A stretch of 64,000 nucleotides of DNA from Lytechinus pictus. Taxonomy: Eukaryota. The notes beneath the pieces are model-generated. The model was given only the letters and a program-made list of their open reading frames with translations, had not been told where the DNA came from and did no database searches. Positions 1 to 64,000 of the stretch are shown in pieces (the first letter of the stretch is position 1; every line of letters begins with the position of its first letter). The position numbers and the translations under genes were made by a program. The stretch is from NCBI RefSeq assembly GCF_037042905.1, contig NC_087250.1, positions 18,974,001 through 19,038,000 of the forward strand, in the 5' to 3' direction.

Positions 1-297
1 TAAGCAACACCACAAGAAAAAAACAATATCGGTTTGATTCGTATCTGGAGTTGTTTCAAAACCTCCCTGGTGTGGACCGATTAAGATACCAAGCTGGTGT
101 TAAATTAACACCGGCATATTTGCAGTGTAGACAGTCAAGTAAACCAGCGGAAAAAATACACAGGCCAGGGGCTCGGGAGATTTTGCCAAAGAAATGTTCA
201 AAAGAGCCCTTGAAAATAAAACAAGCACCCTGAAAATCCCATTTGTTGCAATGTGAAACCTTAATGTATCCAGTGCTGCAAATTTATACAGACTTGT

Positions 298-893
298 TTA
301 AGGACAAGTCCACCCCAACAAAAAGTTGATTTGAATGAAAAGAGAAAAATCCAATTAGCATAACACTGAAAATTCATCAAAATCGGATGTAAAATAAGAA
401 AGTTATGAAATTTTAAAGTTGTACTTAATTTCACAAAACAGTTTAATATGCACATCATGGTGGGTATGCAAATGAGGAGACTGATGACGTCATCCACTCA
501 CTATTTCTTTTATATTTTATGAAATAGGGAATATTCTATTTTTCTCCTCATTGTCAAGTGAAACAACGATTAATTCCTCCCTGAACATGTGGAATGAGCA
601 TTGTTTTACACTTTATGATTCAGTCAAGTTGGTCCTTATTGTCAAATCTAAAAAAAAGGAAATATTGTATAATTCAAACAATAAAAAACAAAAGAAATAG
701 TGAGTGAGGGACATCATCGACTGTCTCATTTGAGTTGTGCATATCACTGTTTTGTGAAAAATAAGCAAAACTTTAAAATGTCATAACTTTCTTATTTTAC
801 ATCCGATTTTGATGAAATTCTCAGTGTTTTGCTAGTTTGAATTTTATCTTTTTATTGAAATAAACATTTTTCTGGGGTGGACTTGACCTTTAA
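298..893. mobile_element. Kolobok-type MITE family A
   Basis: TTAA flanks and TIR ggacaagtccacccc / ggggtggacttgacc. Other copies at 6250-6843, 35699-35890 (partial), 49834-50446 and 53541-54150. Confidence 0.8.
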
Positions 894-961
894 ACACTGT
901 TGTGAAAGAAGCCCCCACACAAAAAAAAATGATTTTCTGCCTGCAGTCAACACATCCTGTA

Positions 962-1379
962 TTAAAGGGGAAGTTCACCCTGACAAAAGTTTGTTGTGAA
1001 AATAGCAGAAAAACCAAAAATATTGGTGAAGGTTGGAGGAAAATCCATTTAATATTAAGAAAGTTATTAGACTTTGAAGTTCTGGATTTGTGACATCATG
1101 AACGAGCAGCTGCCTCATATGTTTGTGAATGTATAATAAAATGCATAATTTTAAATGGTTTGTGATGACTTGTTTTTATTTTCTATTTAGGAGCCCTTGT
1201 TACCAGTCGATATTGTAGGAAAGCTGCCAGCGTTTGACGTCACAAATAAAATAATCAAAATTCTTATAACTTTTTTTATTCTTTGATGGATTTTCCTCAA
1301 ACATTTGCCAATATTTTTCATTATTTTTTTTCAGCTATTTTTACAATAAACTTTTTGTCAGGGTGAACTTCCCCTTTAA
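962..1379. mobile_element. Kolobok-type MITE family B
   Basis: ttaa-aggggaagttcaccctgacaaaa ... ttttgtcagggtgaacttcccct-ttaa. Confidence 0.85.
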
Positions 1380-1700
1380 ACCTTTGCAAATGAAAGACAA
1401 TTTTGATGGCCACTAAAAACAGGTTTCGCTCAAGACAGGTGAGGTGGCTACAATCATAGATGGGTTCATCTGTAGTTCAAAAAAAGGGATATAAAGTCAG
1501 GGTTTGGCATTTCCATGTACTTTTACACTATACACTTTCCAGTCACAAACTGAGAATAGCAAACAATGGGATCTGAAGGTACATTGTTTGAACAATCACA
1601 GACGGAGAATAGAATACAAAGTGTTATGGAATGCTTGAATAAGCTTAGCATTACCTTTCAGAGAAGGAAAGGGGCGGCTATTAATGGCAATGACAAATAT

Positions 1701-2221
1701 ATGCTTTTCACATTGCATTTCCTTAACCCTATACTATCCTTAACCCCGGACTATCCTTAACCCCGGACTCTCCTTAACCCCATACTATCTTTTTTTTGGA
1801 TTCACACGGTCTTTCTTAACCCAATACTATCTGCTTTAGCCGGGGTTAACGCCTTAACCCCGGACTATCCCACAGCTCATGAATATTGATGATTTTACCA
1901 TACAGAGCGTGATTAACATGCAATTTTGACTTCTGTGATTGGCTATTGCTTAGCCCCACTTTTCCTTAGCCCAGTTTTGTTTCACACTGCATCTCTTAGC
2001 ACCGCAATTGTGGTGCTAGCACCGCAATAAACCGGCTAACCCTGCTTTTTTGCAGGGCCAGATAGTACCGTACTATTTACCGTGCTTGCCCACTTTGCTA
2101 AAACGTAGTGTGAAAACGAAGTGGGCTAAGCTTAACCCCGGGAAATTGGTGGGGCTAAGGCCCCCCTTAGCCCCACCCATTTCCCGGGGTTAAGAAAAAA
2201 AAAGGACAGTGTGAAAAGCAT
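1701..2221. mobile_element. MITE (Harbinger-like) with subterminal ttaaccccgg repeats
   Basis: TIR atgcttttcaca / tgtgaaaagcat. Confidence 0.65.
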
Positions 2222-3218
2222 AATAGAGATCTGTCATTCTGTCTCAGTGTTAGTGTTGGTTCTGGGGCGTTTCAGACTTGTTATAATAACAAATGCACAA
2301 TTTCCATGACAAATTTACTATCAGCCATTCAGATTGAAGGATTTCAATAGCTTATAACTGTTATTGTAAATTTGTTATTATTGTAACAAGTTTTATGAAA
2401 CGGACCCCTGCTGATTTGGCATGAATAATGCAATAATTATTATGTACAGCAGCATGAATAATTAAATTACTCTCTCGAGTCTGTGACACATTTATTTCAT
2501 TCACTGAATCCTATCTTCATAAAAGGAATTTCACACTTTGAAAACAAGTTCTTCATGAAAAGAACTAATGTTTTGATGTTGCCTAATTATAGGCCCAAAA
2601 TTGTACATTGTAGGTCCTACATGTACATGCATCATTACTTTTCTGAACTTCACTAGACAAAACATGAAGGTAAATGTAGAACTCAGAGTCCCAGACATCT
2701 ACATACATGTAAGCATCAACCAGCATGTTCCAGTCGGTCATACTACTATAGTACCCCCAGTTGGTAGTAGTACACTACTATTGAAAAGTCCCACTTGAAG
2801 AAGTGATTATTTTGGAACCTGAGAGGGATTACCTTCATGAAGACAATAGCAATACAATAGCAATACAATCCTACTCGGGAACACACAGCACATTGTATGT
2901 GTAGCGCTGTATGTGATTAGCTTAGTTTCCATAAAGCTTTTACGATAGAGTATAAAGACCTAATCTATAATTTATGTTTTGTACCTTTAAAGAGAAAATA
3001 ATGAAAGCCTACTCTGTAATGGCCTACCAGTAGTGGGTTGGTCTATGCATGGACCTATTAGGTCCATGGTCTATGGAGGTGCAAATGTTTGTTTTGTTTT
3101 GCTTTTGTTTCTGTTTCTTTTATTTAATCTGAGATTTGGTCGAGATTTATTCATTTATTTATTTATACACTTCTATATTTCACAATCCTGGAAAAGTCCC
3201 AGTAATCAATTATCAGTA

Positions 3219-4185
3219 AAACAAGTGGAATGCCTCTGGCCGTCTCACCTGCATCACGCGATTCAATATAGCAGCAGTGCTGATTTTGAAAACTACTATA
3301 ACTCGCACAAGATGTTCAGTGATACTTGGTTACTCTAATTTCCACGTTTTATGAACTAGACCAATACACTTATAGAGATATGATGGCAATTCAACAAATA
3401 CCCCCAACGTGGCCAAAGTTCTTTGACCTTACATGACCTTTGACCTTGATCATGTGACCTGAAACTCGCACAGGATGTTCAGTGATACTTGATTACTATT
3501 ATGTCCAAGTTTTATGAACTAGACCAACACACTTTCAAATTTATGGCTGTAATTCAACAAATACCCCAATTTGGCCAAAGTTCATTGACCCTAAATGACC
3601 TTTGACCTTGATCATGTGACCTGAAATTTGCACAGGATGTTCAGTAATACTTGATTACTATTATGTCCAAGTTTCATGAATCAGATCCATAAACTTTCAA
3701 AGTTATGATGGTAATTCAACAGATACCCCCAATTCGGCCAAAGTTCATTGACCCTAAATGACCTTTGACCTTGGTCATGTGATGTGAAACTCATGCAGGA
3801 TGTTCAGTGATACTTGATTAACCTTATGTATAAGTTTCATGAACTAGGTCCATATATTTTCTAAGTTATGATGACATTTCAAAAACTTAACCTTAGGTTA
3901 AGATTTTGATGTTGATTCCCCCAACATGGTCTAAGTTCATTGACCCTAAATGACCTTTGACCTTGGTCATGTGACATGAAACTCAGGCAGGATGTTCAGT
4001 AATACTTGATTAACCTTATGTCCAAGTTTCATGAACTAGGTCCATATACTTTCTAAGTTATGCTGTCATTTCAAAAACTTAACCTCAGGTTAAGATTTGG
4101 TGTTGACGCCGCCGCCGCCGTCGCCGTCGCCGTCGGAAAAGCGGCGCCTATAGTCTCACTCTGCTATGCAGGTGAGACAAAAAAA
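3219..4185. mobile_element. Non-autonomous Helentron/HINE-like element with an internal ~140-bp tandem array
   Basis: Subterminal inverted repeat gtctcacctgcat / atgcaggtgagac, a terminal hairpin, a (GCC)n tract, repeated tgacctttgacctt units and A-rich flanks. Confidence 0.6.
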
Positions 4186-4340
4186 CGGAACCTTTAAAAA
4201 CATACATGTACATGTACATATTAAGGCGCCTTATTCTCAGCAAATGGGCTGTGATCTAGAACTACATACATCACCCCCTACCCCCCCCCCATACAAATTG
4301 CTGAAGAATCAATATAAAACAGACTCAGAATTACATGTAT

Positions 4341-4518
4341 CAGGGGTGTGAGTGGTCACAAATAAAAAGATCTGAAAAAAGCTGAAGAGTGTTGAAAAAG
4401 TCTGAAATAGAAAGAGCGGACCATACTTTTTGTACAGAGGAAGGCCAAAAATAAGCTGAAATTAAGCTGAAAAAAAAAAATCTGAAATCAGATAAAAATC
4501 TGAACTCTGACACCCCTG
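4341..4518. mobile_element. Small MITE (second copy 7200-7381)
   Basis: TIR caggggtgt / acacccctg; both flanks atgtat. Confidence 0.65.
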
Positions 4519-4686
4519 ATGTATGGTCATTTCAGTATAAAAGGCCTGGTTACATGTAAATTAAAGACATACACTGTACATACAATGTAATATCAGTACA
4601 AGTCGGCCTGCATACATGTACATTACACTATTCTAAAAACTACAGTTTCCTCATACATGTACGTTAGGATCATGGAGAATTGGGCT

Positions 4687-5103
4687 TTAAAGGTAAATTC
4701 CAGTTCTGTAACGATCTCAAAATGACTTATTACATTTACAGAATCTAATATAATGACCACTCAAGTGTCTGTTTGTATTCATGAATAAAAAATATGTGCC
4801 AAAGGATTCTGGAGGAAATTGTGTAATTGCTGAGAAATAAGCAAAATAAGCGCGGATTCGGTCATCTGTCGGGTCTTTATACCAGCAATAATAATACACT
4901 GTCCAACGTGTGCCTACATGTATCTTTGTTGGCGATCTTCAGTGTGATCGTATTTCAGCTTAGATTTTATGATTTCACAAAGTTCAGTTTATGTAACTGT
5001 ACCAGATCTAGATCCACGATGATTATAGTCATACTTAACCTTGGTTTTACAGACTTTCTCACAAAATTACTGTTTTACTGCAACTACTTTCATTTAGCTT
5101 TAA
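4687..5103. mobile_element. Kolobok-type MITE family C
   Basis: TTAA flanks with aggtaaat... ends; related copy at 5715-6120. Confidence 0.7.
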
Positions 5104-5714
5104 ATGGAGATTATATTCTGAATGACATATCCATTCCAGGACCAAAGCCAGACTTTAGACTTTCACATAAACAGTAGTGTGATCCCTGATTTGAAAGATC
5201 CATGGAGTCCGTATAGATCTATAGAACTAGTGGGAAGCACCAATACAATAAATAGGGAACTCCCCCTATAATAAAGGCTATATATGCTTAATTGAGTTTG
5301 AATTATACTTGTACAGCAATACCACGTACATGTACATACACGTAAAATACATGTAGGTACTGTACTACAATCATGTGTCTATGTACAGTAATAGGAAGCC
5401 CTTATGTTGAAATGATACATGTCCATTACATTTCATTTCTGGCCAGGCTTCAATATCCATTATTGTATGAATTTCAAAACTAAGTACCACTTACCAGTTT
5501 TCTAAACAAATCAAGCTCTCTTCAGGACTATCATGGTCTCTAATTCGGTTTCGGTTTGGTGATCATTTCAAGTATTCTGATTAAAGAGAAATGTAGCTGT
5601 AGGCCTACAATGTATGTCTGTAAATGATTAGCATGTGCTTCAACTATAATTGTAAGGGAAATCATGTTAGTTAATAATAAAGGCAGACTCTAAGCATTAT
5701 ACATGTACACATGT

Positions 5715-6120
5715 TTAAAGGTAAATGCTACTTTTGGTAACGATATCAAAATGAGTTCATACAGAATCCAATGAAATGACCACCAAAGTGTCTGTTTGTA
5801 TTTAAATAAAACGCATGTGCCAAAAGATTCTGGAAGAAATTGTGTAATTGCTGAGAAATCAGCAAATAAGCACAGGATTCGGGTAGAGCGTCGGGCCCGA
5901 CGCTCAAAGCAATAATTATACACTGTCCCACGTGCGCTTATCTGTGTTGGGGGAAGTTCAGTCTGAACATTTTTCAGCGTAGATTTCAAGATTTCACAAA
6001 GTTCAGTTTATGTAACTGTACCAGATCTAGATCCTCGATGATATACTGACAATTAAGCCTGGTTTTACAGACTTTCTAATGAAATCAGTGTTTACTGCAA
6101 CTACTGGAATTTCTCTTTAA
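5715..6120. mobile_element. Kolobok-type MITE family C
   Basis: Homologous to 4687-5103, with TTAA flanks. Confidence 0.7.
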
Positions 6121-6249
6121 ACATGTGTACATGTATTGCTCAGAATCTGCCTTTATTATTAACTAACATGATTTCCCTTTCAACTATAGTTGAAGCACAT
6201 GCTAATCATTTACAGACATGTACTGTAGGCCTACATCTACATTACATAC

Positions 6250-6843
6250 TTAAAGGACAAGTCCACCCCAACATAAAGTTACTTAATTTCACAAAACAGT
6301 TACATGTATACAAGCATAAAACTGAAAATTTCATCAAAATCGGTTTTAAAATAAGAAAGTTATGACATTTTAAAGTTTTGCTTAATTTTACAAAACAATC
6401 TTGGTCGGTACATGTACATGTACAATGTATGCAAATGAGGGACTGATGATGTCATCCACTCACTGTTTCTTTTTTATCTTATGAAATATTCTAATTTTCT
6501 CCTCATTGTCAAGTGAAACAATGATATATTCCTCCCTGAACCTGTGGAACTAGCATTGTTTAATAATATATGGTTTGGTCAAGTTGGTCCTTATTATGAA
6601 ATGCAAAAAATGAAATATTGAATGATTCAAACAATAAAAAAATAAAAAAATAGTGAGCGAAGGACATCATCGACTGTCTCATTTGCATGCGACTGAATTA
6701 CATGTAATGCATATCAGTTTTGTGAAAAATTAGTGAAACTTTAAAATGTCATATCTTTCTTATTTTACATCTGATTTTGATGAAATTTTCAGCATTATGC
6801 TTGTTTGACTTCAAATTAACATTTTTCTGGGGTGGACCTTTAA
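6250..6843. mobile_element. Kolobok-type MITE family A
   Basis: Same termini and body as 298-893, more degraded. Confidence 0.75.
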
Positions 6844-8470
6844 GATTAAAAAGTAATATGTACATGTACAGTGTATGATATGATAAAAAATAATATTATA
6901 CATGTATCTACAGAGTATGATATTGGGTCATTTTGGTTGATCTTTCAAATTCAGTGCAGGTTTTAGCTTGCCAACAACAAAGCTCCTACATGAACATGTA
7001 CATGTACGTACATACATAGGCTTGTTAATGTTTGTATAATCATGGAGCTATGCGACTGTTAATACATGTACATGTACATGTAGCTCCATGGTATAATAGA
7101 AGATTGCATTCCCTACTGTACATTGTAATAATAGATAATAATGCTAACATTTATAGGGTGCCCTTTATGGGTGTTTCAAAGCGCAAAGGTGGGCCGACTC
7201 AGGGGTGTGAGTGGTCACAAATAAAAAGATCTGAAAAAAAGCTGGAGAGTGTTAAAAAAAATGTCTGAAATAGAAAGAGCTCCTATACTTTTGTAGAGAG
7301 GAAAGCCAAAAATAAGCTGAAAATCAAAACCAACAAAATCTGAAATCAGCTAAACATCTGATTCTGAACTCTCACATCCAGATGACTATAAAAGTAAACA
7401 ATGAATCCATAAAAAAAAGTAGATCCATATTTATCAATATATCATTATCATAAGATCTGAGTTTACAACAAAAATTCAATCACATTTTGAGGCAGTGATT
7501 ATCCGTTATCCGTTTCAGCGCGACACTGACACCAGTCCAACGGTTCCATAACGTACCGGTAAAAACTTGCTGTTGGGCCTGTAACTTTTCAGAAAAAGCC
7601 ATATTTACTGGTCCAGCATGACCATTAAAAAATATATCAAACTATTACTAAATGATATTTTCTTCTCTTTCGAAAATTATAATAATGGCTCTAGCATCTC
7701 AAAACTAGCACATCAATGATGTGGAGCTCATCCGGCATCTCGCATCAAAATTTAACACAATTTTAATTTCAGCCCAGTTGACAATGTAGTGAATTATATT
7801 GGTCACATAAAATGAGGAAACAGAATTGAAATTGATGAAGAAATTACATACATGTAGAAGAAGCATTTTTTGGGTGATCTATGAATAAATCTTGTATAAA
7901 TAATTTTTGCATATCGGAGGTACATGTATGCGTCATGTAGCTTGGCAAAGAACAAAAAGAAACAAGATGGTGACGTAAACATCGCGGCAGGTTTTCCCTG
8001 TCTTTTCATAATATTTTTCTTGTTTTTTAAATGAATTCTTGTTTAAAAATGAAATCAATGTCGTATAAATGTCGGAAATGAAGTTGTATCCCATTTTATA
8101 ACTTAGGGCTAGATCTTTTAGAAGGAAAGTAGAAATCTTGGGGGCGAAAATTTAATTTTTTTCACGGTACACGCACATGAATGGGACGCAATACCTGGCT
8201 CCGTGGAGAGTAAGCACACGTTAGTATGATTTTTACTCTCTAGGAGCCTCCTGGATACACCCTCTTGCAAAGATAACTCATTAAATAAAGTTGTTGACTA
8301 GCTATTAATTAACATGAATTTAGTCACGTTAGTCTATAAAGGACTCCCTGAATATCTGCAATACAATACCCCTTGCTTCACCAACAACCCCCCCCCCTTC
8401 CAATCTCTCTTGCCCTTCTCTAATCTAAAGAACATGTATCTCCCCTTCGCCTCGCCCTCCCTTCATAAGT

Positions 8471-9051
8471 TTAAAGGGGAATGAAACCTTTGGAACAAGT
8501 AGGCTTGTGTCGAAACAGAAAAATCAAAGAATAAGAACTAAGAAAGTTTGAGAAAAATCGGACAAATAATGAGAAAGTTATGAGCATTTGAATATTACAA
8601 TCACTAATGCTATGGAGATCCTCCTATTGGCAATGCATCAAGGATGTGTGATGTCACATGTGAACAACTTTCCCTATGAGTATGATGGACTATAAAATAC
8701 CCCCAAAATGTATCTTTTTGCTTTTTCTAATGGTGATACAAACTCTTTATCCATGATGTATTCTTTAAAAATCTGTATTACATGCCCTCCTGTAGAAAGA
8801 ACACATGATCCACTGATAGATGTGATAAAAGAGGCAGTTTAAGTGAAATATATACTAAAGTAATGGGGAGAGTTGTTCATGAGTGACATCACACATCTTT
8901 GTCGCATTGCCAATGCGAGGATCTCCATAGCATTAGTGATCGCTATATTCAAATGCTCATAACTTTCTCATTATTTGTCCGATTTTTCTCGAACTTTCGT
9001 TGATTTGTTACTTTGATTTTTCTGTTTTCACACAAGCTATCCTGTTCCAAA
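8471..9051. mobile_element. Kolobok-type palindromic MITE, right end truncated
   Basis: ttaa-aggggaatg start; long inverted arms (8490-8670 versus 8870-9051). Confidence 0.7.
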
Positions 9052-9231
9052 TAAAGAAAATATGATAAAATTCTGATCAGAGTCTGACTTGACTCTCGAC
9101 TCTGTCTCTGCTGGCCTTGGCTTGCCCTTGGTATTTGCTTCATTACTTTCATAACTTCCACTTCAAACTTTGGCAAACAGTGCAGTCACTTGTCCCACAA
9201 TTCATTTTCACAATAATCACAATTTACTTAC

Positions 9232-9349
9232 CCTCATCAACTGCACGTATATACTGCCCATGTTGTCCCTTTTCCCCATGCAGATTGAAGCCGTACCCGT
9301 CGGTCCCGCGTTCCAACGCACATAACCTCGGCTTCCCGGGCGGATCCAT
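9232..9349 (-). CDS. NHERF1: First coding exon of an NHERF-family (NHERF1/NHERF2/PDZK1-like) PDZ scaffold gene; remaining exons probably lie left of the window
   Basis: The minus strand reads accATGG, then [39 protein letters not shown](G), ending at a GTAAGT donor (phase 1). This matches the NHERF PDZ1 start PRLC..E....GYGF.LHGEKG..GQYIR.V. The paralogue assignment is uncertain. Confidence 0.85.
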
Positions 9350-9900
9350 GGTTTCAGCTTGTTTCAGTTTCGCGTTCGAGATCCCCTTCTTCGATCAACT
9401 TTCCGACGAAATTCTCAAAATGACACCTCCTATATTCCACCTAGAGAGAATCCTGTGATATTTTTCCACACGAAGTACACTTTGTTTCCTCTTTCGCCAA
9501 AAAGCAATAGCGAAAAATGAGGTGGAAATGTCGCAGACCCGCTTAGTGATCCTTCGCAACTTCTCCGTTTAGATCAGGTGCCTCAGTCCCGTACACAGAA
9601 ATTGCATGTACGTTTACCGCACGCTTGCCAATCAATTACCTTTGTTGTACGTAATATAAATGGGTTCCTTGTGTGTTGTTGGATGCAATGGGCAATGTAC
9701 AGTATATACTGATCACATGACCTCGAAAAGCCAAACAAACTATTATGGGCGTACACGTTTTAGCATACCAACACATCGCAGAACGCGTGGACGGAGGGCT
9801 TTCAATGAGTGATAATTTTGTCAGTCCAGGAACGCCCTTTTTTCCAAGTTGAGGGCCTGGGTTAGGGCAAAAATAGAATATTCTGCAATAAAAGCCAGCC
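9350..9900 (-). promoter_or_regulatory. Probable 5' UTR/promoter of the NHERF-like gene
   Basis: Non-repetitive, CpG-richer segment directly upstream of the ATG, contrasting with the CpG-poor intron to its left. Confidence 0.4.
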
Positions 9901-12589
9901 CCCGTAAACCAAAGAAGACAGAGTCATCATAAACACTCCGAGTATTAGAATTCATTCATTCATTAATCTATTTATTTATGTACAGACAGTGGTGTAATAA
10001 TGATCGAGCCAAAAAAAAATTGAGAAAAATTGAAGGGGCCATATGGCGCAAGGGCGGAAATCTCTCTCCAAAGGTACATGTAGGGGGACCAGGGGCTGGA
10101 AAATTTGACAAGCAATTAAAAATATATAAAAAGGTTACCACCAACAAAAAGTAAGTTCATCTCGTCCAAAATACATGTTTTATTTCGATTTTGAATGCAT
10201 GTAATAAAACACCAAAAATAGTAGGGGGACATTTGATATTGTGTCCCCCTACTATTGGGTAGGGGGGACACATCCCCCTTGGATATCCACCCATGGCGTG
10301 GCGTAAATTTTTTTTTTAAGTTGAGAGAAAGCGAAGTGAGGGAACAAAAATTGACATTTTATTACAAAAATCCCATTTTTTCAATAGATTTTGACGTCAT
10401 TTTCAGAAAATAATATCATATTTCACCCTTCTCCTTTTTTCCTGGTCGTGAAAAAATTGGAGGGGCAAGAGCCCCCAAGCCCCCTCCCCCCTGTCTGTAC
10501 ATCACTGTTTACAGAAATGAAGAAGAAATTTTCGACATTGGTTTATTCTAATACAATGAAAATGGCCTGTTGTTGGTAGCCTTATACTGACCAAGCAGCT
10601 GACCCCCCACCCCCTGTACAAAGATATTTCTAATATCATGCGAGAGAGCATAGCGACCGAGCAAGAAAAAAATCATATTTTAAAATGCTTGAGAATGTTT
10701 AACCTAAACATGCTTCGGGGTCTGATGGGAGTATGTAGATGAGGGCTTTGATGAGGTTACTTGAGGTAGGACTGCATAAAATGGTTATCAGGAAATGGGT
10801 TTGTATTATTACTCTCTCCAGGCGTTTTTCTCAAAATTTAGAGACTTTGAACGTATGTTTGAAAAAAAAAAAACATCTGAAAGCGCTTGTATACCCTGCA
10901 GGCATACCTTCCTCCAACTAAAAAAAAATGAAAAAAAAGCACACAATCAAATTCTATGATCGAAAAAATGGGGGAGGGGTGGGTCTAGACGTCGCCCCCG
11001 CACTGGGCCTCCGCAATCTTGTCGCCGACCCCTGTCTCTCGGGCGCGCCGTAGCCAGCGAAGCGGAAATGCCTGCCTCCCAGTGTTCGGTCCGTCTTAAG
11101 TTGCCTAGCTGCATCGAAAAATATCATCTGTGATGCGTTGCTATGGAGATCACAATGTGGATAGTTTTGGTTTGAACCAACGAGACAGCTGCCTATATCA
11201 CGTGATATGATTATAGTAAGCGGATAAATATGAAAGTAACTGTGAATATGAATCAAACATTAAATAAAATACAAGTAATATTCCAATAGGCACTTCATAT
11301 TTATCATATTATTCTATTCTACGTGCAACTCTTCTTAGACACTTTAAGACACATGGGAATGAATCAAATCCATAGCGACTTGAGCAATATATCAAAAATA
11401 TATCAAATTGAATTGTTACAGATTCATTATTTTTTTAATCTTAAATGTTTTAGATTCAAATCTTATAGGGGCATAAAACCATGCAGGGACGGGCTTCGTC
11501 CAGCATCAGCTCTCCAATTCACACACTCACACACTTTTTGGGAATAAATGTGAAGTAAAAGTCTAATTAAAGACTACCATTTGATTGTGATAGTTGTTTT
11601 CAAGGTCACCCCGCCCCCTCCCAAAACTTGCGATGGCCCCTGACTGGCCTTATTATCAGGCAAATAATATAATTCGTAGTTCTTATACATTAATTTCAAT
11701 GGATATGTTTGATATCTATTTATTATTATTATCAATTTATGATTATTTTAAACAGCTGTCGGGGTTTGCCTTGCAGTTTTAGCTTTTCATTCTCAATAAT
11801 GGTTGTTTTCAGGGTTTATTAGTTCTAATACATGCACTTGTACACATGTTTCATCTTGGTTTGAGAATTTTTTAAATCGGCTGCTCACAAAGTTAAACAA
11901 TACCTTTAAAGGGTACGGAGGCCTATATTATACTCATGCAGAGACATAAAAAATCACGATTAATTCATCAGAATTTTGCAAAAAAGATCAAACTAAGACT
12001 GATACTTCATGTACACATACCAAACTTTTCTTCATCAACTTATCAAGTACCAAGTTATGCATTGGCGTAGTAAATCCCGGGGGGCGGGGGGATATATCCC
12101 TCCCCCACTTTTTGAAGAAGGGGGGGGGGTGGCGTGTACAAATATCCCCCACACACTTTTTAAGAAAGAAAATATATTTTAATTAATCCGTTGGTAAAAT
12201 CTTTGAATATCTGTATTAAACAACCATCATATTTTAGAATTTCTATTTGAAAATGCGATATTGAAAACCAAAAAAGTTGTTATTTTTGGCTTGCTCGCTT
12301 TGCTCGCTCATATTTTATAATTTCTGTTCGAAAATGCGATTAAAAACTAAAAAAATTGTTACTTTTGGCTCACTTGCTCGCAAAATAAATATTAAAATGT
12401 GTGTAAGTGGGTCTGTGGGGGTCAGTGAGAGTGTGTGCTTATACCTATGTGTGAGATCGACAGAAAATAAAATCGTCAAAAAAGTCAATCATCCCCCCCC
12501 CCCCCTCCTCAGAGTGGATTTACGCCACTGATCTCTCACTTTTACGCCGGTGTCCTTATGAGTCATCGGCTGCTGAAATGTGTGAGGGT

Positions 12590-12772
12590 GTGTGTGTGTG
12601 TGTATTTGAGTTTTGTCAGACGTGTATCAATCAGATATGATTATTTACGTCTGGGACCGACCTTTAACGTCACCATCCGAAAGACGTGACCAGGGATCGA
12701 ACCTCGAATCTCTGCATCAATTTGTAACTTCCCCACATAGCTTGGATTACAGGCGCACGCGGGTACGCCACA
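12590..12772 (-). mobile_element. SINE with 7SL-like head, B-box, Deu/Nin-like motif and (CA)n tail; the 5' tip is displaced to ~14709-14722 by an insertion
   Basis: The minus strand reads gcgtgcgcctgtaatccaagcta...ggttcgatccc...cgtctttcggatggtgacgttaaaggtcggtccc...cacaca. A second copy lies at 18578-18754. Confidence 0.75.
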
Positions 12773-14708
12773 GGGCACACGCGTGTAATTCATCTGCGCG
12801 CAAAGCATGCCGGACAGGCGTAAGTAAAGATCACATGCATTTTATTGATTAAAATAATTCATTAAAAATAGATCAAATGTTTGTATATCAAAAGAAAAAC
12901 GATAGAGATAATGCTATGTTCATACTCTTTCATAATTAAGGCGTTTGGGGAGGCTAGACTGCATTTTTGTATTTCATTTTAATTATTATTACCCACAATG
13001 CAGTTCTGGTTTTCTGGCAATGAACTGGCCGAAATTATGGTTAGTCTTATTTCAGGCCATTTAACTTTTGATTGAGCTGGGCAAGTACCTGATTAACATA
13101 TCAAGTCTTAATGTACTGTTAATTGTGATTAATGTCAGTGAATTAAAGCCAAATATATCGAGGGATTGATTTTTAATGATTTTTTGATGAGCTATGATAT
13201 AACACGTGAGTGAATGGGGGTCTGTAATACTCATGTGTGCCCTATATCGCGACTACACTTCTACACTGTCGTTGCTATGGCTGGGCGTCGTCTGCTAGAA
13301 ATCGGTGGTGAGAAAGCTTCAAACAGTTTTATGCAAAGTGATAGGTTATGTTTAACAACAGTTGATAAGTATGTAACTCGGCATATAGTGCATTTATCGC
13401 TTACGATGCTGAAATGACGCTTTCAAATGTATATTCAATGCTTTTTATCATTTATTATGCAGAAATGCGAGTTTCTACTGCCAATAGGAGATCACGTTGG
13501 TTTGAGAGTGTGAAATGAAATAAGTAGGGATTTCAAAATGATAAATAACTTCTAATTATCATCAGGATTCCTATTTTCAATATTTAGAGCACGCAGAGAA
13601 AGAAAGATGAACAAAACATTAAAATACATAAACTTGTCTCAGTCAGGTGTTATACATCATTGCGCAATTGAATACTATTCACTCCGTTGAAAGCTACAGG
13701 CGGGGGGGGGGGGGTTGGGGGTGGAACTGAGTCGGGGTACATACCCCATCCTCCTGGCTTGTAAGCATGGCGGGGTTGATCCCTATAGCACCCCCCCCCC
13801 ATTCTTCCTCCAAATTAACGGTTATAATGAGGAAGAGAGGCGAAATGAGCAAAAGAAATGCTTACATTCTTTGCTTGCTATCAATTTTCTTTTCTTTACT
13901 TTGTTTATTTTTATGCGAATACAAAGGTAATAAATCACCTCGACCAAAATAAACATGTAAACAAGAAGTTGTAAATCCACACAATACATATTTAGCCCAT
14001 TGATGGACATCAAGCAAGTAGAACTTGTAGCTGCAATACCATAGGAAGCGCACAAAATATATGAATGGAACATTGCATTTTTACATTAAAATGAGGGGTG
14101 TCTAATGAGACGTTTTCTTTTCTTTTAATACGTTTAGTCAGATTAGATATTGAATGCAAGGTATCAATCTCTTCAGGAGAACCCACTCTTTCTTTTGAGA
14201 CCAAAATTTTTGACTTTTTGTCATTTGACCCTCAGTATAGGGCACACGCGTGTAATTCATCTGCGCGCAAAGCATGCCGGACAGGCGTAAGTAAAGATCA
14301 CATGACTTTATTGATTAAAATAATTCATTAAAAATAGATCAAATGTTTGTATATCAAAAGAAAAACGATAGAGATAATGCTATGTTCATACTCTTTCATA
14401 ATTAAGGCGTTTGGGGAGGCTAGACTGCATTTTTGTATTTCATTTTAATTATTATTACCCACAATGCAGTTCTGGTTTTCTGGCAATGAACTGGCCGAAA
14501 TTATGGTTAGTCTTATTTCAGGCCATTTAACTTTTGATTGAGCTGGGCAAGTACCTGATTAACATATCAAGTCTTAATGTACTGTTAATTGTGATTAATG
14601 TCAGTGAATTAAAGCCAAATATATCGAGGGATTGATTTTTAATGATTTTTTGATGAGCTATGATATAACACGTGAGTGAATGGGGGTCTGTAATACTCAT
14701 GTGTGCCC
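12773..14708. mobile_element. Non-coding composite element with ~470-bp terminal direct repeats (12773-13242 and 14240-14708)
   Basis: Each repeat runs GGGCACAC...GTGTGCCC. The outer flanks are both CACA (4-bp TSD) and the inner flanks are both TATA. Confidence 0.85.
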
Positions 14709-15309
14709 CACAACGCCCAGTTGGTCTGGATTACGCCTATAGAGGGAGTCCTTTTCAAAAGCGATTTGTAACATTTTGAAAGATGACCTTGTTTATGGTC
14801 TGTTAAATCTTTGTTAGGTTTTTAAGCCGAGTTAATTGGGCGGTTGGCCTATTCTTCCATGCACTATCATTACAATTAGGTATATAAACTTATTTGCAAC
14901 AATGAATGTGACTTCACCGTCCTTGAGAGTGATCTATTGATTAGAGATTACATACAATTTGTCAAACTAAACTCAAGTTATGCCAGGAATAAGAGATATT
15001 GAATTTGGATACCCGATTGTGATTAGGAAATTTTCGGGGATGGGGGACTCCTTACAGGCTGATGGTTGAAGCGGGGGTGTGCCGGGAAAACCCCAAGATT
15101 ATAAAATAGTGATTGTCATTTTTAATGTTTTTTATCCAAATCCAATTCATTTGGTAGTGAAAACTTTTTTCCTATTTTTTTTAAATTTTATCTCTACTAT
15201 TTGTTAATTTATTTTTGTTTTTAGCAAACTAGCACGCCTCTTTTAAAAATCAATCCCAGCTCCCAGGCACTTTTACTATAGGCAGATAGGCCTAGAAGCA
15301 TCTCGGAAA

Positions 15310-15351
<42 letters not shown>

Positions 15352-15883
15352 GTTAAAACTTTTTAAGTATGGGGAGCCAAGTGTGATGTGTACCGCTAAC
15401 TTTTTATTGAGGACGTGGTATCTTTTTAGGACTTTCAGGTTCAGCAGTCAGGGTGTACGCTTCTTTTGAATTACAAAAACAATTATCTGATTTGTGAATG
15501 ATCGGATCAATCGCAACTCTTTGTGAGACGGGCCCCTGTTCTTCATTGTAAACATCCACTTCACAATATAATAAGTGTTCTTATTTTTGCCTATTCAATT
15601 TTCACTTTCTCTCAGAGCAATTTTCCCTAAGTCATATTAATGTCCCCTTATCACACCTGGAGATTAGTCTGCAGACATAGCCCCTAATCTAAACTTTGGT
15701 CAGCAAGTGGGTTTTCGCACAAGACTAACACATAAGAGGCCTTCACTGATACACAAGTCTTTGCAGGCTGCACATTCTACCCACTTAACTCGAGTAAAGG
15801 GTCTGCACAGCAGACTAGGCCTCTAACAGGAGACGGCTTGATGGAAGTTGCCAGTAAATATGGTGTATTTTCAATTAGTCCAA

Positions 15884-16268
15884 TGCTAATTCGTCCAATT
15901 ACCAACTCATCTACTATCATTGGGTCTACCATCAGTTCGTCCAATATCCACATGGTCTAATTGCCATTTCATCCACTCACCGATTTATCTGATAACCAGT
16001 TGGTCCAATAGCAATTTAGTCTATATACCATTTGGTCTAATTGGGCTATAAGTGTTATTGAGCGAAATGAAGGGGGGGGGGTGAATGGGTGTCAGACGAA
16101 CGGGTTATTAGACGGGATGGTCATAGACGAATTGATTATTGGACCAAATGGTTATTGGACCAATGACTGTTATTTAGATGAAATATTGATGGAAGGAATG
16201 ACATTAGACTGAATGAAAGTACACCAAGTGAAGAGTGGACGATCCGCAATAGACGAATTGGCAATTGG
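15884..16268. mobile_element. Palindromic modular MITE (MULE-like)
   Basis: Inverted arrays of gtcca/gtcta units; ends aattcgtc / gacgaatt. Confidence 0.45.
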
Positions 16269-16490
16269 CGTTAAGATAGCCTGTATTTCGTTGTCATTCT
16301 CTGACCGTTACCAAAGTAACAATCAGAGACCATTGCGTCGATCTCAGCCAATCCAAACCAAATTCACCGAATGGGAAGAACAGACATTCAAATTGTATTC
16401 TAATTACTTTCATGACACCGCACCTCCCTTAAATTCATGATTTTGATTTTTTTTATCAATTACCTAAATAGGTGAAGCGAAGTGTCTTTC

Positions 16491-16783
16491 GGGGCCCTGT
16501 CTTACAAAGAGTTACGATTGATCCGATAAACTTCAGCTATAGGCCTAATATGGAAATTCTTCAATGTCATAATTTCTACTACAGTAGATTTGTACAATGT
16601 CCTTTGTAAATAAAAAGAAGCACACTTGAATTTACAAGAAAACAACGGATGTATATGAATATTGAATATACATAATAATCTGAAAAATATATTTTGAACA
16701 AAGACACATTTTATATGTTTGCATTGCTGGCTTTCCATAGTTGTGGTTGATGGGATCGATCGCAACTCTTTGTAAGACGGGAC
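16491..16783. mobile_element. MITE
   Basis: TIR gtcttacaaagagtt(a/g)cgat / atcgcaactctttgtaagac; a fragment also lies at ~15470-15537. Confidence 0.65.
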
Positions 16784-17081
16784 TACATCTCTATGGACGG
16801 GACCCACGAGTATTTCTTGTAGGATGACGTGGGCCAATCAAAACCAAAGATTGCGCCGAATGGAACAAAGCTGACAATCATATTTTGTGCTAAAACGACC
16901 CCCGGTACATTCTAAAAAAAGGTTTACCCAATATTGGATAAAATGGAAACATGCATGTTTGTTGGGTAAAATGAGACCAAATATTTTGTAAATTTGACGC
17001 AATGAGATTTACCCTTCAAACACGCACTTTGCCTAATATGGAGGGGGAAAAAGTTACCCATTAAACATGCATGTTCCTCTT

Positions 17082-17914
17082 CGCATACATTCGTAATTCC
17101 GAAGCTTCGTTATTCCGAAGGTTCGTTATTCCGAAGGTTCGTATTTCCGAAGGTTCGTAATTCCGACGGTTCGTTAGTCCGAAAACGAAATGAGGTTCGT
17201 AATTCCGAAGGTTCGTAGTCCGAAAACGAAATAAGGTTCGTAATTCCGAAGGTTCGTCAATCCGAAAACGAAATGAGGTTCGTAATTCCGAAGTTTCGTT
17301 AGTCCGAAAACGAAATGATTAACGAACCTTATTCCGTTTTCGGAATAACGAACCTTCGGAACAACGAACCTTAGTTTTTTTTTTGATTAACGAACCTTCG
17401 GAACAACGAACCTTATTTCGTCTTCGGATTAACGAACCTTCGGAACATCGAACCTTATTTCGTTTTCGGGTTATTGAACCTTCGGAATAACGAACCTTCG
17501 GAATAACGCCACAAATGTTCGGATTAACGAACCCTTTTACATTTTTGGATTAACGAACATCGAGGTATAGGCAATTTACGTGTTTTGGAATTACGAACCT
17601 TCGGAATAAAGAACCTTCGGAATAACGAACCTTCGGAACAACGTACCTTATTTTTTTTTGGATTAACGAACCTTTGGAACAACGAACCTTATTTCGTCTT
17701 CGGATTAACGAACCTTCAGAACATCGAACCTTATTTCGTTTTCGGATTATTGAACCTTCGGAATAACGAACCTTCGGAATAACGCCACAAAATGTTCGGA
17801 TTAACGAACCCTTTTACATTTTCGGATTAACGAACATCGAGGTATAGGCAATTTACGTGTTTTGGAATTACGAACCTTCGGAATTACGAACCTTCCGAAA
17901 TACGAGGTGTAACC
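17082..17914. mobile_element. MULE-type modular foldback MITE nested in another MITE (16906-17965)
   Basis: Inverted arrays of ttccgaaggttcg and a 9-bp TSD gttcctctt. Confidence 0.85.
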
Positions 17915-18577
17915 GTTCCTCTTTCACCCAATATTGGGTAAATTTTACTCTCTGTTTTTAGAGTGCCTTATATGAAATGGAACGTGTTTTTTTTTTTTTT
18001 TTTCAGCGGAGGAATGAGGTGGCCTATCTTGAGAACGAACGTGGATGAAGGGGATGGGGTGGATCGAACGGAACAGCCTTAGTGAAGGAGGGCAATTCGG
18101 GAAAGTGGGCAAAAAATACTAAAATCACATATTTCATGTCCTTTGTGAAGCTATCTGGAATGAAAAAAATATAGAGAGAGAGAGCTGGAAATACTAAAGT
18201 TATTGATGGTAATATGGAATTTCAAAATCAATTACTGAATTACTATTTGTTTTTAGCTTATCCATAAAAACAAAGTCTAGAAGGCCTTGACCTTATACAT
18301 TTCCTAAGAATAAATGCTTTTGTACTATGCATTTGGCAGAGAAGAAAGATGATTAAAAAGAGGGGGAAATATTTGCACCAAAAAAAAAAAAAAAAACTAT
18401 ACCACGAAGCATTTTTTTTTCATATAAAAAAGTCATATCCATGAAAGATAATTGGAAAATGAATGAATAATTATCAATTGTCGATGAACTGTACTTTATC
18501 AGAAGAAGACGAAGAAGAAGAAGAAAAAAACAAAGCAATACTATTAAAGGATTGGGGGCAGCTTCTCAATAAGGTTT

Positions 18578-18754
18578 TGTGTGTGTGTGTATTTGAGTTT
18601 TTGTCAGACGTGTATCAATCAGATATGATTATTTACGTCTGGGACCGACCTTTAACGTCACCATCCGAAAGACGTGACCGGGGCTCGAACCTCGAACCTC
18701 TGCATCAATTTGTAACTTCCCCACACAGCTTGGATTACAGGCGCACGCCACAAT
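18578..18754 (-). mobile_element. Second copy of the same SINE, slightly 5'-truncated
   Basis: Only a few substitutions relative to 12590-12760. Confidence 0.75.
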
Positions 18755-19011
18755 TCATATTCTTTGCTCACAGATAGATGGCGCTATAATTACACTACAA
18801 TATCGACTTCATAAAGTTTATCCACTGACGTTTTCCGAACTGATCTCTCCTCTCAGTATATTAATTTTCACTATCGGAATATGACCCCAAAACCAGTAGA
18901 GGGCATCCAGAATAAAAATAAAAAACTAAGAGGACGATTTATCATAACGGTAGGACCTATAACAAATGTGATTGACAAACAAAATAATATAAAGAAGGCC
19001 TACTTAAAAAG

Positions 19012-19352
19012 GGTTACACTTCGTAATTCCGAAGGTTCATAATTCCGAAACACGCAAATTGCCTATACCTCGATGTTCGTTAATCCGAAAACGTAAAAGG
19101 GTTCGTTAATCCGAACATTTGTGGCGTTATTCCGAAGGTTCGGTAATCCGAATACGAAATAAGGTTCGATGTTCCGAAGGTTCGCTAATCCGAAAACGAA
19201 ATAAGGTCCGTTGTTCCGAAGGTTCGTTAGTCCGAAAACGAAATAAGGTTAGTTAATCATTTAGTTTTCGGACTAACGAACCTTCGGAATTACGAACCTT
19301 CGGAAATACGAACCTTCGGAATAACGAAGCTTCGGAATTACGAATGTATGCA
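19012..19352. mobile_element. Same MULE-type MITE family, shorter copy
   Basis: Ends ggttacac... / ...gaatgtatgc; same repeat unit. Confidence 0.8.
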
Positions 19353-21881
19353 GTAAAAAAGATACGACTGGATCACTCTAGTCAGAACAAGCTGCTAAAA
19401 ATAAACGACCTAAATCTGTTTCACTCAGGTCAATTTTTGTATAAATAAAATTCACTTAATTCCTCACGTATTCGATTCAATATTCCCTCAAAATCGTATT
19501 ATACTGCAAATACACCGGTGTTAATTTAACAAAGTCCAGCCCGGAATCTATTGTACATTTCCACACCAAAAAAAGTGTTAAACATCACCATTTTTTTTTT
19601 TTTGTCTAACAGCACCAGATAAGTGTCTATACAACACCAATTAGTATCAAAACAGCATTAGTTTTGATTAGATTTAGATTTTATTTCCGTTCAACAATTT
19701 TTTCAAAATATAATCAAAGTAACAATAATACATATTCAATATAATCGATAATACAGACAAATCAATGAAATTTCGTTACAAATGTTGAATATAAATTAAA
19801 CAAAACTACAATTTGTTTCAGTAATATTATCAATGAAAAGAAACAAGAAATGAACGGAGGGACTTGCCAAGAAAAGCAAAAGCTTGTAGAGAAGGCAAGC
19901 CCCTAAACTTAGTTTCAATACTAATTATAAACAAACTATATATACATAGTTCCAACCTGGTGTTGTTTCAATACTTCTCTGGTTTAGACAGGACACATAT
20001 AGATTCCGGGCTGGTGTTAAATCAACACCGGAGTTTTTGCAGTGTACCCTAGTTTGCTGTGCAAACCCTTCACTCGAGCTAAGGGTCTGAACGTGCAGCC
20101 TACTCATACCTTGTATACTGAAGGCCCTCTCGCTCTCTCGGGAATTGAAACAGCAAGTTTTGTATGTGCTAGTCTTTGCGTGGAGACACACATGTTGATC
20201 AAAGTTTCAATCAGGGTCTGTGCCCGCAGGCTATCATTACCCTACAAGACTGTCTCACGTGAGTTTCATTTACCTCTTTTTAGAACATACTTATAGCTAA
20301 AAACACATTTATGTATGATGGCCAAAGATTCTGAAACTCTCTGAGTGAAGAGATCATTAATAAACCATCCCTCGATGAGTTCTTAAAAATAACCTTAAAA
20401 TCATTTTCTTAAATCATTCAGGTCATATCACTGGTGAATCCAGGGGGGGGGGGGCACAGCCAGCCCGTGCCCCCCCCCCCTTGAGAGGCACAATTTGTAA
20501 TGAAAAAAAAAATTCGTTAAAACACAATATGCCCCCGCCTCTTTTGGAAGTGAAGACCTTTTTTTTTCATTTTTTTTTGCTTGTCAAATTTTCCCCGAGC
20601 AAATGTGCCCCTCCCCCTTGAAAAATCCTGGATCCGCCCCTGAATTACATTATTAAATTCACCATTTCATGCATGCTTAAATCATCTTCATTTTCACAGC
20701 ACTGAAGTCCTGCTTTATATTAGTTTTATTTATTTTCGTTTTTGTTTCACTTCCGATCGTTCAGTCCCCATTTTCCTTGTTCTTTTAATTTGTTCTCTGT
20801 TCTTTCACCATTCTGTGTCCGTCTTCGTAGGCAATTGTACAATAATTACTTAGAGGGGTCCACACTCTACAAGCATTTGCCTTTTAGTGGATCCCTCCAT
20901 CCACTCAGATTTTGTTATAATGTTTATGACAATTTGGTTATACATAATACTTTGTTTTACTTATGGAAAAAATATCACATACCTCAATTTATATTGTATG
21001 TATAAGCATGGACCTACTGTGGTATAAGTTCCATTTGTGAACGTCATTAAAATTATGTACGACCACGTTACTTTTTTTCTGTAGAAAATAATAAAAAAAT
21101 TATAATCAAGTATATGAATGATCACAATTTAAAAGAATAAGAAAACATAATAAAATAACGAGACTAGAGTGATAAACAAATAAACACAAGTAAGCGATGT
21201 ATCCAGAGGCAGCAAAGGTAATTATCATTACAAAAGTATATTTCCTTTTGTAACTGGCCAGTAGGTCTGTAGTAAAGAGTGAAATCTTTCGAGGTCTACA
21301 GTCTGCAATAAAAATTAAATCAACCATATGACAATATCCTTGCATCATCAAACTTGGCTTTATTGGAAATGAGATTGATAGTACTCCACCTTTTTTTTTT
21401 ACCTTCATGTAAAGACAAAGCAAAAAGGTGTAATAAGAGTGCGTGAACACTCTTTGATTGTTCTCCCCCATGGCGCGGGGGGGGGGGGGGGGCGGGGGAT
21501 TTCCGGGCCGAACCCACGTTGATTAAGCACGTCACTCTAAACAACAAGTTGTTTAACTTTTCTTTTGTAATAATTAAAACTTTTTTAAACAACTTGTTTA
21601 CACAAATTAAACAGTTGGATGAAAAGTTTAAACAGTTGTTTAAAAGTTTTGTTTACAAAGTTTAAACAGTTGTTTGAAAAGTCTAAGCAATAGTTGTTAG
21701 AGTGACGATAACAACGTGCTTAAAACATTAAACAGCGTTTTTACAGTGTATACCCAAAGTGTACTCAGCTATCAGAGCCTCGAAACATCAAAAGCTTCAA
21801 ATGGGTACGGGGCTGAGTTGTACGGTTTGATTGCAGTGAAATTTTATGATTATTCAATTGTACAATTCAATTGAGGACCAG

Positions 21882-22346
21882 GCTAGCGTTTCATCATCAT
21901 TTTTGTCCGACAAGTATAGTCAGATCGACATCTGTCCTTGATTCTGATTGGTTGAGAGGCTTTGGTACTATGGTAACTGTCGGATAAAATGGCACTTGTC
22001 GGATTAATAGTACGACAAATCCTTTCATGAAACGCTACCCAGGGATCCGTTTCATAAAACATGTTGCAATAACAAATTTACTATCAGTTAAATGCTGCTG
22101 AAATCCTTCAATCTGATTGGCTGATAGTAAATTCGATATAGAAATTGTGCATTTGTTATTATTACAAGTCTTTATGAAACGGAGCCCTGGTGAGCGTTTC
22201 ATCAATATTTTTGTCCGACAAGTTGTCAGATCTGACATCTTTCCATGATTCTGATTGGCTGGGAGGCATTGTTCTTATGGTAACTGTCGGATAAAACGGG
22301 ACTTTTCGGATAAAACGTCCGACAAGTCTTTTCATGAAACGCCCCC
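21882..22346. mobile_element. Three abutting ~150-bp Harbinger-type MITEs
   Basis: Each has cgtttcat / atgaaacg TIRs; they are separated and flanked by CAG/CTG. A relative lies at ~2264-2407. Confidence 0.75.
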
Positions 22347-22449
22347 CAGATGTCCATGGAAGCACACAAATTCGTCAATCTGTGGGACTGATATGGCCCT
22401 ATTGTATGTGTGTCTATGTTTTGACAAAGTTGCATTTTTTCGATTGGTA

Positions 22450-22580
22450 ATAATAATGATGATAATAATATTAGTGATAATAATAATAACAATAATGATG
22501 ATGATGATAATTGTAATGATGATAATAATAATAATGATGATAATACAAAAATAATAATTACAATGCTAAAAAATAATAGT
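22450..22580. repeat. (ATA/ATG)n microsatellite
   Basis: Directly visible. Confidence 0.85.
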
Positions 22581-22740
22581 CATAATCCTAATAAGAAAGT
22601 CATATATTTTACCCAGGGTAGCCAAAGAATTATAATTAAAACAGTAAAATTGTAATGATAAAATATACTCTCATTGCTTTTGGGTTCATAATTATGATCG
22701 TTAATTTGATCGTTAAAATTTGAGTGAAGTCATACTATGT

Positions 22741-22936
22741 ATCAATCCATCAATCAATCAATCAATCAATCAATCGATCAAACCATCAATCAATCAATTA
22801 AACCATCAATCAATCAATCAATCGATCAATCAATCAATCAATCGATCAAACCATCAATCAATCAATTAAACCATCAATCAAACAATCAATCAATCAATCA
22901 ATCGATCAAACTATCAATCAATCAATCAATTAAACC

Positions 22937-22967
<31 letters not shown>

Positions 22968-23105
22968 GATCAAACCATCAATCAACCAATTAAACCATCA
23001 ATCAACCAACCAATCAATTAATCATTGAATCAATCAATCAATTATCAGTCAACCAATTCAATCAATCAATCAATAAATAAATAAATCTACCAATCAATCA
23101 ATCAA
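22741..23105. repeat. (ATCA)n microsatellite with higher-order variants
   Basis: Directly visible. Confidence 0.92.
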
Positions 23106-26100
23106 ACCACACCACCAAACACCACCAAATCAAACAACACCAGCATGACCAGTTTGGAATCAAACCGATGCTGTTTTAATACTAATTGGTGCTGTATAAA
23201 CACCTCTCTGGTGTTAGACCAAAAACGAAACTGGTGTTGTTTAACACTTTTCTGGTGTGGACATATATAGATTCCAGGCTGGTGTTAAATTAACACCGGA
23301 GTTTTTGCAGTGTAAGCCAGGTTGATTTTAGACACCTTACAGACGGTCTCTTTTATGATTGCACAAGCCACTTTTCTTTGGTTTCGATTTGACTTTTTTT
23401 CGATTTCCTAAGTTGGTGTGAATTCGATGTTTTCTTTTTAACCCGAAATAACGTCAAAGGCAAAAACGCACTGTCGGCAAAAATCCCCAATGCCCTGTAT
23501 AAGAAAAAAAATCAGTGCAGACGACTCTAGTTTACAAGGCGACGATCTGACATGACAACGAAGAGAAGCACCAGTTCGGGCTTGCAGGGGGGGGGGGGGA
23601 CCTTTCAAGATTGATATTAACCACATCAAATCCTTTGAGCATGAAAGCTACCGGAACAAAACCAACTCTCAAAATACAAATGGTTTCTGAAAGAAGAAAA
23701 CATCGAATTCACACTAACTTGGGACATCGAAAAGGCCGGGTCAGAGAGGAATGGAAGTACAAATATTTTTTTTCCACAATTTGTTGAAACCTATTTTGGT
23801 ACACTTCTCCACGCATTCCTGGCCTATAGTGGAGCGGTTATGTGACAAAAAATGGCCAAGATGCTCGGATCTGGCAGAAAGTGTGAAATTTGGCATACAT
23901 GGGTATTTTTGGGCGCTGATTTAAAAAATTGCCGGCCCCAAGCGATTTGATCATCGGGTTGGCCGCCATTTTGAAATCCAAGATGGCCGCCATGAAAAAT
24001 CATTAAATGTCATTTTCTTGGGTTTTACATGGCATGTGACACTGAAATTTGGTAGATAGGGGTATTTTGAGGCACTGATTTCAAATATTGCAGGCGCTCA
24101 GCAATTTGACCATTAGGCTGCCGGCAAAATGGCCGCCATCTTGAAATTCAAGATGGCCGCCATGATAAATTATTGCAATCATTTTCTCGAGTTTTATATA
24201 TACTGCGGTATTGAAATTTGGCATTAGGCTTATTTCGGGGTGCTGATTTCAAATATTGCCGGCCCCAAGTTATTTGACCATCCTGTCTGCCGCCATTTTG
24301 AAATCAAAGATGGCCGCCATGAGAAATCATTAATGTCATTTCTTGAGTTTTACATGACATGTGACACTGAAATTGTGTATGTTGGGGTATTTTTAGGCAC
24401 TGATTTCAAATATTGCCAGCCCCCAGCAATTTGGCTATTTGGTCGGCGGCAAAATGGCTGCCATCTTGAAATCCAAGATGGCCGCCATGATATATTATTG
24501 CAATCATTTTCTCGAGTTTTTTATGAACTGCGGTATTGAAATTTGGCATATAGGCTTAATTTTGGGCGTTGATTTCAAATATTGCCGGCCTCAAGCGATT
24601 TGACAATCGGGTCAGCTGCCATGAAAAATCATTGAACTAATTTTCTTGAATTTTACATATGTGCCACTGAAATTTGTAGCATATCTGGCTCCAAGCAATC
24701 TGACAATTAGTCGGCGGAAAAAATGGCCGTCATCTTGAATTCGAAGCTGGCTGCCATAGAAATATTGCAATTAATATTTCGTTTAGTTTTGTATGATATG
24801 CGGTATTGCACTTTGACATAGAGAAGAAGTGTGGGAAGCTTATTTCAAGTATTGCTGGCCCTCAGCGATCTGATCCCCTGAGTCAGGGTTATACGGGCGT
24901 AATTACAACTGGCAGGCCAAAGATATTCATATGAGCCCACCCATTAATTCTCAATTTTTAATTTTGATATTACTAATTGACAAAAATGAATGAATATGAT
25001 TGATAATCTAACACCGATTCTAGTGAGAGTAACTTTTTTTTTTAAATTGGGAAGATATATCACCACTTTGGGACTATTTTTATACTGGTGGAAGAAGTAT
25101 TACCATTTTACTGTCTCAAGTGATGAATATGATCCTGTCATGTGTAGTCTTCATAAATGCCGATTTATTTTTAAAATGAGCTGGTCGAGGTACCCTTTTC
25201 TGGTTATAAATGGAATGTCAGACATATATCCTATCCACTGGTAGTAAACATTCAATTCTCGAATTTTATCCTTATTTATTTAATTTTTTAGAGCACCTCT
25301 TTAACACATGAGTCTATGGGAAATGTTTTAGGCCCGTGATACCTCAGCTGCAAAATGGCAACCATCTTGAAATCCAGGATGGCTGCCATAAAAAAAAATC
25401 ATTTAACAAATCAAGTATCATAATTATAACGTAGGTATTATTTTGAATTTTTGGCATCTTGGGGTATTGAAATCCCCCCCCAGTAATCTGTCCAGTACAT
25501 ATGCTGCAAAATGGCCACCATCTTGAAATCTAGAAAGGATCGACTGTCATGAAAATTCATTAAAATCATTTTCTTGAGTTTTAAATAATTTGAGGCACTG
25601 CATTTAAGACATACTATGAAATATCTTTCAAAAATGTTTTCCTGAATTTTACATTACCTGTGACACTGTAAATTGGTATTATGAAGCAAAAACTTGTATT
25701 GTATGTTATTTTCAAATATGGATAGATAATGAACATATAACACATAATTTTATCTGCCATTTTAAATTCCAATATAGCCCATCATGACACAAAGGACATG
25801 ATTACCTAGCTTAGTTCTAAATATTGATTATTGTGGGGGAAAATAAGTACAATATGATAGCATGAATCAAAATTCATGTATGGTATAACTGATGGCAATC
25901 CATTTATTATTGCTATCAATCATTTATATGCTAGACGGTTGACTGTGAATCTTACAGATCTCAAGGAATTACTTTGGAACGATTCAATTGATAACCATCG
26001 TGTGTTGGACATTCTGACAATGGGATGATGGGGTGGTGAATGTTCGCCTCACAATCGGGAGATCGGGAGTTCAAGCTCCGACAGCATCAGACCAAAGTAT

Positions 26101-26205
26101 GTTAAAAGAGGGGAGTTGCTTCTACCCTGTTTGGCGGCCAACGAGTTAAAGGGGAAGTTCACCCTGACAAAAAGTTTATTGAAACAATAACAGAATAAAT
26201 AATGA

Positions 26206-26842
26206 TTGATTGATTGATAAAAATTTAACGACACTATCAACACATGCGTGTCATATAAGTGTCGGACAGTTAATCTGGAAAGGTTACTATAATACAGTAC
26301 AAATTACCCTAATGTAACTTTACAAAGGAACAGGATTATAAATAAGTGATTATCAGCAATAAATTAATATGTTAACTACTTCCCCGGGATAACTTCCCTA
26401 CTCTTTACGAAAAGAGGAGTAGGTTTTTTAACGTGCAAATGGTGTGACTCTCCCTTACACGGGACCGACGGCTTAGAGTCTCCTCCGAAAGACTAGACAA
26501 TTGGAATAAAATACCTTGCCCAAGGGTATACCTGTTGTGATTGGGAATCGAACAGTTTCCCACCTAAAATCTAATAAACAGATTGATCTCCTTTAGGAAA
26601 TTTACAATACATAATCGTGAAATATCTCTAAATAATATCTTAAGGTCAGGAACATCATAAAAGTTAGTACGAATATGTGCAAAATCAGCACATTCAATGA
26701 GGATGTGTTTTACTGTAAGTGTACAATTACATGATATGCATTGAGGTGGATTTTCTCCTGCAAATAAATATGCATGTGTTAAGTGAGAATGTCCAATACG
26801 AGCACGGGTCAATACAATGTCTTCCCGTCGTTTAGCTAATGG
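26206..26842 (-). mobile_element. 5'-truncated second copy of the LINE 3' end (~640 bp)
   Basis: Near-identical to 26843-27480 (ORF2 C-terminus, 3' UTR and tail), with scattered substitutions. Confidence 0.92.
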
Positions 26843-27201
26843 ATTGATTGATTGATAAAAATTTAACGACACTATCAACACATGCGTGTCATATAAGTGT
26901 CGGACGGTTAATCTAGAAAGGTTACTATAATACAGTACAAATTACACCAATGCAACTTTACAAAGGAACAGGATTATAAATTAGTAATTATCAGTAGTAA
27001 ATTAATATGTTAACTACTTCCCCGGGATAACTTCCCTACTCTTTACGAAAAGAGGAGTAGGTTTTTTAACGTGCAAATGGTGTGACTCTCCCTTACACGG
27101 GACCGACGGCTTAGAGTCTCCTCCGAAAGACTAGACAATTGGAATAAAATACCTTGCCCAAGGGTATACCTGTTGTGATTGGGAATCGAACAGTTTCCCA
27201 C

Positions 27202-30200
27202 CTAAAATCTAATAAACAGATTGATCTCCTTTAGGAAATTAACAATACATAGTCGTGAAATATCTCTAAATAATGTCTTAAGGTCAGGAACATCATAAAA
27301 GTTAGTACGAATATGTGCAAAATCAGCACATTCAATGAGGATGTGTTTTACTGTAAGTGTACAATTACATGATATGCATTGAGGTGGATTTTCTCCTGCA
27401 AATAAATATGCATGTGTCAAGTGAGAATGTCCAATACGAGCACGGGTCAATACAATGTCTTCCCGTCGTTTAGCTAATGGAAGAGTATTTTGTGATTCAA
27501 GACTTGGTTGGTGTTGATGGAGTTTATTATTAGGATTTAGATCCCATGATGTTTGCCATTTATTTCTAATATAAGTATTAACCTTTGATTTTAGATCAGT
27601 GTAAGGTATCTGTATTTCTGTTATATCCAGATCTAAAGCTTCTTTAGCTAACTTATCAGCTTTTTCATTACCTTGAATACCTGTATGGCTTGGTATCCAA
27701 ACAAATATTATTCGTTTACCTAGTGTATTGAGTTTATACAGAATTTCCAATAACTGAACAATATAAGGATGTTTATGATTTCTATTTTGTAATGCCGTTA
27801 AAGAAGACAAAGAATCTGTATAAATAACAAAAAGTCTACCGACACAGTTTTCTACAACACCTAAAGCCATTTTCAAAGCTAATAACTCAGCAGTATATAT
27901 GGAAGAACTATCTGGCAATCTAACTTGTCTTTGTATAGGACCACTGATACAAGCCGCACCTACTTTATTCTGGTGTTTTGATCCATCTGTATAGATTGCA
28001 CGATAATTACTATATTTATGTCTTATTTCTCCAAATTTATTTAGGAAAACTAAATCACTTGTAAAACCCTTTTTATATGTTCTTAGTGTAAAATCAATTA
28101 CTGGTTCAGCAATCATCCATGGTGGAATATTAGATATCAAGGAAGGAGCTACGTTAGTAGCATCCAGTATATGTGTTAAAGCTTCTTTAGTACGTAAACC
28201 AAAGGTTTTGATGGCTGATGGTTTACTAGTATAAAAATTAATATATCGTGGCGTGAATGTACAATCATATGTCGGATTATGAGAGTTATTTTTTAACTTT
28301 ATCGCATAGTGTAAAGAGAGTTTTTCGTATCTTAGATGTAAGGGGGGTTCATTAGCCTCCACATAAAGACTCTCCATAGGAGATGTACGAAATGCTCCTA
28401 GACAAAGTCGAAGTCCTTGATTCTGTATGGGTTTCAATTTTTCAAGATATGACTTTCGGGCGGAACTATAAACTGCACTGCCATAATCAAGCTTAGATCT
28501 AACTAAAGATCTATATAAACGGAGAAGGACAATGCGATCAGCACCCCAATCCAATTTGGACACAACCTTCAAAAGATTTAAAGCTTTATGACACTTTTGT
28601 CTTACATAATCAATATGAGCTTTAAAATTGAATTTATTATCAAAGATTAAGCCTAGGTATTTAGTTTGTTGAACTACAGGAATGATAGAGCCATTTATTC
28701 TAACTTTAGGATCTGGATGTACTGATCGTTTAGTACAAAAATGTACACAAACTGTCTTGGTTTTTGAAAAGCGGAAACCATTCTCATCTGCCCACCTTTC
28801 AATTCTATTTAGACAATTTTGTAATACTGTTTCAATGGTCGACATACTTTGTGACGAACAAGAAATACAAAAGTCGTCCACAAACAAGGACTTATCAAAC
28901 CTAGGGTTTACAACGTCAACAATGCTATTGATCTTCAATAAGAACAAAGTAACAGAAAGTATGCTACCTTGAGGAACACCCATTTCCTGATTGTGTAATT
29001 CTGAAAAAGTTGACCCAAGGCGGACTCGAAACACACGATTCGAAAGAAAATTCTGAATGAAAATGGGCAACCTGCCCCTCAACCCAAGATTGAAAAGGTC
29101 TCTCATAATTCCATACTTCCAAGTAGTATCATAGGCCTTTTCAAGATCAAAAAAGACAGATACCACATGGTGACCTCGAATAATGCCATCACGAATGAAA
29201 GATTCAAGTCGAATAAGTTGATCAACAGTGCTTCGATTATGACGAAAACCACTTTGAAACTTTGAAATCAAACCACGCTTCTCCAAGAACCAAACTAATC
29301 GGGCATTAATCATTCTTTCCATGGTTTTACAAAGACAACTAGTCAAAGAGATGGGACGATAATTCGTAGGCTTAGATGTGTCCTTACCAGGTTTCGGAAT
29401 AGGAATAATGATAGCTTCCCGCCACGAATCTGGGAAGTCATCTGTTCTCCAAATTTTGTTAAATATATCTAATAGAACTAAAAGAGATGCTTCTGGTAGA
29501 TGTTTTAAAAATTGATAATGAATTTCATCTGGACCAGTTGCAGTATCATGACATTTACCGAGTGAGTTTTTCAACTCAGAGATAGTAAATGGGTTATTAT
29601 AATCCTTTACATTATTTGATAAAAAATTGAGTTCCTGACTTTCTGCTTGATTTTTATAAATCTGAAATGTAGGAGAGTAATGATTAGATGATGAGTTATG
29701 TTCGAATTCCTCTGCCAGTAAATTAACAATATCTGTCCTTTCTGTACATTTATCACCATCCGATTTAGTTAAATACGATACAGAATTACTCAGATGTTTT
29801 CCACATATTTTCCTCACCATTTCCCACACTTTATTAATGGGAGTATGAATATTCAGTTTAGAAACATAATTTTTCCAAGATTGACGTTTATTTTTCTTGA
29901 TAATATTGCGTGTCTTTGCTCTTGTTTCTCGATATTTTCGCAAATTGTTATTATTTGGGTATTTTTTAAATTTCCTTAAGGCCTTTTTACGACATTTAAC
30001 AGCTTCTTTACATTCAGCATTAAACCAAGGATTATGTTTACGATGAGAAGAACCAGATTTTGGTATCGTATTGGTAGCTATATCAAGTAATGTATGAGAA
30101 AACAAAGCAAGAGGATCCTCTGTATCCTGAAAATTATCATTGTTAATATTTAATGAACACTGATTTGAGAAAGCATCCCAATTTGCTTTGTGAAGTTGCC

Positions 30201-30903
30201 ATTTAGGAACTTTTTCCTCTGGCAAAGGTCTTACAATTTCAATAAGAATAGGGAAGTGATCGCTACCACATTGTTCACTATGGACTTTCCATTGGAAATC
30301 CATAAAAATATTAGGTGAACAAATAGATATATCGATAGCCGTCATGGAACCAGAAGCTGGATGAAGATATGTAGGAGAATCATCATTTAAAAGACATAAA
30401 TCAAAATGTTCAAGCATTAGCTCAACAATATTACCTAATCTATTTGAGTTCTGACAGCCCCAAAGGGAACTGTGAGCATTAAAATCCCCTACTAACAAAA
30501 AAGGTACAGGAAGCTGGTTAACTAGTCTAACTAATTCAGCTTCTGAAAGCTCATGTCTAGGTGGAATATATATGGAACATATTGTAAAAGTGCAGTGGAG
30601 GGTTATCTTAGCTGCAACAGCTTGTAGATTAGTATGAAGTTCAAGAGCTTCATGTGGAACTCCTTTCTTAATCAATATTGATGAACCTCCAATAGGTCTA
30701 CCATCTATCAAAGAAGTACTAGTTTTATTAAACATATCATAACCCCTAAATGAAATATTATCTGAATCTCTCAAAAATGTTTCTTGTAAACACATAACAT
30801 ATGGATTATGATTAATTAAAAGACATTTGATTTCCTCATAATTAGGTTTTACTCCTCGACAGTTCCATTGAACAACGGCTTTTTCCTTCCCATTATAATA
30901 CAT
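27202..30903 (-). CDS. LINE ORF2: APE endonuclease, reverse transcriptase, RNase H and C-terminal zinc finger (1233 aa)
   Basis: QWNCRG, LQET, GDFNAH and SDHFP (APE); DLEKAYD, GVPQGSILS and FVDD (RT); YTDGS, AEL, TDS and HTGIQGNEKAD (RNase H); CISC...H...C. Confidence 0.96.
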   Translation of the reverse strand: MYYNGKEKAVVQWNCRGVKPNYEEIKCLLINHNPYVMCLQETFLRDSDNISFRGYDMFNKTSTSLIDGRPIGGSSILIKKGVPHEALELHTNLQAVAAKITLHCTFTICSIYIPPRHELSEAELVRLVNQLPVPFLLVGDFNAHSSLWGCQNSNRLGNIVELMLEHFDLCLLNDDSPTYLHPASGSMTAIDISICSPNIFMDFQWKVHSEQCGSDHFPILIEIVRPLPEEKVPKWQLHKANWDAFSNQCSLNINNDNFQDTEDPLALFSHTLLDIATNTIPKSGSSHRKHNPWFNAECKEAVKCRKKALRKFKKYPNNNNLRKYRETRAKTRNIIKKNKRQSWKNYVSKLNIHTPINKVWEMVRKICGKHLSNSVSYLTKSDGDKCTERTDIVNLLAEEFEHNSSSNHYSPTFQIYKNQAESQELNFLSNNVKDYNNPFTISELKNSLGKCHDTATGPDEIHYQFLKHLPEASLLVLLDIFNKIWRTDDFPDSWREAIIIPIPKPGKDTSKPTNYRPISLTSCLCKTMERMINARLVWFLEKRGLISKFQSGFRHNRSTVDQLIRLESFIRDGIIRGHHVVSVFFDLEKAYDTTWKYGIMRDLFNLGLRGRLPIFIQNFLSNRVFRVRLGSTFSELHNQEMGVPQGSILSVTLFLLKINSIVDVVNPRFDKSLFVDDFCISCSSQSMSTIETVLQNCLNRIERWADENGFRFSKTKTVCVHFCTKRSVHPDPKVRINGSIIPVVQQTKYLGLIFDNKFNFKAHIDYVRQKCHKALNLLKVVSKLDWGADRIVLLRLYRSLVRSKLDYGSAVYSSARKSYLEKLKPIQNQGLRLCLGAFRTSPMESLYVEANEPPLHLRYEKLSLHYAIKLKNNSHNPTYDCTFTPRYINFYTSKPSAIKTFGLRTKEALTHILDATNVAPSLISNIPPWMIAEPVIDFTLRTYKKGFTSDLVFLNKFGEIRHKYSNYRAIYTDGSKHQNKVGAACISGPIQRQVRLPDSSSIYTAELLALKMALGVVENCVGRLFVIYTDSLSSLTALQNRNHKHPYIVQLLEILYKLNTLGKRIIFVWIPSHTGIQGNEKADKLAKEALDLDITEIQIPYTDLKSKVNTYIRNKWQTSWDLNPNNKLHQHQPSLESQNTLPLAKRREDIVLTRARIGHSHLTHAYLFAGENPPQCISCNCTLTVKHILIECADFAHIRTNFYDVPDLKTLFRDISRLCIVNFLKEINLFIRF

Positions 30904-32187
30904 TTACGTATTATCTAATTTTTGAACCAATTTAATTTTAGAGGAGGGTTGATGAATTGGAGAAATATCCATATCATCATCTCTCTCAATTGATAATACA
31001 TCATATTTATTTTTAGTTACTACTGAGTCAGTTAACTTTGGTTTTGATACATTTATCTGAGGTTTACTTTTCACTTTAGTTGATGGTTTTTTAGTTTCTT
31101 GATTACTTGAAGTATTTCTAGTGGGAGGATCCCGTGAGAGACTTCGACTTCGGCGACCATCCTTAGTCTTAGTCTGCCCCTTCTTCTGTTGATCTTGTTT
31201 TTTAGTTTGAGATTTAGGTTTCTCTGTATTTGTTGCTTTATTATTTTCGAGAGTCACAGGGAAATCACCATTTAACCAAGTTATGTCAGTTTGGGTAGTA
31301 GCTGTAGCCTTAGGCTGTTGAGTTACTTTAGATTGTTGATTAGTTCCTCCAGTACTTTGTTTGGCCTTATCTGCGTATGAACAACTTTGAGTATGTTGTG
31401 TTTGATACAGCTTCCGTGCTTCAGGATAGGATAGGTTACCCAAAGCTTTCAATTCTTGGATTCTTTTCTCCTCGATCCACTTTGGACACGACCGAGAATT
31501 AGCAGGATGACTGCCACCACAGTTAGTACACTTTGATGGAACTTGGCAGGAAGAGCCAGTATGATCATCCTTGCCACAATTCTCACAACACTCATTCAGT
31601 TGACAATAGCTTCTGAAATGGCCAAATTTTTGGCACTTGAAGCATCGAATGGGGTTTGGGATGTAAATATCCACCTTTACTCGCAAATAGCCAACCTTGA
31701 TATATGGAGGAATGGTAGATCTGTTAAAAGTTAGAAACAAGGTATTGGTTGGTTTCTTAATTCCATTCTGATTGACTGTTATTCTATGGACATCGATTAC
31801 TTGCTGATCAGCAAGTTCCTCAAGAATTTCATCATCGTCGCAGTCTCTAAGTTCAGGGCAGCGAACTACACCTTTACACGAGTTTAAGGTCTTATGTGGT
31901 GAGACTTTAATAGGAATATTGACAAATTTGTCGGTCTTGAGTAAATTACTCGCCTGACCAGCTCTCTCGACTTCCACCAGAATATCACCTGATCTTAACC
32001 TTTTGATTGATTTCACAGGTCCAGCTAATGACTCGACACCTTTATTTATAGCAAATGGCGATAGTTTGAGTGGTTTATTTGGATCACTACCCTGAATGAC
32101 CAGAAAACGTGGGAAGTTAACTGGCTCAGTACCATCATTGGAATTACTTCTACTCCGCTTATTGGATTGTTTGTTGAAATTAGCCAT
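30904..32187 (-). CDS. LINE ORF1, gag-like nucleic-acid-binding protein (427 aa)
   Basis: Three zinc knuckles: CFKCQKFGHFRSYC, CENCGKDDHTGSSC and CTNCGGSHPANSRSC. Confidence 0.92.
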   Translation of the reverse strand: MANFNKQSNKRSRSNSNDGTEPVNFPRFLVIQGSDPNKPLKLSPFAINKGVESLAGPVKSIKRLRSGDILVEVERAGQASNLLKTDKFVNIPIKVSPHKTLNSCKGVVRCPELRDCDDDEILEELADQQVIDVHRITVNQNGIKKPTNTLFLTFNRSTIPPYIKVGYLRVKVDIYIPNPIRCFKCQKFGHFRSYCQLNECCENCGKDDHTGSSCQVPSKCTNCGGSHPANSRSCPKWIEEKRIQELKALGNLSYPEARKLYQTQHTQSCSYADKAKQSTGGTNQQSKVTQQPKATATTQTDITWLNGDFPVTLENNKATNTEKPKSQTKKQDQQKKGQTKTKDGRRSRSLSRDPPTRNTSSNQETKKPSTKVKSKPQINVSKPKLTDSVVTKNKYDVLSIERDDDMDISPIHQPSSKIKLVQKLDNT

Positions 32188-35100
32188 ACTACTCTTTTTT
32201 TAATTCAGCACCATTGCTCCCCACCCACCATCGGAGTCCAACAAGGGGACGTCATATATATATATAAGGATAATCACTTATACTGACGCCAGAGATACAG
32301 CAGTGCTATACTCAGAGCAAACCAAAATCCACCCTGATTGACCTGTTTAAGCAGTTGCCTTCTAAGATACTATACCAAAGTAAATTGAAAGTAGTGTCAA
32401 AAGAATCCAAGTTCAAACTATCACATCGCTTGAGATCAAACAGCACAGAACCCAAAAATACACATCGAAGAGACAACAAGAAATAAACCAGTTAAAATAG
32501 CATCTTAGGGCTGAACATCACCAGCCGATTGATTTTAACCAGGCCTATAAAACCTCCCGACTAGGAGAATCCAGGGCCAAAATGACGTGTTGTTTCAGGA
32601 GGACCGCAGTCACACCATCCACTCAATCATCAGGATCCCCTTCTCCCCCAACACGGGTCGCAGTCCACGGCAAACAGACTGTCTCTTTTAGTCGCCTCTT
32701 ACGACATGCAGAGAATACAGCGGGCCTATTCTCTAATCCCCGAACCCGCAGGGGATAGAATAAATAATGAAAACAAAAATATTGAAGGTTTGAGGGAATT
32801 TCATCAAATATTTAAAAAGATATTGGAATTTCATTTGGTGTATTTGTGACGTCAGATGCAAGCAGTTCCCCCATATTTCTTATAGTACAAAAATCAGTGA
32901 AATGTAGCCTCCTAAAAAAAGTGAAAATGTTTTTTTATTGGACCTTCAGTATATCAACAATCAAATCATTTCACACCTGTTCCAGAAAGAAAAAAAAATT
33001 ACCCATGATGAACCATTTATGCATTTTATATCACACAACATAATGGGGCAGCTGCTCGTACAGTATATGACGTCACAAATCAAAAACTTGACATTCTAAT
33101 AACTTTGATGGATCCACCAATATCTTTTTTATATCATGTTTTCTTTTGTTTTTACAACAAACTTTTCTCCGGGGTGAACTCCCCTTTTTAAGGGATAGAG
33201 CAACGTCTGATGTGGCGCTGCTCAGTTGCTGCCGGGCTCACGATCTACATGTAAAGGGTATGGGCAAAATAAATTTTCGGAGCATTTCTGTTACTGAATT
33301 CTATTTTGAACGATAAAATATGTATTATTATCATCCGTCATTAATATTAATTTCATCATCATCATCATACCACTATATAACCATCAGTACTTCAAGTCTG
33401 GAGCAGTTTTCTTCATGTCGATTTGTAATAAAATATTGCAATTATTGGAGCAATATTCCAAAACCAGCAGGCCAAAAACCTGCCTGTATGTCTAAAATGC
33501 AGTGCCTCAAATTATGAAAATGATTTTAATGAATTTTCATGACAGTCGATCCTCTTTAGATTTCAAGATGGTGGCTATTTTGCAGCATATCTATTGGACA
33601 GATTACTGGGTGAATTTTTATTATCTCTTACGTGATACTAGATAAAGTGATTTTTTTTCGATGATCTTTTTTCATGGCAGCCATCTTGCCTTTAAAGATG
33701 GCTGACATTTTCCTTCTGACTCGGGATCAGATCGCTGAGGGCCTACAATTTTTGAAATAAACACCCCGCACTCTGTCGATATGTCAAAGTGCAATACTGC
33801 AGATCATATAAAACTCAAAGAAATAATTTACAGCCTCTCAACAGAAAATGATTGTTCCGGATGGTTATTATTCAACCAAAGCCACTTCAAATGTGTAACT
33901 GCAGAAGAAGCTAGCTGGTTTGTGTATTTATGGTGCTTCATACTTACGTTACATCTATATCAGCAATCAAGGGAGCAAAAGTATTATAATCTTTGCAACG
34001 GACAAAGATGTGGTTTGTGTTGGATTTGTTTTCAGTGCCATTACAATGGGTTTTACTCACCATTATAATGTTGTACACCATTCAAACTTGGTAACCATAT
34101 TGGAGAATTCAAAATAACATCCATTTATTATGTTTTTTTCATTGATCAAGGATGCAAAGATCAAGTTTTTCTCCAAATTCAAAGTGTTACAGGCCATTCG
34201 TAAGACTTGAGCAAATTATCTTTCATGGCGGCCATCTTGGATTTTAAGATGGCGGCGATTTTGACGCTGACCTGGAGGTCAAATTGCTGGGGGCCGGCAA
34301 TATTTGAAATCAGTGCCTCAAAATACCCCTATATGCCAAATTTCAGTGTCACATATCATTTAAAAGTCAAGAAAATTACATTTAATGATTTTTCATGGCG
34401 GCCATCTTGGATTTCAAGATGGCGGCCATTTTGCCGCCGACAAAATGGTCAAATTGCTGGGGGCCGGCAATATTTGAAATCAGTGCCTCAAAATACCCCT
34501 TTATGCCAAATTTCAGTGTCACACGTCATGTAAAACTCAAGAAAAAGACATTTAATGATTTTTCATGGCGGCCATCTTGGATTTCAAAATGGCGTCCGAC
34601 CCGCTGGTCAAATCACTTGGGGCCAGCAATATTTGAAATCCGCACCCCAAATTAAGCCTATATGCTAAATTTCAATACCGCAGTTCATATAAAACTCGAG
34701 AAAATTATTGCAATAATATATCATGGCGGCCATCTTGGATTTCAATATGGCGGCCATTTTGCCGCCGTCCAAATGGTCAAATTGCTGAGCGCCGGCAATA
34801 TTTGAAATCAGTGCCTCAAAATACCCCTATATGCCAAATTTCAGTGTCACATGCCATGTAAAAACTGATTTTTCATGGCGGCCATTTTGGATTTCAAAAT
34901 GGCGACCAACCCGATGGTCAAATCGCTTGGGGCCGGCAATTTTTTTAATCAGCGCCCCAAAATACCCCTGTATGCCAAATTTCACACTTTCTGCCAGATT
35001 CGAGCATCTTTTTCACATATCTACTGGACTACTACCCCTCTTTAATTGAGTTTTCAAAATCAAACACAATTGGAAGATACATTTTTTGGGGACTTTCCCT

Positions 35101-36378
35101 GGTGTTATGGTTTGGGTTGCAAAACAAAATACACAATGCAGTTCAAAATTAGGTTGATCATGAGCCAGAATTACTATTTGTATAGGTTTATATTGACACA
35201 ACTGAATGCATTTACAGCGACAGAGAAAAGGGGAGAGATACACGCAAAAAATACACGTGCGCATTACATGTACGGCGAGTGAGGGGCGCGCATGCACAGA
35301 CATACACACACGACACACACCCTCACAGCGAGGGAAAGAAAGAACAGAGGGAGAGACAAAGGAGGCAATAGAGGGAGAAAGAGTGGGGGGAGAGAGAGAG
35401 AGAGAGGGAGATAAGGGAGGTGGTACAAATGATAATCGTGTACAGTTTTTGGTTTTTACCCACTATTGACGAATCGATGTTCCCAGCAGCGCCTTTGTAA
35501 CTTGCACTAATCTTGCAAAAATAAATTAATTTCTGTCACAGGAGAGTCACAGAGAAACTCGCCATATCGCTCTTGAGAAAACATTTAGACTTTTGAAAGG
35601 TATGTTGCTTTTAATCTTTTCATCTTTATAGCCTCTTAATAGCATCTTCAGCTCTAGCTTTAACAGGTATGATACTGAAGAGCTCTTAATCGTGTTGTTT
35701 AAAGGACAAGTCCACCCCAACAAAAGGTTGATTTGAATAAAAAGAGAAAAGTCCAACAAGTACAACATTGGAAATTTTATCATAATCGGATGTAAAATAA
35801 GGAAGTTATGACATTTTAAAGTTTCGCTTATTTTTCACAAAACAGTTATACTGCACATCCTTGTCGGTATGCAAATGAGGAGACTGATGCAGTTAAGTAT
35901 TATTAACTGAAAATGTAAGTGTCTTTGCATTAATTTGATTTTTTTAATCTGTGATAAACACTTTAAAAAATCAAGTAATTTTTGCTTAACTCAATTAAGT
36001 AAATTAAATTCTAATCAAGTAAACATATTTAAATTACTTAAAAGAAAACATGTTGGATGGACTTATATAACTTTATGTATTATACAACATGTACAGGTAT
36101 ATCATATTACATTTCATTGTATAACAATATGTATTATATTTCGCATTTTTTTATTATATTAAATAACATTTCAACACAAAAGTTGATTAATTAAGAATTC
36201 ATATATTACTTTTTCTTGAAGAATATAAGAGTTTTTCAAATATCAGATCTTTAATAAGTTTATTGGCCCTGACGAAGAGTGAATTTTCCTTTCCTTTTTG
36301 ACAGCTACGCTCCTTTTAAAATTCTACTATCTTTTTTCTACTGCATTTGACTAAACCAATTGTGATTATTTTATACAT

Positions 36379-36383
<5 letters not shown>

Positions 36384-36434
<51 letters not shown>

Positions 36435-36437
36435 ATA
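36384..36437. repeat. (TA)n microsatellite
   Basis: Directly visible. Confidence 0.92.
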
Positions 36438-36839
36438 AAATAGAAATAGTCTGCTTCGGCATAAGGAATAAAATAATCACAAAAGGTTTAGTAAATGCCG
36501 TAAATATAAAATCGTAGATTTTAAAAGGAGCATAGCTCTCAAAAATGAAAGGTAAAGTCACACTCTTCGTCAGTGCCCATGATGTGACAAAAAAAGAGAA
36601 TTCAAAATCCGTTTCTGAAACAGTCGTGAAAAACACGTCTGTTCATGAGCATACGGATTGTGAAACTCACCTTTCAAAGAAATCAATGCGCTGAAGATAT
36701 ATATACATATATGGCTTGGCGGCTTGTCATTGTTCTAAGCCCACCTACACCCGACAAAAAAAAATTATAAATGGTTTAGTGTCGAAAATCTGTCTATCTG
36801 ACGGTCAATTGGATCGGGGTCGACCCTAGCCACTAACCC

Positions 36840-36911
36840 GTCTCTGTTGTCTAGTGGTTAAGGCACCGGCGTTCAAAGCTGGGGGCACGGGTTCGATTCC
36901 CGGCAGAGACA
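36840..36911 (+). tRNA. tRNA-like gene or tRNA-derived repeat, anticodon TCA
   Basis: GTCTCTG/CAGAGAC acceptor stem, GTCT/AGGC D stem, CCGGC-GTTCAAA-GCTGG anticodon arm, 4-nt variable loop, ACGGG-TTCGATT-CCCGG T arm (one mismatch), followed by T7. Confidence 0.55.
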
Positions 36912-37679
36912 TTTTTTTCGGCATCACCAATTTTTCCAAAAGGGCAGATAGCTCTGGGGAACCTTGATTTAAGCTACACCTACAATTGTTCCCCTCATCC
37001 ATTTCTTTCACAAATATATATATATACAGTATATGTATACAATTTTATTGGAACGAATTCCACATTCTCATCATGAAAAATCGTCAGAAGGCTTGTAAAA
37101 GGTACTTTCTAATAGACGATACAATTTTTTCACTAAATTTCACGGTTGAATAAACAGTTGAAATTTGCTATGATTGGATTTCTATCAATAAAATGATCGA
37201 ATATGATGACAATTTCTTTTCTCGGAAGAGTATCTCCTACAATATTCATAATATCACGGTTCGATGAACATTTAATGAAAAAAAAAAACAAATATCTTAG
37301 GCAAGTATTGTTTCATTTTGGGAACTAAAATTATCTCATCAATCGTTTTTTTTTTCCTCACAATGTTCATAACTAATTAACATGCTTCAATGATTCTAAG
37401 GCGTTTAAAATTCACGCATGAATGAACATGAGGAATGTGAAAAGCTCTTTTTTTACGTTATTGGGGAAAAAATGCAATTGTTAACTATAGATATCTATCA
37501 CAAACCTTCTTGCATAGTTCATTTGATTTGATTCTTATGAATATCCCAATGTCTATTGCCTCAGAGAGCACACAATTTTCAAAAATTATGCAAATGAGAA
37601 GTAAGCTCAAGGCCTTGGCCCCACTTTGTGCCGTATCGAATGATTATTTTGGAGTGCGCGCCTTTTGGATATTGCCCAA

Positions 37680-38125
37680 GGGGGGACAGTCAAATATATT
37701 GCTGTACACACGCGTGACCAAGAACCTTCCAAACACCCCCTAAAGGAATTTTTCTCTGTGTGCAAAATAACCCCCAAAACATTTTTTGCAGGCTTTATTT
37801 ACACATTTTGGCCCCTTAGCAAGATTTCGCCAAAATATGACCTCGGGGAAAAAGCTTGGAAAAAAAAACATACCCTAAACACGTTTGGCTAGTCTTAAAA
37901 AAGGCTTTGGGGGAAAAAAACTTACCCTAAAATAAGTTTGACCCTGCGATTGACCATTGACCAGTCTTTTAAAACCACCCTTTTTCTTGAAAATCGGTGT
38001 TTTTGATACCCATAACGAGTCCACGCGCGGACCGCGTCCAAAACTGAAAAAAACCTTTAAACGCGGTTTTTTTTTTTGGTCACGCGTGTGTACAGCAATA
38101 TATTTGACTGCCCCCCCCCCCCGGG
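37680..38125. mobile_element. MITE with G/C-tract termini
   Basis: TIR cagtcaaatatattgctgtacacacgcgtgacca / tggtcacgcgtgtgtacagcaatatatttgactg. Confidence 0.8.
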
Positions 38126-38244
38126 GGATATTGTCACTCTGAAGTCATTTCCGAAGCTTCATTAAAAAGAATTAAGGCAGAAGTAACAAAAATCGTCCAT
38201 GAAACCATAGAGCTATTACAGAATAGCTCTATGATGAAACGGCT

Positions 38245-41200
38245 CGGTGTAAAAATGGCAGAGGTAAAAATGGCAGAGGTAAAAATGGCAAAGGTAAAAA
38301 TGGCAAAGGTAAAAATGGCAGAAGTAAAAATGGCAGAGGTAAAAATGGCAGAGGTAAAAATGGCAGAGGTAAAAATGGCAAAGGTAAAAATGACAGAGGT
38401 AAAAATGGCAAAGGTAAAAATGGCAGAGGTAAAAATGGCAGAGGTAATACTGGCAGTGTTAAAAATGGCTGAGGTAAAAATGATAACACTAGTTGGTATT
38501 TCTTATTTTTCCTGGACTTGATGCAAGACCTTCTCATGTCAAATCGCTCTTTTAATATTCAAATTTGAAGAACACTTTGAATCCCAAATATTGTACTTAA
38601 TTCATTAAAGGGGAAATTTACACTGACATACAGTTTATTAAAATGATATTGGTGAAGGTTTTAGGGAATCCATCAAAGATTTGAAAAACTACTAAAATGT
38701 TACGTTAATGGGGACGTCATTTGCGAACAGTTTTCCCCATATATGGTGTAATAAAAAATACCAATGAAATGTCATTTTCTAAAAAAATAGTTTTAATTGT
38801 ACCTTAAAGGTATTGTTTAACTTTGTGAGCAGCCGATTTAAAAAATTCTCAAACCAAGATGAAACATGTGTACAACTGCATGAACTAGAACTAATAAACC
38901 CTGAAAACAACCATTATTGAGAATGAAAAGCTAAAACTACAAGGCAAACCCCGATTTTGTTAATAGGCATCTTATAGACGCCTAAATAGTACACATAAGT
39001 GTATGGGATGAAATTAAGATGGTGTTTTCGGTCACTTTATATTTCAATTTTTGAAGCACTAAATAATTATTTTCGAACGCAATTTTTTCTGGGCTTCATT
39101 TTTATAACATATCACAGACACAGGTGACAAGTGTGACCTTCTAGCTCAGATTTTTTAAAGTCAAACCAATGTTAACCAATCACTTTAAGTATATTAACAT
39201 ACAAATAATTTCACACCCGCTCCTGAAATATTTTTTTTATTTGCAATCATGAACCACTGATTAAAAAATTGAAAAGTAGACATTTTAGTGCATAAAATAC
39301 GGGGTAGTTACTAGTATATGACGTCACAGATCATAAACTCAAACTTCCAATAACCTTATTAATTTTTTTGATGGGTTTTCCGCAAACCTCCACCTATATT
39401 TTTTTTCTGCTATTTTCACAGTAAATCATTTGTCAGTGTGAATTTTTCCTTCAAAACAGGTCAATAGAATGGTAGGCCTACCTCAGAAACAACTATAAAT
39501 TTATATCCCTGATTCGCTACACATTTCAAAATTCATGCGGTAACCGTTAACATAGGAACCTGATATCCACTTGGATTAGCTGCAATGAGGTATTACTCTG
39601 AGAAAAAAATGAACACTAGTTGATATTAAACTGTATACGTATCATATCAATATCTATTTGGATCAATTATGATGTTGAAATATGAAAAATTACTTTTATT
39701 ACAGAACGTTTTGTTATTTTTCTGTTATCCAAGTTATGCAAGTGGTTCAAAGAAATCCCAAACTCGTCTATTTCAATGTGTTAATGGTAGCGCACATTGG
39801 TGTTTATATTACAATTCGTTTGGTATGTATGTGATGAAGTGCTGTTGTACTATACGAACTGGCCAAGATAAATACTTTCATCACTCACAAAGTCAAATCA
39901 TTTTGGCATGAAAATGTTTGAGTTTACTCATATCAACGATAAAGTATAGACCTAAAATTATTAAAATATCCAAATAATATCTCATAAGTTCACAATACTC
40001 ATTTTGTCGATAGGAGTCCATTCAAGGTCAATAATTATGACTGATATTAACTGGAAAGGATCTATCTTTACTTTGACGATCTAGCATGTCATGACCTGTC
40101 ATTTCTGCCTCTGACATTTTTACCTCTGTGTCACGTGGGAAGTGACTTTTTTAAATTATTTATCTACTGCTGCTTGACGCCAAATAAGGAATACGTAAAA
40201 CTGAAGATTACAGTTAGTAAAAGATTTAATCAAAGCTCTTAAATCATTCTGTGATCTCCTTTGATTTCTTTTACAATGATTTACATGAAAATATACATGG
40301 ATATAGATAACAAAACATAACTTACTGATAATAGTTGATGTGAGCCCCAATCATCTCATCTGGCCTGACATGCCCCACTTGGCCCTGGTGGTCGGTCCAG
40401 TTCCTGGCCTCCGCAGCTTGCGATGTCTCTTCCACTCGGCCTCGGCCTCCGCAGACTGTTGCCCCTCGATGAGCAGCCCCAAGATCAGAGATGTGGCTTC
40501 AACGAATTAGTGGACGAGATCGAGCCCCCAATGATGACATGAATTTTGACGAATCATGTCGGTGGAGAACCGGTGGCAGCTGGGGTCGTTATCTCGTCAC
40601 CGACGTAGTCCCTCAGTTTTGACTTAGACTGCCTATACGAACATCTGTGGTCTATTCTAGCTTAGGTGGTTCTCCCTGAATTACCGAAATTAACCTCGTA
40701 ATATACCCTACCGTTACTAGGACTGACTGTAAGATTTCTATAAAGTAATTCAAATAATTTCAATAGCAGATGAGTGCATAAAGCAACACATTCTTAATAA
40801 CACAAGACTTCCTGTGCATCTGTACATTTACATTCTTCAATGCTAAAGCAAAGTATTAACTATTTATGACACCTGTATGAAGATGCTTAGCTAGTACGAA
40901 AATTTTGAACACTTGAACAAAATATGGCATCCACCTGATCTTGTACTGTACTCTAGGGGGGGGGGGTGGGGGTATCAAACGTTTCCAACGCTTGCTTTTG
41001 AAACATTCAAAACATATGTACATATACAATTGTCTATAGGCCTACCATAACCTCGACCAAGTAAATATTTCAAGCACATGTTTGAACTCAACTGAAAGAT
41101 TAGAATTGTATTAAATTTCTTTCCTGACACTCTGCCATTATTACCTCTGCCATTTTTACCTCTGCCATTATTACCTCTGCCATTTTTACCTCTGCCATTT

Positions 41201-41495
41201 TTACCTCAGTCTGCCATTATTACCTCTGCCATTATTACCTCTGCCATTTTTACCTCTGCCATTTTTACCTCAGTCTGCCATTATTACCTCTGCCATTATT
41301 ACCTCTGCCATTTTTACCTCTGCCATTTTTACCTCTGCCATTTCTACCTTTGCCATTTTTACCTCTGCCATTTTTACCTCTGCCATTTTTACATCAGTCT
41401 GCCATTATTACCTCTGCCATTATTACCTTAGACATTTTTACCTCTGCCATTATTACCTCTGCTATTATTACCTCTGCCATTTTTACCCGGCACCG
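38245..41495. mobile_element. MULE-like foldback element with inverted 15-bp tandem arrays and nested MITEs
   Basis: (ggtaaaaatggcaga)n at 38250-38485 and its complement at 41130-41487; ends cggtg / caccg. Nested TTAA MITEs at 38605-39434 and 38804-39188. Confidence 0.7.
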
Positions 41496-41786
41496 ATGAG
41501 GCTGACCCTCATTTCACTCCTTTAAAAATTTTGATTTCCTCTCTCTCACACATTGTGTATACCATGGGTGCATTGTTTAAGAATAAGTAGCTCTTTATTC
41601 AATATGGTGGAACTTTTTTTTCTCAAAATTATCTTTCGCTTAACCATTTGGCAGTAATGTTTATCAACCTCTGGGCGGCATTCTGTGCAAAAATGAAATT
41701 GATTTATTTATGGATGAGTGTAATATTTTATCCCTGATTTACTATCAAATATCTAAAATATGACAGATATTGTACAATTTAAATCA

Positions 41787-41991
41787 TACACTCTAAAAAC
41801 ACTGAGTGAAATTTTACCCGAATTGGGTAGAGAGGGAACATGCATGTTTGCTGGGTATTTATTTTTTACCCGAAATTGGGCTATTTCAAAGCAACATTGC
41901 GTAAAATGTACAACATACTGGGTAACTTTTTACCCAACCAACATGCATGTTCCCATTTTACCCAATATTGGGTAAACCTTTTTAGAGTGTA
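41787..41991. mobile_element. MITE (cactctaaaaa family)
   Basis: tacactctaaaaa ... tttttagagtgta; relative at 16906-17965. Confidence 0.7.
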
Positions 41992-42099
41992 CTCTTAATT
42001 GTGAGCACCACTGCATACTGTATCAGTAACACAATGGTATAGCCAATTTGAAATATGATATTTTTCATTTGTATGGATGGATAGTTACAAACGACTCTT

Positions 42100-42341
42100 C
42101 ACTGCAAAAACTATGGTGTTGATTTAACACCAGCCTGGAATCTATATATGTCCACACCAGAGAAGTGTTATACACCAGTTTCGTTTTGGTCTAACACCAG
42201 ATAGGTGTTTATACAACACCAATTAGTATTAAAACAGCATCGGTTTTATTCCAAACTAGTGTTGTTTCAATACTTCTCTGGTGTGGACATATATAGATTC
42301 CGAACTGGTGTTGTTAAATCAACAACGGAGTTTTTGCAGTG
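42100..42341. mobile_element. MITE (cactgcaaaaa family)
   Basis: TIR cactgcaaaaact / agtttttgcagtg; relatives at 1-128, 19503-20046 and 23140-23312. Confidence 0.75.
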
Positions 42342-42661
42342 TAGACATATATAATAGATAGATAGATAATAGTCTCGATAAACGAATATGAATTGAACAT
42401 GCATTTTCATTATTTTTTTTTTTTCAAGTGTAATATATTTTCTTTTAATTTTATCTTCGTTTGTTTCTGTTTATAAAGAAACAGTTTTATCGGCTCTCCG
42501 CTCTGTCTCCGATGAGAAAAAAACATGACAAATTTGTATTTCCAGCGGTCGGTTGCAATGTGTGTGCTCCTCCATTTGACTTATGGCGAGTATTGACTTT
42601 TCCTTCTTTCAAACTTTCTCAAAAGTGATGAATTCAACACATTAAAAAATGATACCCCTAA

Positions 42662-43076
42662 AGGCCACCGCACACCTTACGACTGTTCGCGATCCGATTT
42701 GGAACAAATCGCATTTTGGTCATTTTCTGAAAATGTGAATGGAACATGTCATATTATTTGAGGTTAAAATTAATTGAAAGAATAATATTATAACCATTTT
42801 GAAAGATTGCAAGCTGTGATTTTGGAGTAAAGGCCAGATTAGTTTAAAATCGTAGCCAATCGTACGACTGCTATGACGTCATTACGACTAGATATTAAAT
42901 TTGCTTTTATTCTAAGAAGGACGATAGCATAGTCACAGATTTGAACATAGGTATTCGTAAGATGATTTGGAACATTACACAGTAAGATATTCCAAGTCTA
43001 AATATTAGCATCAAATTCTACTACATTTTGTTCTGAAATCGGGTCGCAGACCAATCGTAAGGTGTACGGTCGCCTT
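42662..43076. mobile_element. Harbinger-type MITE
   Basis: TIR aggccaccgcacaccttacga / tcgtaaggtgtacggtcgcct with TAA flanks. Confidence 0.75.
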
Positions 43077-44329
43077 AAAATAGCAGATAATAAATAGGAT
43101 TAGGAACGAGAAAAGGTGATACAAACGTTAGAAGCGCATGGAAGCAAAACGCTTTCAGATACCCAAAATGATTATTAAATCATGAATGGGGGTTTTCAGG
43201 GATTAGGCAGACCTGACACCTTGCTTGTGAAAGATCACATCATATTTTAGATTATGGACCCCATGGAAGACCAGAGTAATTTTATGTCAATAACTCTGAA
43301 ATGGGCAATCCTTTCGATTATTTTATTCTATCTATTCATTTGCAATTCATTTTGTTTATTTATATTAATGCCATGTTTGTTATGTATTTATATAATATAT
43401 ATTTTATGGGTTTTTTAATAATCGGAAAATAAATAAACAAACAAACAAGATTGTATTCTCTATTCAAGTCTAAAATCATATTTTTCTTTAAAAGATTGAA
43501 GAACCCACCAAAAAACCACCATTCTTACAAGTTTCCAAAATTCTATTTCGAGGGGGGGGGGGGTGTCGTAAGGCTTTCCCCTAAAAATCCTATTGAATAG
43601 GATAAGCTCCTACTAATTGGCAGCTCTGTTGAGGCTATTTTCTTTGAATCCCTTTTTTTCATATCATTTGTGGCTACCTTTCACACTTTACTCGATGTCT
43701 TAATGGTTTCTCAATTATTTTGACCGGATGAAACATTGAAATGCGGCATGTGCCGACCAAGAAGATTGTCAGAAGAGTAGGCTACTGACACAAATGAAAT
43801 AAAATCTGATGGCTTACGAATATTTCAGTGAAATAATAGGAATTCAAAAATGGTAGTTCTAAAAAAAGCCTTCATAAGATATATTTGACAAGCAATTCTG
43901 AAACAATCATTAGCGCATGCGTATGGGTATCTACTCTGTTATAAAATTTATCCTTATTAATAAAAGAAGTTCCTGCAGCAGAATCTCGACTCAACACCTG
44001 TAATCTTATACCAGATTGCGTAATCTTACAGGAAAATGGGATTTGGTGGATGGAATCTTACAAATTTCCTTAACAAAACACCCTTTTCCCATTTTCGAAC
44101 AGACCTGTTCTGTTAAATTGCAGAAAATTCCTGTTTTATGAATTTACAAAATGATTCTGTTATTGCTTTCTGCAAAATCTCCTTTTTTCTGTAAAATTAC
44201 GGGGTATTTAAACAGTGTAGGACCCAAGAGTTTATTATCTAGATTACCTACTTATATACAATGCTTACGGCGGAACACGTTTTGAATATATATGTTGTGC
44301 CTAATATGACATTGCATATTTTCAGGCGT

Positions 44330-44501
44330 ATGGAAAATAGAATCTATTGTATCCAACTTTTGTCCTTTTAAGGTTTTGTATTTGCTGTGCCTTACCAAAT
44401 AAATGTCGTCACTGAGAGCAATATATTGTCGCCAGTAGTCTCATCTACAGACCCGTTACCGAATCTTGGCGACCTCCCTTATACGCCAATATTTAACGAA
44501 G
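44330..44501 (+). CDS. Candidate first coding exon of the transmembrane caspase-like gene (signal-peptide-like; in-frame TAA at 44369-44371)
   Basis: Acceptor ctaat...tattttcag at 44325 and ATG at 44330, reading MENRIYCIQLLSF*GFVFAVPYQINVVTESNILSPVVSSTDPLPNLGDLPYTPIFNE. Strong donor AAG|GTATGT (phase 1). An alternative acceptor ttttaag| at 44372 skips the stop. Confidence 0.5.
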
Positions 44502-44658
44502 GTATGTGTTTAATTTCAACTATTATAATATTACCATTAGTGTAATGTTTTCTTGAATTAATTATCAGATAGAACAACATATATATAGCTTATGTTCATG
44601 TTTATGAAACAAAATGTTCTGAGGAAATTTATGCCTAAAAAAATATTTTCTTTTATGC

Positions 44659-44938
44659 ACTGGCGGATCCAAGGGGGGCACAGCCGGTCCCCCCCCCCCC
44701 CCACTTTGAGAGGCACAATTAAAATGTGTAATGTAAAAATGCCATTAAAAACACAAGTTTGCTCCCTATGAAAGTGAAGGCCATTTTTAATGCTTGTCAC
44801 CAAATTTCATCATGGACGAAGTGTCCATAATTTTTGGTTGGAATCCTTATTTTTTTTTTTTTTTTTTGGGGGGGGTTGTCAAATTTTACCTCGGGAAAAA
44901 TGTGCCCGCCCCCTTGGAAAATCCTGGATTGGCCCCTG
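44659..44938. mobile_element. MITE (ca.tggcggatcc family; relative at 20429-20642)
   Basis: Ends cactggcggatccaagggg / tcctggattggcccctg. Confidence 0.55.
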
Positions 44939-45388
44939 CTTTAGAGCCTCTTCACAACCCAATAGGAGAAAGGTGGCGAGATAGTACCGTTTGCCTTTGA
45001 AGTACACTATACTGTAACCAAATATAAAGTCTTACAATGGGCTAAAACAGAAAAAAGAATTAACGATGGATTATGTTTTTACATTTTTCAAATGATAAGG
45101 GGTATCCAACCTTTCACCTCTCCCAACATTTTTTCCCAATTGTCCTCTTGCTCCCACCTCACTTAAATTCTGTAGGGAGATCTATCTACTGGCCTATATA
45201 AATGAAATTATTGAATCAGTAACAAAATTGATTCTGACTTCATGTATATCAAAATATAAAATACTTAAGGGAGAAATAGGGTTAGGGCATTATAGGGTAT
45301 AAGGGTAAAATATGCAAGCCAAGAATACGACTATTCCTTTCTTTATTTGGATTGTATGGTAGCTAAATTTTAATCTGATATGTTTATA

Positions 45389-46132
45389 CAGTGCGTCCCA
45401 GAAAAAAAGAAACCGAGATTTATCGATGATTTATCATAACTTACAAATACAATAGACAAGTGACCTACCATTGTAAAGCTTGGAATCTCTTCTTTTATCT
45501 GAAATTACTTAAATTATTTCTCATTCACGCATGAGTGGGCAAAAATAATTTGAATAGGGGATACAAAAAATTCACTTAGCAGGTTGTATCTGGGTTTCAA
45601 AAAGAAAACCCCATTTTCAAAAAGTTCAATCTGCTCTTAAATTGATACCTCAATTACAGAAAATGGTCAAGAAATAACAAAGTTCTGGTTATTTGAAATA
45701 AAGCTTGAATTTCAATAATTTCATAAAATGAAGAGGTTTTACAGGCTAGCGTTCCGAGTCACTGGAACTCCGTTTTGTTGACGATCAGCCATTCATTAAG
45801 TCTTTTGTTAACCGTGCGATAGCTTCTGTGGGGAACCGGTGAAAACACGTTTATTTAATGAAATTATGGAAATATAAGCATTGTTTCGAGGGAACAGAAC
45901 TCTTTTACTTCTTGACCATTTTCTGTGATTAAGGTATCAAATAAAAGAGCAGATATAGAACTTTTTAGGCATGTGATTTTCTTTTTGAAATTCAGATAAC
46001 CCCCGCCAAATGGGTTTTTGGTATCCTTCAAACTGTTTTTGCTCACTCATGCGTGAATTGTCTATTGTATTTGTGATTAAGTTATGATAAATCATCGATA
46101 AATCTCGGTTTCGTTTTTTGTGGGACTCACTG
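45389..46132. mobile_element. Tc1/mariner-type MITE
   Basis: TA flanks; TIR cagtgcgtccca.aaaaaa.gaaaccgagattt; long palindromic arms. Confidence 0.85.
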
Positions 46133-46287
46133 TATAGCTAGAAAGCGAGAATAATCATGCAGATTAAACATTCATAATTTTATGCTACAATGAATAAATC
46201 AGACTATTCTTTCTTAAATGATGGTCTCAAATTTCTCCAGACTTTTAGTTCTGTTTGAAATTATAATATCGCTAATCTTTCCTACAG

Positions 46288-46355
46288 ATGCAGATAAGCA
46301 ATGGGAAAGTATGCGAACATTTCCTCGTGTTTCTTTCGATGATGAATCCGGCACG
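46288..46355 (+). CDS. Candidate extracellular exon (phase 1 to 0)
   Basis: Acceptor gctaatctttcctacag and donor ACG|GTAAAT; open frame (D)ADKQWESMRTFPRVSFDDESGT; phases fit the neighbouring exons. Confidence 0.5.
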
Positions 46356-46637
46356 GTAAATTTCAATTCGATTTCTATGAATACATATGTTTTCTGACGT
46401 ATTCCCCATTTTTTTTTTACATACATTTGCATTGTGTAATTAATTTTTGTAATGTATATAGTAGACTATTTCGCGAATATAGCGTGGACGTAAAGAATTG
46501 AACATGCCATAGCAACAGCACATTTCCCAATCTGAAATATGTGGCAGCAGTTATCCACATCTACGTCGCCAACAGGACGGTCAGGCATACTCGACATGCT
46601 CGATACGTGCCTCGTCCTGTGTCACTCTACCAACTGA

Positions 46638-47449
46638 AGGGGAAGGCGGAGTAAGTTGAGCCATATTGTTTGCCTTTTTCCTGATAGAAGTTATATGATT
46701 CATAATCTTGTGGAAACAATCACCTTGACTTAGAATTTAATTTTTGGGAAACACATTTATACCTATATATAACATTCTACCACCACACTGAAAGTCACTG
46801 TCACCTTTGAAAGAAATAGATGGCTCAAGTTTCCCTACCCATGGGATAAGTTGAGCCACAAAAACTATGTACTAAAGATATGGGATAAGAACCAGCATGA
46901 CATTTTTTTTATTTAAAGTCTTTTCACTTGCTAATTCTCTATAAATATTAACATCCTCTAAAAGTAAAACCAATGTCTTGTGAATTTGGAATTTTCTGCC
47001 TGCATATCAATGGCTTTTAAAGTCTTTTTTTTAAATATACATTACCAAATGAATTACCATGGCTCAACTCCCCCATGTTGGCTGGCTCAACCTACCCCAG
47101 TCCGGACTGGGTGCGATAATTTAGCATCCACACATTTCTTAGGCATCCATCATGTCAAAGACTATGACAAGAATGATGATCCATGCCTGGACTAACGATA
47201 TAGTTATTAAGTCCTCATTATATTTAAAGATGCATGTGGGTAAAAAGCGCTCATCTATTTCACACACTTTTTAAATACTTTTTTTTGAGAAATTTGTTTT
47301 TTTTTCCTCTCAATTTTTTTTTGTTTCAACGTTGAAAACAGTCAATATGGTGGGGTTAGGGAGTTATGCAATGGGTCATCAATATATGACACCACTCATT
47401 ATCGGCCTGGGGGTGGTGGCCCAACTTAAAGTAACCCCGCCTTCCCCTA
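46638..47449. mobile_element. pogo/Tigger-like MITE
   Basis: Ends aggggaaggcgg / ccgccttcccct, with repeated gttgagcca motifs. Confidence 0.55.
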
Positions 47450-47754
47450 CTGTGAACACAGAGCAGGCTTTGTGACGTAACTCCGTATTGATCAGTCCAC
47501 TAGTGGAGTTACAAATGGAAAAGTAGCTGTTTGTTTTTTGCTTTACACCCGATTTTCATCTTGCCTGTAATAATTCTTGACTCTAATCAGGATAGCAATT
47601 AATGAGCAACGTCCTATTATAGTCACTATTTCAATTATGGGCAAAAACTCGAATGGAGAATATTCAACTGACCAAGTTAATATTCCAAAAATGTTTTTGA
47701 TTCCAAAATACCTAGGCTCGCATATCATGCCGTACTTTTACAAACATGACACAG

Positions 47755-47923
47755 AAGCGAATCTATGAGGTTTTTCGTCATTTCTACCTTTACGATGCTT
47801 TTGTGAGAGACGTGCAGACTGGGACACGAGCAATGTTGCAGTCATGTTTTTCTCGGGAAGAGGGTCTCCAGCGAGTGACAAAAGCTTTGATTGACAGGCT
47901 CATATCTACCGGACAGATGACAG
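47755..47923 (+). CDS. Candidate extracellular exon (phase 0 to 1)
   Basis: Acceptor acacag| and donor CAG|GTACTA; KRIYEVFRHFYLYDAFVRDVQTGTRAMLQSCFSREEGLQRVTKALIDRLISTGQMT; phases fit. Confidence 0.45.
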
Positions 47924-48416
47924 GTACTAAAATTGTATTGTTCTATTTATCATTTAGAATTCAGCCCTATACCAAATGCAGACGGCCAATTATGCCTCTT
48001 CAAATTCAATCCGACCAAAGACAAAATTTAAAAAAAACTGCTCGGTAGCGACCACCTTTGGCTCTTTTCTCCCTGTTTTGATCTTAAAATATGTTTTCTT
48101 GACATAAATCTATATTTTTATGTTTGTTCTTCCATCATAATTTTCCTATCTGGAGAATTTTTTGTAGTACGCGTTTTTCTCCTGTTCTTTATTTCATGTC
48201 CCTTTTGCTAAAACCTCGGTAGGCCTATCCCCCGTACCACACGCGGAAAGGACTGAGAGTGGGGTCGTAAGTTATTGCAGAAACTTATTTTTTTAATTTT
48301 GTTTCGATAGTAATTTTTGTTTGCATTTGAAAACAATTGCAAGATAAATTTATGGACCAATGTAAAATTATCTTAAATATATAAACAGAAATATATATAT
48401 CTCTCTTAATCGGTAG

Positions 48417-48614
48417 AATCATCATCATGCTTGGTGCCCGCTTACTCATCCCCTCTCCTGCTCATCCAAGGAGCTTGCCCGCCAGAACTTGGAATCAAGT
48501 GCGACACAGTATGCGAGTTTGCTTGCAGTGATAGCAGCTACACATTGGTGGGGAGTTCTGCAATAAGATGCCAGCCAAATGGAACTCTTTCGGATAAATT
48601 TCCCCACTGTAAAG
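48417..48614 (+). CDS. Sushi/CCP domain exon
   Basis: Phase 1-1 exon of 198 nt: SSSCLVP...CPPELGIKCDTVCEFACSDSSYTLVGSSAIRCQPNGTLSDKFPHCK. It carries the CCP pattern C.F.C...Y.L.GS..I.C...G.....P.C, with L in place of the usual W. Confidence 0.85.
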
Positions 48615-49286
48615 GTGCGTGTGTGTTAGCTTGATCAATTAAGTACACTCTTATAATAGTTGGGCAAAAAATGCCCTACTCTTTAATAACCCTGGGCAAC
48701 ATACTGTCCACACTAGTATTTTAGAGCTAAATTTCCCTTGGTGGGTACAGAGGCTCGCTTATAGCGAGGGCTATTTCATATTAGACGTTGACAGAGGGGT
48801 TGACTTCCTGATTTCCTCAGCCAGTGTTCACTCCGCAAAGCTGTGGACACGTCACTGGGTTGAGTTCGGGGTCCGTGGGAACAATTGCTCTCTCAAATGT
48901 TAGCTTGGGGAAAGAAAGATTTTTTATATCGACGTCCAATCCCGTCCAATCTGGACTAGGCCATGGTCTTGAAGGGATGCAGTGCCAGGGTCGTTGAGAC
49001 TCCAAATTCTAGTCTTTTGGATCCTAAAGCCCTACTGTTTTAGAGAACCAACTTTTAAGCACACTGAATGGTTTGATGAAAAACGTATTTGTTTTCCCTT
49101 TCAAAAAAGCAAGTTATCAAACATTCCAATTCCAAATGAGTGAATTTAACCGATCAGAAATTTATTTGGGTTCATCCATCCTCTCCGTCATTGTAGGCCA
49201 ATTCTCTATCGGACACAAATCCTCAAGATTAGATCTAATGTCCGATAATTTCCATTCTTTGATTTCCTCATTATTTCATTTAACAG

Positions 49287-49664
49287 CAAATGAGGAACAT
49301 ACCACACAGGTCACCACGACAAAGACAACATCTACTCCACATCATGTTGTACACACCACTTTACCATCCACGACAACAAATAAACATTCCTCCCCGAGGA
49401 GATTTACCACAAGAACGGCGCAACCTGAAAATGGCACAACACCGGGAAGTCGCACAGGTCATACCACACCATCGACAACAGGAATGCCTTCGACGACTGG
49501 TTCATCAACTACCTCCGAAGATATTAGTACAACCACACGTTCTCCTACAAAGAAGGACCCAACGTCAAAGGCAGTACCTACCATGTCTACCAAGGCGGAT
49601 AGACCTACAGACGCGAGTTCTTCTACTGTGCCTTCTACAAGTTCTGTTCCTGGCTTGCCCCATA
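49287..49664 (+). CDS. Thr/Ser/Pro-rich mucin-like stalk exon
   Basis: Acceptor tttaacag and donor |GTAAGT; 378 nt, phase 1-1; NEEHTTQVTTTKTTSTP...SSVPGLPH. Confidence 0.85.
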
Positions 49665-49833
49665 GTAAGTCATGCGATGTTCGGAAAAAGACTATTTCTC
49701 GACCTGTTTTTCATCATATGTTTCTTCCCCCCGACGCATTATGCAAGGTATATGCCCCCCTTCCTCCCAAAATCCTGGATCCGCCCCGTCTCCATCACAA
49801 TCTCACCTCCAAAAACATTTTGGCCGACAGATC

Positions 49834-50446
49834 TTAAAGGACAAGTCCACCCCAACAAAAACTTGATTTGAATAAAAAGAGAAAAATTCAACACGAATAA
49901 CACTGAAAATTTCATCAAAATCGGATGTAAAATAAGAAAGTTATGACATTTTTAAGTTTTGCTTCATTTCACAAAACAGTTATATGCACATCTCGGTCGG
50001 TATGCAAATGAGGGAACTGATGACATCACTCACTCACTATTTCTTTTGTATTTTATTATATGAAATATGAAATATTTTTATTTTCTCATCATTGTCATGT
50101 GAAATGAAGTTTCATTCCTCCCTGAACACGTGGAATTCCATTATTTTAACATTTTGTGCTTCAGGCAAGGAGGTCCTAATCATCAAATTCGTAAAAATTG
50201 AAATACTGTATAATTCAAACAATAACAAAGAAAAGAAATAGTGAGTGAGTGACATCAACGACTCTCTCATTTGGATGTAACTGGCTCGTTCATATATAAC
50301 TATTTTGTTAAAAATAAGCGAAACTTTGAAATGTCATAACTTTCTTATTTTACATCCGATTTTGATGAAATTTTCAGCATTGTGCTTGTCTGATTTTTCT
50401 CTATTGATTCAAAGCAACATTTTTCTGAGGTGGACTTGACCTTTAA
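49834..50446. mobile_element. Kolobok-type MITE family A
   Basis: Complete, with TTAA flanks. Confidence 0.85.
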
Positions 50447-50906
50447 ACAAATGCTGAGTGAATACATTTTTCACATAAATATTTCGCATGGTATTCTGAG
50501 ATCCATTTTATCTCAGAAGAAAATATTTTATCTCCGTTAAAATAAGTGAGTTAAATATCCTTAAAATCTCTCCGAATAGGTATTCTAAAAACCATTTCAT
50601 CTTCATTTTATCTCTGTAAGACACGCCTATCTTTGAACAAATGTCCAATGAGAAACGCAGTTTTATATAGCTCTCTCATCTCATTCAACCAATGAAAATC
50701 CATTCCTTTATCAAATGCCATTGCGACATTTTGATGGGTGTCACGTGACGTATTGCATGAGGAATCTGCTGCGATATTACGATTCGTGACAGGTGACGTC
50801 ATGTATCGTCATGTGTCAGAAAGCTGTGGTAGTAATGGACGGTCAACACATAATACCACATTCTGCGACAATGATAATTTGATCGTTGGCGTTGCATTGC
50901 CGGTAG

Positions 50907-51366
50907 GGTTACACTTCGTAATTCCGAAGGTTCTTTATTCCGAAGGTTCGTAATTCCGAAACACGTAAATTGCCTATACCTCGATGTTCGTTAATCCGAA
51001 AACGTAAAAGGGTTCGTTAATCCGAACATTTGTGGCGTTATTTCGAAGGTTCGTTATTCCGAAGATTCGATAATCCGAAAACGAAATAAGGTTCGATGTT
51101 CCGAAGGTTCTTCAATCCGAAAACGAAATAAGGTTCGTTGTTCCGAAGGTTCGTTATTAGTCCGAAAACGAAATAAGGTTCGTTAATCATTTCGTTTTCG
51201 GACTAACGAACCTTCGGAATTACGAACCTCATTTCGTTTTCGGACTAACGAACCTTCGGAATTACGAACCTTATTTCGTTTTCGGATTAACGAACCTTCG
51301 GAATTACGAACCTTCGGAATTACGAACCTTCGGAAATACGAACCTTCGGAATTACGAATGTATGCG
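50907..51366. mobile_element. Same MULE-type MITE family
   Basis: 9-bp TSD tgccggtag on both sides. Confidence 0.85.
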
Positions 51367-51469
51367 TGCCGGTAGTAGCAGAACCTCTCAATGCAAAAGT
51401 TTTATTGGTTTACATTTCTTGCCTGTATTTATGTAATAACAATACGTTCCATTTGAATAGCGCAGCTAC

Positions 51470-51741
51470 TATAATTGCATATACTCTATCTACTGAGCTT
51501 GATACTTGGCATCATATCATTTACACCGGCTGTAGCTGAGGCGCCGTATTTGCGCTAAAGCATTACAGGAATAAATCCTACCGGGTACCAATTCACCTCA
51601 CCTAGGTCGAGTGCAGCACAATGTGCATGATGTGGGTATAACTAAATTTCTTGCTGAAGGAAAACAACGACATGGCTGGGATTCAACCCATGTCCCTCTG
51701 ATTGAAATACGAGAGTCGTAACCACTCGAACACGACGCCCC
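51470..51741 (-). mobile_element. tRNA-derived SINE with a CORE-like domain
   Basis: Minus-strand head ggggcgtcgtg.tcgagtggtta...gggttgaatccc, followed by ccttcagcaagaaattt. Confidence 0.65.
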
Positions 51742-51949
51742 ACATTTTTTTAAACAAATGCAAGCTGAAATAAATGTCACGCGTATTAGTATTTGAAATT
51801 AGAATGAGATAACATCACAATAATTAACCGTTAAACATATATTGTAGCCGGGTTCTTTTTAAATTCAACTGACAAAGCTCTAACAACTTGCAACACCCGC
51901 CCCCACTTAATAAATTACTTCGATCCATGTCGTTTCTTTTTTCGTTTAG

Positions 51950-52053
51950 GATTCAGTTCGTTGGCATTCATTGGTTTATTGGGAGTTCCTCTACTTCTTC
52001 TGCCAGCGATTTTCGCTATATATAAATTAGTTTTCAGGCACCGCAGGAAAAAG
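51950..52053 (+). CDS. Transmembrane exon
   Basis: Acceptor ttttttcgtttag and donor AAG|GTAACC; FSSLAFIGLLGVPLLLLPAIFAIYKLVF followed by the basic stop-transfer RHRRKK; phase 1 to 0. Confidence 0.85.
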
Positions 52054-52424
52054 GTAACCGTACAATACATTTTGAATAATTTTCTGTTAAAATGACTTTT
52101 ATTTCCTCCCCTTCTCGCTCGAAACTGATATTTTTGGTCTAACGCATTAAATTACAGTAATAACGAATGCATGCGTTGTATATGATCGGGTCCACTTAAT
52201 CCAATATGTATATGTTTGATGAAAGTATCATACTAAATAATTAGGGCTTCGATTACTGTGCAAAGAATACATGAACTGTGCTCTCATACTTATTTTTGGG
52301 ATGTGGCAATTGTAGCATTTTGGTTTTGAACATAAATGATGAAGATTATAGTATGCAGTCAGTAATGTATTTGCCGAAAAGTATTCAACTTTTTCGTCCC
52401 TTCCTCTTATTTTTTTTCTTCCAG

Positions 52425-52491
52425 ACATACACATTCCCAAACCCCAACCCCAAAACAGAACACGAAACATTGGATATCCTCCTAGTTTTGA
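52425..52491 (+). CDS. Candidate juxtamembrane cytoplasmic exon (phase 0 to 1)
   Basis: Long pyrimidine tract ending ttccag; TYTFPNPNPKTEHETLDILLVL; donor A|GTAAAT. Confidence 0.55.
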
Positions 52492-53379
52492 GTAAATTGT
52501 TTCTTCTTTTTTTCTTACGATAATTACACAACACGACACTGAAATCGAATACTGTTAATAATGTTAATGATTAGTACAATTTCCACCTTTATTTGCAGTA
52601 TTTGATACTTGATGAAACTTCGGGGAAAGATGATTTAGATGGTGAGTACATCGATGTAAAAATAAAATGGATATAGCAACAACGCACTCCTTTGAGGCCA
52701 CCGGAAACGCTAAAAAAGTATGATGGTGGTCCCCAAGTCTGCGCACCTAACGATTTGAGTTAAATTTACCATGAATTTCTTTTCATTTCACAAAATCTAA
52801 CAGTTGATAATGTTTCTTGTATTATTATGAGTGTGCCAAATATAAAAATTTGAAAGAAAAATATGATTTTCTTGGAAAAAAAACCTCGGGCAGTCATTTT
52901 CAGACTGAACAAAAAAAAATGGTGCCCTATGACTGCACACCCATTTACTTTGTACGCCCCTCGGGGATTTTGATTAGAACGGCTGCATTTTGAGACTGTC
53001 ACATGTACATGAAATGCCCCTGGTTCATTATTTTCCACCATTTTGAGTCGGAATTTTTTAAATGAATATCTGTACTGCATGTGTATAGTGTTCGTTGCGT
53101 ATCTTCTTTTACTAGAATTACGCATATGCGCAGACAAGGGGGACTGCGCAAACTTGGGGGAACTCGCCAGAATTTAACAAAAAAGGTGAAGCGCGCACAA
53201 AGTTCCACACTTTTCAGGCTGAAAATGTTCTATTTTATAATAATAAAAAAATCAGGAGAAATTCTATAATTATGAAAAGTTAAGACACAAATCATGAAGC
53301 AGGTTACTTAAAAATGATATTAAAAAATTTATGAAATGCAAAATGGTAATGAAATAAGATTTTTTTTTCTTTTATCCTC

Positions 53380-54928
53380 TTAAGGACGTTCCACAGTTAA
53401 AGTGAAATCCATGTCATTTTCACCAAACTTTGCACATAGATACTTTAGAACCTTAATATTCGAAATATGCAAAAATTAACATAGGTCCATGTGCTTGATT
53501 TTTTTCTATAGAGCTTCAAAGTTCACCCAAATTGATGTTCTTAAAGGTCAAGTCCACCTCAGAAAAATGTTGATTTTAATCAATAGAGAAAAATCAGACA
53601 AGCACAATGCTGAAAATTTCATCAAAATCGGATGTAAAATAAGAAAGTTGTGACATTTCAAAGTTTCGCTTATTTTTAACAAAATATTTATATGAACGAG
53701 CCAGTTACATCCAAATGAGAGAGTCGATGATGTCACTCACTCACTATTTCTTTTGTTTTTTATTGTTTGAATTATACAATATTTCAATTTTTACGAATTT
53801 GACGATTAGGACCTCCTAGCCTGAAGCACAACATGTTAAAATAATGGAATTCCACATGTTCAGGGAGGAATGCAACTTCATTTCACATGACAATGACGAG
53901 AAAATAAAAATATTTCATATTTCATATAATAAAATACAAAAGAAATAGTGAGTGAGTGATGTCATCAGTTCCTCATTTGCATACCGACCGAGATGTGCAT
54001 ATAACTGTTTTGTGAAATGAAGCTAAACTTAAAAATGCCATAACTTTCTTATTTTACATCCGATTTTGAAGAAATTTTCAGTGTTATGCTTGTTGAATTT
54101 TTCTCTTTTTATTCAAATCAAGTTTTTGTTGGGGTGGACTTGTCCTTTAAGAATTGCGCATTCAAAAGAATTTGGCATTTTTAGACCGCCCAAGATTACT
54201 ACAATGAGTTTAAACCTCCATTACTCATTCAAAATACATGAAAAAGTCATCAAATTTCGCAAGAGAGTTAATAATTGTATCGTTAGAATGGAGAATCTAT
54301 TAATAGTGCTATTTGTTTGCAATTTTAAGTTTAACAGCACTGTCAGTTCTTAAAAATGGCGTAAAAGATAACAAAATCCCAATCTGAAAAATGTAAAATT
54401 TCAGTAACAAAATACAAACGTACAATAAATGCTGCACTTTATTCAAAATCCATGTCATTTTCACCAAAATTTGCAGAGTTGTAGAGGAAGGTATACCTAA
54501 GAGGTAGAAACATTAAAAAATAGGGGTTCATGTGCTTGTTTTTAAACTATCAGCATTTTTATTAGAGCAAATGTGCTTTTTAAAACACCAAAAATGGGCC
54601 GAATGCTTAGTATCTATGTGAAGAAAAAATCAAAACCACTCTACCATTTATTCAAACTCGGGCTAATATTCGTGATTCTTGGCAGCACTGCAGAGTAAAG
54701 TATTTTGAAATTGTAGAGAATATTTTTTTGAATGGTCCATGGAATAATTCAATTTTTTAGCTTCATGAAATAACGCATCGGATCTGCAGTTAAAGTGCAG
54801 AAGACGAGAAAAATCAGCTCATACCCGCAGCTAATTAATACCTGTTCATCCATTGTGACGTCAGCGCGCAGAGTGTAAACTATGCGCAGATCATAATGCG
54901 CACAAACATAACTGTGGAACGTCCTTAA
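53380..54928. mobile_element. Kolobok-type element with a nested family A MITE (53541-54150)
   Basis: ttaa-ggacgttccacagtta ... taactgtggaacgtcc-ttaa. Confidence 0.85.
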
Positions 54929-54934
54929 TCGAGG

Positions 54935-56010
54935 TATTTATTCACAATAACATGTACATATATATACAAACAATAAAAAAAATCAATTCACTTCAATAAT
55001 GCAATAATTTTTTGAATATCACATTTTTTCAAAATTCCGAACTTGCTTTTTTGTTTACATAAACTTTCTAAATAAATAATCATAGTAAGCTTGAATTCAA
55101 TCCATAAAGAATTCGCATCATATCTTTTTCCTTTGAATATGCTTTTTATGTAATTTCGATAAATAACAAATTGAGCAATAACACAAAATAAATTACACAT
55201 AACATTGCTGGAACTTTGCAGATCATAACCTATGATTAATGTTTTTTCATCTATAGAAATAGTAATCTTGAAAATATAAAATACCAACCTTTCTATAATT
55301 TTCCAAAAAAATCGAACATATTTACAATACAGTATGAAATGAAAAGTGGTATCAACTTCTCCGCAAATGTTACATGAGTTGTTTTCTACTACATGCCACT
55401 TAAATAAATTGTCTCTTGAGGGTAAAATCTTGTTCAAAAATTTAAAACTAAATTGTCTAATTCTATTATCCACAATTAAATGCAACTTAAAATAAAATAC
55501 ATGGTTCCAACTAAAGGAAACTGGTAATGAAAAAAGATTAGACCAAAAAGAAACAATGCCTGGTTCTTCCGATACCTCCGAACATAATAAAGAATATATC
55601 TTTCTTGTTGGTAAATAATCTAGAGTTATTTGTTCTCCACTTTTTAATGAAATTAAGATTCGTTCACTTTTTTTTAATTCGAATGGATAATTTTCCTTAA
55701 ACAACTTATTCAACCAATAAACAGGGAAAGACTTTTTTAATTTAGCATATTCTAAATCAAATAAAAGCTGAGAAGAATAGACAGATTTATTTAAAATATT
55801 TGGTGCTAACCACTGACGATTTCTTATAACATCTTTAACCCTAATTATACCTGCATGCTTCCATTTCTTATATACCAACATACGTTTATTAAAAGTAATA
55901 TTGCTGTTATTCCAAATGATTTCATTTTCAATGTTTTTTACTCCAAATATACCAATATATCTTAACTTAGACCAGCTACAAAAAAAATCATGGTAAAAAC
56001 TAGGTATATT
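54935..56010 (-). mobile_element. 5'-truncated L1/Tx1-type LINE fragment (ORF2 C-terminus, ORF 54988-55881)
   Basis: IIWNNSNI..., W..AGI..VKD, FKFLNKILP...L.KW....CNICGEVDTTFHFILYC..V..FW (zf-RVT-like). Confidence 0.8.
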
Positions 56011-56577
56011 TGCTTATGTTATTTTGTAATGAAATAAGATAATAGATGAATAATTCGTCGGGTTTTTTTTAATAAAGAGTTTGATATCAAAATACAGAAA
56101 CAGAAAATGGAGCGAATCGAACGATAAGATATAGATATACAATCCAAAAAGTATATGATCAGTTAATAAATAAATCAGTGTAATTGATTTAAATAAATAA
56201 TAAAGAAACCGTTGAAAAGATTAAATTGGATCCCAGTTGGAGCTAAATTTTAGAAAAATGCGGTTCTAGTTACTCCAATACTTCAATTATTTTTAAAGAA
56301 AATAATCCTTTAATCCTTCCATTATCATCATACTGTAGGACCCATATAACAGAGCATAAAATCCAGTATGTCGTAATTTGAGTAATATTTTAGTACATGT
56401 AGTAATACTAGGACATGCAGAGTATTAGGCCATGTGTGTCTTTCCCTCTCTCCCTTCCTCTCTCTGTCTATCTCTCTCTCACACACACACACACACATTT
56501 TCTCGACCTTGCTCTCTCTCACACACACACACACACATACATTTAATTCTATTTTTTGTCGTGTCTTGTTCACACAG

Positions 56578-56669
56578 ACGTTCCATTTGAATGCGATGGA
56601 TACTATACCGCCCAAAAAATCAAGCAAGCCATCCTGACAGATATGTCTATAGAACTGAACCGGAAAATG
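56578..56669 (+). CDS. Candidate cytoplasmic linker exon (phase 1 to 0)
   Basis: Acceptor gtcttgttcacacag and donor ATG|GTAATT; VPFECDGYYTAQKIKQAILTDMSIELNRKM. Confidence 0.55.
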
Positions 56670-56874
56670 GTAATTGCTTTTATTTTGTATCAGATGTTTC
56701 TTTCCTGTTCTCTTATTATTATTATTATTATTGTACTTCTTCTGCTAGTTCTTCTCCTTCTCCGTATTCTATTATTGTTTTCATTATTATCATCTTTACG
56801 ATCATCATTACTATTCTTCTCCTCCTCTTCCTCCTTCTTCTTCTTCTTCTCCTTCCCCTTCTTCTTCTTCTTCC

Positions 56875-57445
56875 CCCGGGGGGGGGGGGGGGGGCACTTA
56901 CATTGACGAGTGGATACCATGCGCGACCAGAAAAACACGTAAAAAGGATGTCTTTTTCAAGAAAGGGCACGTTATGTATGTACCGTAATAAGGGTGTCAA
57001 AAACACAAAAATAATGAAAAAAGGGTATCTATTTCGCTAGGAAAGCTACGTGTTTAGGGTCAAATTTGCGGGGATGGTAAACAAAATTAAAATGTTTTAT
57101 AAAGGATGTCCTTTTTGCCCTAACACTACGTGTTTAGAGTACGATTTGCGCGAGGTGTGGAAGGTGGGGCCGTATACTAAACTAAGTGATGTGTAAAGGT
57201 AAACCCGACGACCGACGGACCCGTGACATATCGCTGTACTTGTTTAGGGGTTCATTTACAGGGAATACTTGTCAAGAGTATCGTTTTGTTTCCAATACTT
57301 GTTAAGGGTAGGGTTTTACACGCCAATACTTGATAAGGGGTGCATTTTCAGAATATGGAAAATACGTGTTTAGGGTGCTTTTCGAGACCCCGTGGTCGCG
57401 CATGGTATCCACTCGTCAATGGAAGTGGCCCCCCCCCCCCCCGGG
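56875..57445. mobile_element. MITE with CCCGGG(G)n termini
   Basis: TIR cattgacgagtggataccatgcgcgacca / tggtcgcgcatggtatccactcgtcaatg. Confidence 0.8.
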
Positions 57446-58111
57446 CTTCTTCCCCTTCTTCTTTCCCATCCTCCACCACTGAGGTCGGAGATCAGTAGCA
57501 GGGTGATGATGCATGAAGGGGTGCCCATCAGCAATCAATACATGAAATTTCATGGCATTAATCTATGAAATTGTGGTATTATTAATGACAACCTGTATGA
57601 CTGTATGGCATTTGGGATACAATGATTGAACCTGAAGTGACATTATAGCCCTTCTTCTGAAGTCGGGTTTAAGTATGGATAGACAACTGTTACATAAATT
57701 ACTAACAGTAGAGATATCATATTTCAGCTCACTTGGCTCTCAAGTTATTCATAATTGTCCAGGAAGTATAAATAGATGATTATCTTCACCATTGAAGAAT
57801 CAGGAAAGAGCACAGTAAATATAAGAAATATACAACTTAATAAAATTTTTGAGATATTGGCTTCCCATTATTTTATCATAGAGTTAGACCATGGTTTAAG
57901 TTCACCCTGACTTCAGGATACGGGCCATTGCGCCCATTTAGAGAAAGAGCGGATATTATTGATGCAATGTTAAGAAAAATAAATGAAGGGCTGGGTCTCA
58001 AATGTGTGTTTGAAATTGGTTGCACGTAGAGTTGTGTAAGGAGTTTCGGTTTAATTATTTCTGAAGTGGGGCCCTGACTGACAAAGCTAGATACTAATTG
58101 TAAAGATGAAA

Positions 58112-58690
58112 TTAAAGGGATGGTCCAGGCTGGAGATATTTATATATCAATAAATAGAGTAAAATTCACAGAAATATTGATCAAAATCGATAACAAATAA
58201 CGAAGTTATTGAATTTTAAAGATATGCATTATTCAGGTGAAACAGTTCTAGGCAGGTCTTCATGCATATTCATTAGGTGGGCTGATGATGTCATATCCCC
58301 ACTTGTTCTTTTGCATTTTATTATATGAAATTTTTCAACCAAGAACTAAAACAATTGGATTGACAACTGATTAAATGCATTAGTTATTTATTTCCGCGAC
58401 TAATTTCATCTTAATGGAGACATATCATTTACACATGTATGAAAAAATGAAACAATTATGATTTCATGTAATAACATAATAAAAAAGAAAGTGATGTGAC
58501 ATCATTAGCACACCTAATGAAAATTTATGACGATGTGCATATAATTGTTTTCACAAAATATTGATAAACTTAAAATTCAATAACTTTGCTAGTTGTTATC
58601 TGATTTTGATGAAATTTTCAGCATTTTGCTTTGTGAATTTTACTCTATTTATTTAGATATAATTATTTTCAGCCCGGACCATCCCTCTAA
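58112..58690. mobile_element. Kolobok-type MITE
   Basis: ttaa-agggatggtcc.ggctg ... cagcccggaccatccct-ctaa. Confidence 0.75.
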
Positions 58691-58845
58691 AATGTCGAAA
58701 ACGCATTGCACACGGTAATAGAAAATAGGTGTCAAAATATAACAGATAATGTTAGGTGATTGTTTGTAATTTCTGTGGTTTATTTGATGATTTTTTTCAA
58801 CTTCTGGTACCTTCTGGTCTCTTATTACATCATACTATCTTTTAG

Positions 58846-59019
58846 TGCTACGCCATGGACAAACCAGACAAGGGAGTTGCTTTCATCTTGAACAACTACA
58901 TATTTGATACCTACAGAGCGAGTGAAAGGAAGGGATCTCATATTGATTTGGTCAATGTGAGGCATGTCTTTAAGGAGATTGGATATGCCCCTGAAGAAGC
59001 TCAAAATCTAACTGCTGAG
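58846..59019 (+). CDS. Caspase (peptidase C14A) p20 N-terminal exon
   Basis: Phase 0-0 exon CYAMDKPDKGVAFILNNYIFDTYRASERKGSHIDLVNVRHVFKEIGYAPEEAQNLTAE, matching the caspase pattern Y.M...P.G...I.NN..F......R.GS..D......F...G......NLT. The catalytic His/Cys exons were not seen in the window. Confidence 0.85.
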
Positions 59020-59189
59020 GTAATACTTTTTGCCTATGAACTATGTGAATATTGAAGTACCCTCCCCCCCCCCATTAAGTTATAATTGCTGATCCTATAG
59101 ACACACTTTCTTACATCTTACGTACAACACGCTCCTGCGACCTCAGTGACCCACACACGTTACTTTGTGAATTCATCCAAATTAGCAAA

Positions 59190-59610
59190 ATCCACACCCA
59201 CACGAACACACTAACCATTAGACACATAGCTTATCCCTTCCAGTATGTGCACCCCACGCCCTCACTCAACACACTCACACCCACGCTGACCCTAGAAAAC
59301 ACAGATTTGTATCTATTCAGCATGCGCACTTCACACCCACACACACCCACTAACCCTACAAGAAACACAGATGTTGTATTTATAACAGCATGTATACGCG
59401 TACCCCACACCTCACCCACACACAACCAATTACCCTTAGAAACACAGAATTGTATATATTTCAGAATGTGCACCCATGTTGTCACACCCACGCTGACCCT
59501 AGGAAACACAGACATATGTATCTATTCTAGCATGTGCACCCCACGCCCTCACCCACACACATGCACCCACTCACCCTAAGAAACGTGTTTTACTCACCCA
59601 CCCTAATCAG
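59190..59610. repeat. Degenerate ~75-100-bp minisatellite
   Basis: Recurrent cacccac...accctagaaa(a)cacaga...cagcatg units. Confidence 0.6.
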
Positions 59611-59889
59611 GTTAAGAACAAAGAGAGAGAGGGGGAGGGGAAAAGTGGTTGGGAGGGGAGGCAACAACATATGTACATGCATATTTATATATCTTTTCAT
59701 TTCTCGTTTATCGTGTATCCTTATCCCTATCTAGAGAAGATGTGTTATGTAGAAAATTTGGATATTATCTAAATAAACCATGGAGGTAAAAAATTGAGGT
59801 AAATGAGTATTAACCTTGTCAATATGCATTTTTGTCTCCCCTGTATCAAACACGCCGAAGTTCTTAATCGTTTTAAATAAGATATATAA

Positions 59890-60253
59890 GAGTGCGTCCC
59901 ACAAGAATGATAGATTTAACAATTATTAAATATATTGTTTACTATAAATTTGATACTCATGGCAAAATTGGAATCTCATCCCGAATTTGAAACCAACAGC
60001 CAAGCACATCGTTCACGCATGTCAGATTACAAACAATAAAAAAATATTGACGCTTATTAGAAACGATCTGCGCAGAAACTTACGTGTATATCTTAATCCA
60101 CTCTCATTTCAGGGATCGTCGAACAAGCACGGTGGTCGTATCTTGAAGAAAGATAATTGAATTATATGATTATGTAAATAAAATATGATTTATTTGCCTT
60201 TGAAGAAAAAAAGACATGGGTATCCCGGTTTTCTTTTTTTCTGAGACGCACTG
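59890..60253. mobile_element. Tc1/mariner-type MITE, degraded
   Basis: agtgcgtcccaca ... tgagacgcactg-ta. Confidence 0.55.
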
Positions 60254-60523
60254 TATACATACATACCCACACCAACACATATATATATATGTATAAGAGG
60301 GAATGGTCTGCGAATATCAACCTTGACCCTAAACTCTCTACCGCTATGGGCGATCCTCCCCTTCACTCACAACGCCAGCCTCCTAGCATTAGAAAGCTAC
60401 TAGTAAGGAGCGAACTGCCCAAACCTTCGCCCCCAAAAGGCAACAAAAGATGTGGCAAGCCACGATGCCAAGTGTGCACTTACTTAACCACCGATAGCAC
60501 AGTAAAAATTTCTCAGTCCCGTA

Positions 60524-63007
60524 AGCCCTGGTCACAAGCCGCCGTACGGTTTTTTTGGCCGTACGTTTTTGGGGGGAGGCTACGGTCGCTGCGTTTTTCT
60601 GAAAACGTAAGGAAAAGAGGCGAACGCAGGGAGCAAGTGCATCGACGCACGTCACTCGTACGACTATGCAAGGTGTAAGTACGTAGTGCGTGCGCTGCCC
60701 GCGTGTCACGCCTTGCAGTGAGCGATTGCGTGCAATGTACGTCGCGCACGTGTGGAGTGAGTTGTACCTGCTTACAACGTACGATCTCCGTGCGTTCGAC
60801 ACATTTTGGAATGGAGGCCGTACTTACACGTGCTGCTCACGTACGCCGTCCTTACTTACGCGCAGGTTGCAACTGCATGCACTTGCGATGAACGTAAGCC
60901 CCCCCCCCCATGTGGTGGGGTATATTTATAGAGATTGATCTTCTGACGTCCTTCAAAATGTCGCCTCTTCTACCACAGAGACTCCAAATACTTCTGATAC
61001 TGCAAGAGCAGCTTCAAGTGGCAGGGCATGAGCAAGACGTGGGACCTTTATAAACATCGATAACTTGGACGGCAAATATTACTTGACGTGTTATAAACAA
61101 TGATTTCATTCGCTACTTCTAACTCCTTAATATTGTAATAAAGAATATTGACAGTTTTGAAGCAATCCTTCTTGAATAGAAAAGGTCCATGTACTATTAG
61201 AAAGGTTTGGGCAAAACTAACTGCAATTATAATGCCAATCAAAACTTATATTCTCCATTATGGGGAGGGGGATTGCCTTTCCTTTTAGAAAAAAGAAGGA
61301 ATTGTCTTTACGTGTGATTACACATATTGACTATATATCAATGGTGTAGATACTTTCAATGTTTCAGGAGTCGCCGCGCCTTGGAACCTGGCCTGAAACT
61401 CGCCATCACTCTTCGCTTTTTTGGCAACGGGAAGCAGGTCCCTTGCATATGACTTCCGGGTGGCACACAATAGTATATCCATGTTCGTACCGGAAGTTTG
61501 CACCGCCCTATACGAGGAATATAAGGAGATAGATGCGCACCATGCCCTCTACCCAGGACGAGTGGATCGCTCTTATAAGTGGTTCTGCTCTGTGGTGCTC
61601 ATGGCAATCGTGGATTCTAACTATTCCTTCTTGTGGTGCAATATTGGGGTCAACGGCTCCTCTTCAGATGCAGGCGTGTTCAACCAGTCCACGTTTTGGG
61701 GAGCATTCCGGGAGCACTTGAGGGAACCACCATTGGATTTCCACCACCGGATCCACTGCCAGGTGACGACCAGAATTTTCCTAATTTCCTAGTGGGCGAC
61801 GACGCGTTTCCCCTTCGAAAGTGGCTGATGAAGCCATATTGTCGCCATGCCCTGATACACAAAGAGAGGGTAATGAACTAGCGGACCTCTCGGGCTCGTC
61901 GTGTCGTAGAGAACGGTTTCGGGATATTGGCTCATCGATGGCGATGTCTCTTGACTACCTTGCAGATGGAGCCTAACAACAGAATTTGCGTCCTGTTGGG
62001 TTGTATCATCCTTCACAATTTGCTTCGAAACACCGGCTCGGACAAACTGACGTGAATGTGGACCGTGAGGATGCGGATGGCAAGGTAATCTCCGGGGCCT
62101 GGAGGAATGATGTACAGATGACCGAACCCGACCAGATGGTCGGCCAACGGGCCGCGAGGGAAGGAAAACCCCTAAGGAACTACTTCGCGAACTATTACAG
62201 TTCCCCGCTCGGACGAATACCATGGCAGGATCTCGTTGTGTGAACGCAGGAACTCGTAATAAGCATTATTTCATTTCATAGAAATCTATGAAAAAGAATT
62301 TTTTTTTAATTCTTGTTTTTATTTTATTTGGCGGACTAATACGGTTTCCCACTGTCTTTGTTTGAACTCATGATACACGATTCGATTTCATTTGTTTACA
62401 TTCTACAACCTCTTCAAGCACTCATGATAACAAATTTTGGACATAGTTCATGAAATTCATGTATTATGTAGTGTGTGAATAAATAAGAATAAGGTCATTA
62501 TGTGGAACATGGTAATAAAATATGACTTTGTGTTTTCTTGTTTATATATGAGCACAACGTGCGTTGTAAGTGCTGATCACATGCTTACTCCGCACGTGCA
62601 CGTGAGTTCTTCACGTTCATTTGAATAATTAGATTGGGAAAGTGCCGAGTAAGCACGGGCCACGCAATTATCCGTGCGGCAACGCGCACTTGCTAAGTGC
62701 ACCTTCGGTACAGGAAGTGGCCGCGGCGAATATCTAAAAAGTCTCACGGAGTCGGTGCGTTGTGCGTACTTTGGCAGTACCGAGGGCGTGCGTGCGCGCA
62801 CGTGGGGCAAATCCGTAGCTCGAACGTAGCCTGCACGCAGCGAAAGTTCCTCCTGCACTAAAAGTTCTGCGTCGTGTCTGCGCACTGCCAAATCCGTACC
62901 GAGTCGGTACTCATCACGTGCGTGACGTACGAATTTCCCGATTTTTGCCCACGTTTTCGCACGTAGACTGCGCGCACGTGCAAGTACGACGGGATGTGAA
63001 CACAGCT
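60524..63007 (+). mobile_element. Decayed PIF/Harbinger DNA transposon
   Basis: Imperfect TIRs agccctggtcaca / tgtgaacacagct, flanks GTA/TTA (TWA-type TSD with one change), GC-rich subterminal regions and a transposase remnant. Confidence 0.85.
61364..62243 (+). pseudogene. Harbinger DDE transposase (HARBI1-like) pseudogene
   Basis: LAITLRFLATG; YK.F.SVVLMAIVD...GSSSDAGVF; FLVGDDAFPL..WLMKPY; RARRVVENGFGILA.RWR. Interrupted by frameshifts, a stop and deletions. Confidence 0.88.
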
Positions 63008-63009
63008 TT

Positions 63010-63363
63010 ACTGTCCACCCCCCTAACCACACATGTGACGCACAGAATGTCTTGTATTGCATAATGTGTACCAAATGCCCGGGGGTCACTTACATTGGTG
63101 AAACCAGCACCAAATTTCGCACCAGATTCAATAACCACAAAAGCTCCATCACCAAAAACAAAAAGGACTTTCCAGTGGCCGACCACTTCAACCTCCCTAA
63201 TCACTCTGTCAAAGATATCAAAGTCTGCATCTTCGGCGGAGGATACAGATCGGCAGAGGAACGGAAATGGGCTGAGCTGAGACATATCGTCAAAAGCCGC
63301 ACGTTTGAAAGTGGCCTGAACAAAGATCTGTCTTGGCTCAACGCATTCACATTCTATAGATAA
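63010..63363 (+). pseudogene. Penelope GIY-YIG endonuclease domain fragment
   Basis: VLY...C..C...YIGET...R...H...HF...H...E...GLN motifs. Confidence 0.88.
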
Positions 63364-63677
63364 TCATATCTTTTTCCTCTTTGCCTTAATTTCCTTAATT
63401 CAGCTATCTTGTTTATTATGATCTCTCTGTGCAATGTGCAGCGTGCGCGGTCTCAGTTAGACACTCTTATTATTACGAAATATTTTTATTGTTACGAAAC
63501 CTAAATCATACTCTTTTATTATTACGTAACTTACGTCATTAATGGTCTATTACCCAAAAGCGCGCACTATACATTCATAACAGCATTTTGCGCAGCTAGC
63601 AGTTGTTACCCTAGTCCCGCTGAGATCGCACACGCTTTAATAAAAACAACTGTCATTCAAACTTGTCACAATTCACG

Positions 63678-63722
63678 AATCTTCCCTGAAGAAGGTAGAT
63701 GTCTACCGAAAATTTGGAGATT
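63678..63722 (+). ncRNA. Minimal hammerhead ribozyme motif in the Penelope pLTR
   Basis: aatcttcc-CTGAAGA-a-ggtag(atgt)ctacc-GAAA-attt-ggagatt: both core boxes, a perfect stem II and a short palindromic stem III. Confidence 0.7.
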
Positions 63723-63832
63723 GAATAAAAGAACTTAACTGTTGGCACTTCAAAAACTGCATTACTCGTGAATTTGTTTCGCATTTCTGATGTCTTATTA
63801 TTATTATTGCCAATACGTGGAAAACCAAGATG

Positions 63833-63868
<36 letters not shown>

Positions 63869-64000
63869 TATGTGTGTGAGGGTGTGTGTGTGTGTGTGTG
63901 AGTGTGCGTGGGTGTGTGTGTATATAAAATTTTAAATACAAAATATACTGAATGTTTGATGTGAATGTCTTAAGGGTCTGTGGCTGATTCGCCAAAGGAG

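Follow-up and report, generated by a model that had tools for sequence, protein, structure and literature searches.

A Dispersed Sea Urchin SINE with a Head Probably Derived from the 5' Alu Domain of 7SL RNA

Results

Two copies of a SINE lie on the minus strand of the window, the 64-kb stretch of Lytechinus pictus DNA analyzed here, at the positions given in the original prediction, and they are 97% identical across 169 nt (table 1). The element is ~185 nt long and reads, from 5' to 3', as a 7SL-like head, a B box, a Deu/Nin block, a hairpin, and a (CA)n tail; the tail is present in the copies as predicted. The first 8 nt are absent from copy A. Copy B is interrupted after 13 nt by a 1,936-nt insertion, with duplication of TGTG, and contains 8 extra nt further on. 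The insertion is composed of two elements of 469-470 nt with GGGCACAC/GTGTGCCC ends that flank ~1 kb, and these paired elements are 99.6% identical across 471 nt. A B box is present in both copies, as had been claimed, the version then quoted being that of copy B only. The 16-nt head motif occurs exactly twice in the window (chance mean 0.33 at up to 3 mismatches), and no further window site is found at up to 3 mismatches. No TSD was seen around either of the two copies.

Table 1. Coordinates of the two SINE copies and their parts in the window
Feature	Positions	Strand	Basis
Copy A, whole (first 8 nt absent)	18753 to about 18578	-	
Copy A head, very probably 7SL-derived, family nt 9-47	18715..18753	-	24/25 identity to 7SL nt 11-35 (23 nt by construction); weak Rfam Metazoa_SRP 1-47; missing 8 nt from loose ends
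Copy A linker and B-box region, family nt 48 to ~90	18668..18714	-	sequence; against 7SL no better than shuffles (385/1000)
Copy A B box, GGTTCGAGCCC	18691-18681	-	sequence
Copy A 5' block of Deu/Nin SINE body	18641..18674	-	Deu-alignment motif matches 18652-18674
Copy A 3' stem-loop, putative site recognized by the RT of a partner LINE	18605..18641	-	folding energy against shuffles
Copy A (CA)n tail	18578..18590	-	sequence
Copy B, whole	14721 to near 12588	-	
Copy B initial 13 nt of head, ending in first TGTG duplication	14709..14721	-	same 8-letter start in loose ends, 4/4 runs
Insertion within copy B, later event	12773..14708	.	junctions read in sequence
First paired element of the insertion	14708-14240		
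Second paired element of the insertion	13242-12773		
Copy B second TGTG, 8 extra nt, and remaining head, very probably 7SL-derived, to family nt 47	12727..12772	-	Metazoa_SRP 1-47 match
Extra 8 nt within copy B	12768-12761	-	
Copy B B box, GGTTCGATCCC	12693..12703	-	sequence
Copy B Deu/Nin block, 3' stem-loop, and (CA)n tail	12588..12686	-	copy alignment, Deu motif

In three DNA runs from two organisms, 3,217, 3,207, and 3,696 contigs fall on the element, 856-977 of them per run with only part of their length, and the flanks drew almost no contigs. Runs X15-X20, whose labels include sea urchin and echinoderm metagenome, had fewer than 5 words and were left out of this comparison. Loose ends at position 18753 show the same 8 letters as copy B in all four runs (4/4) and diverge thereafter; the head that the original prediction assembled by joining the copies and removing the insertion is thus the true family form. 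Agreement among contigs past the 5' start is 0.45-0.55, and the flanks differ between the two copies as well. Therefore, the element is a dispersed, non-tandem repeat and, at ~185 nt, has the short (<1 kb), interspersed, and non-tandem character by which SINEBase recognizes SINEs. Organism A often has a head shorter by 2 nt, equal in length to that of the 7SL locus L004 of another animal (57 and 63 contigs). In organism B, the depth over the 3' part is several times that over the head, which clipping at a variable loop partly explains, and the summed depth of ~16,000 over one flank contig in run X1 is not a copy number. A few contigs join the head directly to the CA stretch. Motif scans of metagenomes and prokaryote genomes recovered 7SL genes from other animals but neither an additional copy of the SINE nor a host 7SL, and viral contigs scanned for head, body, and S-domain motifs gave 0 matches in each of four scans.

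The element contains both A and B boxes and no internal TTTT. On the RNA side, 2,115 reads lie on it, equally divided between the strands; a fraction of 0.79 continue into unlike sequence, and no common start or end was seen among them. Because they lack common ends and mostly run on, these reads do not demonstrate independent Pol III transcripts.

The head very probably derives from 7SL RNA, as judged from sequence comparison. The common 5' start of the family corresponds to 7SL nucleotide 1, the alignment is ungapped through nt 35-36, and nt 1-47 match 7SL genes, all of the reference genes and loci being those of other animals and not of the host. The local score against L004 is 45, which none of 2000 shuffles reached (maximum 26), and the best score in the rest of the window is 22. 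Core identity to the 7SL genes is 24/25 over 7SL nt 11-35, with 23 nt of the match given by construction since the loci were retrieved with an element-derived motif. A comparison by eye that does not depend on those loci finds the letter of the Rfam Metazoa_SRP consensus at 25 of the first 30 nt and that of hagfish SINE1-1_EBu copies at 28 of them. The loci that hold the head motif in two public collections are all 7SL 5' ends (5/5). The predicted alignment with the 5' end of 7SL was therefore upheld. The proposed check of Metazoa_SRP against tRNA models also favored SRP: Metazoa_SRP 1-47 was the sole match among 4227 families for the trimmed copy B head (10.8 bits, E 0.16) and the sole minus-strand match for the trimmed copy A head (5.2 bits, E 6.2), both far below the gathering score of 70, as the head is damaged in each copy. 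When Rfam was searched with the entire window or the entire copy A, neither an SRP nor a tRNA family matched at the element. Under the SINEBase definition, a stretch of 60 nt or more of a SINE should be 60% or more identical to tRNA, 5S, or 7SL RNA (PMC3531059, excerpt); against the non-host L004 the element matches in 38 of 62 columns (61%), 34 of which fall within the first 47.

Might the head instead be a degenerate tRNA derivative that resembles 7SL by chance, through the common A box and a TGTAATCC-like anticodon arm? Heads of tRNA origin are by far the commonest type, the Deu SINEs listed for hagfish are all tRNA-headed, and the B box has the T-loop form of tRNA. Yet no search of the head or B-box segment produced a match to a tRNA model (tRNA families, copy A or copy B B-box segment, E up to 10), nt 1-47 compare with the window's tRNA-like gene no better than shuffles do (837/2000 as good), and the head does not align to tRNA along its length as a SINE2 head does. 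The linker and B-box region of copy A has only a T-loop-like match to that gene (54/2000 shuffles as good). Given also that every locus with the head motif is a 7SL 5' end, we regard a tRNA head as very improbable. That the copies are ordinary 7SL retrocopies or pseudogenes, or stem from contamination with vertebrate (Alu) DNA, has a negligible probability and is refuted by the common composite structure. Full-length 7SL retrocopies have amplified in marsupials and guinea pig, but here the S domain is absent, the same non-7SL body and tail recur in both copies and in thousands of contigs, and the family is found in DNA runs from several studies and two organisms.

Likeness to 7SL ends near nt 47. 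For the part that begins at nt 48, the score of the element is equaled by 1731 of 2000 shuffles, and nt 48-90 alone do no better (385/1000 and 348/1000 shuffles as good). Comparison with the 3' strand of 7SL (nt 250-299) gave similar results for nt 48-172 (156/1000) and nt 48-95 (575/1000). Relative to the 7SL genes of other animals, the element lacks the S domain and the 3' Alu strand, and the arrangement of Alu, B1, Ebu1-1, and Urop, in which both Alu-domain strands surround a central deletion, is not found in it. A longer 7SL part can be envisaged, in which nt 48-86, including the B box, are host 7SL helix 5 and the B box was improved by point changes as in Alu, so that the element would be an ~86-nt 7SL 5' fragment joined to a Deu body. 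The spacing of the A and B boxes (nt 5 to 71) is near that of human 7SL (6 to 76; PMC7245038, excerpt), MAFFT sets nt 48-86 on 7SL nearly without gaps, 57 of 93 columns match across the first 90 nt, and helix 5 of the host may have diverged enough for nt 48-86 to represent it. This region nonetheless fails to exceed its shuffles, as given above, and the B box with TCAC resembles a B-box-like motif upstream of a Deu-like block in the 3' UTR of the window's LINE (13/17), although this gains only 3.8 alignment points. We consider the longer head rather improbable and a 7SL-derived part confined to ~47 nt quite likely. The stop at about nt 47, the feature that sets this element apart, was overlooked in the original prediction.

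Within these 47 nt, all three helices of the 5' Alu domain are retained, together with the UGUAA motif and the base pairs of the fold. Helix 2 keeps 3/3 pairs, two of them changed on both sides, helix 3 keeps 6/7 with one broken, and helix 4 keeps 3/3. The pairs of the head include A1-T47 and T3-A45. The loop-loop pairing has two Watson-Crick pairs and one G-T; at the G-T site (18725, A>G), the 7SL letter accounts for 12,834 of 16,970 of the depth in organism B. Loop 4 varies in many copies. The double changes in helix 2 require a 2-nt register shift, with a chance of ~7 in 100, and may reflect the 7SL of the host and not selection on the SINE.

Downstream of the head, the predicted Deu/Nin core is present in part. 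A Deu-like motif matches in both copies and in none of 100 shuffles, and the Deu block of copy A aligns with the Deu-like block in the 3' UTR of the window's LINE (0/2000 shuffles). Only the 5' block, the first ~35 of the ~140 nt of the Deu domain, is there; by eye the 3' two thirds are absent, and the element stops ~60 nt past the block. The B box immediately precedes the Deu block, an order also seen in tRNA-Deu SINEs, SINE2-7_EBu among them. The 3' hairpin has a folding energy of -12.6 kcal/mol against a shuffle mean of -4.6, a value reached by 2 of 500 shuffles. The 64-kb window yielded no partner LINE, and its intact LINE of the I group was rejected as a partner, having an unlike 3' end (692/1000 shuffles as good) that terminates in (ATCA)n. 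Missing TSDs point to a CR1/L2-like LINE, and since neither copy has a TSD the partner was probably of this kind.

Discussion

We propose that the element is probably a chimeric SINE, in which a minimal 46-nt Alu module is combined with a B box, Deu block, and tail borrowed from elsewhere. In a single origin, template switching or recombination would have put a 7SL 5' fragment in place of the 5' portion of a Deu SINE with a tRNA head, and the B box, body, and tail of the parent would have been retained. No tRNA-headed parent was seen among the 24 loose ends listed of 767. RNA polymerase III would transcribe the element from its hybrid A and B boxes and terminate at the first T run encountered downstream. 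The 47-nt module may then fold, bind SRP9/14, and keep the RNA docked on ribosomes; there, a LINE reverse transcriptase, probably that of a CR1/L2-like element, could be captured by the hairpin and tail.

In HeLa cells, the 46-nt 5' Alu domain is sufficient for retrotransposition, and it binds SRP9/14 (PMC12199147, excerpt). SRP9/14 binding may aid the spread of the urchin SINE, a proposition to which we give even odds. The 7SL piece could otherwise be merely an A-box donor or passenger, the element spreading by its 3' hairpin and tail with no role for SRP9/14. A hairpin of LINE type would free the element from the poly(A)-based competition in which Alu takes part, and the broken helix 3 pair, the variability of loop 4 in many copies, and the surplus of 3' parts over heads in organism B, in part a product of clipping, agree with this. 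Against it, the match to 7SL stops at the 3' strand of helix 2, where the 46-nt domain also ends, although ~15 nt would suffice for an A box, and the hagfish SINE keeps the Alu fold even though it too has a LINE-derived tail. A passenger head thus seems to us unlikely, if less so than the longer head. If SRP9/14 docking does operate here, it would be a general aid to retrotransposition across deuterostomes. A multicopy family in two related organisms with injectable embryos makes the role of SRP9/14 testable outside the setting of L1 and poly(A).

In papers to 2026, 7SL-derived SINEs are known from supraprimates, hagfish, and shrew mole only, and each of these families retains the two halves of the Alu domain with a similar central deletion between them; the literature search found no 7SL-headed SINE from an invertebrate. 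The earlier list of such families, correct for supraprimates and hagfish, lacked the Urop family of the shrew mole (2026). We tentatively suggest that the urchin element is the first invertebrate 7SL SINE, of a fourth independent origin, and the first natural family with the 46-nt module alone, its promoter gap solved by a borrowed B box and SRP9/14 delivering it to a non-L1 LINE reverse transcriptase on the ribosome. Such a SINE would extend the origin of 7SL heads to invertebrates and break the rule of both halves.

The closest likeness is to SINE1-1_EBu (Ebu1-1) of hagfish, which also has a 7SL head on an older SINE backbone and a microsatellite tail (PMC7245038, excerpt); by eye, 28 of the first 30 nt of the urchin head are identical to its copies. 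The hagfish element, however, combines 96 nt of the 7SL 5' end with the 7SL 3' end, that is, the whole Alu domain, and has a bipartite RTE tail, (AAC)n, and TSDs of ~17 bp (PMC7245038, excerpt), whereas in the urchin element the 7SL part is ~47 nt long and lacks the 3' strand, a Deu block and (CA)n are present, and no TSD was seen in either copy. Alu, B1, Tu, and Urop share with it the 5' Alu-domain fold and the 7SL-type A box but have a central deletion of ~183 nt of 7SL, both Alu-domain strands, poly(A), and a dependence on L1 (PMC13023118, excerpt); the urchin element has neither a 7SL 3' part nor poly(A). Deu/Nin SINEs such as AmnSINE1, EbuSINE1/2, and SINE2-7_EBu likewise carry the 5' Deu block right after the B box (PMC7245038, PMC4758252, and PMC5786205, excerpts), and head swapping is known in this group, for example to a 5S rRNA head. 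The urchin element differs in having ~35 of the ~140 nt of the domain and a head of 7SL instead of tRNA or 5S type. Finally, in the synthetic minimal Alu constructs SA46 and AY46 the RNA likewise begins with this 46-nt 5' Alu domain (PMC12199147, excerpt). In the excerpted text, Moldovan et al. (2025) argue that the 46-nt truncation failed in evolution for lack of a B box (PMC12199147). The urchin family would thus be a natural experiment on the prediction that the 46-nt module mobilizes but should fail without a B box: SA46 needs an outside promoter (PMC12199147, excerpt), whereas the urchin element has a downstream B box and has spread.

A Dispersed, Chimeric SINE Family

With its composite anatomy, dispersal, fixed start and retained fold, the ~185-nt element is a real, young, chimeric 7SL-headed SINE family whose head appears to be reduced to a minimal Alu module. 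Weak sample labels of the public runs and the types of repeat in the window make a sea urchin the likely host. The two copies in the window, copy A and copy B, are 97% identical over 169 nt; the 64-kb window holds no third copy, and no target-site duplication was found at either one.

Features of the window, in window positions
Feature	Position	Strand	Remarks
Copy A	18753 to ~18578	minus	First 8 nt missing
Copy B	14721 to near 12588	minus	Interrupted 13 nt from its start; the 1,936-nt insertion has a TGTG duplication at its flanks; 8 extra bases
Insertion in copy B	12773–14708		TGTG-M-TATA-~1 kb-TATA-M-TGTG
Extra 8 nt of copy B	12768–12761		Beside the insertion; repeat GCGT
7-nt direct repeat	18684–18697		At the B box of copy A; one unit absent in 341/1,133 RNA reads vs <1% of DNA contig depth
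I-group LINE	26843–32199	minus	Intact; two ORFs; endonuclease, RT and RNase H
3′ part of LINE, repeated	26200–26837		
Other retroelement fragments	54988–56013; 62926–63363		zf-RVT domain, GIY-YIG (Penelope-like) domain
tRNA-like gene	36840–36911	plus	Rfam tRNA 50.6 bits; closed acceptor stem; T7 run just 3′; anticodon TCA according to ARAGORN

The element or part of it is present in 20 of the 24 public sequencing runs listed, from two coded organisms, A and B, and at least half of the sampled words occur in 14. Contigs or reads from four of these runs (three DNA runs and the RNA run X24) were mapped onto window positions 18500–18860. In the DNA runs the element is covered by 3,217, 3,207 and 3,696 contigs, and depth drops to zero within a few bases outside its ends, bar one contig in run X1. 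Identity to copy A is broad, at least 99% in 607–950 contigs per run and below 90% in about 500–620. Loose ends at 18753 (124 reads; 58, 41 and 68 contigs) share their first eight letters with copy B and disagree beyond, which shows that the family start is fixed, ACTGGGCG. Variants at 18669 and 18703 make up ~70% of the depth in organism B and <1% in organism A; since organism B has common variants of its own, the family is older than the split of the two and spread further after it. Several contigs in run X7 connect the 5′ start to a CA/TG stretch resembling the SINE's own tail, which suggests head-to-tail copies or insertion adjoining (CA)n.

Run X24 contains 2,115 element reads among 12.9 million records, with the strands about equal. 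No common start or end occurs among these reads, and a fraction of 0.79 extends into unlike sequence. They fit SINE copies inside longer transcripts, and are no demonstration of unit-length Pol III RNA. TTTT does not occur within the element; it is first met 48 nt downstream of one of the window's two copies and 107 nt downstream of the other.

The insertion in copy B carries two direct copies of a 470-nt element (M) that are 99.6% identical and have the termini GGGCACAC/GTGTGCCC. With its matching 4-bp duplications outside and inside, it resembles a DNA transposon inserted as a cointegrate or composite; its termini and 4-bp duplication are presumably reminiscent of Sola2. The extra 8 nt may be a footprint.

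The 7SL Head and Its Fold

The original prediction of a 7SL-type head is borne out. With the heads trimmed to permit a cut-off match, Metazoa_SRP 1–47 was the sole match of copy B among 4227 Rfam families (weak, 10.8 bits, E 0.16) and the sole minus-strand match of copy A (weak, 5.2 bits, E 6.2). The scores are weak because the first helix strand is lost or scrambled in each copy; for comparison, the intact 47-nt 7SL end of another animal (L003) scores 41.5 bits. Rfam gave no match at the element over the whole window or the whole of copy A. No tRNA model matches nt 48–90.

A search with the 23-nt head motif returned four metagenome loci and one locus in prokaryote genome contigs, 7SL genes of other animals and not of the SINE's host. 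All four metagenome loci match Metazoa_SRP from model position 1 (279.6, 270, 94.3 and 41.5 bits). The fifth locus, L005, is identical in alignment to L001, L003 and L004 over its first 47 nt; its contig is filed in a Sarcina MAG yet bears the 5′ end of an animal 7SL gene, and is host contamination of the MAG. Alignment of the reconstructed head with L004 gives a score of 45 (24/25 nt; reached by 0/2000 shuffles; best score elsewhere in the window, 22), a match partly built in, since the fetching motif came from the element. Two comparisons are independent of that match: the read-defined family start is 7SL nucleotide 1, ungapped to nt 35–36, and by eye the first 30 nt agree with the Rfam Metazoa_SRP consensus at 25 and with hagfish SINE1-1_EBu copies at 28 positions.

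Judged by base pairing in the sequence, the head keeps the 5′ Alu-domain fold, with 3/3 pairs in helix 2, 6/7 in helix 3 and 3/3 in helix 4. The loop-loop contacts comprise two Watson-Crick pairs and one G-T; in organism B the 7SL letter accounts for most of the depth at the G-T place. Many organism A copies have a loop 4 that is 2 nt shorter and so of 7SL length. Two pairs of helix 2 are altered on both sides; the probability of this by chance is about 0.07, which is weak evidence on its own, and they may mirror the host's 7SL instead of selection on the SINE.

The Body and Its Source

The 7SL-derived part appears to end near nt 47, as judged against L004, which is not the host's 7SL. From nt 48 onward similarity to L004, whether to its helix 5, S domain or 3′ end, is no better than in shuffles (1731/2000 as good). 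In further tests past nt 47 shuffles were as good in 348/1000 and 385/1000 (nt 48–90), 156/1000 (nt 48–172 against 7SL 250–299) and 575/1000 (nt 48–95). A diverged helix 5 of the host's own 7SL is a less likely source of nt 48–90, which contain the B box and match the window's tRNA-like gene in the T loop alone (54/2000 shuffles as good). We favor a tRNA-Deu SINE parent because the Deu block directly follows the B box, as in SINE2-7_EBu, and, with a small gain in score, because a similar B-box-like motif lies upstream of a Deu-like block in the 3′ UTR of the window's LINE. The tRNA-like gene is labeled SeC by ARAGORN, but its 72-nt length and short variable arm set it apart from a true tRNA-Sec; it is either a UGA-reading tRNA or a pseudogene.

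As predicted, a B box, a Deu-like core and a (CA)n tail are all present. The published Deu alignment motif matches both copies (0/100 shuffles), and ~35 of the ~140 nt of the Deu domain are retained, followed by a hairpin (−12.6 kcal/mol; 2/500 shuffles as low) and (CA)n. Absent target-site duplications and microsatellite tails go with CR1/L2 partners. The intact I-group LINE was ruled out as partner by its different 3′ end. In its 3′ UTR the B-box-like motif is accompanied by what, by eye, resembles an almost complete Deu/Nin SINE domain, ahead of an (ATCA)n terminus; a SINE body inside a LINE UTR bears on the source of such bodies.

We propose that the SINE arose when a 7SL 5′ fragment was grafted onto a tRNA-Deu SINE. 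Hybrid A and B boxes would drive Pol III transcription, the RNA may bind SRP9/14 and dock on ribosomes, and its 3′ hairpin would capture a LINE reverse transcriptase. The binding and docking are drawn by analogy with a 46-nt domain that, in Moldovan et al. (2025; PMC12199147), bound SRP9/14 and gave ~86% of Alu retrotransposition.

Comparison with Known 7SL SINEs

Three papers place 7SL SINEs only in supraprimates, hagfish and shrew mole (Kojima 2020, PMC7245038; Kojima 2024; Kosushkin et al. 2026). A search of openly accessible papers turned up no invertebrate 7SL SINE; there is a lesser, still appreciable chance that the family is already listed, labeled as tRNA-derived or as Alu, in subscription journals, Repbase, Dfam, SINEBase or supplements. 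A similar central deletion is common to all 7SL SINEs, according to Kosushkin et al. (2026), and they therefore keep the 7SL 3′ end. The present SINE lacks that end, unlike the Alu/Ebu/Urop structural type, and is thus not a member of it, although it probably works in the same way. In Moldovan et al. (2025; PMC12199147), truncations like SA46, a minimal Alu, are suggested to have failed in evolution for want of an internal promoter. Compared with SA46, this family looks like the exception, in which an internal promoter was gained.

Follow-up and report, generated by a model that had tools for sequence, protein, structure and literature searches.

In the textbook view, caspases are soluble enzymes of the cytosol and depend on adaptor platforms (i.e., the DISC, the apoptosome, and the inflammasome) to bring them together. 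A locus of Lytechinus pictus raises the question of whether a receptor-like ectodomain, a membrane span, and a caspase can be carried by one chain. The initial annotation of the window (i.e., the whole 64,000-nucleotide stretch of DNA analyzed here; GCF_037042905.1 NC_087250.1:18974001-19038000) had proposed a putative type I layout of sushi module, stalk, transmembrane (TM) helix, and caspase, and this predicted layout equals an existing gene model exactly. Judged from sequence, the sushi-TM-caspase architecture is probably real, conserved, and unstudied.

The gene model is isoform X1 of LOC129263184 (P0019; 737 aa; RefSeq "uncharacterized protein"), which maps letter for letter to 14 exons on the plus strand, 10 of which lie inside the window; all coordinates, including those of the four exons past the window end, are given in window coordinates. 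The introns are GT-AG in 12 of 13 cases, with a GC donor at intron 1. Exon 1 (42525-42585) contains the start codon and the hydrophobic core of a putative signal peptide, and exon 2 (44373-44501) contains the signal-peptide end and the ectodomain start. The initial annotation had begun the gene with an exon at 44330-44501; its donor was correct, but translation from the ATG at 44330 reaches a TAA at 44369-44371, and the paralogous copy at C6:19091529 has ATT in place of this ATG and keeps the true acceptor at 44373 (...TTTTAAG). Ectodomain sequence continues through exon 3 (46288-46355), which also contains the methionine at which isoform X2 (P0002) starts without a signal peptide, to exon 4 (47716-47923), which encodes an N-domain of ~70 aa. 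Exon 4 had been placed at 47755-47923, with the donor right and the acceptor wrong; the 13 residues added by the correction are kept in orthologs. Exons 5 (48417-48614), 6 (49287-49664), and 7 (51950-52053) encode a sushi/CCP-like module, a mucin-like stalk rich in Ser, Thr, and Pro, and the predicted TM helix followed by RHRRKK, respectively. The exon proposed at 52425-52491 was wrong, and the conserved exon 8, which has the same phase, is at 52599-52641; it encodes a juxtamembrane linker with a Y..LD motif. The linker ahead of the caspase, with a D-G-Y motif, is completed by exon 9 (56578-56669), and the caspase large subunit starts in exon 10 (58846-59019). The nine exons of the initial chain all have the GT/AG ends claimed for them, and six (exons 3, 5, 6, 7, 9, and 10) match P0019 exactly, while two have one wrong boundary each and one is wrong; the chain totals 1,422 nt and is in frame, apart from the one in-frame stop within its first exon. 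Direct splicing from the TM exon to the caspase exon would be in frame, as had been noted, because exon 7, which has a GT donor, ends in phase 0 and exon 10 starts in that phase. The remaining caspase is encoded by exons at 64045-64261, 65269-65523, 67560-67669, and 68119-68292. The SHG and QACRG motifs, which had been predicted to lie downstream, were found in the exon that starts 45 bases beyond the window end.

The protein is predicted to be laid out as a signal peptide, an N-domain, a sushi-like module, a Ser/Thr/Pro stalk, a TM helix with RHRRKK, a linker, and a caspase-3-like domain. A hydropathy scan of P0019 detected an N-terminal hydrophobic core (maximum Kyte-Doolittle value of 2.21 over 10 residues, within the first 40 residues) and one 19-residue segment (window value of 2.5 at residues 353 to 371, followed by RHRRKK), and a predicted helix at residues 350 to 379 covers the latter. 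These features fit a single-pass type I topology with a basic stop-transfer patch after the putative TM helix. A hydrophobic N terminus was present in all 10 full-length membrane forms checked and in neither of the two soluble forms checked. In the AlphaFold model, the ectodomain is folded, the TM segment is helical, and the caspase fold is present; the stalk and linkers are disordered. The N-domain is predicted to contain four beta strands and one helix (pLDDT of about 85 to 91 over most of its length), and it matched no Pfam family and no fold relative in profile and fold searches. The sushi assignment made for exon 5 was borne out on the exon alone (PF00084; 1.9e-5, 25.4 bits; cutoff, 20.7), with the whole protein scoring 19.6 bits, just below the cutoff. 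The modeled fold of this module matches CCP modules of CD46, CR2, factor B, and factor H (Z of 7.4 to 8.1, rmsd of 1.8 to 2.6 Å over 61 to 64 residues, 22 to 26% identity). The sushi/CCP consensus consists of four conserved cysteines and a conserved tryptophan; no tryptophan was seen here, and the cysteine count exceeds the usual four. The module's cysteines are invariant in nine of nine sequences, with seven invariant cysteines between residues 160 and 220 and another (C91) in the N-domain. The sushi forms have eight conserved ectodomain cysteines, and the N-domain of four soluble forms has none. The N-domain of P0019 is small and would bear disulfide bonds. The stalk is of the O-glycosylation type; it contains 57 Ser and Thr residues and 14 Pro residues in the 126 residues of exon 6, and it is predicted to be disordered (pLDDT of about 30).

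On the other side of the predicted membrane span, a conserved linker of 45 residues separates the basic patch from the caspase. Y383, L386, and D387 of exon 8 are invariant in nine of nine sequences, and D403, G404, Y406, A414, and T417 of exon 9 are invariant in the nine-sequence alignment; certain other subfamilies have N or Q in place of D403. The D-G-Y motif also occurs in soluble and other membrane-bound relatives. The caspase start called on exon 10 was supported by Pfam (Peptidase_C14; 3.6e-6), and PF00656 matched residues 436 to 709 of P0019 at 9.2e-48, leaving about 430 residues ahead of the domain. The nearest solved structure is human caspase-3 (E of 2.5e-29), with caspase-6 also close. 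H512 (SHG) and C555 (QACRG) align with the caspase-3 dyad and are invariant in nine of nine family members, and R455, Q553, and the arginine of a small-subunit ...SLR... motif align with caspase-3 residues that we take to form the Asp-specific S1 pocket. The domain looks complete, catalytically equipped, and competent at the sequence level. The possibility that missing catalytic residues would make the protein a c-FLIP-like decoy did not hold, because both the His and the Cys are present. The two subunits are separated by an unusually long intersubunit linker (~70 aa), disordered in the predicted structure, and D625 (x-E/D-T/I-D followed by G), ahead of the small subunit, is kept in ≥90% of 22 sequences. 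Neither the 11 family proteins (E of ≤0.01) nor 9 further relatives (E of ≤1) gave a Pfam match to CARD, DED, or Death, and neither TNFR cysteine-rich repeats nor a death domain was found by Pfam in the family proteins. Effector caspases become active through cleavage by upstream enzymes and not through dimerization, and the closeness of this domain to effector caspases-3 and -6 counts against a dimerization-activated reading.

The same layout recurs in related proteomes, where the initial annotation had suggested searching for it: the CCP-TM-C14 combination was found in three paralogs and four other sea urchin species, the relatives being automatic RefSeq gene models from one pipeline throughout. 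L. pictus has three colinear loci: a pair on C6, about 98 kb from each other, and a single locus on C2. Between the window gene and its C2 counterpart, 14 exons are homologous and the phases are identical at 13 of 13 introns. In a homolog search, 10 of 15 matches covered at least 86% of the query, among them proteins of L. variegatus, Strongylocentrotus purpuratus, Diadema antillarum, and D. setosum. Of 11 proteins scanned with Pfam, all have Peptidase_C14 and 8 have Sushi. CCP modules have multiplied in Diadema, with two or three detected by Pfam and more Cys-rich repeats visible in the alignment. Soluble proteins lacking a TM segment (P0041, P0034, P0180, and P0181) also combine the N-domain with the PD.DG.Y linker and a caspase of this type, and so do proteins that have different membrane spans (P0048/P0182, P0032/P0178/P0179, and the sea star protein P0046). 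The same N-domain would thus be cytosolic in the soluble relatives and extracellular here, which is unusual.

Comparison of the window gene with its C2 paralog gave dN/dS values of 0.15 for the N-domain, 0.13 for the sushi module, 0.34 for the TM segment, 0.41 for the linker, and 0.17 and 0.09 for the large and small caspase subunits, respectively; these ratios are rough because dS is near saturation. As estimated from these substitution rates, purifying selection is acting on both sides of the putative membrane span.

We somewhat favor, as the best explanation, a single-chain type I receptor-caspase that is activated by clustering and needs no adaptor. Ligand binding, or homotypic contacts made by the N-domain and sushi part, would gather two or more chains; the cytosolic caspase domains would then dimerize and cut themselves at the conserved D625, with extra self-cuts possible at D387 and D403 of the linker. 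Such cuts would release active caspase from the membrane toward cytosolic substrates, leading to cell death or an immune response. Ligand-driven clustering and self-activation are steps that we infer.

A rather unlikely alternative accepts the fusion and regards the protein as a membrane-tethered executioner zymogen, held at the plasma or an organelle membrane and cut in trans by initiator caspases, with the ectodomain serving sorting, adhesion, or stability. The closeness to effector caspases-3 and -6 agrees with this, as do the RefSeq names of the relatives (caspase-3-, -6-, and -7-like), and D625 could equally be used by another caspase. The anchors also differ among relatives (two or more N-terminal spans and no ectodomain in P0028; three spans in P0046), which suggests that anchoring itself is the selected trait. 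However, purifying selection constrains the ectodomain as strongly as the caspase (dN/dS of 0.13 to 0.15), the ectodomain carries a recognition-type CCP module, present in several copies in Diadema, and a long intersubunit linker, such as the disordered one seen here, is typical of dimerization-activated initiators rather than effectors.

It is less probable still that a predictor or rare read-through joined a sushi-mucin membrane gene to a short-prodomain caspase-3-like gene, although an older annotation release did split the C2 paralog into a "mucin-2-like" P0023, which ends by reading into the intron past the linker exon, and a "caspase-3-like" P0022, which starts at the methionine in the first caspase exon, caspase-only models exist in L. 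pictus (P0003) and L. variegatus (P0004), and the L. variegatus model P0024, a fused model running on into the neighboring p8 gene, shows that read-through fusion occurs in the region. A search for short proteins that would cross the junction between TM segment and caspase yielded only two caspase-only RefSeq models. Against a merger, the same accident would have been needed at three loci here and also in four further species, each time with matching phases and no stop. In the window copy, the frame past the last linker exon stays open for ~80 codons into a simple repeat, with no nearby stop. C428 and Y429, upstream of the sole candidate internal methionine, are invariant in the nine-sequence alignment, the linker of ortholog P0005 has no methionine, and the linker is under purifying selection (dN/dS of 0.41). 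The co-occurrence of N-domain, linker, and caspase in the soluble relatives, which have no membrane gene to merge, also argues against a merged two-gene model. Very unlikely, in our judgment, is a real family in which the window copy, as a recent C6 tandem duplicate, is decaying or mostly lacks a signal peptide and is no surface receptor. P0002 and P0018, the model of the tandem C6 copy, both start at an internal methionine without a signal peptide, the donor of intron 1 is GC, introns 8 and 10 hold transposon-derived open reading frames, and cytosolic dN/dS against the tandem copy is 0.67, from only 31 differences, a divergence too small for a selection test. Against decay, all 14 exons are intact, every catalytic residue is kept, and isoform X1, listed under four RefSeq accessions, has the signal peptide.

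Compared with known systems, the domain resembles caspases-3, -6, and -7 (family C14A) in its best solved match and in the aligned His, Cys, and Arg/Gln/Arg residues. Effector caspases are soluble proteins in which both the prodomain and the intersubunit linker are short; P0019, in contrast, has a predicted signal peptide, ectodomain, and TM helix as well as the ~70-residue linker and a clade-specific C-terminal motif. The receptor-caspase reading would parallel the death receptor-FADD-caspase-8 pathway (DISC), in which an outside event clusters caspases at the inner membrane face and self-cleavage releases them; P0019 would unite receptor, adaptor, and protease in a single chain. GPI8/PIGK has a lumenal protease domain, is a member of family C13 and not of C14, and works in a fixed endoplasmic reticulum complex, whereas the caspase of P0019 would face the cytosol. 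It is a type I single-pass protein with a caspase-fold cysteine protease (clan CD), as is predicted for P0019 in topology and fold. A paper on it was the only one found in the literature search to pair a TM helix with a caspase-like domain (PMC12786357). In the accessible parts of two reports, amphioxus and sea urchin caspases carry DED, DD, or CARD in new combinations (PMC3196919, PMC2246300). These resemble the present family in being lineage-specific expansions with novel N-terminal parts in invertebrate deuterostomes and differ in their cytosolic death-fold prodomains, and the word "transmembrane" occurs in neither of the accessible texts (PMC3196919, PMC2246300). The echinoderm caspases with extracellular modules mentioned in the initial annotation were not found in the literature search, which did not extend to the main 2006 paper on sea urchin apoptosis. 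The search also turned up no account of a caspase that spans the membrane, and the sea urchin sushi-TM-caspase layout has apparently never been studied. Likeness to c-FLIP, a dead caspase-8 homolog, is confined to Diadema P0027 and P0173, which keep the N-domain, sushi module, TM segment, and caspase fold, lack both SHG and QACxG, and could be decoys for active forms; the window gene keeps its catalytic residues.

If the receptor-caspase reading is true, no extrinsic death or immune switch could be simpler than this single chain of recognition module, membrane span, and competent caspase; it would be a natural counterpart of engineered dimerizable caspases, and induced-proximity activation would be testable in a one-component system. 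The retention of the layout across distant sea urchins (Lytechinus, Strongylocentrotus, and Diadema), sister families with other anchors (including in sea star), and the dead membrane-bound Diadema homologs point to a regulated system that functions, not to a curiosity. For work on sea urchin immunity and on cell death in development, the family is a concrete set of genes yet to be studied. More tentatively, and with some doubt, echinoderms may have an entire class of receptor-caspases built as single chains, which would make up an extrinsic death or immune pathway that needs no adaptor. A cytosolic ancestor with an N-terminal oligomerization domain would have been turned inside-out by insertion of a signal peptide and TM segment, so that the old activation domain became an outside sensor, with sushi modules in sea urchins, other ectodomains in paralogs, multispan anchors in sea stars, and a catalytically dead membrane decoy in Diadema.

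The initial annotation proposed a nine-exon gene at 44330..59019 in which a sushi module, a mucin stalk, a transmembrane (TM) helix, and a caspase domain are joined. This observation proved largely right with respect to the architecture, which is very probably real, conserved, and previously undescribed, but some of the exon boundaries were off. Isoform X2 of LOC129263184 (P0002; 666 aa) matches the first caspase exon (58846-59019) at 100% identity, and its 90%-identity cluster includes isoform X1 (P0019; 737 aa; four RefSeq accessions). P0019 is the exact translation of 14 exons, i.e., 10 in the window and 4 just beyond its end, at 64045-68292. Judged by the mapping of P0019, six of the nine proposed exons are exact, the first and third each have one wrong boundary, and the seventh is wrong; the splice dinucleotides and the in-frame chaining of the nine were confirmed, but exon 1 is interrupted by an in-frame TAA. 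The proposed start ATG at 44330 was rejected because of this stop codon, and in P0019 this exon spans 44373-44501, with a signal-peptide exon farther upstream (42525-42585). The proposed acceptor at 47755 was likewise replaced (the third exon begins at 47716), as was the exon at 52425-52491 (52599-52641 in the mapping). A candidate signal exon from a sequence scan (44151-44190) was dropped because the RefSeq protein matches 42525-42585 instead. The intron 1 donor in the RefSeq model (42585/42586) is GC (GCGAGT) rather than GT, which hints, but no more than hints, that this exon was placed from transcript alignments. A copy of exon 2 that is 91% identical occurs elsewhere on C6 (G000:C6:19091529-19091757), with the acceptor kept and ATT in place of the proposed ATG; its similarity to the window starts at window position 44213. 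The annotated exons of the tandem copy of the gene (P0018) begin ~23 kb downstream of this exon 2 copy, which may represent a missing 5' exon of P0018.

P0019 begins with a signal-like hydrophobic N-terminus (residues 1 to ~25), followed by a domain without a Pfam family (the N-domain; residues 87-155), a sushi-like module (residues 160-220), a stalk rich in Ser and Thr (residues 222-347; 57 Ser+Thr and 14 Pro per 126 residues), a predicted TM segment (residues 353-371) that is the only strongly hydrophobic internal segment and is followed by RHRRKK, a linker (residues 383-427), and a caspase domain (residues 428-737). Pfam matches to Sushi and Peptidase_C14 fall on the exons that had been assigned to these domains, and the catalytic motifs expected downstream are present (SHG at 511 and QACRG at 553). 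AlphaFold models are consistent with this layout. In the model of a 163-aa orthologous fragment (mean pLDDT, 81), four strands and a helix make up the N-domain, and the sushi module is all-beta. The full-length model (mean pLDDT, 55) shows a helix at residues 350-379 and a confident caspase fold, with disorder in the stalk, the linker, and the intersubunit linker. Fold searches matched the sushi part to the CCP modules of CD46, CR2, factor B, and factor H (Z, 7.4 to 8.1). Among solved structures, the enzyme part is best matched by human caspase-3 (E, 2.5e-29); the catalytic His and Cys align between the two, as do both Arg residues of the pocket. For the N-domain, none of the 20 proteins scanned had a Pfam family, no usable match was found in the ESM Atlas, and the fold search returned middling, mixed matches, including double-stranded RNA-binding domains (Z, 6.0 to 6.8), a shrimp anti-lipopolysaccharide factor (Z, 6.3), and profilin (Z, 5.9). 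These Z values are within the range of common arrangements, and we therefore claim no fold assignment. Sushi-bearing forms share eight conserved ectodomain Cys residues (C91 and seven between 160 and 220), and the N-domain of four soluble forms contains no Cys. This Cys pattern, the signal-like N-terminus, and the basic residues that follow the TM segment jointly fit a predicted topology with the N-terminus outside and the caspase inside the cell.

The alternative to a genuine fusion is that neighboring genes were merged or mis-joined during annotation. All of the relatives are automatic RefSeq models, an older release split the C2 paralog into "mucin-2-like" (P0023) and "caspase-3-like" (P0022) models, the model of an L. 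variegatus relative (P0024) extends into an adjacent p8 gene, and caspase-only models (P0003 and P0004) exist; a search for short, possibly transcript-derived proteins that cross the TM-linker-caspase junction returned just these two of 114 candidates, both of them caspase-only RefSeq models. Against this stands the recurrence of the same exon order at three L. pictus loci, i.e., the window, the tandem copy P0018 (~98 kb downstream; 95% identical), and the C2 copy P0021 (54-55% identical); the window and C2 genes have 14 exons each, and their 13 introns agree in phase throughout. The search for this architecture in related proteomes yielded full-length fused models in four other sea urchin species: L. 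variegatus (P0005 and P0024), Strongylocentrotus purpuratus (P0007), Diadema antillarum (P0011, P0012, and P0014), and D. setosum (P0013). The Diadema proteins carry several sushi repeats (two to three by Pfam, with further Cys-rich repeat blocks in the alignment). In addition, C428 and Y429 are invariant immediately upstream of the only Met able to start a caspase-only protein, and the linker of the ortholog P0005 contains no Met. On these sequence comparisons, we consider it highly likely that the fused TM-caspase architecture is real. The C-terminus of P0024 (LOC121417581) enters a Phospho_p8 domain matching the sea urchin transcription factor p8, and this tail is probably an annotation read-through of two genes.

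In further support of the fusion, dN/dS between the window and C2 genes was below 1 in every part, with values of 0.09-0.17 for the N-domain, the sushi module, and both caspase subunits, 0.34 for the TM segment, and 0.41 for the linker, although these ratios are rough because dS is ~1 or more. The comparison with the tandem copy was set aside because it offered too few differences.

Profile searching across 1.84 billion representatives, with subsequent look-ups, also favors the fusion. The N-domain, a PD.DG.Y linker, and the same type of caspase co-occur in soluble proteins (L. variegatus P0041 and Diadema P0034, P0180, and P0181), in single-TM proteins that have a signal peptide and an acidic ectodomain of another kind (L. 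pictus P0048/P0182 and Diadema P0032, P0178, and P0179), and in a three-span protein of the sea star Patiria miniata (P0046). The N-domain is thus a standard N-terminal component of this clade of caspases, and in the window gene it can be linked to its caspase only via the TM exon. In two Diadema proteins (P0027 and P0173, from D. antillarum and D. setosum), both catalytic motifs (SHG and QACxG) have been lost although the N-domain, two sushi modules, TM helix, and caspase fold remain; these proteins may be natural membrane decoys. L. pictus P0028 has an N-terminal multi-span anchor and no N-domain. A tree built from 28 caspase domains gives good support to both a camarodont sushi-TM group (96/99) and a Diadema sushi-TM group (100/99). 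The closest partner of the window gene is its tandem copy (100/99), followed by L. variegatus P0024 (100/100), so the tandem duplication is specific to L. pictus; the tree also places the split of the C6 and C2 lineages before that of the two Lytechinus species. The tree does not resolve how the camarodont and Diadema groups join, and its outgroup branches are long; we make no claim on deeper relationships.

A receptor mechanism is plausible, in which a proximity-activated caspase would process itself and could then be released from the membrane. The intersubunit linker is ~70 residues long and disordered in the AlphaFold model, and an Asp just ahead of the small subunit (D625, in x-E/D-T/I-D|G) is conserved in 90% or more of 22 sequences. 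In the linker after the TM helix, D387 and D403-G404 are invariant within the sushi family, but two other subfamilies have N or Q in place of D403. The main rival to such a self-processing receptor is a tethered executioner that is cut by other caspases, with which the caspase-3/-6-like sequence is consistent.

We found no description of a membrane-spanning caspase in the literature searched, with an earlier mention possible in the 2006 study by Robertson et al. of apoptosis genes in S. purpuratus. The phrase "transmembrane caspase" and the gene and protein identifiers were absent from that literature, related phrases gave only unrelated uses, and the portions consulted of PMC2779465, PMC3196919, PMC13736523, PMC6394757, and PMC2246300 do not mention such a protein.

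The window (C6:18974001-19038000 of the 812-Mb assembly) has a GC content of mostly 33-39%, rising to 43-46% in the last 4 kb (60-64 kb). Both strands of two short tandem repeat blocks, at 38108-38558 and 41096-41525, can be read as long open frames in several frames (e.g., repeated MAEVK units), for which no function is suggested. An apparently intact non-LTR retrotransposon occupies 27202-32199 on the minus strand. Its endonuclease, reverse transcriptase, and RNase H domains all fall in one 1233-aa open frame; immediately ahead of this, and in frame with it, is a 431-aa open frame without a Pfam match. The 3' end of the element is present in a second, partial copy at 26564-26941 (minus strand). 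Transposon-derived open frames also sit within the caspase gene, in introns 8 and 10, at 54988-56013 (minus strand), 61397-61881 (plus strand), and 62926-63363 (plus strand), which include zf-RVT (a reverse-transcriptase zinc-binding tail), a fragment of DDE_Tnp_4 (Harbinger type), and a GIY-YIG fragment.
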